Assembly (NCBI RefSeq): GCF_006345805.1 | Contig: NC_043026.1 | Location: forward strand, 12,999,579 to 13,063,578 | Direction of reading: 5' to 3' | Source: Octopus sinensis | Lineage: Eukaryota | Length of the DNA stretch: 64,000 nucleotides | In this document: positions 1 through 64,000 of the stretch, piece after piece | How the letters are laid out: the number at the start of each line of letters is the position of its first letter | How positions within the stretch are numbered: position 1 is the stretch's first letter | Position numbers and translations under genes: made by a program | Notes under the pieces: model-generated | Seen by the model: only the letters and a program-made list of their open reading frames with translations | Told to the model about the DNA's origin: nothing | The model's database searches: none

Positions 1-1026
1 AACTGTCCCAAGGGCCGTGGTAAGGCCCTGGAGCATAAAAAAGAAAAAGTTCCTGCCACCCCCTCATTGGAGGGGGAGACGGTGGAAGTCGTGGAGGAAG
101 TTGCCTCCACGAAAAGAAAAAGAAAGGTGAGCAACAATGGTTGCTCACCAAAGAATGTATATGTGGCTGAAGATTGCTCGACATTTTAAAACTGATGTAA
201 TACTTACAGTGTTTAATAAAATGAAGTAGCATGAAACGATTGTACTACACTACCTTGGATATCCTTGTTGCTTATTTTGATTATAATCACCCCATTTGAT
301 TTATATGGATAATACCATACCAAATTCTGGTGCCTTTAACTTAAGTACCATATTCATCTGAATCTAAATTTTGCTGAACTTATATATATATACGAGCAAA
401 ATGCTCCTTGTCCAATGGACAGTGCTGAGTTGTCAAACATTTAAACCAAATTTTCTCAAAACAACATGCCCGACCGTCCCATTGGCCTCCCCTTTGAGAA
501 ACACTGATTTAACCTAAATTTGAGAAACCAGCAAAAGAAGAAATAAAGATAGACTTTTTTATATTCCAAAGAAAAACGATTTTATTCACACAAATATGCA
601 ACCGAAGAGTTTTTAAAGTATCAGTAAGTGCATCGCAACAGCTGATGTACTTGCGTGTACAAATGCACGTTCCCACGGCTTTATCGATCGCATTCTCACC
701 TGGAACTGATTTTTGTAATTTTTTCAAGACTCATACACGCCCGGATACTGTTGGTATCTACATATCAAATTTGAATGCAATCGGATGGAGGATGCCCAAG
801 ATCCTAAAGGACACACAGACAGACAGAACGGATTTTATACAATATATATATCAAGGGTAACACAACACACACCCTGTTTGTTTACTTTATATATATATAT
901 ATATATGTGTGTATGTAAATTTTTCAAGTCTTGTAAAGTCTATCATTTTCTTTTGTATACCATCTTATAAAAATATTTATTTTGCAATAAAATACTTACT
1001 GCAAAGAGATTTTTTGAACACCCTGT

Positions 1027-1290
1027 ATAATGCAACAAATTATTAAAATGAAAGGATTTTAATTTCAAAATTCAGAACATTTTTAACAAAATATTTTAAA
1101 TTGACCAAAAAATATTTCCTCACAAATTTCAATGATAAAGTTTTGCCTAAATTTCTCAGTGATTTCTGTTTTTGCTGGATCTGAATTATTAACACAAAGA
1201 AAAGGAAAGTCTGCTTTTTACATTGAATGTTCTTTGCTTGTTTCTGATTTCATCATTGAATAATTTGTGGTTTTATGATACTCTAAGGAA
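1027..1290. repeat. AT-rich ~260-bp dispersed/local repeat module (other copies 31030-31275 reverse, 45697-45957, 53995-54250, 63596-63733)
   Basis: Near-identical sequence ataatgcaacaaattattaaaatgaaagg...ttcatcattgaataatttgtgg is seen five times in the window; family not recognised. Confidence 0.85.
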
Positions 1291-1329
1291 TATAAAGAAT
1301 ATATTTTTTGAAGTAATACTTTTGAGTCG

Positions 1330-1848
1330 TCATCATCATCGTTTAATGTCCGTTTTCCATGATGGCATGGGTTTATCAGATTGACCGAGGTCTGGAGAAC
1401 CAGCAGCTGCAGCAGGCTCCAATATTTCTACATCTGGATGCCCTTCCTAACACCAACCACTCCGAGTGTGTAGCGGACGCTTTTTATGTGCCACCGGCCC
1501 AGGAACCAGTCAGGCGGGCCTGGCGTTGATCATGTTCGGATAATGCTTTTTATGTGCCACTGGCCCAGGAGCCAGTGAGGCGGGCCTGGCATTGATCATG
1601 TTCGGATAATGCTTTTTATGTGCCACTGGCCCAGGAGCCAGTCAGGCGGGCCTGGCATTGATCATGTTCGGATAATGCTCTTTATGTGCCACTGGCCCAG
1701 GAGCCAGTGAGGCGGGCCTGGCATTGATCATGTTCGGATAATGCTCTTTATGTGCCACTGGCCCAGGAGCCAGTCAGGCGGGCCTGGCATTGATCATGTT
1801 CGGATAATGCTTTTTACGTGCCGCCAGCACGGGAGCCAGTCAGGGGGT
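1330..1848 (-). mobile_element. Non-autonomous RTE-related retroposon/SINE with (GAT)n tail, carrying an internal 66-bp minisatellite
   Basis: catcatcatcgtttaatgtccg tail plus ggatgcccttcctaa motif shared with many copies. Units start at 1481, 1547, 1613, 1679, 1745 and 1811. The RTE link is inferred from the (GAT)n tail shared with the RTE fragment at 61222-61655. Confidence 0.7.
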
Positions 1849-2235
1849 GTCATAGTTTAATAGAAAATAATACATTACAGACCAGGTAGAGTGAAGTCAT
1901 CCTACTTCCATGAAAATAACCAATTAAGGGGAAATATCAGATGAAGACAATGAAGGATTGGCAATAAGAAGGGTGTCTGGTGATAGGGAATCTCAATTGG
2001 CAAATTCTGGCAAGTGTGGAAAGGTGAACATAAAAATGTCGATGGAGATCTGAGACTTGGATTTTTCTCACGATTCATGAAATGGTGTCTAAAACCAGAC
2101 AGTGAACAGATCCTCAGATGATATTTGTGGATTAAAAGAACAGAACGCTGAGAAGGATTTCTAACATAATTTCACTTTTATAAAATGTTTTCCAAAGAAA
2201 TGAATTTATCATATTTTATAGCTAAATAGCTTCCT

Positions 2236-2355
2236 TGCATACTGTTAGCTTTCCAGACATTTGCGCGTTACTGCATATACTTTATATGCACTTTTGACAA
2301 GTTGTGGTGCACCTGAGCACTGTATACAATAATTTCATTATTATTATTATTATTT
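2236..2355 (+). mobile_element. CR1/L2-type LINE 3'UTR fragment
   Basis: tgcacctgagcactgtatacaataatttc(att)n end identical to the LINE copies at 19400-19830 and 33605-34845. Confidence 0.75.
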
Positions 2356-2656
2356 ATGGAGATGTACTTGCATAGCAAGTGATTTGATTTGAAATAGTGT
2401 GCTGAAACAAAAACAACTGCAGCGTGGAAGGTGTTTGTAAGCCTTTGTCAGTTAACAGGTTGCGGTCTTAAAGCGACGAAAATATTTTGACAAATTAAAC
2501 TTAAATGTTGAAGTGAATCGAACGTCTTTTGTGTGTTTCTTAAATGGCTTACAAACACCTTCCACGCTGCAATTATTATTATTATTATTATATCATTTAT
2601 AAGTAATTTTGTGCTGTGTTAAGTCACGACCAGAAACTAAAGATTTCCTCCATATT

Positions 2657-3862
2657 TTACGATAATAAAGTCTTTTGTCCCGTGTGGCTTCGTTTGTGGA
2701 TAACAACACTAGAACTCTGAGTAAAAGATTTTCCACAGATTTCACAGTGGAAAGGTTTTTCTCCCGTGTGGATCCGTATGTGCCTTGTTAAGTCACTGCT
2801 AGACACAAACCATGTCCCACAGATTTCGCAATGGTAAGGTTTCTCTCCCGTGTGACTACGTTTGTGGATATGAAGGCTAGAATTTTGCGTGAAAGACTTC
2901 CCACAAATGTCACAGTGAAACGGTTTTACCCCCGTGTGTATTCTTAAGTGTTTTTTGAGACCAATATTTGAGACAAAATATTTTTCACATATTTGACAAT
3001 GATATGGTTTTATTCCCGTGTGAAGTCTTTCATGAACTGTAAGCCTAGATTTCTCGGAGAACGATTTTGAACAAATTTCACAACGATATGGTTTTTCTCC
3101 AGAGTGTTGTCTTTCATGGAACGCAAGACTAGATTTATCAGAGAAAGATTTCTCACATATGTCACAATGATAAGGTTTTTCCCCAGAGTGAATTCGTTTA
3201 TGTCTCGTTAAATTACTGCTCTTCACGAAATATTTCCCACATATCTCACAACGATAGGGTGTAACTCCTGTATGTATACTTCTGTGCGTCGTTAAATTAC
3301 TGTTATTAACAAAAGATTTCCCACAGATTTCACAGTGATACGGCTTTTCTCCGGTATGTGTTCGTTTGTGGACTGTCAGATCATTTATATAAACGAAAGA
3401 TTTCCCACAGACTTCGCATTGGAATGGTTTTTCCCCAGAGTGTATCCGTTTGTGTCTTGTTAGGACGCTATTTGAAGCAAAAGACTTCTCACATATTTCG
3501 CAACGGAACGGTCTTTCCCCTGTGTGGACTCTTACGTGTGTTATCAAATCTCTGTTTGAGACAAAAGATTTCTCACAAATTTCACAGTGGAAAGGTTTTT
3601 CCCCAGTGTGACTACGTTTGTGATTTTCAAGATCATAATTTCTGTGAAACGATTTCCCACATATATCACAACGGAACCGTTTCTTCTTCTTGTGTATTTT
3701 TTCGTGTGAGAAGACTTCATCTTCTGAAGAAAATGCCTCCCCACAAATCTTGCAGCGAAATTCAGGAATATTGTTCATTTCAGCTGTTTCATCCCCGTCT
3801 GTCTCTCGATCTGTATCTGTATCGTTCAAAACAATTGTGTCCAAGTGATCAACGGTCTCCAT
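2657..3862 (-). CDS. C2H2 zinc-finger protein, 401 aa: 35-aa acidic leader + 13 fingers
   Basis: Intact ORF with tandem CxxC...HxxxH repeats and TGEKP linkers; conserved 5' module upstream. Confidence 0.93.
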   Translation of the reverse strand: METVDHLDTIVLNDTDTDRETDGDETAEMNNIPEFRCKICGEAFSSEDEVFSHEKIHKKKKRFRCDICGKSFHRNYDLENHKRSHTGEKPFHCEICEKSFVSNRDLITHVRVHTGERPFRCEICEKSFASNSVLTRHKRIHSGEKPFQCEVCGKSFVYINDLTVHKRTHTGEKPYHCEICGKSFVNNSNLTTHRSIHTGVTPYRCEICGKYFVKSSNLTRHKRIHSGEKPYHCDICEKSFSDKSSLAFHERQHSGEKPYRCEICSKSFSEKSRLTVHERLHTGIKPYHCQICEKYFVSNIGLKKHLRIHTGVKPFHCDICGKSFTQNSSLHIHKRSHTGEKPYHCEICGTWFVSSSDLTRHIRIHTGEKPFHCEICGKSFTQSSSVVIHKRSHTGQKTLLS

Positions 3863-4420
3863 ATTATTTCTTGAGGAATTCTTAAAAAGTAGACAAACGT
3901 CTGTGAGTTAATTTATTGTGGTTCAATTTCTTGTCTCAGATATCACAGTCCTCCGTTTACAAGTGTGGAACAGATGCAATGTAGATATATTTCCTACTCA
4001 CCAGTAGAATGTTTGGTATAAAGTCCAAATGAAGAGTGGAGAAGGCTGAAGAAAGTTCGTTGATTGATTTGTTGTTGATTAAAAGCCATTTCCCCTTTTC
4101 TGTAAAATTGGGAAAAACCAATTAAAGATGCAATTAACGATGTAAAAAAAAACTGTGATCAGATGAAGGTGAGGGAATACCGACCCTCAAACATGAAGGT
4201 TGCCCTGTCTTATCGACAAACATTAACGTTCACCTAATCATGAGATAATTACGATTTAATTAGATTTTGCTGAACTAATTAGAAAGACAAAAACAGGAGT
4301 CGGTGTCTTTGATGTTCCTGTCCCTTGTTTGAACGACACCGGTGACTTGTATTAAAAGTCCCCAACATCATATAACGTCAGGAAACCGCTTAAATTGTAT
4401 CCAACATCACACAAAACAGT
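3863..4420 (-). promoter_or_regulatory. Conserved ZNF-family 5' module (candidate promoter, 5'UTR exon and splice sites)
   Basis: Homologous to the upstream regions 12773-13280, 25195-25765, 39973-40340, 51602-52200 and 57906-58370; includes a ttttaYAG acceptor-like site and a tg|GTGAGT donor-like site. Confidence 0.6.
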
Positions 4421-4729
4421 TATCATAACTTACAAAGGGAAGGATCTCTGTGTGGTCTTTCGATGTTCTAGAAATAGCAGTCAAGACTCCTTCAAAAATT
4501 CTGATGTAACTATAGAAAAATATGAAAACTCGACAAAACAGACACGGCTGGAAAGTATTTTATCATAGGTATTCTGTATAAATCGTTTTGTGTTTTACAA
4601 CATTTTCCATTTTAAACAATAATTTGAAAATGTACGAAGCAAATACAAAAACACTTCTAACGACAATTCATGTTTCACGCAAACGGGAGTTGTATTTTAA
4701 GATAGGAATTTAAAAAAAAAAAATAACGG

Positions 4730-5068
4730 AATGCGGTCGTAGGATCGCGGTTTTCGATTCCCAGACCGGGCGTTGTGAGTGTTTATTGAGCGAAAACACC
4801 TAAAGCTCCACGAGGCTCCGGCAGGGGATGGTGGTGATCCTGCTGTACTCTGTCACCACAACTTTCTCTCACTCTTACTTCCTGTTTCTGTTGTACCTGT
4901 ATTTCAAGGGGCCGGCCTTGTGTCACGCTGAATATCCCCGAGAACTACGTTAAGGGTGCACGTCTCTGTGGAGTGCTCAGCCACTTACACGTTAATTTCA
5001 CGAGCAGGCTGTTCCGTTGATTCGGATCAACCGGAACCCTCGTCGTCGTAACCGACGGAGTGCTTCCA
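4730..5068 (+). mobile_element. tRNA-derived SINE, family 2 (5'-truncated)
   Basis: B-box-like ttcgattccc; body shared with 8665-9008, 18660-19012 and 62944-63212. Confidence 0.75.
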
Positions 5069-5214
5069 CATATATTTTCCAAGTATTCAATAAATAAATT
5101 CTAATTTTTGTTTGTTTGTTTTCAGCCTCCTTCTCTCTCTCCGTCCTTCTGCACACATACATGTATTATACGCATACATATTCCCTGCACACACACACAC
5201 GCACGCATGTACGT

Positions 5215-5375
5215 CAGTGCTTTTCAAACTTTTTGCTGGAGCGGAACCCCAAGGAAACATTCCACTGGCTCGAGGAACCCCTGTGCAATATTTTAATTGT
5301 CTTATGCACACATATCTGCACAGGAGAATTAAAAATTACTGCCGATTTTAGCAGTTTTGTAACTTCTTGCGGAAC
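5215..5375 (+). mobile_element. hAT-like MITE, 3'-truncated copy
   Basis: Starts with cagtgcttttcaaac and matches the full 179-bp copies at 15323-15501 and 61889-62067. Confidence 0.8.
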
Positions 5376-5462
5376 CTACCTAGCAAAGTAAATAAAACAC
5401 AAAATAAATAATTTTTGGATCTTTTCGGTTTGAACGGCAGTTTTTTCTAGCGGTGTCATAAT

Positions 5463-5737
5463 ACTAATAATAAAACATTGTGTACAGTGCTCAGGTGCAC
5501 TACAACTCATCTAAAGTGTATATATAATCAGGTGTAGTTTCGGCGGATTTCGGAAAGCATGAGGGCCTTAAAGGATGCAGTGTCATGGCAGTCAACAACT
5601 GACGCAGGCAGTTTGTTCCATGCTTCAGCAACTCTCAGCGTGAAAAAATGTTTCCGAAAGTCATGGGAGCTGTGTTGTTTTCTGACTTTGTAGGTATGTC
5701 CACGTGTGTTGGACACATGGAGATCAAAAAGGTGTTC
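5463..5737 (-). mobile_element. CR1/L2-clade LINE 3' fragment (ORF2 C-terminus + 3'UTR)
   Basis: TRGHTYKVRK...FFTLRVAEAWNKLP...FK motif typical of CR1-type ORF2 ends. Confidence 0.85.
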
Positions 5738-6030
5738 ATATGAAATTGTCACCCATAATTATGACCCTAGTATCGATCTATTGCATTTCAATCTGTTTTA
5801 GGGTTAGGAGTGGGGAGAAGGGTATCTTTTTTTTTTCTTCACAAATGTAAATAAACCCAATCCGTTTCTTAAACGAGGGACATTTTTACGTGCCCCCAGA
5901 ACGGGTACAAAATGGAATTCTGTTTTTATTATGTTTTTCTGGTAATTTTGTATTCAAAAATTTCATTCTGCTCTCTTCTTTGTTTCATAACATTCAACTA
6001 ACATTTCTATATATTTTTATATTTCTTTTA

Positions 6031-6641
6031 ATCTTTTACTTGTTTCAGTCATTTGACTGCGGCCATGCTGGAGCACCGCCTTTAATCGAGCAATTCGACC
6101 CCGGGACTTATTCTTTTTGTAAGCCCAGTACTTATTCTATCGGTCTCTTTTGCCGAACCGCTAAGTGACGGGGACATAAACACACCAGCATCGGTTGTCA
6201 AGCAATGCTAAGGGGACAAACTCAGACACACATACACATATATATATATACAAAATCAGAAAATGGAGAAATACATCTAAATTATTAATCAACTACCAGA
6301 TAATACCCAATCACATACTTTATTAAACCACCACATAAGAACATTAGGGTTAAACATAAAAACATGTATTAATTTTGTTGGGTACTTCACTAGCAGTATA
6401 TTGGATATATGTTATCCCATGGAGGGTTGAATTTGCAACCCCTATCTCAATTTGTATATATATATATACATATATGCGACAGGCTTCTTTCAGTTTCCGT
6501 CTACCAAAGCCACTCACAAGGCATTGGTCGGCCTGAGGCTATAGTAGAAGACACTTGCCCAAGGTGACACGCAGTGGGACTGAACCCGGAACCATGTGGT
6601 TAGGAAGCAAGATACTTACCACACAGCCACTCCTGCACCTA
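6031..6641 (-). mobile_element. tRNA/CORE-type SINE, family 1, interrupted by a ~200-bp AT-rich insert
   Basis: A-box tggctgtgtgg, B-box ggttcagtccc, CORE-like ccttgggcaagtg, internal (TA)/(CA) microsatellite, gactgaaacaagtaaaaga tail. Confidence 0.8.
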
Positions 6642-7127
6642 CGGGACTTTTAATATATGATCAAGATTTGCTGCCTAAGATTTGAAACCAAATCTGCCAA
6701 GGAAATCCTCCCCACACCAAATGATTGATGGGGAAACACTTGACCCCACAAGGACCTATGCTGGTCAAAGAAAGGACAGTCCTTTGTTTAGGGTTTGACC
6801 TACATTACTGACCATAGTCCATGTAACAGAAAGCACTTCCTGTCTCTTTTTCTCTTGTGCCAGCACTGACCACGGAGCACTTCCCTTTGCCCCTTGCTCG
6901 ACATACGAAGAGAAGCTTTTCACTACAAGAAAGACAATCCCACCTTTATCCTTTCTTGTCAGCACTGTGCATTCCTTACTCTTTCACTCTCTACTGACAG
7001 ACAGCAGCTAACCAGTGAGCCAACCATTTTGTCGCTATCACTACAATTACTTCTGTCCCTATAACTGCCTGCCAGGCAAACGAATGAATACATGTAAATA
7101 ATATTTCTCCTTTCTTGGTGTTGATTC

Positions 7128-8615
7128 ATCGTTTAACGTCCGCTTTCCGTGCTAGCATGGGTTTGCCAGTTCATCTGGGGTCTGGGAAGCCAGGAGGCTG
7201 CACCAAGCTCCAGTCTGATCTGGCAGTGTTTCTACAGCTGGATGCCCTTCCTAATGCCAACCACTCCGTGAGTGTAGTGGGTGCTTTTTACGTGCCACCG
7301 ACACAGGTGCCAGACGAGGCTGGCGAACAGCCACAATCGGATGGTGCTTTTTACGTGCCACCGGTACGGGGGCCAGGTGTGGCTGGCAAACGGCCACAAT
7401 CGGATGGTGCTTTTTACGTGCCACCGGTACGGGGGCCAGGTGTGGCTGGCAAACGGCCACAATCGGATGGTGCATTTTACGTGCCACTGGCACGGGGGCC
7501 AGACGAAGCTGGCAACAGCCACGAATGGATGGTGCTTTTTACGTGCCACCGACACAGGTGCCAGACGAGGCTGGCAACAGCCATGTTCGGATGGTTCTCT
7601 TACTTGTCACCGGCACTGGTATCACAGCTGCAATTTCAATTGATGTTGATCGATTTCGATTCTCACTTGCCTCAACAGGTCTTCACAAGTAGAGTTTTGT
7701 GTCCCCAGAAGGAAAGATATGCATAAGTGGACTGACACATCCCGGGTTATGGTCTCACTTGTCCTGCTGGGTCTTCCTTTGATATTAACTGGTTACTCTG
7801 TTGTGAGAAACTTCAAGTGTTACTTCTACATTAGGTAGTGGGCTACATCATATCAGCGTGATATGGCATGTTGCCTCAGCTGCTACAATGCTTCATGCCA
7901 AGTGAAATTATAGTCACAGCTGATGCTGGTAGCACATAGGAAGCACCCTTCAAATGCTGGTCCTCATGCAGGTGATGACAAGCAATCAAGGTAGTTCGTG
8001 ATATGTCATGCTGGAGAATACCTGTAAAGCCAACTGAAATCATAGTTGTGTGCCAGGAGCGTAACCAGCCCACCTATGCATACCTTTCCTATATTGGACA
8101 CTAAACTCTGCTTGCAAAAACCTGTTGAGGCAAGTGAAATCGAAATCGAAATCAAATTCGATGACAGACATCCGTCTTAGTTGAGTGCTAAGAGCACCAT
8201 CCGAGCGTGATCGTTGGCAAAGCGGCTAACTGGGTTCTGTGCTGGTGGCACGTAAAACGCACCATTAAAGCATGAACGTTACCAGTGTCACCTTACTGGC
8301 ACTGGTGACATGTGAAAAGAACACTCGAGTAGATCGTTGCCAGTGCCACTGGACTGGCTCCTGTGCAGGTGGCACATAAAAAGCACCATTTGAGCATGGC
8401 CGCTGCCAGTACTGCCTGACTGGTCCTTGTGCCGGTGGCACATAAAAGCACCCACTACACTCTTGGAGTGGTTGGCATTAGGAAGGGCATCCAGCTGTAG
8501 AAACTCAGCTAGATCAAATTGGAGCCTGTTGCAGCCATCTGGTTCGCCAGTCCTAAGTCAAATCATCCAGCCCATGCTAGCATGGAAAGTGGATGTTAAA
8601 CGATGATGATGATGA
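7128..8615. mobile_element. Two long (GAT)n-tailed RTE-related elements head-to-head (7128-~7780 minus; ~8060-8615 plus); the left copy has a 63-bp minisatellite
   Basis: Tails point outward at both ends and inverted homology extends inward to ~7735/~8062. 63-bp units start at 7281, 7344, 7407, 7470 and 7533. Confidence 0.7.
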
Positions 8616-8664
8616 TATATATATATATGTATGTATGTATATATAGATAGATAGATAGATTCGT

Positions 8665-9008
8665 GGCACTCCATTGGTTACGATGACGAGGGTTCCAGTT
8701 GATCTGATCAACGGAACAGCCTGCTTGTGAAATTAACGTGCAAGTGGCTGAGCATTCCACAGACTCGTGTACCCTTCATGTAGTTCTTGGGGGAGATTCT
8801 GCATGACACAGAGTGTGACAAGGCTGGCCCTTTAAAATACAACAGAAACAGGTTAGAAAGAGTGAAAGTTATGGCGAAAGAGTATAGCAGCGTTTGCCAC
8901 CCTCCACTGCCAGAGCCTCATACACTCACAAAGCCTGGTCTGGGAATCGAAACCGTGATCCTACGACTGTGAATCTGCTGCTCTAACCACTCGGCCATTG
9001 TGCCTCCA
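8665..9008 (-). mobile_element. tRNA-derived SINE, family 2
   Basis: Reverse complement of the family-2 consensus seen at 4730-5068. Confidence 0.75.
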
Positions 9009-9029
9009 CTTTAGATAGATATATGATAT

Positions 9030-9360
9030 TCTTTTACTCTTTTACTGGTTTCAGTCATTTGACTGTGGCCATGCTGGAGCACCGCCTTTAGTCGAGCAAA
9101 CTCGACCCCGGTACTTATTCTTTTGTAAGCCCATTACTTATTCTATCGGTCTCTTTTGCCGAACCGCTAAGTGACGAGGACATAAACACACCAGCATCGG
9201 TTGTCAAGCAACGCTAGGGGGACAAACACAGACACACAAACACACATATATATATACATATATACGACAGGCTTCTTTCAGTTTCTGTCTACCAAATCCA
9301 CTGACAAGGCATTGGTTGGCCCGAGGCTATAGTAGAAGACACAGACACACATATTCACAC

Positions 9361-9397
<37 letters not shown>

Positions 9398-9914
9398 CGA
9401 CAGGCTTCTTTCAGTTTCCGTCTACCAAATCCACTCACAAGGCTTTGGTCGACCAGAGGCTATAGTAGAAGACACTTGCCCAAGATGCCACGCAGTGGGA
9501 CTGAACCCGGAACCATGTGGTTGGTAAGCAAGCTAATTACCACACAGCCACTCGTAAATATAAATGTAGGGCTTCTTTCAGTTTCCGTCTACCAAATCCA
9601 CTCACAAGGCTTTGGTCGACCAGAGGCTATAGTAGAAGACACTTGCCTAAGGTGCCACGCAGTAGGACTGAACCCGGAACCATGTGGTTGGTAAACAAGC
9701 TACTTACCACACAGCCACTCCTGCGCCTATATATATATACACATATATACGATAGGCTTCTTTGAGTTTCCGTCTACCAAATCCACTCACAAGGCATTGG
9801 TCGGCCCGAGGCTATAGTAGAAGACACTTGCCCAAGATACCACGCAGTGGGACTGAACCCGGAACCATGGGGTTGGTAAGCAAGCTACTTACCACACAGC
9901 CACTCCTGTGCCTA
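9030..9914 (-). mobile_element. Family-1 SINE multimer: one tail, three full heads plus one partial head
   Basis: Head/CORE module repeated at ~9265-9340, 9397-9553, 9568-9729 and 9748-9914. Confidence 0.85.
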
Positions 9915-10299
9915 TAATTTATTGTTTTTTAATAATGTTGTGAATGGAAGAGGAACTTGAATGGTACACATCAGTTAGGGGGAATCTGAAAGGGGTCTCA
10001 AGGAGTAGCATCCCTGCCTTCCTGAGCTAGTTTTCCACCACATTTCTTAAAAACCATGGTAGAGGCCTTGCTTTCGGGACCACTCATGTCAAGAAACTGA
10101 AGTTGGGGATAAGCAAGGGCATGCTCCCTGTAGAAAATCCAGCTCCCAAAAAACCTCATGATAGCAAAGGAGAATGGGCACCAGCCAGCCGAAAGTGAGG
10201 GCGATTGCTATGGCATTCAGGTAGATCCGGCCACTCCCTTTAACGGGGACAAAACCCAGATTTAAAACACTGGATGATGACATCACCTAACTGAATCAG

Positions 10300-10716
10300 A
10301 AGTGGTTAGGGAGGACAGGGGTTATAATTCACTCCTTTGTTGATTGTAAATGAGTCTGGAGAGTAAGGGTAATTGAACCAGCCAGGATCCCTGGTCTGGT
10401 GGTACGTAAAAAGCACTATCCGACTTGTGGCCGATGCCAGCGCCGCCTCGACTGGCTTCCGTGCCAGTGGCACGTAAAATACACCAATCTGACCATGGCC
10501 GTTCCCAGCCTCGCCTGGCACCTGTGCAGGTGGCACGTAAAAAGCACCCACTACACTCACGGAGTGGTTGGCGTTAGGAAGGGCATCCAGCTGTAGAAAC
10601 ATTGCCAGATAAGACTGGAGCCTGGTGCAGCCTTCTGGCTTCCCAGATCCCCGGTCGAACCGTCCAACCCATGCTAGCATGGAGAACGGACGTTAAACGA
10701 TGATGATGATGATGAT
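10300..10716 (+). mobile_element. (GAT)n-tailed RTE-related element
   Basis: ggttggcgttaggaagggcatccagctgtagaaac...gttaaacgatgatgatg. Confidence 0.75.
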
Positions 10717-10942
10717 GAAAAGAAAAAAATGATTGCTGTATTGAATTGAATACCAACTGACAAAGAAATATATTCTAACAAAGATATTAATTTTAAAATT
10801 CATCAAATTTTAATAATTTTTTTAATAAAATAGAATTTAGATTTATAAAAACATATTTGCAGATTAAAAGAACAGAACAAAAAAAATGATTTCTAACATA
10901 ATTTAACCATCATAAAACATTTTATTATATTTCCTAGTTTAA

Positions 10943-11401
10943 CACTTTCGTTACTGTATTTATTTTGAGATGCTCTGAGTTTCTTTCAATTACTTTAAAT
11001 ATAACAAAGAATTTAGTAAAATAACTTAGTTATCATTAAGCTAGTGTTAGGAACACAAATAGTGACTAAGATTTTAATTAAAAACTTATGAAAACAAGAT
11101 ATTTGTACTCAGAGCCAGAGCTGGTTTCAGTTGGGTTGGTATCAAAAGGGTTAAGAACTGTTTCTCTATTATATATTTTAACCCTTTTGTTACCATATTT
11201 CTGTTGAGATGCTCTGTGTTTCTTTCAATTAATTTTAAATATAACAAAGAATTTAGTAAAATACTTGGTTACCATTAAGCTAGTGTTAGGAACACAAACT
11301 GTGACAAAGGTTTGGAGGAAGATTTTAATTCAAAACTTATGAAAACAAGATATTTGTACTCAGAGCCAGAGCTGGTTTCAGCCGGGTTGGCATCAAAAGG
11401 G
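10943..11401 (+). mobile_element. Two adjacent piggyBac-like MITEs (10943-11150 and 11182-11401)
   Basis: TTAA flanks at 10939-42/11151-54 and 11178-81/11402-05; TIR cccttttg(t/a)t(a/g)cc, with the first copy's left TIR diverged. Confidence 0.8.
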
Positions 11402-11473
11402 TTAAAGGTTTCACACAAAGGTGAATTCTTTTGTGTTTAGTCATCACAAGGAAGTAAAGATTTCCTCCATATT

Positions 11474-12772
11474 TTACGATAATAATGTCTTTTGTCCTCC
11501 ATGGCTTCGTTTGTGGATAACAACACTAGAACTCTGAGTAAAAGATTTTCCACAGATTTCACAGTGGAAAGGTTTTTCTCCCGTGTGGATCCGTATGTGC
11601 CTTGTTAAGTCACTGCTAGACACAAACCATGTCCCACAGATTTCGCAATGGTAAGGTTTCTCTCCCGTGTGACTACGTTTGTGGATATGAAGACCAGAAT
11701 TTTGCGTGAAAGACTTCCCACAAATGTCACAGTGAAACGGTTTTACCCCCGTGTGTATTCTTAAGTGTTTTTTGAGACCAATATTTGAGACAAAATATTT
11801 TTCACATATTTGACAATGATATGGTTTTATTCCAATATGTAGTCTTTCATGAACTACAAGCCTAGATTTCTGAGAGAACGATTTTGAACAAATTTCACAA
11901 CGATATGGTTTTTCCCCAGAGTGTTGTCTTTCATGGAACGCAAGACTAGATTTATCAGAGAAAGATTTCTCACATATGTCACAATGATAAGGTTTTTCCC
12001 CAGTGTGAATTCGTTTATGCGTTGTTAAATTACTGCTCTTCACGAAATATTTCCCACATATTTCACAACGATAGGGGGACTCCCCTGTGTGCATTCGTTT
12101 ATGTACTGTTAAGCCACTGTTATTAAAAAAGGATTTCCCGCAGATTTCACAGTGATACGGCTTTTCCCCACTATGGATCCGTTTGTGTGTTGTCAAATCG
12201 CTATTCGAGACAAAAGATTTCCCGCAGATTCCACAATGATAGGGTTTCTCTCCCGTGTGGATTCGTCTGTGGATTGTTACATCATATTTCCTCACAAATG
12301 ATTTTCCACACACATCACAACTGAAAGGTTTTTCCCCAGAGTGGATTCGTTTGTGTTTCGTCAGGACGCCATTAGAAATAAACGATTTTGTACAAACTTC
12401 ACACTGGAATTTTTTTCCTCCACTGTGCAGTCTTTTGTGTGTCATTAAATTATTTTTATAAGCATAATATTTACCACATATTTCACAATGGAAAGGTTTT
12501 TCTTCACTGTGGCTACGTTTGTGTTCTTCAAGAAAAGATTGAGCACTAAATGATTCCCCGCATATTTCACAACGAAACCGTTTTTCCTTCTTGTGTATTT
12601 CTCTGTGTGTGATGACCTCCTCTTCTGAAGGGAACGTCTGGCTACAAATCTCACAGAAATATTCAGCATCATTTTTCTCTACAGCTTTCTCATTTCCGCC
12701 TGCCTCTGTAACTGTATCTACATTGTTAGTAACAGTTGCTTTAGAAGGGTCCAACTGATCAACGTTCTCCAT
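11474..12772 (-). CDS. C2H2 zinc-finger protein, 432 aa: 38-aa leader + 14 fingers
   Basis: Intact ORF; the last 7 fingers are nearly identical to those of 2657-3862. Confidence 0.93.
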   Translation of the reverse strand: MENVDQLDPSKATVTNNVDTVTEAGGNEKAVEKNDAEYFCEICSQTFPSEEEVITHREIHKKEKRFRCEICGESFSAQSFLEEHKRSHSEEKPFHCEICGKYYAYKNNLMTHKRLHSGGKKFQCEVCTKSFISNGVLTKHKRIHSGEKPFSCDVCGKSFVRKYDVTIHRRIHTGEKPYHCGICGKSFVSNSDLTTHKRIHSGEKPYHCEICGKSFFNNSGLTVHKRMHTGESPYRCEICGKYFVKSSNLTTHKRIHTGEKPYHCDICEKSFSDKSSLAFHERQHSGEKPYRCEICSKSFSQKSRLVVHERLHIGIKPYHCQICEKYFVSNIGLKKHLRIHTGVKPFHCDICGKSFTQNSGLHIHKRSHTGEKPYHCEICGTWFVSSSDLTRHIRIHTGEKPFHCEICGKSFTQSSSVVIHKRSHGGQKTLLS

Positions 12773-14146
12773 ATTATTTCTTGAGCAATTCTTAAAAAGT
12801 AGACAAACGTCCGTGCGTTAATCTGTTATGGTTCAATTTCTTGTCTCAGACATCACAGTCCTCCGTTTACAAGCGTGGAACAGATGCAATGTAGATGTAT
12901 TTCCTACTCACCAGTAGAATGTTTGATATAAAGTCCAAACAAAAAAGGAAGGAGGCTGAGGAAAGTTCATTGACTGATTTCTTGTTGATTAAAAGTCCCC
13001 TTTTCTATAAAATAGGGAAAAACCAATTAACGATGTAAAAATGAGATCAAATGAAATATTTAGTCGTGAAGGTGATGGACCAGCGACCCTGAAGCATGTA
13101 GGTCGCTCTATCTCATCCAAAAACATTAACGTTTACCTTAACACGAGATAATTACTACATACGATTATAATTAGATCAACTCTGCTAATTAGAAAACCAA
13201 ACAGTAAACGGTGTTGCTGATAATTTTTCCCTTGTTTGTAGGAGAACGGTGACATATATTAAAAAGTCCCCAACATTTCTCTCTCTATATATATATAAGC
13301 TGATGGCAGGTTTGGTTTAGCCTTCAACTAACACTATCTCCTCCGAGACCCTGCGGCGAAAGTTGACCAAAATTGAGAGTGTGATAGAAGAAGGCTTGCT
13401 CTTCCTTCCGTAGAAGAAAAAATTCAAATCGGACCACGTTAACACCAAAAATTATTTACATCAAAAAGGTGCTTTTTTTCTATGAAAATCTATGTTTTTT
13501 ACGATTTTTTTACCGCAGTGTCGCCAGTTTTCGGTGTATTTCAACCAGAAAAATGTTCACTTAAAGAGAATAACAAGCTACATAATGCAAAATTTTGAAT
13601 CTTTAATATTTTGTCGCATGTACAGAACCCCAAAACTTTGTCGGGGTGGGAATAATGATAGAGGTGTGTAAGAAAAATCATAAATCTTCTAAATTTTTAT
13701 GATCTTATAAAGCTTCCAGTATCGTTTCGAAGGCCGTGAGGACAAAAAACCATTGCAAAGATTACCGTCATAAACAAGTTAATCCATCTTATTCGGGCTT
13801 CTTGAAGCAAAATACCGTGAAAGACGGCAAAGACAGAATGATGGAATCTGTTGGAGACTTGGCTGCTGTTTCTACAAAATCGGAAGACCACGCAGAGGTT
13901 CGCTCCTGCGTAAGTAATAATTATTGTGCTGTGTGGTGCTGGATACGATTAAAAACGTAAATGAATAGAATATAACGTGTGTTAAATTATGTTGGGGGAT
14001 TTTAAAGCTATGTGTCCGATAACGTTTACGCGTGGGGACAGGATATCAACGACACCGCCTGTTGTCAGTGATTCGGCTTAATTGAGTTGAGGTAATTATA
14101 ATCATTTTGTGTTAATTATCTCGTGCCGAGGTGAATATTAATATTT

Positions 14147-15289
14147 GTGGATGAGAACAGAGATGCAATAAGAATGACAGACAGAGATGAGATTTGTTGG
14201 AAGACATTCTCTTCAGAAGACGAAGTTGTCAAACACAAAGAGATACAGAAGAAGGGAAAACGGTTCCACTGTGAAATATGCAGGAAATCATTTCATAGTA
14301 AAAGCCATTTAAAGGGACATCAAAGACTACATACAGGTGAAAAACCCTTTCATTGTGAAATATGCGGGGAATCATTTCGTTCAAATAGTATATTAACAAC
14401 ACACAGAACTGTGCACAGTGGGAGAAAACTTTTCCATTGTGAAATATGTAGGAAAAGTTTTAGCTGCAGTAGTAATCTAAAGGGACATCGAAGAATTCAT
14501 ACAGGGGAGAAACCCTTCCACTGTGAGATATGTGGAAAATCTTTTGCCTGTAAGAGTAATTTAAAGGGACACAAACGAATTCATACAGGAGAAAAACCCT
14601 TCCATTGTGAAATATGTGGAAAATGTTTTACCTCTAGTAGTCATTTAAATGAACATAAACGGATTCATACAGGAGAAAAACCCGTCCAATGTGGAATTTG
14701 CGGGAAACGTTTTGCCTTTAGCGGTCAATTAAACGATCATATAAGAATCCATACAGGGGAAAAACCCTTTCATTGTGAAATCTGTGGAAAATCTTTTGGT
14801 TCGAGTGGTATATTGACAAGACACAAAATTGTACACACGGGGGAAAGACGTTTCCAATGCGAAATCTGTGGAAAATGTTTCGCCACTAAGAATAATTTAA
14901 AGAGACATGAATATTTACATACAGGGGAAAAACCATTCCAGTGTGAAATATGTAGGGAATGTTTTACCAGTAAGAGTAATTTAAAGGGACATCAAAGAAT
15001 TCATACAGGGGAAAAACCCTTCCATTGTGAAATATGTGGAAAATCTTTCCTTCAAAATGAATATCTTGTGCTTCATGAACGTAGTCACACAGGAGAAAAA
15101 CCCTTTCACTGTAAAGTATGTGCTGTATCGTTTCCTTCTCGTGGTGCATTAACAATACACAAAACTGTACACACTGGCGGAAAACTTTTCCAGTGTGAAA
15201 TTTGTGGGAAATGTTTTACCCGTAATAGTAATTTAAAGAGACATAAAAGGGTTCATAGAGGAGGAAAACCCTTTCACTGTGAAATATGA
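14147..15289 (+). pseudogene. 5'-deleted C2H2-ZNF ORF (12 intact fingers); proximal promoter and native start codon lost
   Basis: Open frame, but the leader is truncated and fused to distal-promoter-like sequence; ends CEI-TGA. Expression from ATG 14174 cannot be excluded. Confidence 0.65.
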
Positions 15290-15322
15290 GGGAAATCATT
15301 TGGTTCTACACAAAACTGTAAC

Positions 15323-15501
15323 CAGTGCTTTTCGAACTTTTTGCTGGAGTGGAACCCCAAGAAAACATTTCACTGGCTCGAGGAACCCCTGTGCAATAAT
15401 TTAATTGTCTTATGCACACATATCTGCACAGGAGAATTAATTATTACTGTCGATTTTAGCATTTTTGTAACTTCTTGCGGAACCCTGGTTGAAAACCACT
15501 G
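15323..15501 (+). mobile_element. hAT-like MITE (179 bp) inserted in finger-coding sequence
   Basis: TIRs cagtgcttttcgaac / gttgaaaaccactg; 8-bp TSD ctgtacac (left copy ctgta-ac). Confidence 0.85.
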
Positions 15502-16534
15502 CTGTACACACTGGGGAAAAACCTTTCCACTGTGAAATTTGTGGAAAATCTTTTGCTCAGAGTTCTACTCTCATTGGACACAAATGTCGTCACACAGGAG
15601 AGAAACCATACCAATGTGAAATCTGTGGGAAATCATTTCACAGAAATTATGATCTTGAAGCTCACAAACGTAGTCACACTGGGGAAAAACCTTTCCACTG
15701 TGAAATTTGTGGAAAATATTTTGCTCAGAGTTCTAATCTCATTGGACACAAACGTCGTCACACAGGAGAGAAACCATACCAATGTGAAATCTGTGGGAAA
15801 TCTTTTGCTGATTCTGCCTCTGTTGTAATTCACAAACGTGGTCACACTGGAGAGAAACCATTCCGATGTGAAATATGTGGAAAATCTTTCGTTTCTAGCA
15901 GTGTCTTAAAAATACACACAGGGGAAAAGCCTTTCCATTGTGAAATATGTGGAAAGTCTTTTAATAAGAATGTTTATGTTGTAGTTCACAAACGTAGTCA
16001 CACAGGAGAAAAACCTGTAAATTGTGTAAGAAATCTTTTGTCACAAATAGAGTTTTAACAACAGACATAAAAACACACACTGGGGAAAAACCGTTCCACT
16101 GTGAAATCTGTGGAGAATCATTTGGTTCTAGGAGTACATTAAGAACACACAAAATTGTACACACTGGGGAAAAACGTTTTCCTTGTGAAATCTGTGGGAA
16201 ATGTTTTGTCTCTAATAGTGATTTAGACAGACATAAAAGGGTCCATACAGGGGAAAAACCCTTCCAGTGTGAAACGTGTGGTAAATCCTTCTCTGATCAA
16301 TCTTCTTGTGCACGCCATAAGAAAATACACTCTGGAATAAAAGAGAATAATTGTGAAATATATGGGAAAGAATTTCTTCATAAGTTTCAAGTTGGAGTTC
16401 ATAGACGAATTCACACTGGGGAGAAACGATTCCAATGTGAATTATGTGGGAATTGTTTTGCTTGTAGTAGCACCCTGAAAGCACACAAAAGGGTCCACAC
16501 TGGAGAAAGACCCTTCCACTGTGAAATATGTGGG

Positions 16535-17040
16535 AAATCTTTTACTCAGAGTGGTAGTCTAATTGACCACAAATGTTGTCACACAGGAGGAAATAGAATT
16601 CCACTGTAAAAGATGTGGAAAATCTTTTACTCAGAGTGGTAGTCTAATTGACCACAAATGTTGTCACACAGGAGGAAATAGAATTCCACTGTAAAAGATG
16701 TGGAAAATCTTTTACTCAGAGTGGTAGTCTAATTGACCACAAATGTCGTCACACAGGAGGAAATAGAATTCCACTGTGAAAGATGTGGAAAATCTTTTAC
16801 TCAGAGTGGTAGTCTAATTGACCACAAATGTTGTCACACAGGAGGAAATAGAATTCCACTGTGAAAGATGTGGAAAATCTTTTACTCAGAGTGGTAGTCT
16901 AATTGACCACAAATGTTGTCACACAGGAGGAAATAGAATTCCACTGTGAAAGATGTGGAAATCTTTTACTCAGAGTGGTAGTCTAATTGACCACAAACGT
17001 TGTCACACAGGAGGAAATAGAATTCCATTGTGAAAGATGT
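16535..17040 (+). repeat. Finger-derived minisatellite, 6 units of 85 bp (one spacing 84)
   Basis: aaatcttttactcag recurs at 16535, 16620, 16705, 16790, 16875 and 16959. Confidence 0.95.
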
Positions 17041-17499
17041 AAGAAATTTTTGTGTCTTGTAGTGAATTAATGAGAAAAAGATTCATTCTGGAGGGAAACC
17101 TTTCAACTGTAAGATATGATGAACCCTTTTCTTTGGAGAACAATTTCATGACAGGGAATAGTCATCAATATTTAACATCACATTTTCCATGCTGGCATGG
17201 TTGGACGGTTTGACTGGAGAGCTGCACCAGTTGTCTGTTTTGGCCCTGGTTTCTCTCGCTGGATGCCCTTCCTAATGCCAACGTGAAATGGTGAAACATG
17301 TTAGAAATCATTCTTCTCTTCTAATCCACAAATATCATCAAGAGGATGATCTGTTCACTGTTAATTCTTTGGCTGAGACACAATTTCATGAATCATGAGA
17401 GACGTTCTTCAGTATTTTAACTTCCACATTTTCACACTTGACTGGGTCAGATAGGGTTTGTTGAGTCAATCACTGTGGTCACGTGACACTCTTCCCAAT

Positions 17500-17657
17500 T
17501 CATTACATTCTCAGAGTGGTTGGTGTTGGGAAGGGCATCAGGCCAGAGAAACCATGCCAAGTCAGACTGGGGTCTGGTGCTGCCTTCCAGGTTTCCAACC
17601 CTGGTCAAACAGCCCAACCCATGCCAGCATGGACGACGGATTCTAAATGATGATGAT
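17500..17657 (+). mobile_element. (GAT)n-tailed RTE-related element, diverged (an opposite-strand fragment lies at ~17165-17283)
   Basis: ggttggtgttgggaagggcatc...ccatgccagcatgg...aaatgatgatgat. Confidence 0.6.
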
Positions 17658-18659
17658 TTGCCCCTGATTGGTAGTATTTTGATGAAGGATACTTTTTGCA
17701 TATCGGTGACACAACTACCATTCTATTAAAAGTGAAATAGACACACATAATCGATGGGCTTCCTTCGGTTTCCATCTCTTATCTACTCACAAGTCTTTGG
17801 ATAGACTCACTCTTCTGATCTTATGCAATACTAAGCATAACCAAGCCGTCACTAACGCTGGAGGCATGATGAGGATTTGCCCCAGATTGGTAATATTTTG
17901 ATGGAGGCCACTTTTTGTATACTGGTGACACGAGTACCATACCATGTGAAACAGACATACATACACGATGGGCTTCCTTCAGTTTCCATCTGTCCTATCT
18001 ACTTACAAGTCTTTAGGTGGGCTCACCGTTCTGGACTTATGTAATTACCAGCTATCAATAATGACAGAGGCATTATTGAAATACGTCCATGATTAAAGAT
18101 GCTAATGTTTGTATAAGTATTTAAATAAAAATGCCAAAATCACAAGCGAAAAAGCAAATTATTTTTATCTCTCCGCAAATATTATAAAGAACTGATTTTA
18201 ATATTTTCAATGTTTTATTGTCAGTAATTCACTCATTATTCTTCATTTTGTTATTTTGGACAATAAATACTTCTTAATATTTCATGAATGTCGTAGGTAT
18301 GTTTGTATTGAAATCCACCAAAACATAGGTATTTTTTTCTTCACATGGGTACCCGGCCAGTGTCTGAGTTGTATAATTGATATAAATGTGAACGAAGGAA
18401 GTTTTGTGAAATGGTAGTGAAAAGTAGAGAAAGAGTAAAATTTGATTAAAGAAAACCTGGAAGGGACAGATTGGAACTGGGAAGAGCAAATATTACAGGT
18501 AAGTTGACAACGGACATTGAAAAGAAAGTATTATATGTGTAATCCAGTAATGCTAGGATAAAATAGTAATGAAAATGACCACCTGGTTGAAAGGCATAAC
18601 ATTTATAATGAGTAACAAAAATAAATCACTTGGACTCTTTACTTTATTAATGAAGAAGG

Positions 18660-19012
18660 AGCACTCCGTCGGTTACGACGATGAAGGTCCCAGCTGATCC
18701 GATCAACGGAACAGCTTGCTCGTGGAATTAACGTGCAAGTGGCTGAGCACTCCACAGACACGTGTACCCTTAACGTAGTTCTCGAGGAGATAGAGCGTGA
18801 CAAGGCTGGCCCCTTGAAATACAGGTACAACAGAAACAGGAAGAAAGAGTGAGAGAAAGTTGTGGTGAAAGAGTACAGCAGGGTTCACCACCATCCCCTG
18901 CCGGAGACTCGTGGAGCTTTAGGTGTTTTCACTCAATAAACACTCACAATGCCCAGTCTGGGAACCGAAACCACGAGTCCGCTGCCCTAACCACTGGGCC
19001 ATTGCGCCTCCA
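18660..19012 (-). mobile_element. tRNA-derived SINE, family 2 (full length)
   Basis: Head tggaggcgcaatggcccagtggttagggcagcggactc on the minus strand plus the family-2 body. Confidence 0.8.
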
Positions 19013-19399
19013 CTACTTTATTAATATATACATACATATATATATATAATATAAATTAGAGATGAAATCACTACTTACCACACAGCCACCCCTGCGTCTG
19101 TAGAAAATTTTATTTAAAAATACCCATTCTCCCTAAAGTTATTAAGAAAGAAATTCGGTGGGGGCACTCTTGTGTAGGTATCTCCTGAGTGTAAAAAGCC
19201 CAGGGTCAAATACACATCAATCGAAGTGCTAAAAATAGCAGCCAACACGCCACCATTTCGTTTTCGGAAAATAGATGCAGTTACTTGCGGAATGGTCAAA
19301 TTAATTGACATGACATATAAAACCTGAAATATTATCGATTTTTTTTTTTGTATTTTCAGAAGAGAATTCACAAACAAACATTACTTTTTATAAGAATAG

Positions 19400-19830
19400 C
19401 GATGATGTATTAATTTTTTCCACAGGACAGAACAAAGTCAATGCCATAAAATTATCAACTATCGCACAAACAATAACTCTGAGCACCTCTTCAAACTCCA
19501 CCCATCTAACACCCGTGGACATATTTACAAAGTAAGAAAACAGCACAGCTCCCATGACTTCAGAAAACATTTTTTCACGCTGAGAGTTGCTGAAGCGTGG
19601 AACAAACTGCCGACAGCGGTTGTTAGTTGTCGGAGCACTGCTTCCTTCAAGACTTCCATGCTTCCTGAGATTCGCCAACACTACACTTGATTTTCTCCCC
19701 TCCATACACACACAAGCATGTTCACTTTCCAGACATTTCTACACTACTGCATGTACTTTATATGCACTTTCTGACAAGTTGTGGTGCACCTGAGCACTGT
19801 ATACAATAATTTCATTATTATTATTATTAC
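19400..19830 (+). mobile_element. CR1/L2-clade LINE 3' fragment
   Basis: Encodes NTRGHIYKVRKQHSSHDFRKHFFTLRVAEAWNKLP; 3'UTR and (ATT)n tail. Confidence 0.85.
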
Positions 19831-20329
19831 TTAATCTTAAAGTTAGCTAATTTCCCTTACGTTGCGTCACAGTTTAGTTTCATGCATGTCTAATTCTTTT
19901 CATGGGCTTCTTTTTTTTGTTTGACTAAATAGGCCCCAACTTCAATTACCTTGGACCTAAATAATAACTGTAATCTCATCCTCATGCAACTTACTTTCAT
20001 TCTTGTGTAATTCCTTCCATGAATCTCTTCTTCCATTTCACGAACGATGTTCCAATTGAACCTACAGCATAACTCCAATTGCATGCACATCTAACTTTAC
20101 ACTTGCGTCTAAGACCACAATACAATCAGGATAGCTTTGATGACCATTCCTTAAAACCTATGTGTCTTTCGCGTTCCTCTGCAGGGATAGACATAAACCA
20201 ATACATAAATAACAAATAATATATATCTTTATAAAACATATAACTAGATCTCAAAAAGTATAAAATGAATGATAAATATATAATGTAATAAGTAAAAACT
20301 TTGAGTTGTATAATAGTGATTTCATCTCT

Positions 20330-20510
20330 AATTTATATTATATATATATATATATATATGTATGTATACATATATATGTATATATACATATATATATCTA
20401 TATATATGTATATATACATAGATATATATATATACATATATATAGATATATATCTATATATATATATATATACATATAAATAGATATATATCTATATACA
20501 TATATATAGA

Positions 20511-20581
<71 letters not shown>

Positions 20582-20975
20582 ATATATATACATATATATA
20601 GATATACATATATAGATATAAATATATATACATATATATAGATATATGTATACATATATATATATATATATACATATAAATAGATATATATATATATATC
20701 ACATATATATATATATACATATATATAGATATATATATATACATATATATATATATACATATATAGATATATATACATACATATATATAGATATATATAT
20801 ATACATATATATAGATAGATATATACACATATATATAGATAGATATATACATATATATATAATACATATATATGTATATATATATAGATATATATACATA
20901 TATATATATGTATATATATGTATATACATATAGATATATACATATATATATATAGATATATATATATATATATAG

Positions 20976-21040
<65 letters not shown>

Positions 21041-21077
21041 CATACATAAATACATATATATACTTACATATATATAC

Positions 21078-21111
<34 letters not shown>

Positions 21112-21138
21112 ATATATATACATACATACATATACATA

Positions 21139-21170
<32 letters not shown>

Positions 21171-21207
21171 CATATACATACATACATATATATATATACA
21201 CATACAT
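20330..21207. repeat. ~880-bp compound (TA)n microsatellite with CA/GA interruptions
   Basis: Seen directly. Confidence 0.98.
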
Positions 21208-21744
21208 AAGCCTCCTCGTGTCTTACAAGAAATATTTTTCTTCAGGAACTTCAGCAACGAATATAAATAATAACATTTGTCACAAATATTTGGAGCTTTT
21301 GAACAGAACAAGTCAAATATATTGTAAATGCCCAGCTTTTACATCAACTGAACCTGCTGTCCCTTGAGAACATTTAGGAAATATATGTAACCTTTCTAGA
21401 AACAAACTTTAGAAGCATCGAATGAGTTTGCTATTTTACAGACAAGAAAGTAAATTTCAAAAGCAGTAAAGCTGTGAAAACGGCAGAAAGATTGGGCATT
21501 TACCCTTAGAAGATGGAAAAAAGTTGGCAGCAGGAGGCTATGGGAGTTGAACCCGTACCACTCGGATACTGGCTGCGTATTTTAAGATCATGTACCCATG
21601 TCCAAACACATATATTTTGATGAATCAATACAAACACATGTACAGTATTTATGAAATATTAAGAAGTATTTATTGTAGAAAATAACAAAATGTAGAATGA
21701 TGAGTGAATTACTGACAACAAAATATTGAAGATATTAAAATGAA

Positions 21745-22140
21745 TCAATCTCCTCCTGTGTGACGACGTTTGTGGTCAAGTAGACAAAATCTCTGAGTAA
21801 AAGATTTACCACATATTTCACAGTGGAATGGTCGTTCCGGAGCGCGTACAGTTTTGTGTGTTTTCAGGTCGCTGCTAGGAGCAACAGAATTCCCATATAT
21901 TTCACATTGGAATCGTTTCTCCACATTGTGACTTCGGGTATGAACTAAAACCTCATATTTATGAAGAAATGATTCCCCACATATTTCACAACGGAAACGT
22001 TTTTCCCCTGTGTGTAGAGTTTTGTGTCCTTTTAATGTACTACTATAACCAAAGGATTTCCCGCATATTTCACAATGGAAAGGCTTCTCCCCTGTGTGTA
22101 TTCGTTTGTGTATTGTTAAGACACTGCTAGAAACGAAAGT
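21745..22140 (-). pseudogene. C2H2-ZNF 3' fragment (half finger + 4 repeats, one degenerate)
   Basis: Begins mid-finger at a rearrangement junction (~22138); no leader or promoter. Confidence 0.85.
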
Positions 22141-22464
22141 CAAGTGTGAAAATGTGGAAGTTAAAATACTGAAGAACGTCTCTCATGATTCATGAAATTG
22201 TGTCTCAGCCAAAGAATTAACAGTGAACAGATCATCCTCTTGATGATATTTGTGGATTAGAAGAGAAGAATGATTTCTAACATGTTTCACCATTTCACGT
22301 TGGCATTAGGAAGGGCATCCAGCGAGAGAAACCAGGGCCAAAACAGACAACTGGTGCAGCTCTCCAGTCAAACCGTCCAACCCATGCCAGCATGGAAAAT
22401 GTGATGTTAAATATTGATGACTATTCCCTGTCATAAAATGTTCTCCAAAGAAAAGGGTTAATCA

Positions 22465-24247
22465 TATCTTACAGTTGAAAGGTTTCCCTCCAGAATGAAT
22501 CTTTTTCTCATTAATTCACTACAAGACACAATAAATTTCTTACATCTTTCACAATGGAATTCTATTTCCTCCTGTGTGACAACATTTGTGGTCAATTAGA
22601 CTACCACTCTGAGTAAAAGATTTTCCACATCTTTCACAGTGGAATTCTATTTCCTCCTGTGTGACAACATTTGTGGTCAATTAGACTACCACTCTGAGTA
22701 AAAGATTTTCCACATCTTTCACAGTGGAATTCTATTTCCTCCTGTGTGACAACATTTGTGGTCAATTAGACTACCACTCTGAGTAAAAGATTTTCCACAT
22801 CTTTCACAGTGGAATTCTATTTCCTCCTGTGTGACGACATTTGTGGTCAATTAGACTACCACTCTGAGTAAAAGATTTCCCACATATTTCACAGTGGAAG
22901 GGTCTTTCTCCAGTGTGGACCCTTTTGTGTGCTTTCAGGGTGCTACTACAAGCAAAACAATTCCCACATAATTCACATTGGAATCGTTTCTCCCCAGTGT
23001 GAATTCGTCTATGAACTCCAACTTGAAACTTATGAAGAAATTCTTTCCCATATATTCACAATTATTCTCTTTTATTCCAGAGTGTATTTTCTTATGGCGT
23101 GCACAAGAAGATTGATCAGAGAAGGATTTACCACACGTTTCACACTGGAAGGGTTTTTCCCCTGTATGGACCCTTTTATGTCTGTCTAAATCACTATTAG
23201 AGACAAAACATTTCCCACAGATTTCACAAGGAAAACGTTTTTCCCCAGTGTGTACAATTTTGTGTGTTCTTAATGTACTCCTAGAACCAAATGATTCTCC
23301 ACAGATTTCACAGTGGAACGGTTTTTCCCCAGTGTGTGTTTTTATGTGTGTTATTAAAACTCTATTTGTGACAAAAGATTTCTTACACAATTTACACTGG
23401 AATGGTTTCTCTCCTGTGTGACTACGTTTGTGAACCACAACATAAACATTCTTATTAAAAGACTTTCCACATATTTCACAATGGAAAGGCTTCTCCCCTG
23501 TGTGTATTGTTAAGACACTGCTAGAAACGAAAGATTTTCCACATATTTCACATCGGAATGGTTTCTCTCCAGTGTGACCACGTTTGTGAATTACAACAGA
23601 GGCAGAAGTAGCAAAAGATTTCCCACAGATTTCACATTGGTATGGTTTCTCTCCTGTGTGACGACGTTTGTGTCCAATGAGAGTAGAACTCTGAGCAAAA
23701 GATTTTCCACAAATTTCACAGTGGAAAGGTTTTTCCCCAGTGTGACTACGTTTGTGAATTACAACAGAGGCAGAAGTAGCAAAAGATTTTCCACAAATTT
23801 CACAGTGGAAAGGTTTTTCCCCAGTGTGACTACGTTTGTGAATTACAACAGAGGCAGAAGTAGCAAAAGATTTTCCACAAATTTCACAGTGGAAAGGTTT
23901 TTCCCCAGTTTGTGAGCTCCGAGATCATAATTTCTGTGAAATGATTTCCCACATATCTCACATTGTAAGGGTTTTTCTCCTGTATGTATTCGAATGTGTC
24001 CCTTTAAATCGCCATTAGAGATAAAACATTTCCCACAGATTTCACAACGGAACAGTTTTTCCTTCCTGTGTATTTCTTCATGTGAGAAGACTTCATCTTC
24101 TGAAGAGAATTTCTTCCTACAAATCTCACAGTGATATTCAGCAACACTTTTGTCTTCAGCTTCCTCATCTCTGTCTGTCTCTTCAACTGCATCTCCGTTC
24201 TCAAAAACAGTCGTCTTACAAGTGTCCAAGAGATTAACGTTCTCCAT
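22465..24247 (-). pseudogene. C2H2-ZNF pseudogene (MENVNLLDT leader; frameshifts at ~23910 and ~23055; 4 terminal 85-bp repeats)
   Basis: ORF pieces 23843-24247 and 22935-23438; inverted homolog of 15.5-17.1 kb. Confidence 0.9.
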
Positions 24248-24307
24248 ATGAATTCTTGGGGAATTCTTAAAAAGTAGACAAATGCTCGGTTTCTTATCGT
24301 TGATATC

Positions 24308-24395
24308 AAAGGCGGCGAGCTGGCAGAAAGGTTAGCACGCCGGGCGAAATGCTTAGTGGTATTTCGTCTGCCGCTACGTTCTGAGTTCAAATTTC
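24308..24395 (+). mobile_element. tRNA-derived SINE family 3, head only, replacing the proximal 5' module of the 24247 gene
   Basis: ggcggcgagctggcagaa...ctgagttcaaatt matches the head at 60570. Confidence 0.7.
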
Positions 24396-25009
24396 AATTT
24401 AAAAAGAAATAATCACAATTCGATGATTTCGATTCGAAAGACGAGCAATAGGCGGTGTCGTTGATAAGCTTTCCCCTAGTGTAAACGATACCGGTGACAT
24501 ATATTAAAAATCCCCAACATAATATAACACACGCCCAATTACATTAATTTACGTTATTGATTGTATCCAGCATCACACAACACAATTTCATGTAGACAGG
24601 AGTGAGCTTCGACGTGGTCTTTCGACCTTGTAGAAATAACAGCTAAGTCTCAAATAGATTACATCATTCTGACTTAACAAAACAAAGGAGACATTCTACA
24701 GTGCGGTCTTCGACAAATAATTGTTGTTGACACACTACGGCAGAAATTGTATTCACCTTAATAGACGTCATTGATTGGTTGATATTGCTGAAATGCAAGA
24801 GATTAAACAACAAATAGCTTACAAACTACAGAATTTTCTCAAAAGAGCCGAGAGAAAAAAATGTTTTAGGTAACACACTTCCAGTATACGAAGTTTTAAA
24901 GTATTTAGTTACAAAAAAATTATTTTAAAAATCTGCCGGTCAAAATGAAAAGATCCGTTATTTCTATATTTTATGCAAACAAAATGCACAAGAAAGCTAC
25001 ACGTTTGCA

Positions 25010-25192
25010 TTATGTTATATATACAATAATAATAAAGGATGTTACCGTATACATTTCTACAAACCAAGGACGTTATATGGATCTCCTTGACTCAAGTCAG
25101 AGAAGGGGTGCGTATTATACACAAGGTTTAGGTTTTTCAGAGGTACAGACCCCTAAAAATCCCCCGGGCGGACTATACTCGAGGATTTACGG
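25010..25192. mobile_element. Hybrid half of a Tc2/pogo-like MITE (left border of the integrated block)
   Basis: Ends ...tatactcgaggatttacgg|TA; homologous to the reverse complement of 52211-52360. Confidence 0.8.
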
Positions 25193-25765
25193 TACATTGC
25201 TATAATATCCGAAGCGTACTCATTTCCAGTTGAAAACTATATTCTAACCAAACGTTTTTTTGAGTGGGGATTTTTATTTTCGTCACCGCTTATATTCAAA
25301 CAAGGGAAAAAGTATCATCGACACCGTCTATTTTCTAATTTTCTTAATTAAATCTTTAAATCATTCGTTTTTTCGGATGAACGTTACCGGGCTACGAACA
25401 AGTCTGGTTTTTAGGGGTTCGTTCGACCCAACTCGACAAAACCAAAGCAAACATTCCACTGTCCCAGATTAATTATTTCATTTGATCAAAGCTTTAAATC
25501 GTTAATTGGTTTTTCCCTATTTTACAGAAAAGGAGGAAATGGCTTTTAATCAACAACAAATCAATCAACGAACTTTCTTCAGCCTTCTCCACTCTTCATT
25601 TGGACTTTATACCAAACATTCTACTGGTGAGTAGGAAATATATCTACATTGCATCTGTTCCACACTTGTAAACGGAGGACTGTGATATCTGAGACAAGAA
25701 ATTGAACCACAATAAATTAACTCACAGACGTTTGTCAGCTTTTTAAGAATTGCTCAAGAAATAAT

Positions 25766-28700
25766 ATGGAGACCGTTGATCACTTGGACACAATTGTTTT
25801 GAACGATACAGATACAGATAGAGAGACAGACGGGGATGAGAAAACTGTTAATGGTGAAGTATTTACTAAAGAAAGATCGAGACAGGGAAATATCACCGAA
25901 TATAAATGTGATGTTTGTAGGAAGACATTCTCTTCGGAGCAAGAAGTCTTTAAACACAAAGAAACACACAATAAGGAAAAAGCCTATAATTGTGAAATAT
26001 GTGGGAAATATTTTGTCTCTGAAGATGTCTTAACAAAACACAAACGGATACACACTGGAGCAAGACTGTTTCATTGTGAGATCTGTGGAAAATCGTTTCA
26101 ATGCAATTCTCATCTTGCAATACACACTCGTAGTCACACTGGGGAGAAACCATTCAAGTGTGAAATATGTGCAAAATCATTTGTCTGTAAAAGTGTACTA
26201 AAAATTCACAAAAGAATCCACTCTGGAGGAAAATTATTTCATTGTGAAATTTGTCAGAAATATTTTCTATTTAACAGTGATTTAAACAGACATAAACGAA
26301 TCCATAGTGGTGAGAAACCGTTTAGTTGTGAGATCTGCGGGAAATCATTTCTTAACAATTCTCATCTTGCAACACACACACGTCGTCACACTGGGGAGAA
26401 ACCATTCAAGTGTGAGATATGTGCAAAATCATTTATCTGTAAAAGTGAGCTAACATTTCACAAAAGACTCCACACTGGAGAAAAATTACTCCATTGTGAA
26501 ATATGTCCGAAATATTTTCGTTTTAACTGTGATTTAAACAGACATTTAAGAACACATTCAAGTGAAAAACCATTCCACTGTGAAACGTGTGGGAAAAGCT
26601 TTACTGATAACAGTGGCTTAACGAAACACAAAGGAATCCACACTGGAGCAAGACTGTTTCATTGTGAGATCTGTGGAAAATCGTTTCAATGCAATTCTCA
26701 TCTTGCAATACACACTCGTAGTCACACTGGGGAAAAACCATTCAAGTGTGAAATATGTGCGAAATCATTTGTCTGTAAAAGTGTACTACACAAACATAAA
26801 AGGATCCACTCTGATGAGAAACCCTTCAGTTGTGAGATCTGCGGGAAATCATATATTAACAATTCTGATCTTATTCTACACACTCGTAATCACACTGGGG
26901 AGAAACCATTCAAGTGTGAAATATGTGCAAAATCATTTGTCTGTAAAAGTGAACTAAACAAACATAAAAGGATCCACTCTGATGAGAAACCCTTCAGTTG
27001 TGAGATCTGTGGAAAATCGTTTCTTTGCAATTCTCATCTTGCAATACACACTCGTAGTCACACTGGGGAGAAACCATTCAAGTGTGAAATATGTGCAAAA
27101 TCATTTGTCTGTAAAAGTGAACTAAACAAACATAAAAGGATCCACTCTAATGAGAAACCCTTCAGTTGTGAGATCTGTGGAAAATCGTTTCTTTGCAATT
27201 CTCATCTTGCAATACACGCTCGTAGTCACACTGGGGAGAAACCATTCAAGTGTGAAATATGTGCAAAATCATTTGTCTGTAAAAGTGAATTAAACAAACA
27301 TAAAAGGATCCACTCTGATGGGAAACCCTTCAGTTGTGAGATCTGCGGGAAATCATTTCTTAGAAATTCTGAACTTTCAGTACACACACGTCGTCACACT
27401 GGGGAGAAACCATTCAAGTGTGAAATATGTGCAAAATCATTTGTCTGTAAAAGTGAACTAATCAAACATAAAAAGATCCGCTCTGATGAGAAACCGTTTA
27501 GTTGTGAGATCTGCGGGAAATCATATATTAACAATACTGATCTTGTCCTACACACACGTCGTCACACTGGGGAAAAACCATTCAAGTGTGAAATATGTGC
27601 AAAATCATTTGTCTGTAAAAGTGTACTAACAGCTCACAAAAGGATCCACTCTGATGAGAAACCCTTCAGTTGTGAGATCTGCGGGAAATCATTTCTTAGA
27701 AATTCTGATCTTGTTCGACACACACGTAGTCACACTGGGGAAAAACCATTCAAGTGTGAAATATGTGCAAAATCATTTGTCCGTAACAGTGTTTTAAACA
27801 GCCATAAAAGAATCCACTCTGATGAGAAACCCTTCAGTTGTGAGATCTGAGGGAAATCATTTCTTAGAAATTCTGATCTTGTTCTACACACACGTCGTCA
27901 CACTGGGGAGAAACCATTCAAGTGTGAAATATGTGCAAAATCATTTGTCTGTAAAAGTGAACTAAACAAACATAAAAGGATCCACTCTGATGAGAAACCC
28001 TTCAGTTGTGAGATCTGCGGGAAATCATTTCTTAGAAATTCTGATCTTGTTCTACACACTCGTAGTCACACTGGGGAAAAACCATTCAAGTGTGAAATAT
28101 GTCAGAAATCATTTGTTTGTAAAAGTGTACTAACAGCTCACAAAAGAATCCACTCTGATGAGAAACCCTTCAGTTGTGAGATATGCTTCAAATCATTTCT
28201 TAACAATTCTGATCTTGTTCTACACACACGTTGTCACACTGGGGAGAAACCATACAACTGTGAGATATGTGCAAAATCATTTATCTCAAAATGTCGACTA
28301 AAAATTCACAAAAGACTCCACACTGGAGCAAGACTGTTTCATTGTGAGATCTGTGGAAAATATTTTCTCTCCAATTATGCTTTAAACAGGCATAAACAAA
28401 CACATACAGGGGAGAAGCCTCACCATTGTGAGGTGTGTGGAAAAAGTTTCACTCAAGCCTCTCATCTTGCAGTTCACAAACGGATCCACACAGGAGAAAG
28501 ACCTTTCCACTGCAGGGTTTGTGGCAAATCTTATAATACAAATTTTACTCTTGTTCTTCACTTACGTAGTCACACAGGTGAAAGACCTTTCCATTGTGAA
28601 ATCTGTGGTAAATCCTTCTCTAATAATTCTTCTCTTGTAGTTCACAAACGAACTCACACTGGAGATAAACCTTTCCATTGTGGAATATGTGGAAAGTCTT

Positions 28701-29782
28701 TTGTCAGGAGCAGCCACTTAAACACACACAAATTTATTCACTCTAGAGGAAAAAGGTTTCACTGTGAAATGTGCGGGAAATGGTTCACTCTTAATTCTAC
28801 GCTTGTCATTCATAAACGAATTCACACTGGAGATAAACCTTTCCATTGTGGAATATGTGGAAAGTCTTTTGTCAGGAGCAGCCACTTAAACACACACAAA
28901 TTTATTCACTCTAGAGGAAAAAGGTTTCACTGTGAAATGTGCGGGAAATGGTTCACTCTTAATTCTACGCTTGTCATTCATAAACGAATTCACACCGGAG
29001 AAAAGCCTTATTGTTGTGATATATGTGGCTCATTGTTTGTCTCTCGCAGTAACTTAACGAAGCACGAACGAGTCCATACAGGAGACAAACCATTTGGCTG
29101 TGAAATATGTGGAAAATCTTTTGTTTGTAGCAGTGACTTAACGAGGCATAGAAGGGTCCATACTGGGGAAAAACCTTTCCACTGTGAAATATGTGGAAAA
29201 TCTTTTTCTCAGAATCCTCATCTTGTAATTCACAAACGTGGCCACACTGGAGAAAAGCCGTTCCACTGTGAAATGTGTGGGACATCATTTGTGTCTAGCA
29301 CTACCTTAACACAACACAAAAGGATACACTCAAAAGAGAAAGCATTTGGCTGTGAAATATGTGGGGAATCTTTTGTTTGTAGCAGTAAATTAACGAGGCA
29401 TAAAAGACTGCATTCTGAACAGAAACGCTTCCACTGTGAAATGTGTGGAAAATCTTTTACTCTGAATTCTCGTCTTGTAATTCACAAACGTCATCACACT
29501 GGAGAGAAGCCGTTCCACTGTGAATTCTGTGGGACATCGTTTGTGTCTGAGAGTGGCTTAACAAAACACAAAAGGATACATAAAGTTGAAGGACGTTTTT
29601 TTTGTGAAATCTGTGGGAAATGTTTTGCATCTAACAGTAACTTAACAGAACACAAAAGGGTCCATGCAGGGGAACAACGTTTTCCTTGTGAAATCTGTGG
29701 GAAATGTTTTGCATATAACAGTAACTTAACAGAACATAAAAGGATTCACTCTGGAGGGAAACCTTTTAACAGTGGAATATGA
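25766..29782 (+). CDS. Chimeric C2H2-ZNF frame: 46-aa leader + 46 finger repeats (1,338 codons) with a single in-frame TGA at 27848-27850; the upstream ORF alone gives 694 aa / 23 fingers
   Basis: Both ORF pieces (25766-27850 and 28433-29782) are in the same frame. Manual translation of 27851-28432 shows no stop. Confidence 0.88.
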
Positions 29783-32632
29783 TAAATCCTTAAAAACTTA
29801 CCAGGAATGGGACCAAAACATAAGAAAACGAGATCGGTTTGAGACGAAATCGTTAGTAAACGAATGAAGGACAAAATAATGAGCAGAATAAAGGTTTAGG
29901 GCCCCAGGAAAACAAGGATTAAATGAAAATAGTCGATAGAGAGCAAGAAAAGCCTTTGGGCTGCTGGACAAGACAAGAATGGGGAATGCGAAAGAGAAAT
30001 GAAAACTGTTGTAAAGGACAATGAACACTGGGTCGGTAGAGCAAGGAGCTCAAAAAATTGTGACCAGTGCGGACGAGGGCAACGCGTAAAAAGAATGACC
30101 ACTGCCTCAGGCAATCACCAATCACATTCTCAAGCAGTAATGTAATTTAGATAGAGATCGTTATGGCCAGTGTCATAGGCCACCGGCTGTTAGTGTCTGA
30201 AGGGGTGGTGTAGTGCTGTGTATTTTCTGGATGCAGAACCCTGGGTAACCCCATAGAACAGCCATAACTATCTTCATCTAATATATATGTATGTGTGTAA
30301 ATAGGTTTCTTTGTGTCTGCATCTGGCAAGTTATCTAACGCCTTTCCTCAGTCTGGTATAATAATATAGATCAGACTGGAGCCTGGTGCAGCCTCCTGGC
30401 TTCCCAGACCCTGGTCGAACTGTCCAACCCATGCTAGCATGGAAAACGGACATTAAATGATGATGATATGTATGTGTGTGTGTATAATTTCAGTAAATCA
30501 TGAATAGAAAAGAGAAGTATACTCTAAGTCATAGAGTAATTAGACAAAGGTAGTTATGGGCAGTGTATGGTTTTACACAGGGATTTGAGTGCATGAAGGG
30601 CTTAGCTTTACAGCATCTCTTCAGAAATTTATGGTTGGTCACCAGGGGCATAAGCTGTTACGATCTGACAACTGCTCTAAAACTAAGCCCAGAGGCCAGC
30701 CACAACTATCTTTATCTAATATACATGTTTCTTTCTGTTTGCATCTTACAAGTTCTTTTCTCCGTCTGCTATAATAATATAGAACACTTGTCCAAGACAT
30801 CTCATAGTGGGACTGAAACCGATATCAACATGGTATGGTTTAGAAAAGTGTCTAAATTCTGTAATGGTGGTCATGTTGGAATATGAAACCAACAGCTGGA
30901 GAGAGATTCATCCAAGTGAAACCTTTTCACTTTACCTCGTCTATCACTAATTTTTAATTAAAACCACAGGAAATTCAAAATCATTTTAAATAAAAATTTA
31001 TTCTTTATATTCCTTAGACTAGCATAAAACCACAAATTATTCAATGATGAAATCAGAAACAAGCAAAGAACATTCAATGTAAAAAGCAGACTTTCCTTTT
31101 CTTTGTGTCAATCAGATCCAGCAAAAACAGAGATCACTGAGAAATTTAGGCAAAACTTTATCATTGAAATTTGTGAGGAAATATTTTTTTGTCAATTTAA
31201 AATATTTTGTTAAAAATGTTCTGAATTTTGAAATTAAAATCCTTTCATTTTAATAATTTGTTGCATTATATTTTCTGGTCAGTTGATGTGATTCTTTCCA
31301 TTTTGATTCTTGAGTGAAAAACTTTCTTTTATTAAACAACATAAAACCACGTTTGCACTGCCAACTCCCTTATAATCAGGGGCTGTATTGTTCCCCTTCC
31401 AATCGAGGCTGCAGGTTTCTGCTTTCCAATCTTCATTTCTACTCCCTGATCTTTTATTCTTTGTTGCAGTCATTTTCCTGACAGGTATGAGGAAACAATG
31501 TCTGTAGGGGCAGGTGGAGGTGTACATTTGTACAGGTAAGCCTATATCAGTGGGGGAAGTTATTAAAGTACATACTATTAACAATAAAAATTTGCACAAT
31601 GACTTCTGAGTGCAACCTATGGCAACGGTTCACCTGCCCTCAGCATCTCTCTCTCCCTCCAACTCCGTTTCTGGCTTAAGTTTCCGTCTGCCGGCCTGAG
31701 CGATGTGGAACACATTGCATTTTATGAAATGGAAGTCAAGATTTGAATGGACTTACAAATACGAAAGACAAAAAGAACAACGAAGCAGAGATGCTTTTAT
31801 AGAAAGCGAGTGGAATATCTGTTGGATGTCTTGCAAACTACTTGCACATGCAAGAGCTACCAGTTAAAAGCTCCGTATACCGGAAGCTAGCAAGTGTATG
31901 GGGTCATCAGGAGAGAATGCGCGCCGTTTCGGGGCCTACCTCTCGACGGCTCCCCCTCACTGATATGAGGCCCCGCTTGCTAGATCAGCTGGTTATGAAG
32001 TTAAACTCAACATCCTTCTAGCCATCGCTCATCGTCTCTTTTTAACCAAATCCAGTGGCTAGCCTTCTCCATTTCGGGGCCTACTTCTCGACGGCATCAA
32101 TGCGCACTGCCCCCCACCTCACTGATATGAGGCCCCGCTTGCTAGATCAGCTGGTTATGAAGTTAAGCTCAATATCCTTCTAGCCATCACTCATCGTCTC
32201 TTTTTAACCAAATCCAGTGGCTAGCCTTCTCCACCGTAGATTAGAAAAGCATTTATGAGAGACAAACGCGAAAAATAAAGAAAACGATTCCAGCTCGTGT
32301 GGAATGATTTGAACGTATAAAACTTGTAAACAGAAACAAATTGGACAGCTTCAAAAGCTAGAATCACTTACAGAAAAAGAAGTTTATATATATGTAAATA
32401 TATAAACAAAGTTACGTAGCATATTGTAGAAGGGGTGAAGAAATGTTACTGGCTTTAGGAAAAGAAAGTACAAGTGGATCAGTTATTTAGGATTTTATTC
32501 AACGTCCCCTTCTCACATTCATTCAGTGCAGCCAATCTTCAGTTTTTCTAGGTCATCTAAAAGAACTCGGAAGGTGGGGCCTGAAACCAGGCCTTCCGCC
32601 ACCCACTTAAAGTCGGGAGCTGCCCTCATATA
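29783..32632. repeat. Segmental duplicate (inverted) of 52639-55484
   Basis: Collinear reverse-complement match at both ends and throughout, including the shared ~145-160-bp tandem duplication at 31927-32233. Confidence 0.95.
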
Positions 32633-33150
32633 CCGTAAATCCTCGAGTATAATCCGCATTTTTCCCCCAAAATTTAAAGGTCAGAATCCCTAGTGCGTAC
32701 TATATACGAGGTTCAAAAATGACAATTATTTTCTAAGCAATGACCAAGTCTCTATTTGCTGTCCGGCAATGTTTATTCAGACGCATTTTGTGATGTCGGG
32801 CGCTAAAATACCTTCAGCTAAGCCTGAAAGCAATGAAGTCATAAAAGAATCATCCATAACTTGCAATAAGCAACATTTATTAAACGTTATTACTGTTATT
32901 TCTTTATTTTATGTTATATATACAATAATAATAAAGGATGTTATATAGATCTCCTTGACTCAAGTTAGAGAAGGGGTGCGTATTATACACCAGGTTTAGG
33001 TTTTTCAGAGGTACAGCCCCCTAAAAATCCTCTGCGTATTATACCCAAGGGCGTGAAAATACCTTAAGCTAAGCCTGAAAGCAATGAAGTCATAAAAGAA
33101 TCATCCATAACTTGCAATAAGCAACATTTATTGAACGTTATTATTGTTAT
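32633..33150. mobile_element. Hybrid Tc2/pogo-like MITE (right border of the integrated block) plus a partial internal repeat
   Basis: TA|ccgtaaatcctcgagtataatccgc TIR; the distal TIR is absent and the sequence diverges from the 52211 copy after 32990. Confidence 0.8.
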
Positions 33151-33604
33151 TGGATCTTTTTGCTGAACGGCAGACTTTTAAAATAATTTCTTTGTAATTA
33201 AACACTTTTAAACTTCGTATACTGGTATAAATGTGTTTACATAACTTCTTTTACACTTGGCTTTCTTGAGAAAATTCTGTAGTTTGTAAGCTATTTGTTG
33301 TTTAATTTCTTGCATTTCAGCAATTTCAACCAATCAATGACGTCTATTGAGGTGAATACAATATCTCCGGATCTTTGTCAACAACAATTACTTGCTGTGT
33401 CTTCTTCTATGTTTAGCAGTTGGAAGAAGGCAGTCTGGGTCAAATGCTTCTTTTGGCTGTCTCCACATGTATACTAGGCCAGTGGGGTCGATCTAATTTA
33501 CTGGCTCCCTCCCCCCAAATTTCAGGCCTTGTGCCTAGAGTAGAATAGAATATTCATAACTTCTGATGATTTGCTGTGCATTGCAATATTTAAAAGAGAT
33601 TTAA

Positions 33605-34845
33605 AATAATAATGAAATTATTGTATACAGTGCTCAGGTGCACCACAACTTGTCAGAAAGTGCGTATAAAGCATATGCAGTAATGTACAAATGTCTGGAA
33701 AGCGAACAGTGTATGAGTCAGAGACATGCTTGTGTGTGTATGGAGGGGAGAAAATCAGGTGTAGTGTTGGCGAATCTCAGGAAGTTTTGAAGGATGCAGT
33801 GCTCTGACAACTAACAAGTGATGCCGGCAGTTTGTTCCATGCTTCAGCAACTCTTAGCATGAAAAAATGTTTCCTGAAGTCATGGGAGCTGTGCTGTTTG
33901 CTGACTTTGTAAATATGACCATGGGTGTTAGACAGGTGGAGTTTGAAAAGGTGCTCAGAGTTATTGTTTATAAGATGGTTGATAATTTTATGGGTGTCTG
34001 CCAAGTCAGCTGCCAGACGTCGGAGTTTCAATGTGTCCATGCCCAGGGAAGTAAAGCGTTCATAATATGGCAAATGCCTGATGGAGGGTATTCTCTTGGT
34101 TGTCAGATACATGCTTGCGTGTGTATGGAGGGAAGAAAATCAGGTGTAGTGTTGGCGAATCTCAGGAAGCATGGAAGTTTTGAAGGATGCAGTGCTCTGA
34201 CAACTAACAACTGATGCCGGCAGTTTGTTCCTTGCTTCAGCAACTCTCAGCTTGAAAAATGTTTCCTGAAGTCATGGGAGCTGTGCTGTTTTTTACTTTG
34301 TAAATATGTCCACGGGTGTTAGATGGGTGGAGTTTGAAAAGGTGCTCAGAGTTATTGTTTGTACGATGGTTAATAATTTTATGGGTGTCTGCCAAGTCAG
34401 CTGCCAGACGCCAGAGTTTCAATGTGTCCATGCCCAGGGAAGTAAAGCGTTCATAATATGGCAAATGCCTGATGGAGGGTATTCTCTTGGTTGTCAGATA
34501 CATGCTTGCGTGTGTATGGAGGGAAGAAAATCAGGTGTAGTGTTGGCGAATCTCAGGAAGCATGGAAGTTTTGAAGGATGCAGTGCTCTGACAACTAACA
34601 ACTGATGCCGGCAGTTTGTTCCTTGCTTCAGCAACTCTCAGCTTGAAAAAATGTTTCCTGAAGTCATGGGAGCTGTGCTGTTTTCTTACTTTGTAAATAT
34701 GTCCACGGGTGTTAGATGGGTGGAGTTTGAAAAGGTGCTCAGAGTTATTGTTTGTACGATGGTTAATAATTTTATGGGTGTCTGCCAAGTCAGCTGCCAG
34801 ACGCCAGAGTTTCAATGTGTCCATGCCCAGGGAAGTAAAGCGTTC
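33605..34845 (-). mobile_element. CR1/L2-clade LINE 3' end, triplicated in tandem (~385-391-bp unit)
   Basis: atggaggg..gaaaatcagg at 33740, 34125 and 34516; ORFs with MDTLKL...TRGHIYKV...RVAEA motifs. Confidence 0.9.
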
Positions 34846-35065
34846 AGGATATTTCTTCATCTTTATAGTAGACTGAGTTTGATGGACTGATTTCTTTGAA
34901 AACAGTGATAAGAAGACACATCAAAGTGATGAACTCCACCAAATAACTGACCCAATCCAGTGACCTGCTGTCTTATGCTCCCAACACTTAACTTTAGATA
35001 TTTCCTCCTAATATGGATGTTACACATAATTAAACAAAAGAGAAATAATTTGAAATTACAGATTC

Positions 35066-35821
35066 AGGCGCAGGAGTGGCTGTGTGGTAAGTAGCTTGCT
35101 TACCAACCACATGGTCCCGGGTTCAGTCCCACTGCGTGGCACCTCAGGCAAGTGTCTTCTGCTATAGCCCCGGGCCAACCAATGCCCTGTGAGTGGATTT
35201 GGTAGACGGAAACTGAAAGAAGCCCGTCGTATATATATATAGGTGCAGGAGTGGCTGTGTGGTAAGTAGCTTGCTTACCAACTACATGGTCCTGGGTTCA
35301 GTCCCACTGCGTGGCATCTTGGGCAAGTGTCTTCTACTATAGCTCTGGGCCGACCAACGCCTTGTGAGTGGATTTGGTAGACGGAAACTGAAAGAAGCCC
35401 GTCGTATATATGTATATATATATATATGTAGTAGCTGTGTGGTAAGTAGCTTGCTAACCAACCACATGGTTCTGGGTTCAGTCCCACTGCGTGGCATCTT
35501 GGGCAAGTGTCTTCTGCTATAGCCCTGGGCCGACCAAAGCCTTGTGAGTGGATTTGGTAGACGGAAAATGAAAGAAGCCTGTTGTATATATGTATATATA
35601 TATGTGTGTGTGTGTGTGTCTGTGTTTGTCCCCCCTAGCATTGCTTGACAACCGATGCTGGTATGCTTATGTCCCCGTTACTTAGCGGTTCGGCAAAAAG
35701 GACTGATAGAATAAGTACTGGGCTTACAAAAGAATAAGTCCCGGGGTCAATTTGCTCGACTAAAGGTGGTGCTCCAGCATGGCCGCAGTCAAATGACTGA
35801 AACAAGTAAAAGAGTAAAGAG
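35066..35821 (+). mobile_element. Family-1 SINE multimer (three heads, one tail)
   Basis: Heads at 35066, 35240 and ~35432. Confidence 0.85.
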
Positions 35822-36610
35822 ATTCAAATGTGTCTCCTCGTGTCTTACAAGAGATATTTTTCTTCTGGAACTTCTGCAATGAATATAAATAATAACATTT
35901 GTCACAAATATTTGGAGCTTTTGAACAGAACAAGTCAAATATATTGTAAATGCCCAGCTTTTACATCAACTGAACCTGCTGTCCGTTGACAACCTTTTCC
36001 GCCTCCACCCATTGCCATGCCATTTTTGTGGTGGTCACCTCCCATGACATGCTTCTCTCAATGAGACCATTGAGAAACTCGGATCTGTATGTGTTACGTA
36101 AGACTAGAGATGGGAGTGACTTTGTGCCGTTGGCCAGCTGGTGACGTCTTCTCGAGGCTAAAAACAAAAGTAGCACCGTAGGATCGACCCCAGTGCGTAA
36201 CTGGTACTTATTTAATCGACCCCGAAAGGATGAAAGGCAAAGTTGCCAGTCTGAAGTATTGTTGTTATTCAAATGAATTTTCCCCCAGAAACACATCTAA
36301 TTGTCTATTTTGGGGATTTTAGCCAAAAATTCGTGCTGTCCCCTATTTGAAAATGTGATTAAACATTTTTTTTTAATTCGAAAAACACACAATGAATTTT
36401 GTTTTCATACCTTTATTTTCAAATATATAACATACAAACATGTACATCTTTTAGAACATTGTCATTTTAGTAGATTTTGCTGGCAAATTTCTTAACAAAC
36501 ATTTATTTACATGGAAGAAAATTCCCGGAGAATTTTCATCCAATTCTTCCAAGTCTTTCCATAAGAGGAAAAACCAAGGCTGTGCAGATATTAGAGCATT
36601 TATAGATAGA

Positions 36611-36976
36611 CTAGCAGTATTGCCCGGCGTTGCTCGGGTTTGTAAGGGAAATAACTATAAAGCATTTTTAGAGAGTTATAGCCAAAAAATAGCAAAAAAA
36701 ATGATGGTAATTTTTTTTTTGATAGTTAAAAAGGTCGAGTTGCGTCCCCTAGACCATCTGTGGTTTGTGTTTCTGATTCTCAACCCCATGTCGAATTTAT
36801 CGATCTATTTCAGAACTGGGGGAACTTTTCGCTGCGTTAGTTTTGAATTATGACATTGGGCTATGTGTGTGTCAAGTTTCATCAGAATCGGTTGAAAGCC
36901 GTGGTCAGGGTGAGGGTACAACCTGACAGACACACAGAAACACACACAGACAAACTGCCGTTTATATATAGAGAGA
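36611..36976 (-). mobile_element. Non-autonomous Helitron
   Basis: On the minus strand: 5'-TC start, subterminal cccgagcaacgccggg hairpin, 3'-CTAG end, inserted between A and T with no TSD. Confidence 0.75.
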
Positions 36977-37410
36977 TGATGATGATGTGGAATGGTTTTT
37001 GGGTTTTTTTTCGCCAAATAAACATATGTGACAATTAAGTGTGTTTATGGGGGAAAATTCATTTGTGAGTAAGAGCACACAAGAAGATGGATAGTGTTGC
37101 TGATGAGGTCACAGATGGGTGATGAAAGATTTAAGGTCAATGGACAGGAATTACAATAAGAACAGTAATAAATGAGTGATGATCAAATATATATATTGTA
37201 CATATGTTTATTTGGCGAAAAAAACCCCAAAAAAACCATTCCACATCATCATCATCATTTCACGTCTGTTTTCCATGCTGGCATGGGTGGCTTGGACGGT
37301 CTGACTGAGGACTGGTATATATGCAATATTCCAATATCCTTTGAGTAAAATCCAAAAGTCTGACAGAGTTTAAAATGAGTCCTTCCAAATATAGAGTTTA
37401 TAAGCATACT

Positions 37411-37462
37411 GTCTCCGATGAAGGGATATTATTAATTAATATCCTTGAAACAGCTGTAAGAC
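37411..37462 (+). ncRNA. Minimal type I hammerhead ribozyme (Penelope-like), core variant CCGAUGA
   Basis: Stem I gtct/agac; CCGATGA 37415-21; stem II agggatatt/aatatcctt; GAAA 37447-50; palindromic stem III ACAGCTGT; GUA cleavage triplet 37456-58. Confidence 0.7.
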
Positions 37463-37612
37463 CTTCTATCTATAAATGCTCTAATATCTATACAGCCTTG
37501 GTTTTTTTATCCTATTATGCAAAATATTCTTATATATATATATATATATATATATAATAGAAATATTAAAATTACTAAGTCTCTCTAAAGGAGATTACAG
37601 CAGCGTTACTGG

Positions 37613-37863
37613 AAATTAATAGTTATCGCCATACTTATATGGCAGTCTTATAAATATAAGACTAAAGCTATCGCTGATTAGCTCCAAGAGGCCACCGTCT
37701 CAAGCTAGCTATTTGACACACAATCTGTTCGAAGGTTTATAATGGACGCAGATTGTGTGTCAAATAGCTAGCTTGAGGCGATGGCCTCTTGGAGCTAATC
37801 AGCGACAGCTTTAGTCTTATATTTATAAGACTGCCATATTAGTATGGCGATAACTATTAATTT
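37613..37863. repeat. Long inverted repeat: 115-bp arms, 21-nt loop, 4 mismatches
   Basis: Arms at 37613-37727 and 37749-37863. Confidence 0.95.
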
Positions 37864-38044
37864 ATATATATATATATATATACATCTATATATATTTATA
37901 TTAAATTAGAGATAAAACCACTATTAGGCAAATCAAACTGAAAATCATAAACCAATACATAGAAATAAAATTTTATCTCTAATTTAATATATATATTTAT
38001 ACTGTGAAATTAGATTTAATCCTAATATTATATATATATATATA

Positions 38045-38350
38045 AAGAGTAAAGATCCCCTTCGGTCATGAATGACCATGGGATTGAACCTAGAGAATTT
38101 CTTTCTGAGTCATAAGTCCTGGCAAGGTTGTTTGTAGAAGACCAGCAGTCACCCATGCATACCAGCCTCCACTTCCCATGCCATTGATGTTATCCAAGAG
38201 AAAAGCAAAGGGGCCGATACAGCAGGGCACCAGTGACGTCGTACCTCAATTCTACAGGTGAGTGAACTGGAGCAACGTGAAATAAAGTGTCTTGCTCAAG
38301 AACACAACACGCAGCCCGGTCTAGGAATTGAACTCACTACCTCACATCTG
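38045..38350 (-). mobile_element. CORE-type SINE (distinct family)
   Basis: Minus strand shows a gagttcaattcc B-box followed by gtgttgtgttcttgagcaagacactttatttcacgttgctccag (CORE-like). Confidence 0.6.
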
Positions 38351-38583
38351 CCTCAACAAACTATCAAAACCATGCAAGAGTGGAAAGATGGACATAAAAA
38401 TGCCGGCGAAGGTCTGGAACCAGTATTTCTCTCATCGTCATTCACGAAATGGTGACTGTCTAAAACTTAGCAGCAAACGCATCTTTCTCCCCTTGGCATT
38501 TGTGCATCACAAGACCAGAAGATGGAGAACGATTTCTGAAATATTTCATCATCATAATACATTCTACAAAGAAAAGAAACTTA

Positions 38584-39972
38584 TCACGTTTCACAGTCGA
38601 AAGGTTTCCTTCGAGAGTGAATCCTTTGATGATTCTTTAATTTATTAGAAGACACAAAACATTTCCCACATACTTCACAGTGGAATGGTCTTTCTCCTGT
38701 ATGGTAGCGTCCGTGTTCAACTAAACGACATTTCTGAGTGAACGATTGTCCACAGATTTCGCACTGAAAACGTTTTTCCCCCGTGTGATAACGTTCGTGC
38801 TCAATTAGATGAGAATTCCAGTTAAAAGATTTTCCACAGATTTCACAGTGGAATGGTGCTTCTTCTCCTGTATGTAATCTTTTGTGAATCTTCAAATCAC
38901 TAAGAGAGGCAAAATATTTCCCACAGATTTCACAATGGAAAGGTTTTTCCCCGGTGTGTGCCCTTCGGTGTTGTATTAGGGCGCTACCAGAACCATAAGG
39001 TTTCCCGCATATTTCGCAACGGAATGGTTTTTCTCCCGTGTGTATTCGTATGTGTATTGCTAGATTGGTGCTCGAACTAAAAGATTTCCCACATATCTCA
39101 CACTTGAATGGTTGCTTGCCACTGTGAACTCTTCCATGCAAAATTAATGTCTTTTTACATGCATAACATTTCTCACATATTTCACACTTGAACGGTTTTT
39201 CTCCAGTATGGCTACGTTTGTGAACTACAACGTGAGATTTCTGAGGGAAAGACTTTCCACATATTTCACAATGGAAAGGTTTCTCCATGGCGTGCAGCCT
39301 GTTGTGTTTCTTTAAATCCGGTTCAAACGCAAAAGCTCTGCCACATATTTCACACTGGTAAGGTTTTTCAGAAGCGTGTATTCTTTCATGCGCTGTTAAG
39401 TTGCCACGAGAAATAAAAGACTTCTTACATATTTCACAATGGAATGGTTTTTCTCCAGTGTGACAACGTTTATGGTAAAGAAAATGAGAATTCTGAGTGA
39501 AAGACTTCTTACATATTTCACAATGGAACGGTCTTTCTCCAGTGTGACTTCGTTTGTGAACCAAAAGGTGAGAATTCTGAGTGAAAAATTTCCCACATGT
39601 CTCACAACGGTAAGGCTTTTCTCCACTGTGACTACGTCTGTGGTTCTGAAGGTGAGAATTCTGACTGAAAGTTTTCTCACATATTTCACATTTGAATGGT
39701 TTTTCGCCAGTGTGGCTACGCTTGTGAACTACGAGATGTGATTTACTAAGAAATGATTTTCCACACGTCTCACAATGAACCGGTCTCTTTTTACTGTGTA
39801 TTTCTTTGTGTGTGACGACTTCATCTTCTGAAGAGAATGTCTTCCGACAAATCTCGCAGCGATATTCAGGAACGCTTCCATTTTCACCTTTTTCATCTCC
39901 GTCTGTCTCTCTAACTGTATCTGTATTGTTAACAGGTGTGTTACACGTGTCCAAGTGATCAACGTTCTCCAT
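38584..39972 (-). CDS. C2H2 zinc-finger protein, 462 aa from the family-conserved ATG: 37-aa leader + 15 fingers
   Basis: Intact ORF; start assigned to MENVDHLDT by homology with paralogs (the ORF track extends to 40035). Confidence 0.92.
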   Translation of the reverse strand: MENVDHLDTCNTPVNNTDTVRETDGDEKGENGSVPEYRCEICRKTFSSEDEVVTHKEIHSKKRPVHCETCGKSFLSKSHLVVHKRSHTGEKPFKCEICEKTFSQNSHLQNHRRSHSGEKPYRCETCGKFFTQNSHLLVHKRSHTGERPFHCEICKKSFTQNSHFLYHKRCHTGEKPFHCEICKKSFISRGNLTAHERIHASEKPYQCEICGRAFAFEPDLKKHNRLHAMEKPFHCEICGKSFPQKSHVVVHKRSHTGEKPFKCEICEKCYACKKTLILHGRVHSGKQPFKCEICGKSFSSSTNLAIHIRIHTGEKPFRCEICGKPYGSGSALIQHRRAHTGEKPFHCEICGKYFASLSDLKIHKRLHTGEEAPFHCEICGKSFNWNSHLIEHERYHTGEKRFQCEICGQSFTQKCRLVEHGRYHTGERPFHCEVCGKCFVSSNKLKNHQRIHSRRKPFDCET

Positions 39973-40542
39973 ATTATTTCTTGAGCAATTCTTAAAAAGC
40001 AACAAACGTCTGTGAGTTAATCTATTGTGGTTCAATTTCTTGTCTCAGACATCACAGATCTTTGTTTACAAGTGTGGAACAGATGCAATGTAGATGTATT
40101 TCCTACTCACCAGTAGAATGTTTGATATAAAGTCCAAATGAAGAGTGGAGAAGGTCGAAGAAAGTTCGCTGATTGATTTGTTGTTGATTAAAAGCCATTT
40201 CCCCCGTCCTGTAAAATAGGGAACAACCAATTAACGATATAAATGAAATTTTTAATCACGAAGGAGATGATACATCGACCCCTAAACTTATTTGTCCCCT
40301 TGACTTATCCACAAATAGTTACGTTTACCTTAACACGAGGTAACATATTAAGGTTTAGCCAAATTATTCAGAAGGTAAACATCATGGACCGCACCCCGCT
40401 TTGAGATTTTTTTGTTTCACCGGAACACGCTATATTGAGGGCTGAGATTCAGAATCTGTAAAAAAGAATCTGCATTTCAAAATTTAAATTCCGAACCGAC
40501 CATTTCTTAAATTTTCACTTGAAAAAATTCTTTTTCGTGAAA

Positions 40543-40748
40543 TCATCATCATCATCATCATCATCATCGTTTAACGTCCGTTTTCCGTGCTAGCACGGAT
40601 TGGACGGTTCGACCGGGGTCTGGGAAGCCAGAAGGCTGCCCCAGGCTCCAGTCTGATCTGGCAGTGTTTCTACAGCTGGATGCCCTTCCTAACGCCAACC
40701 ACTCCGCGAGTGTAGTGGGTGCTTTTTACGTGCCACCTGCACAGGTAT
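40543..40748 (-). mobile_element. (GAT)n-tailed RTE-related element
   Basis: (cat)n cgtttaacgtccg...tttttacgtgccacc. Confidence 0.8.
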
Positions 40749-41841
40749 AGAAAAATACAGAGATTATGATTCTGAGAAAAGTGGGGTGCAATCATGATGT
40801 AGTTATATTTAGTGAGTGGGGACTACTCGAAAACAGTGGTCCCGGTGCGCGCACTCGCTAGCTAGTCATGACTAGTCAATCATTTGTTTTTGTTTTATTT
40901 ACTGTTTAAAAAAATTATTTACTTTACTCTTACTCTTTTACTTGTTTCAGTCATTTGACTGCGGCCATGCTGGAGCACCGCCTTTAATCGAGCAACTCGA
41001 CCCCGGGACTTATTCTTTTTGTAAGCCCAGTACTTATTCTATCGGTATCTTTTGCCGAACCGCTAAGTTACGGGGACATAAACACACCAGCATCGGTTGT
41101 CAAGCAATGCTAGGGGGACAAACACACACATACATATATATATATATATACAAACACACATACATATATACGACGGGCTTCTTTTCAGTTTCTGTCTACC
41201 AAATCCACTCACAAGGCTTTGGTCGGCCCGAGGCTATAGTAGAAGATACTTGCCCAAGGTGCCACGCAGTGGGACTGAACCCGTAACCATGTGGTTGGTA
41301 AACAAGCTACTTACCACACAGCCACTACTTTGCTTAAAAAAATTATTTACTTTGTGTAAAAAAATGTTTATTTTGTGTTTCATTTACTTTGCTGTGTCGT
41401 CGTTATAGGATCGACTAGTCACGACTAGCTAGTGCGGATGCACGCACCGGGACCACTCTTCTTAGATAGTACCCGAAATCACAATCTTACGATCATGATG
41501 TAGTTATATATGGTGAGTGTTTATTCTTCATTTAGGCGCAGTCCACATCTAATGAACACCACCCTGTACAAAACTCCATGTCCCCCTACATGGCCTTGCT
41601 TTTTGCTTTTTGAACCAAAAAAGTCACCGTTCCCAACTAAACAATAAAAAGTTACGCCGACAGGAGAGTCGTGGCGAGAAGTACAGAGGCTGCAGTGATG
41701 CTATGACATTCTGGTACTACCAGCGAACAGTGGGCCCGGTGCGCGCACTCGCGCTAGCTAGACGTAAGGTCGATCCTACAACGACTTGCGCGTATGTTTG
41801 TATTTCAAGGCTGAATCCATATCAAAGAAAATTAAATAATA

Positions 41842-42355
41842 CTAGCAGTATCGCCCGGCGTTGCTCGGGTTTGTAAGGGAAATAACTATATAAGCATTTT
41901 TAGGGAGTTACTTCCCTTATAGATGCCAATTCGGGCTTTCTTAGCCATTTCTGTTTGGGTGTCTTCAAGCCATGAAGTCGTTGTTCTAAAAGAACGCTGG
42001 TCTCCTTGACAACGCTTTACGACGTTGATTTCCTTACACTCCCTTCCCCACAGCTTCACGAGGGAGGGAAGAAGGGGGAGAAGCAACACAGGTGCAGGTG
42101 TGAGCGTGGACGCCAACTCCGCCGCCATCGACACACGAAAAATTATGCATTAAAATGGAATAAAAAATGATGTTAAATTATTTTTAAAATCGTAGACTCA
42201 TCGTAGACGCGCGCTAATAGCCAGACGGGCTCGATATGAATCACGACTATAAGATACCCGAATTTGGTTAAACTGCACCGCAAAATGTGGGAGTAGTTAG
42301 GAATCTAAATCGAAGGGGACAGACACTCACACAACTACAGTTTTATATATAAAGA
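41842..42355 (-). mobile_element. Non-autonomous Helitron nested in a MITE
   Basis: TC...hairpin...CTAG on the minus strand, A|T insertion; the sibling MITE at ~42700 provides an approximate empty site. Confidence 0.8.
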
Positions 42356-42658
42356 TTTTTCCAACAAAGTAAATAAAACGCAAAGTAAATAATTTTTTAA
42401 AACAAACTGAGGTTAGGGTTAAAAAGTCGTAGGATCGACTACTTACGACTGGCTAGCGAGTGCGCGCACCGGGACCACTGTTCGCTAGTAGTATCAAGAA
42501 TGTGTACAGCAACCGTTTTCGGGCTAACAAAAACCCGGTACTAGTCGCGTAGACTGGACCCGGTGCGCGCAGACGCGCATCCGCGCTAGCCAGTCGATCC
42601 TACAACGACTTGCGCGTGTGTTTGTATTTCAAGGCTGAATCCATATCAAAGAAAATTA

Positions 42659-42699
42659 GGCGATCTTTCGTCTCTAGTAGACCGAGACGAAAGATTGCC
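42659..42699. mobile_element. 41-bp minimal TIR element with an 8-bp TSD (Merlin/MULE-like)
   Basis: TIR ggc(g/a)atctttcgtctc (16 bp); gaaaatta duplicated at 42651-58 and 42700-07. Confidence 0.8.
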
Positions 42700-43194
42700 G
42701 AAAATTAAATATTTTTCGAACCAAGTAAATCATTTTTTAAACTAAGGAAATAAATTAAGGTTAGAGTTAAAAAGTCGTTGTAGGATCGACTACTTACGAC
42801 TAGCTAGCGCGGATGCGCGAGTGCGCGCACCGGGACCACTGTTCGCTAGTAGTACCAGACATTCTATTATTATGTGTGTGAAAACATTGTCAGATGGTTA
42901 CCTACTGTGAGTGAGGCATCGCTGAAATGAAGGAGACCCAGAAGTCCAAGCTGTGGGCAGTTAGAAGAGATGAGGAGGGGGCCAAAGGATGAAGAGGGAA
43001 CGGTCTTTTCCGTCGGGACTCTTTGGATGCCTTTCTCGACTGTTGTGTTTTGCGCATGCCTGCTGTGTCTCTTCCGGGTTATATGTTTAACCCTGAGACA
43101 ACGCAAGCAGGCGTGATGGGTACGCTACGATTGTTTGGAATTTCCAGAGAATATTTACGAATTTGGTGTTCTACGCACGGAAATTCATACAATT

Positions 43195-43649
43195 GTGGGC
43201 GATCTTTCGTCTCTAGTAGACCTTTCCGTCGATTTCCGTAAAAAAATATTTTTTTTTACATATGGGCTTGCGGGAACTTTTGAAGTAATATACATACATA
43301 TACACACACATACATACATATACACATACACCGAGTAAAAAATTTCAGTTATCTCTTTCTTTCACACATTACTCTCTCTGTCTCTTCACACACACTAACA
43401 GAAGCACTTCACTTACACAACATACTGTCTGTCTCCCACACCCCATCAAACACACACACACACACACATGTACATCAATGCTTCCCATGCACGGTAACTT
43501 CAAAAGAACTTCCCTCGTCATAAAATCGTTTTTTCTTAGTCTCTTTCGCTCTCATTACTTCAAAAGTTCCCGCAAGCCCATATGTAAAAAAAAAAAATTT
43601 TTTTACGGAAATCGACGGAAAGGTCTACTAGAGACGAAAGATTGCCCAC
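43195..43649. mobile_element. MITE with ~95-bp TIRs, same family as the 41-bp element
   Basis: gtgggcgatctttcgtctctagtagacc...gaagtaat and its reverse complement at ~43556-43649; no TSD visible. Confidence 0.75.
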
Positions 43650-43799
43650 TTTTTTTCAAATTTATTTTTTAAAAATAAAGTTTAAAATGCGAACAGTCCA
43701 TTATTTTTTTTGCCTAAATCCCAGCAATGGACTACCCTTGGGTGCGTCATGTTGTCATAGAATGTGTTTATGGAGAGAAAAATATTGAAAAACGTAAAT

Positions 43800-45035
43800 A
43801 GGAGGGGCTGTGTGGTAAGTAGCTTGCTAACCAACCACATGGTTCCGGGTTCAGTCCCACTGCGTGGCATCTTGGGCAAGTGTCTTCTGCTATAGCCCCG
43901 GGCCGACCAAAGCCTTGTGAGTGGATTTGGTAGACGGAAACTGAAAGAAGCCCGTCGTATATATGTATATATATATATATATGTATGTTTGTGTGTCTGT
44001 GTTTGTCTCACTAGCATTGCTTGACAACCGATGCTGGTGTGTTTACGTCCCCATTACTTAGCGGTTCGGCAAAACAGACCGATAGAATAGGTACTGGGCT
44101 TACAAAAAATAAGTCCCGGGGTCGATTTGCTCGACTAAAGGCGGTGCTCCAGCATGGCCGCAGTCAAATGACTGAAACAAGTAAAAGAGTGAAAAGAGTA
44201 TATGTGAGAGTGAGATAGAAACAAAGAAGGTATCAGGTGGTCGTGGGTTGTACTCTTTTACTTGCTTCAGTCGTTTGACTGCGGCCATGCTGGAGCACCG
44301 CCCTTTAGTCGAATAAATCAACCCCCAGGACTTATTCTTTGTAAGCCCAGTACTTATTCTATCAGTCTCTTTTGCCGAACCGCTATGTTACGGGGGCGTA
44401 AACACACCAGCATCTGTATTTGAACTGTCAGAGTTATTTTCGCGATTTATCCAGTACAACGCTTAAACACATAGATGATATTTTCCTAAACAATAGATCC
44501 AGCTATTTCGGTTAGGGACTTATTCATGAATATACCAATACTAGTACCACTAGTACTAATATTTTCTGGGAATGCACAAAAGCCCTTTTCAGAGTTATTT
44601 ATTTTGAATTGTTATTACCTCATACTTGATTAGCCCGTTATTAGATAACGAGCTTCAAGACTTTAGTATACATACCTTACTCTTTTACTTGTTTCAGTCA
44701 TTTGACTGCGGCCATGCTGGAGCACCGCCTTTAATTGAGCAAATCAACCCCGGGACTTATTCTATCGGTCTCTTTTGCCGAACCGCTAAGTGACAGGGAT
44801 GTAAACACACCAGCATCAGTTGTCAAGCAATGCTAGGGGGACAAACACACATATATATATATATACATATATACGGCAGGCTTCTTTCAGTTTCCGTCTA
44901 CCAAATCCACTCACAAGGCATTGGTCGGCCCGGGGCTATAGTAGAAGACACTCGCCCAAGATGCCACGCAGTGGGACTGAACCCGGTACCATGTGGTTGG
45001 TTAGCAAACTACTTACCACACAGCCACTTCTGCGC

Positions 45036-45076
<41 letters not shown>

Positions 45077-45535
45077 TAAAAAACGACAGGCTTCTTTCAG
45101 TTTCCGTCTAATTGTTTCATTATATAGGCGCAGGAGTGGCTGTGTGGTAAGTAGCTTGCTTACCAGCCACATGGTTCCAGGTTCAGTTCCACTGCGTGGC
45201 ACCTTGGGCAAGTGTCTTCTACTATAGCCTCAGGCCGACCAATGCCTTGTGAGTGGATTTGGTAGACGGAAACTGAAAGAAGCTCGTCGTGTATATGTAT
45301 GTGTATATATATATGCGTGTGTTTGTGTGTCCATGTTTGTCCCCCTAGCATTGCTTGACAACTGATGCTGGTGTGTTTACGTCCCTGTTACTTAGCGGTT
45401 CGACAAAAGAGACCGATAGAATAAGTACTGGGCTTACAAAGAATAAGTCATGGGGTCGATTTGCTCGACTAAAGTCGGTGCTCCAGCATGGCCGGAGTCA
45501 AATGACTGAAACAAGTAAAAGAGTAAAGAGTAAAG
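43800..45535. mobile_element. Cluster of family-1 SINEs in alternating orientation (43800-44200 +, 44250-44415 -, 44675-45040 -, 45125-45535 +)
   Basis: Family-1 head, CORE and tail motifs. Confidence 0.85.
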
Positions 45536-45960
45536 ACAAACATATCTTTCAGTTGCAGTAGACTATGCATTGCACTGTATGCAATTATGCATCCAAGTTG
45601 CAGCAATTTCATCAAGGGTCTATGTTGTTTAATAAAAGAAATGTTTTTCACTCAAGAATCGAGATGGAGAGAATTACATCAACTGACCAGAAAATATAAT
45701 GCAACAAATTATTAAAATGAAAGGATTTTAATTTCAAAATTCAGAACATTTTTAACAAAATATTTTAAATTGACAAAAAAATATTTCCTCACAAATTTCA
45801 ATGATAAAGTTTTGCCTAAATTTCTCAGTGATTTCTGTTTTTGCTGGATCTGAATTATTAACACAAAGAAAAGGAAAGTCTGCTTTTTACATTGAATGTT
45901 CTTTGCTTGTTTCTGATTTCATCATTGAATAATTTGTGGTTTTTATGATACTCTAACGAA

Positions 45961-46364
45961 TCATCATCATCATCGTTTAACGTCCGCTTTCCATGCTAGC
46001 ATGGGTTGGACGGTTCGACCAGGAGGCTGCACCAGGTTCCAATCTTGATCTGGTAGAGTTTCTACAGCTGGATGCCCTTCCTAACGCCAACCACTCCGTG
46101 AGTGTAGTGGATGCTTTTTACGTGCCACCGACACAGACATTATATATATATATATGCCAGACTCCCCTGGCACCTGTGCCGGTGGCACGTAAAAAGCACC
46201 CACTACACTCACGGAGTGGTTGGCGTTAGGAAGGGCATCCAGCTGTAGAAACACTGCCAGATCAGACTGGAGCCTGGTGCAGCCCCTGGCTTCCCAGATC
46301 CCGGTCGAACCGTCCAACCCATGCTAGCATGGAAAACGGACGTTAAACGATGATGATGATGATG
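45961..46364. mobile_element. Head-to-head pair of (GAT)n-tailed elements forming a ~175-bp-arm inverted repeat
   Basis: 45961-46136 minus and ~46157-46364 plus, separated by (TA)n. Confidence 0.8.
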
Positions 46365-46616
46365 TATGTATGTAAGTGTGTGTGTGTCTGTTTCTATGAA
46401 TCTGGGTTGATGCCTGATTGTTTTGACATCACAAAATTGTCACCCTCACACAAGCATTTCCAATCCTTTGTGAAAACCTAAGTTGGAAGGGCATCCACCA
46501 GCAAGAAATGTGCCTCAGCAAATTCTATCTGACCCATGCATATATGGAAAAGTGCACGTTAAAATCTTGAGGTTTTCTCTGATGATTCAACAAGAAGCTT
46601 GCTTCCCAATCTATAC

Positions 46617-46662
<46 letters not shown>

Positions 46663-46931
46663 CAATATCTCTCTCTATATATATACATATATATGCATGT
46701 ATGTGTATATATATATATATATATAATTATAATAAGGGTTTTTTGCAACAAGTTGCTTAAATCACATACCGAAAATATTAGAAATAGCAGTCAAAGGGCT
46801 ACCATTTCTATTACTACAATATATATATAAATTTATAAATTTTTACCGAATATGGTTCTTTTGCATACTGAAATACTACTAGGTGAAATTTATTGATTTT
46901 ATTAAATCAATTATATTTCACCCTTTATCTG

Positions 46932-46934
<3 letters not shown>

Positions 46935-47016
<82 letters not shown>
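46935..47016. repeat. Pure (TA)n microsatellite
   Basis: Seen directly. Confidence 0.98.
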
Positions 47017-47021
<5 letters not shown>

Positions 47022-47354
47022 TATAGGAAATTTTCTGTTGTGAGTTTGCTACCCAGGTATCGGTTATCTTTCAAATTATCCGTAATAAGATAATTCATTT
47101 GTCTACTTAAATAATTATATATATATATGCAGCTGTGTGTTTGTGTCCATATTTATTCCCCGCCACTGCTTGAGATCTGGTGTTGGTGTCTTTAAGTCAC
47201 AATAACTTAGCAGTTCGGCAAAAGATAAGGATAGAATAAATACCAGGTTTGAAAAAGGAACGATAATTGGAGTCAATTCATTCGATTAAAAATTACTTGA
47301 GGCATTGCCCCAGTATCCGTGGGGTCTACTGGCCGAAACACATAAAAGGTAAAT

Positions 47355-48109
47355 AGGCGCAGGAGTGGCTGTGTGATAAGTAGATGCTTACCAACCACAT
47401 GGTTCTGGGTTCAGTCCCACTGCGTGGCACCTTGGGCAAGTGTCTTCTACTATAGCCTCAGGCCGACCAAAGCCTTTTGAGTGGATTTGGTAGACGGAAA
47501 CTGAAAGAAGCCCGTCGTATATATGTATATGTATATATATATAGGCGCAGGAGAGGCTGTGTGGTAAGTAGCTTGCTTACCAACCACATGGTTCCGGGTT
47601 CAGTCCCACTGCGTGGCACCTTGGGCAAGTGTCTTCTACTATAGCCTCAGGCCGACCAAAGCCTTTTGAGTGGATTTGGTAGACGGAAACTGAAAGAAGC
47701 CCGTCGTATATATGTATATGTATATATATATAGGCGCAGGAGAGGTTGTGTGGTAAGTAGCTTGCTTACCAACCACATGGTTCCGGGTTCAGTCCCACTG
47801 CGTGGCACCTTGGGCAAGTGTCTTCTACTATAGCCTCGGGCCGACCAAAGCCTTGTGAGTGAATTTGGGAGACGGAAACTGAAAGAAGCCCGTCGTATAT
47901 ATGTATGTGTGTGTATATGTTTGTATGTCTGTGTTTGTCCCCCTAGCATTGCTTGACAACTGATGCTGGTGTGTTTACATCACCGTCACTTAGCGGTTCG
48001 GCAAAAGAAACCGATAGAATAAGTCCTGGGGTCGATTTGCTTTACTAAAAGGCGGTGCTCCAGTATGGCTGCAGTCAAAAATGACTGAAACAAGTAAAAG
48101 AGTAAAGAG
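47355..48109 (+). mobile_element. Family-1 SINE trimer (heads at 47355, 47543, 47732; one tail)
   Basis: 188/189-bp period. Confidence 0.9.
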
Positions 48110-48399
48110 GGTTCCTGCCTAAAAACTGAATGGTGAATACATTTTGACATTTTTCTCCAGGAAGTATTTCTGGATTACAAGACCAGAAGTCAGAGAATAA
48201 TTTCCAAAATACTTCCCACGGATAAGTTCTCTCTATTCAACTCTTCTTCATTAAATTGAAGACTGACTTTAACACTGAATAATTCCTCCTTTATATAGTT
48301 TTTCTGTCCAGTTTAACTTCCACTATAGCCTTGGGCTAACCAAAGCCTTGTGAGTGGATTTGGTAGGTGGAAACTGAAAGAAGCCTGTCATATATATAT

Positions 48400-48805
48400 T
48401 TTACTCTTTTACTTGTTTCAGTCATTTGACTGCGGCCATGCTGGAGCACCGCCATTTTAATCGAGCAACTCCACCCCGGGACTTATTCTTTGTAAGCCCA
48501 GTACTTATTCTATCGATCTCTTTTTGCCGAACCGCTAAGTGACGGGGACATAAACACACCAGCATCTGCTGTCAAGCAATGCTAGGGGGACAAACACAGA
48601 CACACAAACATATACACACGCATATATATATATACATATATACGACAGGCTTCTTTCAGTTTCCGTCTACCAAATCCACTCACAAGGCTTTGGTCGGCCT
48701 GGGGCTATAGCAGAAGACACTTGCCCAAGGTGCCACGCAGTGGGACTGAACCCGGAACCATGTGGTTGGTTAGCAAGCTACTTACCACGCAGCCACTCCT
48801 GCGCC
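48400..48805 (-). mobile_element. Family-1 SINE
   Basis: Full head, CORE and tail on the minus strand. Confidence 0.85.
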
Positions 48806-49044
48806 AATATATATATGTATATGAAGCTATGTGTGTGAGTTTCTATGTGTTCTACGTTTGTCCTGCTACACTGCTTGACAACTGGTGTTGGTATGTTTAT
48901 ATCCCTGTAACTTAGCAGTTCAGCAAAACGTACACATAGACTAAGTGCCAAGTGTAAAAAGACACAAAAGTGCTGGGGTCAATTCATTCGACTAAAACCT
49001 TGTGGAAAATGGATTGAGTAATCCATTATTCTGAGAATATGGAT

Positions 49045-49445
49045 TGAGTAATCCATATTCTGAGCGCCTTGTTTCCCTGGGCATGGATTCACTGAAGCTC
49101 CGGCATCTGGCAACGGACTTGGTAAACACCCACAAAGTTATCAACCACCTCACCAACAACAACACTGAACACCTTTTTGATCTCCATGTGTCCAACACGC
49201 GTGGACATGCCTACAAGGTCAGAAAACAACACAGCTCCCATGACTTTCGGAAACATTTTTTCACGCTCAGAGTTGCTGAAGCATGGAACAAACTGCCTGC
49301 GTCAGTTGTTGACTGCCATGACACTGCATCCTTTAAGGCCCTCATGCTTTCCGAAATACGCCGAAACTACACCTGATTATACATACATACATGAGTTGTA
49401 GTGCACCTGAGCACTGTACACAATTATTATTATTATTATTATTAT
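49045..49445 (+). mobile_element. CR1/L2-clade LINE 3' fragment
   Basis: MDSLKLR...TRGHAYKVRK...RVAEAWNKLP; (ATT)n tail; short foldback at the 5' junction (gaatatggatt/aatccatattc). Confidence 0.85.
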
Positions 49446-49603
49446 CCACAAGTTCACAAATAGGAATGCCCAGAATATTTTGGAGAAAAAACTTCTCCTA
49501 AACAAGAGATCAACAAGATTCAAAGATAAGAAATGATGAGAAATGAGAATTATTTCCATCATATTTCCCCCAAGTTAAAATGTTCTCCACAGAAAAGGAT
49601 TTA

Positions 49604-51601
49604 TCATATTCCACAGTTAAGAGATTTCCTTCCTCTGTGAATCCTTTTGTGTTGTGTTAAGTTACTGCTAGTGGCAAAAGATTTTCCACAGATTTCACAG
49701 CGGAAAGGTTTTTCCCCTGTATGGATTCTTCTATGCTTCGTTAAGCTACTGCTATAATTAAAAGATTTCCCACATATCTGACAGCCAAATGGTTTCTCCC
49801 CTATATGTCTTCTTTGGTGTTTCGTTAAGATACTGTTAGACACAAACGATGTCCCGCAGATTTCACAGTGGAAAAGTTTTTCTCTTGTGTGGACACGTTT
49901 GTGAATTACAAGATGATAACTCTGAAAAAAAGATTTTCCACATACTTCGCAGAGGAAAGGCTTTTCTCCAGTATGGCCACGTTTGTGACATATGAGATGG
50001 GAATTCTGAGAAAAAGATTTTCCGCATATTTCACAGTGGAAAGGTTTCTCCCCAGTATGCAGTCGTTCATGCCTCGTTAAGTCACTGCCACAAACGAAAG
50101 TTTTCCCACAGATTTGACAGCGAAATGGTTTCACTCCTGAATGGATTCGTTTGTGTTTTGTTAAGTTGCCATTGTAGGCAAACAATGTGCCGCATATTTC
50201 ACAACGATACGGTTTTTCCCCAGTGTGACTCTGCTGATGTCTGACAAGAGTAGAATTTTGAGTGAAACACTTCCTGCATATTTCACAGCGAAGCAGTTTT
50301 CGTCCAGAGTCATTCAATTTGCACGTATTTAAGAGGCTGTTACCAACGAAGGGTTCCCCAAATATTTCATGGAAAGGCTTCTCTTCAGCGTGACTTCGTT
50401 TGTGAACAACAAGAAGAGAATTATCGGAGAAAGATTTCTCACACACTTCACAACGGTAGGGATTTTCTCCAGTGTCACTACGTTGGTGTTCAACGAGGCA
50501 TGGTTTATCAGCAAATGATTTTCCACCTATTTCAAAGCGATAAATATTTTCTCCAGTGTGACTAAGTTTGTGACGAACCAAATTAAAATTAACAGAGAAT
50601 GATTTACCACAGATATCACAATGATGTGGTTTCTCCCCGGTATGTGTTCGCTTATGTTTCTTTAAAGCACTATTACAGAAAAAATAATTTCCACATATCT
50701 CACAATCATAGGATTTTTCCCCCGTGTGGATCCGTTTGTGTTTCGTTAAGCCACTGTTATCAGTAAAGCTTTTCCCACACGTTTCACAGTGGAATGGTTT
50801 TTCACGTGAATGTGTTCTTAAATGCCTGTTTAAATCACAGTTAAAACGAAAATATTTCGGACATATTTCACAATGGAGTAATTTTTCTCCAGTGTGGAGT
50901 CTTTTGTGAAATGTTAGCTCACTTTTACAGATAAATGATTTTGCACAGATTTCACACTTGAATGGTTTCTCCCCAGTGTGACGACGTGTGTGTAGAACAA
51001 GATCAGAATTGTTAAGAAATGATCTCCCGCAGATCTCACAACTAAACGGTTTCTCACCACTATGGATTCGTTTATGTCTGTTTAAATCACTGTTAGATAA
51101 AAAATATTTCTGACAAATTTCACAATGAAATAATTTTCCTCCAGAGTGGATTCTTTCGTGAATTTTTAGTACACTTTTACAGACAAATGATTTTGCACAA
51201 ATTTCACACTTGAATGGTTTCTCCCCAGTGTGACTACGAGTGTGTAGAACAAGATCAGAATTGTTAATGAATGATTTCCCGCAGATCTCACAATGAAACA
51301 GTCTTGCTCCAGTGTGTATCCGTTTGTGTTTCGTTAAGACATCTTCAGAGACAAAATATTTCCCACATATTTCACAATTATAGGCTTTTTCCTTATTGTG
51401 TATTTCTTTGTGTTTAAAGACTTCTTGCTCCGAAGGGAATGTCTTCCTACAAACATCACATTTATATTCGGTGATATTTCCCTGTCTCGATCTTTCTTTA
51501 GTAAATACTTCACCATTAACAGTTTTCTCATCCCCGTCTGTCTCTCTATCTGTATCTGTATCGTTCAAAACAATTGTGTCCAAGTGATCAACGGTCTCCA
51601 T
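49604..51601 (-). CDS. C2H2 zinc-finger protein 'B', 665 aa: 46-aa leader + 22 repeats (repeats 12 and 14 degenerate)
   Basis: Intact ORF with the conserved 5' module. Confidence 0.93.
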   Translation of the reverse strand: METVDHLDTIVLNDTDTDRETDGDEKTVNGEVFTKERSRQGNITEYKCDVCRKTFPSEQEVFKHKEIHNKEKAYNCEICGKYFVSEDVLTKHKRIHTGARLFHCEICGKSFINNSDLVLHTRSHTGEKPFKCEICAKSFVCKSVLKIHERIHSGGKLFHCEICQKYFLSNSDLNRHKRIHSGEKPFSCEICGRSFLNNSDLVLHTRRHTGEKPFKCEICAKSFICKSELTFHKRLHTGEKLLHCEICPKYFRFNCDLNRHLRTHSREKPFHCETCGKSFTDNSGLTKHKRIHTGEKSYDCEICGNYFFCNSALKKHKRTHTGEKPHHCDICGKSFSVNFNLVRHKLSHTGENIYRFEIGGKSFADKPCLVEHQRSDTGENPYRCEVCEKSFSDNSLLVVHKRSHAEEKPFHEIFGEPFVGNSLLNTCKLNDSGRKLLRCEICRKCFTQNSTLVRHQQSHTGEKPYRCEICGTLFAYNGNLTKHKRIHSGVKPFRCQICGKTFVCGSDLTRHERLHTGEKPFHCEICGKSFSQNSHLICHKRGHTGEKPFLCEVCGKSFFQSYHLVIHKRVHTREKLFHCEICGTSFVSNSILTKHQRRHIGEKPFGCQICGKSFNYSSSLTKHRRIHTGEKPFRCEICGKSFATSSNLTQHKRIHRGRKSLNCGI

Positions 51602-52210
51602 ATTATTTCTTGAGCAATTCTTAAAAAGCTGACAAACGTCTGTGAGTTAATTTATTGTGGTTCAATTTCTTGTCTTAGATATCACAGTCCTCCGTTTACA
51701 AGTGTGGAACAGATGCAATGTAGATATATTTCCTACTCACCAGTAGAATGTTTGGTATAAAGTCCAAATGAAGAGTGGAGAAGGCTGAAGAAAGTTCGTT
51801 GATTGATTTGTTGTTGATTAAAAGCCATTTCCTCCTTTTCTGTAAAATAGGGAAAAACCAATTAACGATTTAAAGCTTTGATCAAATGAAATAATTAATC
51901 TGGGACAGTGGAATGTTTGCTTTGGTTTTGTCGAGTTGGGTCGAACGAACCCCTAAAAACCAGACTTGTTCGTAGCCCTGTCTTATCCGCAAACGGTAAC
52001 GTTCACCTCAACATGAGATAATTACTACGAATGATTTAATTAGATTTAATTAAGAAAATTAGAAACACGGTAGACGGTGTCGATGATACTTTTTCCCTTG
52101 TTTGAATATAAGCGGTGACGAAAATAAAAATCCCCACTCAAAAATAAACGTTTGGTTAGAATATAGTTTTCAACTGGAAATGAGTACGCTTCGGATATTA
52201 TAGCAATGTA

Positions 52211-52638
52211 CCGTAAATCCTCGAGTATAGTCCGCCCAGGGGATTTTTAGGGGTCTGTACCTCTGAAAAACCTAAACCTTGTGTATAATACGCACCCCTT
52301 CTCTAACTTGAGTCAAGGAGATCTATATAACATCCTTTATTATTATTGTATATATAACATAAAATAAAGAAATAACAGTAATAACGTTTAATAAATGTTG
52401 CTTATTGCAAGTTATGGATGATTCTTTTATGACTTCATTGCTTTCAGGCTTAGCTGAAGGTATTTTCGCGCCCGACATCACAAAATGCGTCTGAATAAAC
52501 ATTGCCGGACAGCAAATAAGGACTCGGACATTGCTTAGAAAATAATTGTCATTTTTGAACCTCGTATATAGTACGCACTAGGGATTTTGACCTTTAAATT
52601 TTGGGGGAAAAAAGCAGATTATACTCGAGGATTTACGG
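52211..52638. mobile_element. Complete Tc2/pogo-like MITE (428 bp)
   Basis: TIRs ccgtaaatcctcgagtata(g/a)tc(c/t)gc; TA at 52209-10 and 52639-40. Confidence 0.85.
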
Positions 52639-55484
52639 TATATGAGGGCAGCTCCCGACTTTAAGTGGGTGGCGGAAGGCCTGGTTTCAGGCCCCACCTT
52701 CCGAGTTCTTTTAGATGACCTAGAAAAACTGAAGATCGGCTGCACTGAATGAATGTGAGAAGGGAACATTGAATAAAATCCTAAATAACTGATCCACTTG
52801 TACTTTCTTTTCCTAAAGCCAGTAACATTTCTTCACCCCTTCTACAATACGCTACGTAACTTTGTTTATATATTTACATATATATAAACTTCTTTTTCTG
52901 TAAGTGATTCTAGCTTTTGAAGCTGTCCAATTTGTTTCTGTTTACAAGTTTTATACGTTCAAATCATTCCACACGAGCTGGAATCGTTTTCTTTATTTTT
53001 CGCGTTTGTCTCTCATAAATGCTTTTCTAATCTACAGTGGAGAAGGCTAGCCACTGGATTTGGTTAAAAAGAGACGATGAGCGATGGCTAGAAGGATATT
53101 GAGCTTAACTTCATAACCAGCTGATCTAGCAAGCGGGGCTTCATATCAGTGAGGGGGGGGGCAGTGCGCATTGATGCCGTCGAGAGGTAGGCCCCGAAAT
53201 GGAGAAGGCTAGCCACTGGATTTGGTTAAAAAGAGACGATGAGCGATGGCTAGAAGGATGTTGAGTTTAACTTCATAACCAGCTGATCTAGCAAGCGGGG
53301 CCTCATATCAGTGAGGGGGGCCGTCGAGAGGTAGGCCCCGAAATGGCTCGCATTCTCTCCTGATGACCCCATACACTTGCTAGCTTCCGGTATACGGAGC
53401 TTTTAACTGGTAGCTTTTGCCTGTGCAAGTAGTTTGCAAGACATCCAACAGATATTCCACAGCATCTCTGCTTCGTTGTTCTTTTTGTCTTTCGTATTTG
53501 AAAGTTCATTCTAATCTTGACTTCCATTTCATAAAATGCAATGTGTTCCCCATCGCTCAGGCCGGCAGACGGAAACTTAAGCCAGAAACGGAGTTGGAGG
53601 GAGTGAGAGTGAGAGATGCCCAGGGCAGGTGAACCGTTGCCATAGGTTGCACTCAGAAGCCGTTGTGCAAATTTTTATTGTTGATAGTATGTACTTTAAT
53701 AACTTCCCCCACTGATATAGGCTTACCTGTACAAATGTACACCTTCACCTGCCCCTACAGACATTGTTTCCTCATACCTGTCAGGAAAATGACTGCAACA
53801 AAGAATAAAAGATCAGGGAGTAGAAATGAAGATTGGAAAGCAGAAACCTGCAGCCTCGATTGGAAGGGGAACAATACAGCCCCTGATTATAAGGGAGTTG
53901 GCAGTGCAAACGTGGTTTTATGTTGTTTAATAAAAGAACGTTTTTCACTCAAGAATCAAAATGGAAAGAATCACATCAACTGACCAGAAAATATAATGCA
54001 ACAAATTATTAAAATGAAAGGATTTTAATTTCAAAATTCAGAACATTTTTAACAAAATATTTTAAATTGACAAAAAAATATTTCCTCACAAATTTCAATG
54101 ATAAAGTTTTGCCTAAATTTCTCAGTGATTTCTGTTTTTGCTGGATCTGATTGACACAAAGAAAAGGAAAGTCTGCTTTTTACATTGAATGTTCTTTGCT
54201 TGTTTCTGATTTCATCATTGAATAATTTGTGGTTTTATGCTAGTCTAAGGAATATAAAGAATAAATTTTTATTTAAAATGATTTTGAATTTCCTGTGGTT
54301 TTAATTAAAAATTAGTGATAGACGAGGTAAAGTGAAAAGGTTTCACTTGGACGAATCTCTCTCCAGCTGTTGGTTTCATATTCCAACATGACCACCATTA
54401 CAGAATTTAGACACTTTTCTAAACCATACCGTGTTGATATCGGTTTCAGTCCGACTATGAGATGTCTTGGACAAGTGTTCTATATTATTATAGCAGACGG
54501 AGAAAAGAACTTGTGAGATGCAAACAGAAAGAAACATGTATATTAGATAAAGATAGTTGTGGCTGGTCTATGGGCTTAGTTTTAGAGCAGTTGTCAGATC
54601 GTAACAGCTTATGCCCCTGGTGACCAACCAGAAATTTCTGAAGAGATGCTGTAAAGCTAAGCCCTTCATGCACTCAAATCCCTGTGTAAAACCATACACT
54701 GCCCATAACTACCTTTGTCTAATTACTCTATTGCTCTATGACTTGGAGTATACTTCTCTTTTCTATTCATGATTTACAGAAATTATACACACACACATAA
54801 ATATCATCATCATTTAATGTCCGTTTTCCATGCTAGCATGGGTTGGACAGTTCGACCAGGGTCTGGGAAGCCAGGAGGCTGCACCAGGCTCCAGTCTGAT
54901 CTATATTATTATACCAGACTGAGGAAAGGCGTTAGATAACTTGCCAGATGCAGACACAAAGAAACCTATTTACACACATACATATATATTAGATGAAGAT
55001 AGTTATGGCTGTTCTATGGGGTTACCCAGGGTTCTGCATCCAGAAAATACACAGCATTACACCACCCCTTCAGACACTAACAGCCGGTGGCCTATCACAC
55101 TGGCCATAACGATCTCTATCTAATTACATTACTGCTTGAGAATGTGATTGGTGATTGCCTGAGGCAGTGGTCATTCTTTTTACGCGTTGCCCTCGTCCGC
55201 ACTGGTCACAATTTTTTGAGCTCCTTGCTCTACCGACCCAGTGTTCATTGTCCTTTACAAGTTTTCATTTCTCTTTCGCATTCCCCATTCTTGTCTTGTC
55301 CAGCAGCCCAAAGGCTTTTCTTGCTCTCTATCGACTATTTTCATTTAATCCTTGTTTTCCTGGGGCCCTAAACCTTTATTCTGCTCATTATTTTGTCCTT
55401 CATTCATTTACTAACGATTTCGTCTCAAACCGATCTCGTTTTCTTATGTTTTGGTCCCATTCCTGGCAAGTTTTTAAGGATTTA

Positions 55485-57905
55485 TCATATTCCACTGTTA
55501 AAAGGTTTCCCTCCAGAGTGAATCCTTTTGTGTTCTGTTAAGTTACTGTTATATGCAAAACATTTCCCACAGATTTCACAAGGAAAACGTTGTTCCCCTG
55601 CATGGACCCTTTTGTGTTCTGTTAAGTTACTGTTAGATGCAAAACATTTCCCACAGATTTCACAAAAAAAACGTCCTTCAACTTTATGTATCCTTTTGTG
55701 TTTTGTTAAGCCACTCTCAGACACAAACGATGTCCCACAGAATTCACAGTGGAATGGCTTCTCTCCAGTGTGATGACGTTTGTGAATTACAAGACGAGAA
55801 TTCAGAGTAAAAGATTTTCCACACATTTCACAGTGGAAGCGTTTCTGTTCAGAATGCAGTCTTTTATGCCTCGTTAATTTACTGCTACAAACAAAAGATT
55901 CCCCACATATTTCACAGCCAAATGCTTTCTCTTTTGAGTGTATCCTTTTGTGTTGTGTTAAGGTAGTGCTAGACACAAATGATGTCCCACACATTTCACA
56001 GTGGAACGGCTTTTCTCCAGTGTGGCCACGTTTGTGAATTACAAGATGAGGATTCTGAGAAAAAGATTTTCCACATATTTCACAGTGGAAAGGTTTTTCC
56101 CCAGTATGGACCCTTCTATGCCTCGTTAAGTCACTGCTACAAACAAAAGATTTTCCACATATTTCACAGCCAAATGGTTTGTCTCCTGTATGGACTCGTT
56201 CGTGCTTCGTTAAGTTACTGCGAGAGACAAATAATGAGCCACATATATCACAACAATAAGGCTTTTCTCCGGTGTGAATTCGTTTATGAATGACAAGCGT
56301 AGAATTAAGAGTGAACCATTTCCCGCACATATCACAGTGAAACCTTTTTCCTCTAGAGTGAATAAATTTGTGTGTGTTTAAGTGGCTGCTCCTGACAAAA
56401 GACTTTCCACATATTCCACAATGGAAAGGTTTATCTCCAGTGTGAGTTCGTTTGTGAACTACAAGAGAAGAATTATTAGAGAAGGATTTACCACAGATTT
56501 CACAATGGAAAGGTCTTTCACCTGTGTGACTACGTAAGTGAAGAACAAGAGTAAAATTTGTATTATAAGATTTGCCACAAACCCTGCAGTGGAAAGGTCT
56601 TTCTCCTGTGTGGATCCGTTTGTGAACTGCAAGATGAGAGGCTTGAGTGAAACTTTTTCCACACACCTCGCAATGGTGAGGCTTCTCCCCTGTATGTGTT
56701 TGTTTATGCCTGTTTAAAGCATAATTGGAGAGAAAATATTTTCCACAGATCTCACAATGAAACAGTCTTGCTCCAGTGTGGAGTCTTTTGTGAATTTTTA
56801 GTCGACATTTTGAGATAAATGATTTTGCACATATCTCACAGTTGTATGGTTTCTCCCCAGTGTGACAACGTGTGTGTAGAACAAGATCAGAATTGTTAAG
56901 AAATGATTTGAAGCATATCTCACAACTGAAGGGTTTCTCATCAGAGTGGATTCTTTTGTGAATACTAAGTACACTTTTAGATACAAATGATTTCTGACAT
57001 ATTTCACACTTGAATGGTTTCTCCCCAGTGTGACTACGTGTGTGTAGAACAAGATCAGAATTGGTAATACAAGATTTCCCGCATATCTCACAACTGAAGG
57101 GTTTCTCATCAGAGTGGATTCTTTTGTGAATTCTAAGTACACTTTTAGATACAAATGATTTCTGACATATTTCACACTTGAATGGTTTCTCCCCAGTGTG
57201 ACTACGTGTGTGTAGAACAAGATCAGAATTGTTAATATATGATTTCCCGCAGATCTCACAACTGAAGGGTTTCTCATCAGAGTGGATCCTTTTATGTCTG
57301 TTTAAAACACTGTTACAGGCAAATGATTTTGCACATATTTCACACTTGAATGGTTTCTCCCCAGTGTGACGACGTGTGTGTACTGAAAGTTCAGAATTTC
57401 TAAGAAATGATTTCCCGCAGATCTCACAACTGAAGGGTTTCTCATCAGAGTGGATTCTTTTATGGTTGTTTAAAACACTGTTATGGACAAATGATTTCGC
57501 ACAAATTTCACACTTGAATGGTTTCTCCCCAGTGTGACTACGAGTGTGTATTGCAAGATGAGAATTGCATTGAAACGATTTTCCACAGATCTCACAATGG
57601 AACAGTCTTGCTCCAGTGTGTATCCGTTTGTGTTTCGTTAAGACATCTTCAGAGACAAAATATTTCCCACATATTTCACAATTATAGGCTTTTTCCTTAT
57701 TGTGTATTTCTTTGTGTTTAAAGACTTCTTGCTCCGAAGGGAATGTCTTCCTACAAACATCACATTTATATTCGGTGATATTTCCCTGTCTCGATCTTTC
57801 TTTAGTAAATACTTCACCATTAACAGTTTTCTCATCCCCGTCTGTCTCTCTATCTGTATCTGTATCGTTCAAAACAATTGTGTCCAAGTGATCAACGTTC
57901 TCCAT
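55485..57905 (-). CDS. C2H2 zinc-finger protein 'A', 806 aa: 46-aa leader + 27 fingers
   Basis: Intact ORF with the conserved 5' module (internal deletion). Confidence 0.93.
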   Translation of the reverse strand: MENVDHLDTIVLNDTDTDRETDGDEKTVNGEVFTKERSRQGNITEYKCDVCRKTFPSEQEVFKHKEIHNKEKAYNCEICGKYFVSEDVLTKHKRIHTGARLFHCEICGKSFQCNSHLAIHTRSHTGEKPFKCEICAKSFVHNSVLNNHKRIHSDEKPFSCEICGKSFLRNSELSVHTRRHTGEKPFKCEICAKSFACNSVLNRHKRIHSDEKPFSCEICGKSYINNSDLVLHTRSHTGEKPFKCEICQKSFVSKSVLRIHKRIHSDEKPFSCEICGKSCITNSDLVLHTRSHTGEKPFKCEICQKSFVSKSVLSIHKRIHSDEKPFSCEICFKSFLNNSDLVLHTRCHTGEKPYNCEICAKSFISKCRLKIHKRLHTGARLFHCEICGKYFLSNYALNRHKQTHTGEKPHHCEVCGKSFTQASHLAVHKRIHTGERPFHCRVCGKSYNTNFTLVLHLRSHTGERPFHCEICGKSFSNNSSLVVHKRTHTGDKPFHCGICGKSFVRSSHLNTHKFIHSRGKRFHCDMCGKWFTLNSTLVIHKRIHTGEKPYCCDICGSLFVSRSNLTKHERVHTGDKPFGCEICGKSFVCSSDLTRHRRVHTGEKPFHCEICGKSFSQNPHLVIHKRGHTGEKPFHCEMCGTSFVSSTTLTQHKRIHSKEKAFGCEICGESFVCSSKLTRHKRLHSEQKRFHCEMCGKSFTLNSRLVIHKRHHTGEKPFHCEFCGTSFVSESGLTKHKRIHKVEGRFFCEICGKCFASNSNLTEHKRVHAGEQRFPCEICGKCFAYNSNLTEHKRIHSGGKPFNSGI

Positions 57906-58900
57906 ATTATTTCTTGAACAATTCTTAAAAAGCTGACAAACGTCTGTGAGTCAATCTCCAATGGTTCAATTTCTTGTCTTAGATATCACAGTCCTCCGTT
58001 TACAAGCGTGGAACAGATGCAACGTAGATGTATTTCCTACTCACCAGTAGAAAGTCCAAATTAAAAGCCATTTCCTCCTTTCCTGTAAAATAGGGAAAAA
58101 CCAATTAACGATTTAAAGCTTTGATCAAATGAAATAATTAACACCGATCATCACACTTGCTCGTCGCCCTGCCTTATCCACAAACAGTAACGTTCACCTT
58201 AACATAAGATAATTACTACATACGATTATAATTAGATTTACCTGAAATAATTAGAAACACAAACACAGTAGACGGTGTCGATGATCATTTTTCCCGTTTG
58301 TATAACGGCGGTGACAAACATGAAAATCCCCACTCAAAAATAAACATTTGGTTAGAATATAGTTTTCAACAGTCTATAACTGCGCATCGGATACAGTATT
58401 AATGTATACGAAGGGTGCCCCTGGCTTTAAGGGTGTTGCGAAAGGCTTGGCTGCAGGCCCAACCTTCCGGGTTGTTTAACAGGGCTTCGAAAAACTGAAG
58501 GATGAATGTGAGAAGGGGGTCATGTTGAATAAAATCCTAAATGACTGATCCACCTGTATTCTCTTTTCTTAGAGTCAGGAACTTTTCATCATCTACCCTA
58601 CATTACGCTGTGTATCTTTTGAAGTTGTCTAATTCTTTTTTCAGTTTATAATTTTCAGAGGAAGGTAAAATTACCCACCCCCGGTGGTTAGGGTTACGCC
58701 AAAAACGGGTGGCGTGCGTATTGTTTTTTTCACCTCCGCCTATGTTTCATACTTTCAAAACATTCAAAACCGGCTGGAATCGCTTGTTTATTTTTCGCCT
58801 TTGTTTCATAAATAGTTTTTGTGGTGTTATGAGCCAGGCTGTGTTTTAGGGAAGGACCGGAAGTGAGGCCTGTGGGTCCCACCGATCGTTCCCTACAACA

Positions 58901-59355
58901 GAGCTTAGCCCTTTGTGGGTAATAAAGAAATACCTTTTTCTTTACTGCCTATAAGGGGCTAAACACAGAGGGGACAAACAAGGACAGACAAACGGATTAA
59001 GTCGATTATATCGACCCCAGTGCGTAACTGATACTTATTATTTAATCGACCTCGAAAGGATGAAAGGCAAAGTCGACCTCGGCAGAATTTAAGCCCAGAA
59101 CGTAACGCCAGGCGAAATACCTATTTCTTTATTACCCACAAGGGGCTAAACACAGAGGGGACAAACAAGGACAGACATAGGTATTAAGTCGATTACATCG
59201 ACCCCAGTGCGTAACTGGTACTTATTTAATCGACCCCGAAAGGATGAAAGGCAAAGTCGACCTCGGCGGAATTTAAACTCAGAATGTAACGGCAGACGAA
59301 ATACCTCTAAGCATTTCGACCGGCGTGCTAACGTTTCTGCCACCTCGCCTCCACC
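58901..59355 (-). mobile_element. Family-3 SINE dimer with an 11-bp TSD
   Basis: tccctacaaca at 58890-58900 and 59356-59366; gtcgactttgcctttcatcctttcggggtcgat core present twice. Confidence 0.8.
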
Positions 59356-59621
59356 TCCCTACAACACAGCCTGGCTCATAACACCACATGCCCCCCCCCC
59401 ACTGATCTGAAGATCATTCAACCAGCCTGGCCACGCCCTCTTCTCAACTCCGACCTCATGGCTTAACTTGTCTCGTAATCAGCCAACCAGTGAAGAGGGC
59501 ACCACTCCCTTTGTGACCGCCGTGGGACTTCAAGACTGGCCTCAGTTCCTGGCATGTTTCTGCCAGCTTCATCCTCTTGTCCGTTACTGCCGGCCCCATC
59601 CCCCGTCACAGTGATGACCCT

Positions 59622-60030
59622 GCTGTGGTAAGTAGCATGCTTACCAACCACATGGTTCCGGGTTCAGTCCCACTGCGTGGCATCTTGGGCAAGTGTCTTC
59701 TACTATAGCCTCGGGCCAATCAAAGCCTTGTGAGTGGATTTGGTAGACGGAAACTGAAAGAAGCCTGTCGTATATATGTATATATATATGTATGTGTGTG
59801 TGTGTTTGTGTGTCTGTGTTTGTCCCCCTAGCATTGCTTGACAACTGATGCTGGTGTGTTTACGTCCCCGTTACTTAGCGGTTCGGCAAAAGAGACTGAT
59901 AGAATAAGTACTGGGCTTACAAAAAGAATAAGTCCCGGGGTCGAGTTGCTCGACTAAAAGGCGGTGCTCAGGAAGGGCCGCAGTCAAATGACTGAAACAA
60001 GTAAAAGAGTAAAAGAGAGAGAAAGAGAAT
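59622..60030 (+). mobile_element. Family-1 SINE inserted in the Gypsy integrase C-terminus
   Basis: Integrase translation continues on both sides. Confidence 0.85.
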
Positions 60031-60569
60031 CCAAAATATGCCGTGGCATGCCATCTACGGATACATTGTTCTTCAAATTTACAGAGGTTATTGTCCCCTT
60101 TTCCCACTGTGATGTGCACAGTGCATTTGGGGGCCGAACCCAGACTCCTTCCCCGACCTGCACAAAGCCATGCTCTTTCTCTTCTGCGGGATGTGGCAAT
60201 GCGGTACATCGATGTCTCCACTTGTACTTGAATATTGCTCTGTGTGACACTGACTCCTCAGCCTGTCCCATCCTGGGCGACATATTATACCAAAAAACGG
60301 CCTCTACAGGTGAGATGTGGACCCTCACCACTAGGGCCTTGATGGTACGTTGATGTCTCTCCACAACCCCATTGCCACTTGGCCTGTATGCTGCTCAGAA
60401 GAAACGACTGGCATGCCACTTGTCGAGCATTTCCCCCAGCACCTCCGAGCGAAACACAGTGCCATTGCCTACAAGCACCTCATTATGTGTGATTTCCTCC
60501 GCGGTCCCCGTCTCCATCTCCTTCCATATGGCCAACCATCCCGGTCCACAGTCGACCATTGAAAGGTAT

Positions 60570-60805
60570 ACCGGTGAGCTGGCAGAATCGTTAGCACGCC
60601 GGGCAAAATGCTTAACAGTATTTTGTCCGCCGCTACGTTCTGAGTTCAAATTCCGCCGAGGTCGACTTTGCCTTTCATCCTTTCGGGGTCGATAAATTAA
60701 GTACCAGTTACGCACTGGAGTCGGTATAATCGACTTAATCCGTTTGTCTATCCTTGTTTGTCCCCTCTGTGTTTATCCCCCTGTAGGTAGTAAAGAAATA
60801 GGTAT
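60570..60805 (+). mobile_element. Family-3 tRNA-derived SINE inserted in the Gypsy integrase
   Basis: gagctggcagaatcgttagcac A-box region and gagttcaaattcc B-box. Confidence 0.8.
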
Positions 60806-61221
60806 ACCCCCTGCCAGTAGTGAATCACGTCCACTGCCAGTCATTTCCAGTTGTCCACTGGAATGCTTCTTGCACACCCGGAGTGGGGTCAATGGACTGG
60901 CACCTGTCACAGCTCCCAACTACTTTTTGCACACCCTGCCTGGTCACGTTAGAGTCAACTTTCCTGGCTAGGAACAGGGTCCTGTCCACCCCCATATGTT
61001 GCATGGTATGCAATCTCCTCAGCTCCAGATCACTCAGTCGACACACTGCAGCCACTCCTAGCTCCAGACCCTCAAGCACCAGCAACCAGGTTTTCTTTAC
61101 TCTGGTCAGGACGTCCACTCTATTCCTCTCTGAGGGCACAAAAACCACAATCAGCCTCAGGTCAAACTCGGCAGCTAGCTCGCCCAGAATTCCCAGACAG
61201 CGTTTTATCAGCATCTCTGCA

Positions 61222-61655
61222 TCTTCAAAGCCACAGTCGAACCAATTCTACTCTATGGTTCAGAAACCTGGATGTTATCAAAGAAGCTTGAGAGGCGGTT
61301 GGATGGAACCTACACTCGCCTCCTTACGAGAGCTCAAAATCTCTTGTGGAAGCGTCATCCAACCAAAATGTAAATATATGGGAAACTACCACCTGTGTCA
61401 TCTCTTGTGAAAGGTTGGAGAGTCCAGTTTGCTGGACATTGTTGTAGAGCTGAAAACGAGGTAATTTCTACTCTTCTCCTCTGGAAGCCATCTACTCGCA
61501 ACACCAGAGGGCGCAAACTCTCCTACCCTGATGTAATCTCCAGGGATACAGGCATCCAGCAACAGGACCTCCGTAATGCCATGATGGACCATGAAGTCTG
61601 GCGTAGCATAGTAAATTCCATTGTCTCGACCACGGTCGAACAATGATGATGATAA
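61222..61655 (+). mobile_element. RTE-clade LINE 3' fragment
   Basis: FKATVEPILLYGSETW...QFAGHCCR...; (GAT)n tail; one internal stop. Confidence 0.85.
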
Positions 61656-61888
61656 TGCATCACGTTTGGTTCACACCCTCCACCCGCCTGTGATCACTGA
61701 TCCCCACCACCTAAGTGCAGTGGCCGAATCGGCTCTTCACACATAGGCATCATATAATCTGTCTTTCACTTTGACAGAGTGGCTCTTTCTTACCAGCAAA
61801 TGCAGGAACTCTCTGAACGTTGCTCAGCCTATTCTAGCAGCCAAGCTGTTGGAGCATCCACCTCTGCTACTCACTTGGTCACCGAGAT

Positions 61889-62067
61889 TAGTGCTTTTCA
61901 AACTTTTTGCTGGAGCGGAACCCCAGGCAAACATTCCACTGGCTCGAGGAACCCCTGTGCAATAATTTAATAGTCTTATGCACACATATCTGCACAGGAG
62001 ACTTAAAAATTACTGTCGATTTTAGCAGTTTTGTAACTTCTTGCGGAACCCTCGTTGAAAACCACTG
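61889..62067 (+). mobile_element. hAT-like MITE (179 bp)
   Basis: TIRs as at 15323; 8-bp TSD accgagat/acccagat. Confidence 0.88.
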
Positions 62068-62149
62068 ACCCAGATATTTGAAGCTTCTAGTTCTCCTCCC
62101 TGGCATTTGATGGAGTCTATTTTCTGCACATGCTGAGTGTTCATTGTAT

Positions 62150-62490
62150 CTCTCTTTTACTCTTTTACTTGTTTCAGTCATTTGACTGCGGCCATGCTGG
62201 AGCACCACCTTTAGTTGAGCAACTCGACCCCGGGACTTATTCTTTTTTGTAAGCCCAGTACTTATTCTATCGGTCTCTTTTTGCCGAACCGCTAACAAAC
62301 ATACATATATATATATATATATATACGACAGGCTTCTTTCAGTTTCCGTCAACCAAATCCATTCACAAGGCATTGGTCGGCCCGGGGCTATAGGAGAAGA
62401 CACTTGCCCAAGGTGGCATGCAGTGGGACTGAACCGAGAACCATCTGGTTGGTTAGTAAGCTACTTACCACACAGCCACTCCTGCGCCTT
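62150..62490 (-). mobile_element. Family-1 SINE (internal deletion)
   Basis: Family-1 motifs. Confidence 0.8.
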
Positions 62491-62494
62491 CCAT

Positions 62495-62925
62495 ACACAA
62501 AAACTATTTTCCCTGCAAACTTTCCTCTGATATTGCTGCACCAGTTATGTGCCCATAGCTTACACCGGGTACATCTTATGGAGTTTCTACCCACACCTTT
62601 TCTACAGATCAAGCATGGTCATCTACCTGAGGGTGATTTGTGATTTGTCTCCTCTCCTACTTACTAAGACTTTGGTTTTAGCATTTTGATTCCATATCAG
62701 AAGTTTCTTCTCTAGTTCTGGTAGTGATTGTATCCTAAGAAGAAAGTCATCAGCATAGAGGAGCTCCCAGGTGCAGCCCATCTTAATTTCCTCTGTTCTT
62801 GCCCGGAGGACTATGATGAACAAGAGGGGACTGAGGACTGATCCTTGGTGAACCCCTACTTGTACCCTGAATTCATCACTATACTCACAGCATCCTTCTA
62901 AAAGGCTTATAGAGCTCTTACCAGC
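62495..62925 (-). mobile_element. LINE reverse-transcriptase fragment (RTE-like)
   Basis: VGVHQGSVLSPLLFIIV, WELLYADD and KGVGRNSIRCTRCKLW motifs with frameshifts. Confidence 0.85.
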
Positions 62926-62943
62926 AAGTCATATATATATATA

Positions 62944-63212
62944 TGGAGGCGCAATGGCCCAGTGGTTAGGGCAGCGGACTCGCGGTTTCAATTCCCAGAC
63001 TGGGCATTGTGAGTGTTTATTGAGTGAAAACACCTAAAGCTCCACGAGGCTCCGGCAGGGGGTGGTGGCGATCCCTGCTGTACTCTTTCACCCACTCTTT
63101 CTTCTGTTGGCCTGCTCGCTTAGCCAGCGGGGTGGCGTCAGTTGAAGGCTAAAACAATGTGAAGCGCATTGTGACCAGTGATGTGTAGCAACATCTGATA
63201 GCCTGGTCGATC
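62944..63212 (+). mobile_element. Family-2 SINE head/body with an alternative 3' tail
   Basis: Matches family 2 until ~63095, then a different tail (gctaaaacaatgtgaagcgcattgtgaccag...). Confidence 0.7.
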
Positions 63213-64000
63213 ACAAAAAGATCACGGTGATATATATATATTCGTGTGCCTTTGATTGTCCCCACCACCACACCATCATTTAACAGACTAATAGAATAAA
63301 TAGGAGGCTCACACAGAATAAGTCCTGGGGTCAATTACTTCAACTAGGGTAAAAGAAACCCTTTAAGGTGGTGCTCCAGCATGGCCACACTCAAATGACT
63401 GCAACAAAGAATAAAAGATCAGGGAGTAGAAATGAAGATTGGAAAGCAGAAACCTGCAGCCTCGATTGGAAGGGGAACAATACAGCCCCTGATTATAAGG
63501 GAGTTGGCAGTGCAAACGTGGTTTTATGTTGTTTAATAAAAGAAAGTTTTTCACTCAAGAATCAAAATGGAAAGAATCACATCAACTGACCAGAAAATAT
63601 AATGCAACAAATTATTAAAATGAAAGGATTTTAATTTCAAAATTCAGAACATTTTTAACAAAATATTTCCTCACAAATTTCAATGATAAAGTTTTGCCTA
63701 AATTTCTCAGTGATTTCTGTTTTTGCTGCATCTAAACTTCGGACACTGGTAGAATGTGTCATATAAAACATCTTTTACTCTTATCATTTTTGAGAAAAGC
63801 TTATATTTAGGAAGTTATTTCATGTTAAAGTTGTCCTATTTCGGCAATTTCAACCAATCAATGACGTGTTTTCAGCTGAATAAAATTACTGCTATTGTTT
63901 GTCAACAACTTTTGGTGGTGTATTTTTTGTTTGTCACTGTTATTTATGACATCATTTCTGTGTTTGTACTGGTTTTAAGGTTGGGGTTTTAGGGTTAGGG

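What the first reader, a model, noticed from the sequence alone, without database searches (positions are those of the whole stretch)
25099..32990. Gene birth via a circular DNA intermediate: inverted, circularly permuted 6.9-kb block integrated by a single crossover in a MITE
Seen: the donor order (minus strand, 57905 to 49604) is A - flank - MITE - promoter B - B. The copy (plus strand) reads MITE end - promoter B - B(F1-9)/A(F3-27) - flank - MITE start, which is a circular permutation of ~50729-57620 (~6.9 kb; 7.9 kb after 12 extra fingers). The two MITE borders carry reciprocal markers. The left border differs from the donor before a 24-bp window (G25079, C25098, a ~30-bp insert) and matches after it (one further mismatch at ~25165). 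The right border matches the donor up to 32990 and differs after it (C32991, C33017, divergence past 33030). The window agagaaggggtgcgtattatacac (25099-25122 = 32967-32990) is duplicated. Inference: recombination between paralogs A and B looped out a circle on a sister or homologous chromosome, and it re-entered by Campbell-type crossover with a resident MITE. A three-switch replication template-switching path gives the same product. ZNF repeats would supply the excision homology and MITEs the landing pads, giving a transposase-independent route to cluster expansion.
Basis: partly seen in the sequence, partly recalled or inferred. Interest (0 to 1): 0.92.

Follow-up and report, generated by a model that had tools for sequence, protein, structure and literature searches.

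The report
Permuted inverted copy making hybrid zinc-finger gene
A 7.9-kb block carrying a hybrid of two neighbouring zinc-finger genes really is an inverted, circularly permuted copy of the stretch between those genes. A free DNA circle is only one of several routes that give exactly this product, and the kind of event is already described in other animals.

Summary
Copy C (25099-32990, + strand) is a circular permutation of donor interval 50729-57620 (6,892 bp, - strand), in inverted orientation. It has one in-frame joint, B finger 9 to A finger 3. A 24-bp window is duplicated at both borders.

New evidence settles the polarity. The region upstream of gene A is the empty site of the donor MITE, so the donor order is ancestral and C is derived. 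C and donor differ by 1.2-1.5% in non-coding DNA.

- The landing pad is not a canonical MITE. It has no TIRs of that family. It is the 327-bp loop of a foldback with 243-bp arms, related to the MITE interior in permuted order.
- The A/B joint rests on 5 bp of microhomology inside a 27-bp linker, not on long homology.
- The SNP "reciprocal markers" are weak on their own (order probability 1/6).
- C carries an in-frame stop at codon 695, so "gene birth" is unproven.

Mechanism: the product cannot tell apart a reintegrated circle, break-induced template switching, or a tandem duplication followed by two repeat-mediated inversions. I lean slightly to template switching. This is a new member of a known kind.

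The parts
24714..24956 (.). Left arm of the resident foldback (inverted repeat of 33152-33394)
   Evidence: BLAST gives 85.8% over 247 aligned columns. The repeat finder reports arm pairs of 152 nt (88%) and 62 nt (90%). The joined flanks fold as one long hairpin.
24957..25098 (+). Resident loop, left part. It is related to the MITE interior (P-end, Q, start of W), carries two extra segments (about 34-39 bp and 30 bp, each flanked by short direct repeats), and has G25079 and C25098.
   Evidence: Three-way alignment; BLAST blocks
25099..25122 (+). 24-bp exchange window, left copy
   Evidence: Exact 24-mer found only at 25099, 32967 (+) and 52281 (-)
25123..25196 (+). Donor-type right end of the MITE, including TIR-R (25174-25194)
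   Evidence: One mismatch in 98 bp to the donor over 25099-25196; exact 21-mer TIR
25197..25765 (+). B-type promoter and 5' leader. It holds a cluster of five C-specific deletions and six substitutions at 25256-25388.
   Evidence: C equals B at nearly all sites that distinguish A from B. Cluster of 11 events in 150 bp, p = 8.5e-5 per window over 73 windows.
25766..29782 (+). Hybrid gene C: 46 C2H2 fingers, 1,338 codons, one in-frame stop
   Evidence: Pfam C2H2 hits on both pieces, searched separately
26639..26643 (+). B finger 9 / A finger 3 joint: 5-bp CACAC inside a 27-bp linker with one A/B mismatch; in frame
   Evidence: Site-by-site comparison of C with B9-10 and A2-3
26644..28168 (+). 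C10 (= A3) plus an expanded two-finger (168-bp) array, C11-27, where A has A4-10. It includes units unique to C (C13 = C25, C14, C16).
   Evidence: TRF gives period 168 with 12.2 copies in C against 5.6 in A. No better donor exists elsewhere in the window.
27848..27850 (+). In-frame TGA replacing a zinc-binding Cys codon of finger 24
28169..29782 (+). A-derived fingers C28-46, with one extra 168-bp duplication (C35-36)
   Evidence: 5 differences in 1,446 bp, of which 4 are synonymous
29783..32627 (+). Copy of the A-to-MITE intergenic flank
   Evidence: 48 mismatches in 3,190 aligned bp (1.5%), counted together with the left MITE part
32628..32990 (+). Donor-type left part of the MITE, including TIR-L (32631-32651). 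The right copy of the 24-bp window is at 32967-32990.
32991..33151 (+). Resident loop, right part: diverged end of W (C32991, C33017), a 20-bp TIR-like motif, and a second copy P' (33049-33151) of MITE segment P
33152..33394 (.). Right arm of the resident foldback
49604..51601 (-). Donor gene B: 665 aa, 22 fingers, intact
51602..52206 (-). Donor promoter of B
52207..52640 (-). Donor MITE-like element: about 430 bp, 27/30 matching TIRs, TA on both sides, complete
   Evidence: It is absent from the paralogous site upstream of A.
52641..55484 (-). Donor flank between A and the MITE
55485..57905 (-). Donor gene A: 806 aa, 27 fingers, intact
58300..58640 (-). Region upstream of A: the paralogous empty site of the MITE. 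It reads straight through the point where the B upstream region carries the MITE.
   Evidence: Alignment with homology on both sides of a gap of about 430 bp

Best explanation
C is a real, young, derived paralog. It was copied from the A-flank-MITE-promoterB-B donor by an event that left exactly two kinds of new joint.

- **Joint 1.** B finger 9 is fused in frame to A finger 3, at 5 bp of microhomology in the conserved linker.
- **Joint 2.** There is an exchange inside a 24-bp identical window. The partners are the interior of the donor MITE and an older, inverted, MITE-related sequence that forms the loop of a 243-bp-arm foldback 19 kb away. This exchange duplicates that patch at both borders of C.

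**Most likely path (inferred).** I think a single break-repair or replication episode is most likely.
1. A break or collapsed fork occurs in the foldback loop.
2. The broken end invades the inverted MITE homology.
3. Synthesis copies promoter B and B fingers 1-9.
4. Synthesis switches back 6.9 kb to A finger 3 at the linker microhomology.
5. Synthesis copies the rest of A, the flank and the left half of the MITE.
6. The new strand is captured by the other broken end, again through the MITE homology.

No free circle and no transposase are needed.

**Shown:** the permutation, both joints, the polarity, the age, and the foldback context. **Inferred:** that the event was replicative and took one step.

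**Later changes in C:** expansion of the two-finger array, small gene-conversion patches, promoter deletions, and a nonsense mutation.
For: - **Permutation and joints:**
- **Polarity:** the region upstream of A is contiguous across the MITE site. The MITE is complete in the donor but inside-out in C.
- **Single age:** 1.2% in promoter B, 1.5% in the flank, and about 1.2% at synonymous sites in the A-derived part.
- **Joint 1** has only 5 bp of identity inside 27 bp. That is typical of template switching or end joining, not of classical unequal crossover.
- **Joint 2** pairs sequences that lie in inverted orientation and in cis, 19-27 kb apart.
- **Insertion point:** it is the loop of a long inverted repeat.
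- **Mutation cluster:** five deletions and six substitutions, all derived in C, lie 135-270 bp inside the left joint. Error-prone repair synthesis would leave this kind of mark.
- **Tandem-unit gains:** unit gains inside the copied finger arrays also fit an unstable copying fork.
- **Donor state:** the donor is left intact with no residual tandem copy.
Against: - The path needs three switches, including an exact return to the starting repeat.
- There are no templated insertions at the joints themselves.
- The foldback arms are only about 86% alike with a 327-nt loop, so the site is not a strong hairpin.
- The promoter mutation cluster could equally reflect relaxed constraint, or one later complex mutation.
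- The array expansion could have come later, by unequal exchange.
- The final sequence is formally identical under the circle and the serial-inversion paths, so nothing in this window decides between them.
Confidence: 0.4

Rival explanations
1. The 6.9-kb segment became an extrachromosomal circle, closed at the B9/A3 joint. The circle arose either directly or by pop-out from a tandem-duplication allele. It then re-entered by one homologous crossover (Campbell type) with the MITE-related resident sequence.
For: - The circular permutation has a single fusion joint.
- The homologous patch is duplicated at both borders. Donor-type sequence lies inside and diverged sequence outside.
- The donor shows no leftover tandem copy, which is the criterion used in PMC7188851 to exclude false positives.
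- There are precedents in cattle, tilapia and human.
Against: - No circle is observed.
- It needs two rare events in one cell lineage, plus transfer to a sister or homologous chromosome or a prior tandem allele.
- The landing site is only 19 kb away, in a non-canonical and diverged relative of the MITE. That fits a cis process better than a free episome does.
- SNP support for reciprocity is weak (chance 1/6).
- The model does not explain the C-specific mutation cluster next to the joint.
Confidence: 0.25
2. This is serial ordinary recombination.
1. A microhomology tandem duplication gives A-flank-MITE-pB-(B/A)-flank-MITE-pB-B.
2. An inversion follows, between one donor MITE and the inverted resident homolog.
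3. The segment between the resulting inverted repeats of more than 5 kb then flips.

The result is the present order with the same hybrid borders.
For: - Working the path through on paper from the mapped blocks gives exactly the observed structure.
- The shared exchange window is reproduced as long as the second crossover lies anywhere in the 5 kb to its left.
- The resident homolog is inverted relative to the donor MITE, as this path requires.
- A and B are themselves tandem duplicates.
- Another young inverted duplicate pair lies next door.
- PMC7188851 names tandem duplication as the standard mimic of the circle signature.
Against: - It needs three events, and a tandem allele must persist long enough for the second event.
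- The first inversion must use only about 100-170 bp of 95% homology with a 24-bp perfect core.
- No trace of the tandem state remains in this haplotype.
Confidence: 0.2
3. This is an assembly artefact. C would be a piece of a second haplotype, for example one carrying a tandem duplication, wrongly joined into the foldback through shared repeat sequence.
For: Both borders lie in repeats, which is where false joins occur. No read data are available to check this. The donor proteins are not on record in public assemblies.
Against: - C differs from the donor by 1.2-1.5%, by 12 extra fingers, and by private indels.
- Both joins would have to pass through a perfect overlap of only 24 bp.
- The outer border sequences are unique and fit together as one foldback.
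- The window has no gaps.
Confidence: 0.07
4. Reverse polarity: C is the parent, and a circle excised from it between its two MITE halves integrated into a single ancestral gene, creating A and B.
For: The crossover topology is symmetric, so the border markers alone cannot give the direction (reasoning).
Against: - The flank end and promoter B, which lie at opposite ends of C, are contiguous in the paralogous region upstream of A.
- The donor MITE is complete, with matching TIRs and TA flanks, whereas C has an inside-out MITE.
- Both points make the donor order ancestral.
Confidence: 0.02

Closest known systems
Duplication or translocation through circular DNA intermediates. Examples: cattle KIT colour-sidedness (Durkin 2012, doi 10.1038/nature10757); tilapia vasa (PMC3245284); human segmental duplications (PMC7450558); human eccDNA-mediated duplications (PMC7188851).
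   Same: The copy is a circular permutation of a contiguous donor, with one fusion joint. The donor is retained, and the copy is inserted at a non-tandem site.
   Different: - Here both joints sit in homology: 5 bp within 27 bp, and 24 bp within about 100-170 bp. The human cases show no homology at their breakpoints.
- The insertion duplicates the homologous patch.
- The copy lies only 19 kb from the donor and is inverted.
- The fusion joint creates an in-frame hybrid gene.
- As in those papers, the circle itself is inferred, not observed.
Replicative template switching (FoSTeS / MMBIR / break-induced replication) that produces complex rearrangements. Named from established knowledge, and discussed in PMC7450558.
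   Same: There are several joints from what looks like one event. Homology-guided and microhomology joints are mixed. Inverted repeats serve as switch points. Small mutations cluster near one joint.
   Different: There are no templated insertions at the joints, and the path needs an exact return to the starting repeat. The one-step nature is not testable here.
Tandem duplication followed by inversions between inverted repeats (non-allelic homologous recombination)
   Same: It gives the identical final order and hybrid borders. The cluster's own A/B pair is a tandem duplicate.
   Different: No tandem intermediate is visible. The homology available for the first inversion is short and 5% diverged.
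Gene capture between the inverted ends of DNA transposons (Pack-MULE-type transduplication; foldback-flanked segments). Recalled from established knowledge.
   Same: A host gene segment now lies between the two arms of an inverted-repeat element.
   Different: A whole 7.9-kb gene with its promoter was acquired through internal homology. There is no evidence that the arms are mobile or that the composite has moved.

Membership tests
Circular-intermediate (eccDNA-type) duplication | Copy is a circular permutation of one contiguous donor interval | tested here: met
   donor 50729-57620 is read as 52304->50729 and then 57620->52281
Circular-intermediate (eccDNA-type) duplication | A single internal fusion joint joins the two donor ends | tested here: met
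   B9/A3 joint at 26639-26643
Circular-intermediate (eccDNA-type) duplication | No tandem duplication at the donor that could mimic the pattern (criterion of PMC7188851) | tested here: inconclusive
   None is present in this haplotype. A past or polymorphic tandem allele cannot be excluded.
Circular-intermediate (eccDNA-type) duplication | Physical circle carrying the fusion joint | not testable with these tools
   Needs Circle-seq or outward PCR on germline DNA
Campbell-type single-crossover integration | Homologous patch present once in the donor and duplicated as direct repeats at both ends of the insert | tested here: met
   25066-25162 and 32934-33030 both match donor 52337-52241
Campbell-type single-crossover integration | Reciprocal hybrid borders: resident type outside, donor type inside | tested here: inconclusive
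   The pattern is present. It rests on 2+2 SNPs (order probability 1/6) plus diverged outer homology with indels. Error-prone synthesis could mimic the SNPs.
Campbell-type single-crossover integration | Empty-site allele with one resident patch | not testable with these tools
   Joining the flanks gives a plausible 813-bp foldback, 24714-25122 plus 32991-33394 (joined a slightly wider 843 bp). No second haplotype is available.
MITE (TIR transposon derivative): donor element 52207-52640 | Terminal inverted repeats | tested here: met
   27/30 match; exact 21-mers at both ends
MITE (TIR transposon derivative): donor element 52207-52640 | Target-site duplication and an empty site | tested here: met
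   TA on both sides (only 2 bp, so weak). The paralogous site upstream of A lacks the element.
MITE (TIR transposon derivative): donor element 52207-52640 | Multi-copy family | tested here: inconclusive
   The 64-kb window has only one complete copy, plus the two halves in C. The rest of the genome cannot be searched.
MITE: resident landing pad | TIRs of the same family at its outer ends | tested here: not met
   One search finds four TIR matches only, all donor-derived. The outer ends are 243-bp foldback arms instead.
Classical unequal crossover (NAHR) between paralogs A and B | Exchange within an extended tract of high identity | tested here: not met
   5 bp of identity within 27 bp carrying one mismatch. 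The 297-bp identical 5' coding tract was not used.
Replicative template switching (MMBIR / FoSTeS) | Microhomology joint(s) and small mutations near the joints | tested here: inconclusive
   Joint 1 fits. A C-specific indel and substitution cluster lies 135-270 bp from the left joint. Other causes are possible.
Functional C2H2 poly-zinc-finger gene (gene C) | C2H2 fingers in an uninterrupted reading frame | tested here: not met
   The fingers are confirmed, but there is an in-frame TGA at codon 695. The 4:1 synonymous:nonsynonymous ratio in the 3' part suggests the stop is recent.

The most novel reading that the evidence does not exclude
A germline extrachromosomal circle, closed by a short match between the linkers of two neighbouring zinc-finger genes, re-entered the chromosome by homologous crossover in a transposon-derived patch. 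This created a new promoter-bearing hybrid gene. If so, dispersed transposon relics would act as homology landing pads for a transposase-free, recurrent mode of zinc-finger cluster growth.
Probability: 0.25. Interest if true: 0.6.

Novelty: new member of a known kind. Interest (0 to 1): 0.45.

Why it matters
Zinc-finger clusters grow fast, and how new members arise is mostly put down to tandem duplication. This locus shows, at base-pair resolution, a hybrid gene that combines the promoter and first nine fingers of one gene with the later fingers of its neighbour. The hybrid sits inverted, 19 kb away, inside a repeat.

If the route could be proven, it would be one of the cleanest homology-guided examples of the permuted duplications reported in cattle, fish and humans. 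Those cases lacked homology at their joints.

The locus also predicts two testable variants. One is flipping of the 19.2-kb spacer between the 5-kb inverted repeats. The other is an empty foldback site.

As it stands, it is a well-resolved example of a known class rather than a new principle.

Tried and rejected
- **Exact-protein look-ups for A and B in public assemblies** found nothing on record. No second haplotype or other individual could be compared.
- **Protein homology search** with the first open piece of C (694 aa, up to the stop) returned only generic poly-zinc-finger proteins at 55% identity or less. The species could not be identified, and no annotated C-like hybrid turned up.
- **Other copies of the MITE or its TIR in the window:** none beyond the donor and the two halves in C. 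Family consensus and copy number remain unknown.
- **Templates in the window for the two extra segments in the left border:** none.
- **"C is the parent of A and B":** rejected on the empty-site evidence.
- **Two independent duplications landing side by side:** rejected. Both pieces end in the same MITE with an overlapping patch, they meet in frame at a homologous linker, and they have the same age.
- **Helitron-type capture:** rejected. The ends lack the expected terminal bases (read).
- **Another paralog as donor of the extra fingers:** rejected. No match above 86% exists outside A, B and C.
- **Mismatch cluster near the right joint (32655-32804):** not significant after correcting for the number of windows.
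Full report
**Observation**

A self-comparison of the window shows two colinear blocks between the 25-33 kb region (+ strand) and the 50-58 kb region (- strand).
- 25066-26679 matches 52337->50688 at 95.1%.
- 27571/28757-33034 matches 57696/56511->52237 at 97.6% over the unique flank.

On the minus strand the donor reads gene A (57905-55485), flank, MITE (52640-52207), promoter of B, gene B (51601-49604). The copy reads MITE right part, promoter B, hybrid gene, flank, MITE left part. This is an inverted circular permutation.

Donor 52237-52337 is present at both borders of the copy. The interval equivalent to one circle is 50729-57620, which is 6,892 bp. The copy between the duplicated windows is 7,892 bp. 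The 24-mer AGAGAAGGGGTGCGTATTATACAC occurs only at 25099, 32967 (+) and 52281 (-).

- On the left, a 30-bp extra segment, G25079 and C25098 lie before the window. After it there is one private mismatch at 25165.
- On the right, there is identity to the donor for 186 bp up to 32990. Then come C32991 and C33017, and collinear homology decays past 33030.

**Genes**

A (806 aa, 27 fingers) and B (665 aa, 22 fingers) are intact single-exon C2H2 genes. C spans 25766-29782, with 1,338 codons and 46 fingers. It has one in-frame TGA at codon 695 that replaces a zinc-binding cysteine of finger 24. The two open pieces were searched separately.

Finger-by-finger DNA identity gives this map:

| C fingers | Match |
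|---|---|
| C1-2 | A and B fingers 1-2 |
| C3 | A3 at 99% (B3 only 85%) |
| C4-9 | B4-9, about 98% (C6 93%; C9 89%, its tail being the joint) |
| C10 | A3 |
| C11-27 | expanded 168-bp two-finger array related to A4-10 |
| C28-34 | A11-17 at 99-100% |
| C35-36 | a clean extra 168-bp duplication |
| C37-46 | A18-27 |

That is 12 fingers more than B1-9 plus A3-27.

The B-to-A switch lies within 26639-26643. This is 5 bp (CACAC) inside a 27-bp linker in which A and B differ once. Upstream of the gene, C follows B at essentially every site that distinguishes A from B.

**Polarity (new)**

The region upstream of A (58300-58640) aligns on both sides of the donor MITE and reads straight through the insertion point. 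The donor MITE is complete: 27 of 30 TIR positions match, exact 21-mers sit at 52209-52229 and 52620-52640, and TA flanks both sides. In C the two TIRs face outward (25174-25194 on the minus strand, 32631-32651 on the plus strand). The two halves of an ancestrally contiguous upstream region lie at opposite ends of the block.

The donor order is therefore ancestral and C is derived. The idea that C is the parent of A and B is rejected. The crossover markers alone could not have decided this, because the topology is symmetric.

**Age and state of C**

| Region | Differences |
|---|---|
| Promoter B (non-coding) | 7/569 (1.2%) |
| Flank plus left MITE part (non-coding) | 48/3,190 (1.5%) |
| A-derived fingers (coding) | 5/1,446; 4 synonymous, so synonymous divergence is about 1.2% |

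The 4:1 synonymous:nonsynonymous ratio has a binomial p of about 0.016 against neutrality. So the 3' part stayed under constraint for most of its history, and the stop is probably recent.

The B-derived part shows 6 synonymous and 6 nonsynonymous changes outside two short conversion patches, in finger 3 and finger 6.

The expanded array contains unit types found only in C: C13 = C25 (identical), C14 and C16. No donor elsewhere in the window matches better than 86%. At least part of the expansion therefore happened in C.

Five deletions and six substitutions are packed into 25256-25388. All are derived in C when A is used as outgroup. This is 11 events in 150 bp, with p = 8.5e-5 per window over 73 windows.

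"Gene birth" is therefore possible but unproven. C may be a truncated 23-finger gene or a fresh pseudogene.

**The landing site (correction)**

No TIR of the MITE family lies outside the borders. The block sits between inverted arms 24714-24956 and 33152-33394, which are about 86% alike. A third, truncated arm copy lies at 63733-63909.

Joining the two flanks at the shared window gives a foldback of about 810 bp (24714-25122 plus 33,152-bounded right half 32991-33394) with a 327-nt loop (which joined a slightly wider 843 bp).

The loop is related to the MITE interior, but in permuted order:
- On the left are the end of segment P, then Q and W, with two extra pieces of about 34-39 and 30 bp flanked by short direct repeats.
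- On the right are the diverged end of W, a 20-bp TIR-like motif, and a second copy P' (33049-33151), which is 96% identical to donor P.

Identity to the donor falls stepwise across the right border, from 100% to about 95% to about 70%. That is what an older resident homolog would give. The four border SNPs alone are weak evidence, since the chance of their order is 1/6.

**Mechanism**

The product has two new joints, and it equals [quoted passage not shown]. Three routes give exactly this sequence.

2. **One break-repair or replication episode with three template switches.** Two switches use the inverted MITE homology and one uses the linker microhomology.
3. **Serial recombination.** A microhomology tandem duplication is followed by an inversion between a donor MITE and the inverted resident homolog. 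The segment between the resulting inverted repeats of more than 5 kb then flips. Worked through on paper from the mapped blocks, route 3 reproduces the hybrid borders and the single shared window, provided the last crossover falls anywhere in the 5 kb to its left.

PMC7188851 explicitly lists tandem duplication as the standard mimic of the circle signature.

I lean slightly to route 2, for these reasons:
- The A/B joint uses 5 bp, although 297 bp of perfect A/B identity were available in register.
- The partners are in cis, inverted and close together.
- The insertion point is the loop of a long inverted repeat.
- A cluster of copy-specific small mutations lies just inside one joint.
- Only one rare episode is needed.

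None of this is decisive. My split is 0.40 template switching, 0.25 circle, 0.20 serial recombination, 0.07 misassembly, and 0.02 reverse polarity, with the remainder for paths not considered.

**Comparison with what is known**

Permuted duplicates attributed to circular intermediates are published for cattle KIT (Durkin 2012), tilapia vasa (PMC3245284) and human segmental duplications (PMC7450558, PMC7188851).

The human cases lack homology at their breakpoints. Here both joints lie in homology, the patch is duplicated, the copy is local and inverted, and the fusion joint builds an in-frame hybrid gene. That makes this a clean new member of a known kind, not a new principle.

**Predictions and limits**

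The present structure carries inverted repeats of about 5 kb (C 28169-33034 against donor 56930-52237) around a 19.2-kb spacer that contains B. Inversion isomers of this spacer are therefore expected in populations.

No reads, second haplotype or outgroup could be reached, so the path remains open.

Noticed in passing
15506-17443 and 22138-23913: A second young inverted duplicate pair (95.7-98%) carries zinc-finger gene fragments. The two copies differ by one 168-bp two-finger unit and lie tail to tail around a 4.7-kb spacer. Inverted duplication therefore recurs in this cluster.
   Followed up: partly
20334-21198: An 865-bp (TA)n tract, with GC about 23% locally, lies in the spacer of that inverted pair. 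It is self-complementary.
   Followed up: no
16514-17040 and 22542-22899: Finger-like tandem arrays have an 85-bp period (97-98% matches). The period is not a multiple of three, so these arrays cannot encode regular fingers.
   Followed up: no
25774-26070 vs 51593-51297 and 57897-57601: A and B are identical over 297 bp of 5' coding sequence, while their promoters are clearly diverged and carry several indels. This suggests ongoing gene conversion or strong constraint. B finger 3 carries a 13-site patch that differs from both A3 and C3, probably a conversion in B after C arose.
   Followed up: partly
33717-34846 and 49044-49444: Fragments of a retrotransposon reverse-transcriptase tail lie in opposite orientation near the two ends of the spacer between C and B. 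The 33.7-34.8 kb one is a 391-bp unit repeated 2.9 times. They are about 80% alike, and Pfam gave no hit on the short ORF.
   Followed up: no
9378-9916, 35066-35603, 47353-47918 and many single copies (e.g. 62295-62489): A repeat of about 175-189 bp with a tRNA-like head is abundant, often in tandem triplets. From memory it resembles a cephalopod SINE. That would fit the known C2H2 expansions in those animals (PMC12513265), but the species was not identified. This is a lead, not a test.
   Followed up: no
63975-64000: TTAGGG-like telomere-type repeats begin at the very end of the window.
   Followed up: no
63733-63909: A third copy of the foldback arm (about 76% identity) is cut on its inner side by another repeat that is also present in the A-MITE flank (53787-54148).
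   Followed up: partly
53038-53158 / 53200-53320 (and 31952-32071 / 32112-32233 in C): A 121-bp local direct repeat (97.5%) lies inside the flank and is present in both donor and copy, so it is older than the duplication.
   Followed up: no
38584-40035 (-) and 23843-24247 (-): Further paralogous zinc-finger genes share the same short acidic N-terminus (MENV.HLDT...). One lies in the spacer and one lies immediately left of the foldback. The foldback lies about 470-710 bp upstream of the latter's start codon.
   Followed up: no

What the first reader, a model, noticed from the sequence alone, without database searches (positions are those of the whole stretch)
26600..26670. Base-level chimeric junction joining two ZNF genes in frame
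Seen: upstream (gataacagtggcttaacgaaacacaaa..atccacac) matches B finger 9 (50724-50765). Downstream (tggagcaagactg...) matches A after finger 2 (57615 down). B-F9 and A-F2 share cttaacgaaacacaaacggat.cacac (LTKHKRIHTG), and the switch maps to ~26639-26643. Caveat: fingers 3 and 6 of the chimera have A-like helices (NSHLA), so later conversion occurred. Inference: linker and His-region homology lets arrays recombine in register, creating new composite DNA-binding specificities in one step.
Basis: partly seen in the sequence, partly recalled or inferred. Interest (0 to 1): 0.7.

Follow-up and report, generated by a model that had tools for sequence, protein, structure and literature searches.

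The report
Hybrid zinc-finger gene from two neighbours
One zinc-finger gene in this cluster is a clean in-frame hybrid of two neighbouring genes, joined inside a 27-base stretch they share, and its flanks suggest it was copied as one exact turn of the DNA between them, probably as a circle; this is a tidy example of a known way such gene families diversify, and the copy now carries a stop codon.

Summary
Gene C (+, ATG 25766) matches gene B (finger 9) up to 26638 and gene A (finger 2 linker, finger 3) from 26644. In the 168 nt on each side, informative sites split 78:2 and 1:62 (P=6e-37). The switch lies in CACAC inside a 27-nt tract present in A-F2, B-F2 and B-F9.

The flanks add to the case. 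The 8.19-kb C unit (24961-33151) is a circular permutation of the A-F3 to B-F9 interval. It consists of B's 5' flank and fingers 1-9, then A's 3' half and the whole A-B intergenic region. It ends 6 bp (GTTATT) past the point where it began. It lies exactly between 243-nt inverted arms. This is the signature of a circular intermediate, or of one period of a tandem duplication, closed at the in-frame join.

- Finger 24 has an in-frame TGA (27848-27850), yet the 22 fingers beyond it look constrained (4 synonymous : 1 non-synonymous differences from A), so the stop is probably young.
- The A-like array grew from 7 to 17 fingers.
- A second in-register join sits at 28822-27.

Polarity (C as product rather than source), expression and DNA-binding are unproven. 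This is a new member of a known kind.

The parts
26617..26643 (+). 27-nt homology tract at the join (codes LTKHKGIHT). It has 2 C-specific mismatches to the parental tract.
   Evidence: (pattern search)
26639..26643 (+). Switch interval CACAC (finger nt 61-65: second His codon plus the first 2 nt of the Thr codon). B-type to the left, A-type to the right.
25766..27850 (+). Gene C, first open piece: ATG to in-frame TGA, 694 aa. Contains the N-terminus, fingers C1-C23 and a truncated C24.
   Evidence: C2H2 Pfam hits only, no KRAB
27848..27850 (+). In-frame TGA replacing the second Cys codon (TGC in sister fingers) of finger C24.
27851..29782 (+). Same frame continued: rest of C24 to C46, then the stop. 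C28-C46 match A11-A27 at 0-1 mismatch per finger.
24961..26638 (+). B-derived part of the C unit. It matches source 52376 to 50729 on the minus strand: B 5' flank, exon-1-like and intron-like pieces, N-terminus and fingers 1-9.
26644..33050 (+). A-derived part of the C unit. It matches source 57615 to 52219: F2 linker, finger 3, array, A11-A27, A 3' flank and the whole A-B intergenic region.
   Evidence: (28757-33034 vs 56511-52237, 97.6% over 4293 nt)
33049..33151 (+). Second partial copy of source 52473-52371 (96%). It ends in GTTATT, the same 6 nt that start the unit at 24961. It aligns seamlessly across the closure when the unit is rotated.
24714..24960 (.). Left inverted arm X (contains CCAAT and TGACGTC). 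It abuts the unit at GATCC|GTTATT.
33152..33394 (.). Right inverted arm X' (86-90% complementary to X). It abuts the unit at GTTATT|GGATC.
49604..51601 (-). Gene B (665 aa, about 22 fingers). Fingers 1-9 are about 98-99% identical to C. Fingers 10-22 are only about 75-79% identical to A/C. The 27-mer is in B9 at 50724-50750.
55485..57905 (-). Gene A (806 aa, 27 intact fingers). The 27-mer is in A2 at 57616-57642.
51602..55484 (-). A-B intergenic region. All of it is represented in the flanks of C: the B-proximal part upstream of C and the A-proximal part downstream of C.
26086..26120 (+). Finger 3 helix patch where C=A!=B at 13 sites. It reflects a conversion in C or in B; which one is unresolved.
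26363..26373 (+). Finger 6 helix micro-patch (NSHLAT in C versus NSDLVL in B).
26747..28174 (+). Expanded two-finger (168-nt) array C11-C27, against A4-A10 in A. It is a mosaic of 35-122-nt exact matches to A. The AKSF fingers are mid-finger B4/A6-type hybrids.
28822..28827 (+). Second in-register switch (finger nt 60-65, CACACT). It created the 168-nt duplication C34-35 / C36-37.

Best explanation
Gene C is a recombinant C2H2 poly-zinc-finger gene. Its 5' flank, N-terminus and fingers 1-9 come from gene B. Its finger-2 linker, finger 3 and everything downstream come from gene A.

The join formed by short-homology, in-register recombination within a 27-nt tract. This tract covers the end of the recognition helix and the two His codons, and it is shared by B finger 9 and A finger 2. 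No recognition helix was split and the frame was kept.

A lies upstream of B on the same strand. Recombination between these direct repeats therefore yields a B5'-A3' junction on the excised circle, or equivalently on the duplication product of an unequal exchange. The C unit is exactly one turn of that interval, reopened in the A-B intergenic region and set down about 19 kb away in inverted orientation between two inverted arms.

Shown: the junction, the mosaic parentage, the circular permutation and the inverted arms.

Inferred: that a circle, rather than a tandem intermediate, carried the unit; that C is the product rather than the source; that C was expressed and selected.

After its birth the gene changed further:
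- helix patches in fingers 3 and 6;
- growth of the two-finger array;
- a 168-nt duplication made by a second join at the same finger position;
- recently, a nonsense mutation in finger 24.

The encoded protein would be an A-type protein with B's seven fingers F3-F9 inserted after finger 2. This gives a composite set of DNA-contacting helices.

The confidence of 0.66 is for the full statement, including the circle route. C being the product of the B-F9/A-F2 join by either route (circle or tandem intermediate) is about 0.78.
For: Junction: discrete switch at 26639-26643, informative sites 78:2 versus 1:62, P=6e-37.

Parentage:
- In 25228-26085, C is nearly identical to B while A carries 46 private substitutions and two large deletions.
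- C28-C46 equal A11-A27 at 0-1 mismatch per finger, and the 3' flank is 98.4% identical to A's over 3.2 kb.
- B's fingers 10-22 are only about 75-79% identical to A/C.
- The 5' tree is therefore ((B,C),A) and the 3' tree is ((A,C),B).

One exact turn:
- The left end of the unit is source 52376 and the right end is source 52371, a 6-bp overlap.
- The rotated unit is colinear with the source, and one HSP runs seamlessly across the closure.
- The donor order 'ab' against recipient order 'ba' in the same direction is the published eccDNA signature (PMC7188851).

Age: the divergences are compatible with a single event. C-B 5' is about 1% and the C-A 3' flank is 1.58%.

Polarity: all changes since the B/C split in the 5' block lie on C (9 substitutions and 5 deletions, against 0 on B). 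Two C-specific substitutions lie inside the 27-mer.

Not an assembly error: C differs from both parents by about 1-2% throughout and has private structure.

Generality: a second join maps to the same finger nt 60-65.
Against: - C is not between A and B, as a simple unequal crossover would leave it.
- The unit carries an extra 255-nt copy of source 52473-52219, which needs a further event.
- The GTTATT repeat at both unit ends, and the 31- and 39-nt extra pieces in C's left flank that are bounded by short direct repeats, read at least as naturally if C were the source.
- Right of the join only about 110 nt are cleanly A-type. C10 equals C's own finger 3 as well as A3, and one site (26659) is B2/C2-type rather than A2-type.
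- 5' coding divergence (13/716) exceeds 3' coding divergence (5/1440), P=8e-4.
- There is no transcript, no population data and no outgroup data. No close homologue was found in the protein databases.
Confidence: 0.66

Rival explanations
1. Reverse polarity. C is the older gene. A circle consisting of the whole segment between the X arms (closed at GTTATT by microhomology) integrated through the 27-mer into an ancestral single gene 'A5'-F2|B10-3''. This created both A and B as the hybrids and created the A-B intergenic region.
For: Excision and integration are mirror images, so the junction and the permutation fit equally well. GTTATT is present twice in C and once in the source, as expected for microhomology closure. 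The 31- and 39-nt pieces present only in C's left flank are bounded by short direct repeats, so they look like deletions in the source. Inverted arms at both ends could form a stem whose loop is excised.
Against: All post-split changes in the 5' block are on C and none are on B, whereas B would be the new copy under this model. The 174-nt internal repeat of C (26029-26202 versus 26617-26790) would need a separate recent event ending exactly at the crossover tract. The inter-region would have to lose one 255-nt copy. The order B9-B10-B11 is weakly mirrored in paralogues G2 (fingers 7-9) and G1 (fingers 6-8), which suggests that B's F9-F10 adjacency is native (weak).
Confidence: 0.17
2. Same recombination, but no circle. 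An unequal exchange made a tandem A-C-B array (anti-Lepore type). About 8 kb around C was then duplicated or moved to 25-33 kb in inverted orientation, and the tandem array collapsed back to A-B.
For: The hybrid has the 5' end of the downstream gene and the 3' end of the upstream gene, with both parents retained, as in the duplication product of unequal crossing-over. PMC7188851 warns that tandem duplication followed by deletion can mimic the circle signature.
Against: A segment copied out of a tandem array has no reason to begin and end within 6 bp of the same source position in a 6.9-kb period. This route also needs three events, plus loss of the intermediate.
Confidence: 0.12
3. C is an old paralogue at its present site that was overwritten by two independent gene-conversion tracts, one from B (5') and one from A (3'). 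The tracts happen to abut at 26639-26643.
For: Conversion and module exchange are frequent in this cluster. Examples are the finger 3 and 6 patches and the G1 5' module, which is 98% identical to C.
Against: It requires two tract ends to coincide within 5 nt out of register (B finger 9 opposite finger 2). It also requires the outer tract ends to coincide within 6 bp of the same source position. No older 'resident' sequence remains anywhere in the 8.19-kb unit.
Confidence: 0.03
4. Assembly artefact: reads from A and B were mis-joined in a repeat.
For: ZNF arrays are hard to assemble. The join lies in a shared tract.
Against: The shared tract is only 27 nt. C differs from both parents by about 1-2% on both sides. 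It has private indels, 12 extra fingers and unique flanking context.
Confidence: 0.02

Closest known systems
Haemoglobin Lepore / anti-Lepore type hybrid genes (unequal crossing-over between tandem paralogues); cited from general knowledge
   Same: The parents are neighbours in direct orientation. The join is in homologous register and in frame. C has the 5' end of the downstream gene and the 3' end of the upstream gene, with both parents retained, which is the anti-Lepore configuration.
   Different: The homology is only 27 nt. The join is seven repeat units out of positional register (finger 9 against finger 2). The hybrid is not between its parents; it is about 19 kb away, inverted, as one exact turn of the interval.
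eccDNA-mediated (circular-intermediate) duplication: Takahashi and Innan 2020 (PMC7188851); cattle colour-sidedness KIT translocation (Durkin et al. 2012, as cited there)
   Same: Donor order ab becomes recipient order ba in the same direction. The copy is inserted at an unrelated site.
   Different: Here the closure junction lies inside two coding sequences and makes an in-frame hybrid gene. Takahashi and Innan state that none of their human cases created new coding-gene copies. The circle itself has not been observed here.
In-register unequal exchange within C2H2 finger arrays (PRDM9 coding minisatellite, KRAB-ZNF finger gain and loss): PMC3890296, PMC2779102 (titles and abstracts) and general knowledge
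   Same: The 84-nt finger repeats recombine in register, and helix-coding patches are exchanged. The C11-C27 expansion and the C34-37 duplication are of this kind.
   Different: The main join is between two different genes, not within one array. These genes have no KRAB, SET or other Pfam effector domain.
Yeast HXT6/7 hybrid gene and its circle (recombination between adjacent paralogues); recalled from memory, not checked here
   Same: Recombination between adjacent direct paralogues gives a hybrid gene on a circle or on an amplified array.
   Different: That case involves long, near-identical homology and somatic or experimental-evolution settings. This one is a fixed or segregating germline copy made at short homology.

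Membership tests
C2H2 (Krueppel-type) poly-zinc-finger genes | Tandem C-x2-C-x12-H-x3-H units of 28 aa joined by TGEKP-like linkers | tested here: met
   C has 46 units, A has 27 and B about 22. Pfam zf-C2H2 / zf-H2C2_2 E-values range from 1e-76 to 1e-178.
KRAB-ZNF (tetrapod type) | N-terminal KRAB domain (PF01352) | tested here: not met
   No KRAB, SCAN, BTB or ZAD hit in A, B or C. The N-terminus is about 47 aa, acidic, and has no database relative.
Hybrid gene by unequal crossing-over (Lepore / anti-Lepore type) | Parents adjacent and in direct orientation | tested here: met
   A is at 57905-55485 and B at 51601-49604, both on the minus strand and 3.9 kb apart.
Hybrid gene by unequal crossing-over (Lepore / anti-Lepore type) | Single discrete switch within shared homology, with the frame kept | tested here: met
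   Switch at 26639-26643 inside the 27-mer; P=6e-37.
Hybrid gene by unequal crossing-over (Lepore / anti-Lepore type) | Hybrid lies between the two parents in the same orientation | tested here: not met
   C is at 25-33 kb on the opposite strand. G6 and repeats lie between it and B.
Circular-intermediate (eccDNA) duplication | Recipient is a circular permutation of the donor (ab to ba, same direction) | tested here: met
   the criterion is taken from PMC7188851.
Circular-intermediate (eccDNA) duplication | Exactly one turn: the two ends map to the same donor point | tested here: met
   The ends map to source 52376 and 52371 (6-bp GTTATT overlap), and an HSP runs across the closure. Caveat: there is an extra 255-nt copy next to the opening point.
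Circular-intermediate (eccDNA) duplication | No second copy of 'a' or 'b' flanking the recipient (excludes tandem duplication plus deletion in situ) | tested here: met
   The recipient is bounded by unrelated X arms, and the donor is single-copy and intact.
Circular-intermediate (eccDNA) duplication | The circle is physically detected | not testable with these tools
   Needs Circle-seq or long reads from germline tissue.
Processed retrocopy | Loss of introns and flanks, poly(A) tail | tested here: not met
   The intron-like piece, 0.8 kb of 5' flank and 3.3 kb of 3' flank were all copied.
Functional (expressed, intact) gene | Uninterrupted reading frame | tested here: not met
   TGA at 27848-27850. 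However, the codons downstream look constrained.

The most novel reading that the evidence does not exclude
A germline DNA circle formed by 27-nt, in-register recombination between finger 9 of one zinc-finger gene and finger 2 of its upstream neighbour. This created a complete in-frame hybrid gene at its own closure junction. The circle reintegrated at the centre of an inverted repeat. The new gene was kept under purifying selection long enough to diverge by about 1.5% at silent sites before acquiring a recent nonsense mutation. If so, circles are a route by which large C2H2 clusters, possibly the cephalopod expansion, mint new finger combinations.
Probability: 0.4. Interest if true: 0.6.

Novelty: new member of a known kind. 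Interest (0 to 1): 0.45.

Why it matters
Large C2H2 zinc-finger families are thought to diversify by duplication, finger shuffling and conversion. Events are rarely caught with both parents, the product and all junctions legible at base level.

In this case one short-homology event moved a block of seven fingers, with its promoter, onto another gene's array without splitting a recognition helix. The flanks record how the copy travelled: one exact turn, the circle signature.

If the window is cephalopod, as the SINE-like repeats suggest from memory only, it speaks to a stated gap. [quoted passage not shown]

The locus also offers a natural experiment for how adding a finger block changes DNA binding, by comparing A, B and C.

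Tried and rejected
- Protein database search with C piece 1, residues 1-330: only generic ZNF hits at no more than 51% identity. It gave neither an orthologue nor the organism.
- Search with the non-finger N-terminus of A: nothing.
- Exact-product look-ups for C piece 1 and for A: not on record, so there is no transcript or other-assembly evidence.
- Rfam and tRNA scans: nothing.
- Pfam scan of four non-ZNF ORFs: nothing, so no transposase was seen that could explain the move.
- Plain tandem duplication of fingers 3-9 inside C: rejected. Only C10 and half of C11 resemble C3-C4; C12 onward do not resemble C5-C9.
- 'A is C minus fingers 3-9': rejected. A's 5' block is the outgroup to B and C, with 46 private substitutions and 52- and 61-nt deletions.
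- 'B is the only hybrid' (C 5' copied into B): disfavoured. It needs a conversion end and a separate internal-repeat end to coincide in the same 5 nt.
- Using paralogues G1 and G2 as outgroups for finger order: only 1-5 mismatches better than background, so it is a weak result.
- A target-site duplication outside the X arms: only an imperfect GTCTTC match; not pursued.
- Literature searches for a described ZNF hybrid of this kind: no direct precedent found, but the library is partial.
- The octopus genome paper (PMC4795812) is not held.
Full report
WHAT THE WINDOW IS

The 64-kb window is a eukaryotic cluster of C2H2 poly-zinc-finger genes (39% G+C). A motif scan finds 178 finger units in eight genes on both strands.

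Three genes matter here:
- Gene C: plus strand, ATG 25766, 46 units of exactly 84 nt starting at 25907, frame ends at 29782.
- Gene B: minus strand, 51601-49604, 665 aa, about 22 units.
- Gene A: minus strand, 57905-55485, 806 aa, 27 intact units.

Pfam finds only C2H2-type domains and no KRAB, SCAN, BTB or ZAD. The 47-aa acidic N-terminus has no relative in the protein database. Whole-protein searches return only generic ZNF hits at no more than 51% identity. The organism is therefore not identified by any tool. SINE-like repeats at 35066-35603 resemble, from my memory only, the abundant octopus SINE. A cephalopod origin is a lead, not a result.

CHECK OF THE OBSERVATION

The comparison aligned C in register with B finger 9 and with A finger 2. 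The last site where C=B!=A is 26638. The first site where C=A!=B is 26644.

In the 168 nt to the left there are 78 B-type and 2 A-type sites. In the 168 nt to the right there are 1 and 62. Fisher P=5.9e-37, and there is no interleaving at the junction.

The shared tract CTTAACGAAACACAAACGGATMCACAC is present without mismatch in A2, B2 and B9. It has one mismatch in C2 and two at the junction, and never appears in shuffles. It spans the end of the recognition helix and both His codons. The join therefore leaves finger 9's helix wholly B-type and the linker wholly A-type, in frame. Outside this 27-nt island, B9/B10 and A2/A3 differ at about 30-40% of positions. The event used short homology, not a long identical tract.

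PARENTAGE OF THE TWO HALVES

- From 25228 to 26085, C and B are nearly identical. A carries 46 private substitutions and 52- and 61-nt deletions.
- Fingers C1-2, C4-5 and C7-9 equal B's at 1-2 mismatches per 84 nt.
- C28-C46 equal A11-A27 at 0-1 mismatch each.
- C's 3' flank matches A's at 98.4% over 3.2 kb.
- B's fingers 10-22 are only about 75-79% identical to A/C.

C is therefore sister to B in the 5' part and sister to A in the 3' part.

THE FLANKS: ONE EXACT TURN

C's 5' flank is B's 5' flank. C's 3' flank runs through A's 3' flank and the entire A-B intergenic region (28757-33034 versus 56511-52237).

At base level the unit starts at 24961, which is source 52376 (GTTATTTCT...). It ends at 33151, which is source 52371 (...GTTATT). 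The same six bases sit at both ends.

I rotated the unit at the junction and compared it with the source interval (A F2 linker to B F9). The two are colinear, and one HSP runs without a gap across the artificial closure.

The donor order ('A 3' part plus intergenic', then 'B 5' part') is swapped in the recipient while the direction is kept. This is the criterion used to call eccDNA-mediated duplications (PMC7188851). Recombination between the direct repeats A-F2 and B-F9 puts the B-F9|A-F3 join on the excised circle, or on the duplication product of an unequal exchange. That is what C carries.

The unit lies exactly between two inverted arms, 24714-24960 and 33152-33394 (86-90% complementary). 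Their inner ends would read AAAAGATCC|GGATCTTTT if joined.

One complication remains. A 255-nt piece (source 52473-52219) is present twice around the opening point, which needs one more event.

AGE AND CONSTRAINT

- C-B divergence in the 5' block is about 1%.
- The C-A 3' flank differs at 51 of 3234 sites, or 1.58%. These two figures are compatible with a single event.
- In C28-C46 versus A11-A27 there are 4 synonymous and 1 non-synonymous codon differences in 480 codons. The probability of at most 1 of 5 being non-synonymous under neutrality is 0.013. Coding divergence there is 0.35% against 1.58% in the flank, P=1e-4.
- Yet finger C24 has TGA in place of its second Cys codon (27848-27850).

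The 22 fingers beyond the stop have therefore been under purifying selection for most of the gene's life. The stop is young, segregating, or an error. As assembled, the product would be 694 aa with 23 fingers, and it would still contain the junction.

In the B-derived coding part the count is 6 synonymous to 6 non-synonymous.

LATER REMODELLING

- Finger 3: C3, A3 and C10 are identical in the helix region, while B3 is closest to A7. With A as outgroup, the change may be on B rather than a conversion in C. This is unresolved.
- Finger 6: there is an 11-nt patch in the helix.
- Array: the two-finger array is 17 fingers in C (C11-C27) against 7 in A (A4-A10). It is a mosaic of 35-122-nt exact matches to A. 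Its AKSF-type fingers are mid-finger hybrids, with nt 1-42 of B4/C4 type and nt 43-84 of A4/A6 type, amplified along the array.
- Second join: an independent in-register join (C35|C36) has its switch at finger nt 60-65 (28822-28827, CACACT). The main join is at nt 61-65. This second join made the 168-nt duplication C34-35/C36-37.

POLARITY AND RIVALS

Excision and integration are mirror images. A circle made from the C unit and integrated through the 27-mer into an ancestral 'A5'-F2|B10-3'' gene would give the same picture, with A and B as the hybrids.

Evidence for C as the product:
- Every change since the B/C split in the 5' block is on C (9 substitutions and 5 deletions against 0 on B).
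- Two C-specific substitutions sit inside the 27-mer.
- C's 174-nt internal repeat follows directly from the join.
- The B9-B10-B11 order is weakly echoed in G1 and G2.

Evidence for the reverse:
- The GTTATT repeat at both unit ends looks like microhomology closure.
- The 31- and 39-nt pieces present only in C's left flank are bounded by short direct repeats.

My estimates:
- C as the product of the B-F9/A-F2 join, by either route: about 0.78. That splits into about 0.66 via a circle (the best explanation) and about 0.12 via a tandem A-C-B intermediate followed by relocation. The tandem route is less likely because a copied segment has no reason to start and stop within 6 bp of the same donor point.
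- Reverse polarity: about 0.17.
- Two independent conversions abutting within 5 nt: about 0.03.
- Misassembly: about 0.02. C is 1-2% diverged from both parents and has private structure.

COMPARISON WITH KNOWN SYSTEMS

In configuration C is an anti-Lepore-type hybrid: 5' end of the downstream gene, 3' end of the upstream gene, both parents retained. It fails the positional criterion because it is not between its parents.

It meets the sequence criteria for a circular-intermediate duplication. Takahashi and Innan note that none of their human cases made new coding copies, so a hybrid gene at the closure junction is an uncommon variant.

In-register exchange within finger arrays is well known from PRDM9 and KRAB-ZNF genes (and general knowledge).

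No new principle is required. This is a new, unusually legible member of a known kind.

LIMITS

There are no transcript, population or outgroup data. DNA-binding consequences are untested. The exon-1-like and intron-like pieces (25540-25728) are read from the sequence only.

Noticed in passing
27848-27850: In-frame TGA replaces the second Cys codon of finger C24. The codons downstream still look constrained (4 synonymous: 1 non-synonymous versus A).
   Followed up: yes
28822-28827 (duplication 28679-28846 / 28847-29014): A second in-register join at the same finger position (nt 60-65, CACACT) made a two-finger duplication (C34-35 / C36-37) that is absent from A.
   Followed up: yes
26747-28174: The AKSF-type fingers of the C array are mid-finger hybrids (first half B4/C4 type, second half A4/A6 type) and were amplified. 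C13 equals C25 exactly, and C14 and C16 are nearly the same as C3 and C10.
   Followed up: partly
24714-24960 and 33152-33394; third copy 63733-63909: A 243-nt element X with CCAAT and TGACGTC motifs flanks the C unit as an exact inverted pair. It may be a promoter-like module upstream of G4, or the arms of a long-TIR element. No clear target-site duplication was seen.
   Followed up: partly
32798-33151 and 24961-25184: An extra 255-nt copy of source 52473-52219 lies around the opening point of the unit. The junction at 33031-33050 carries a divergent 17-20-nt patch.
   Followed up: partly
25256-25404: A cluster of five C-specific deletions (2, 4, 2, 12 and 16 nt) and several substitutions lies in C's 5' flank. 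B has none, so this may be decay of C's promoter region.
   Followed up: partly
3789-4129 (gene G1, minus strand): G1's 5' module (exon-1-like piece, intron-like piece and the first ~25 codons) is 98% identical to C 25498-25839 and is then unrelated. Exchange of the 5' module seems recurrent in the cluster (G6 90%, G2 88%).
   Followed up: partly
14135-16900 (+) and 21822-24331 (-): G3 and G4 are inverted duplicates (95.7% over 1.4 kb). Their finger arrays jump between frames, so they are probably pseudogenes.
   Followed up: no
50368-50536 (gene B fingers 12 and 14): Two B fingers have lost their Cys ligands (FEIGGKSF, HEIFGEPF), and there is a 3-nt shift of register after finger 13. B's old 3' half is decaying while its frame stays open.
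   Followed up: no
58060-58160 (gene A upstream): A lacks 52 and 61 nt that B, C and G1 keep. The 61-nt loss removes most of the exon-1-like ORF and changes its phase, so the upstream ATG is probably non-coding.
   Followed up: partly
35066-35603; about 400-nt copies near 40930, 43800, 45130, 48400, 59620: A SINE-like repeat family, here in three tandem units. It resembles the octopus SINE from memory only. ARAGORN and Rfam find nothing.
   Followed up: partly
33717-34846: A 391-nt tandem repeat, 2.9 copies, 95% matches.
   Followed up: no
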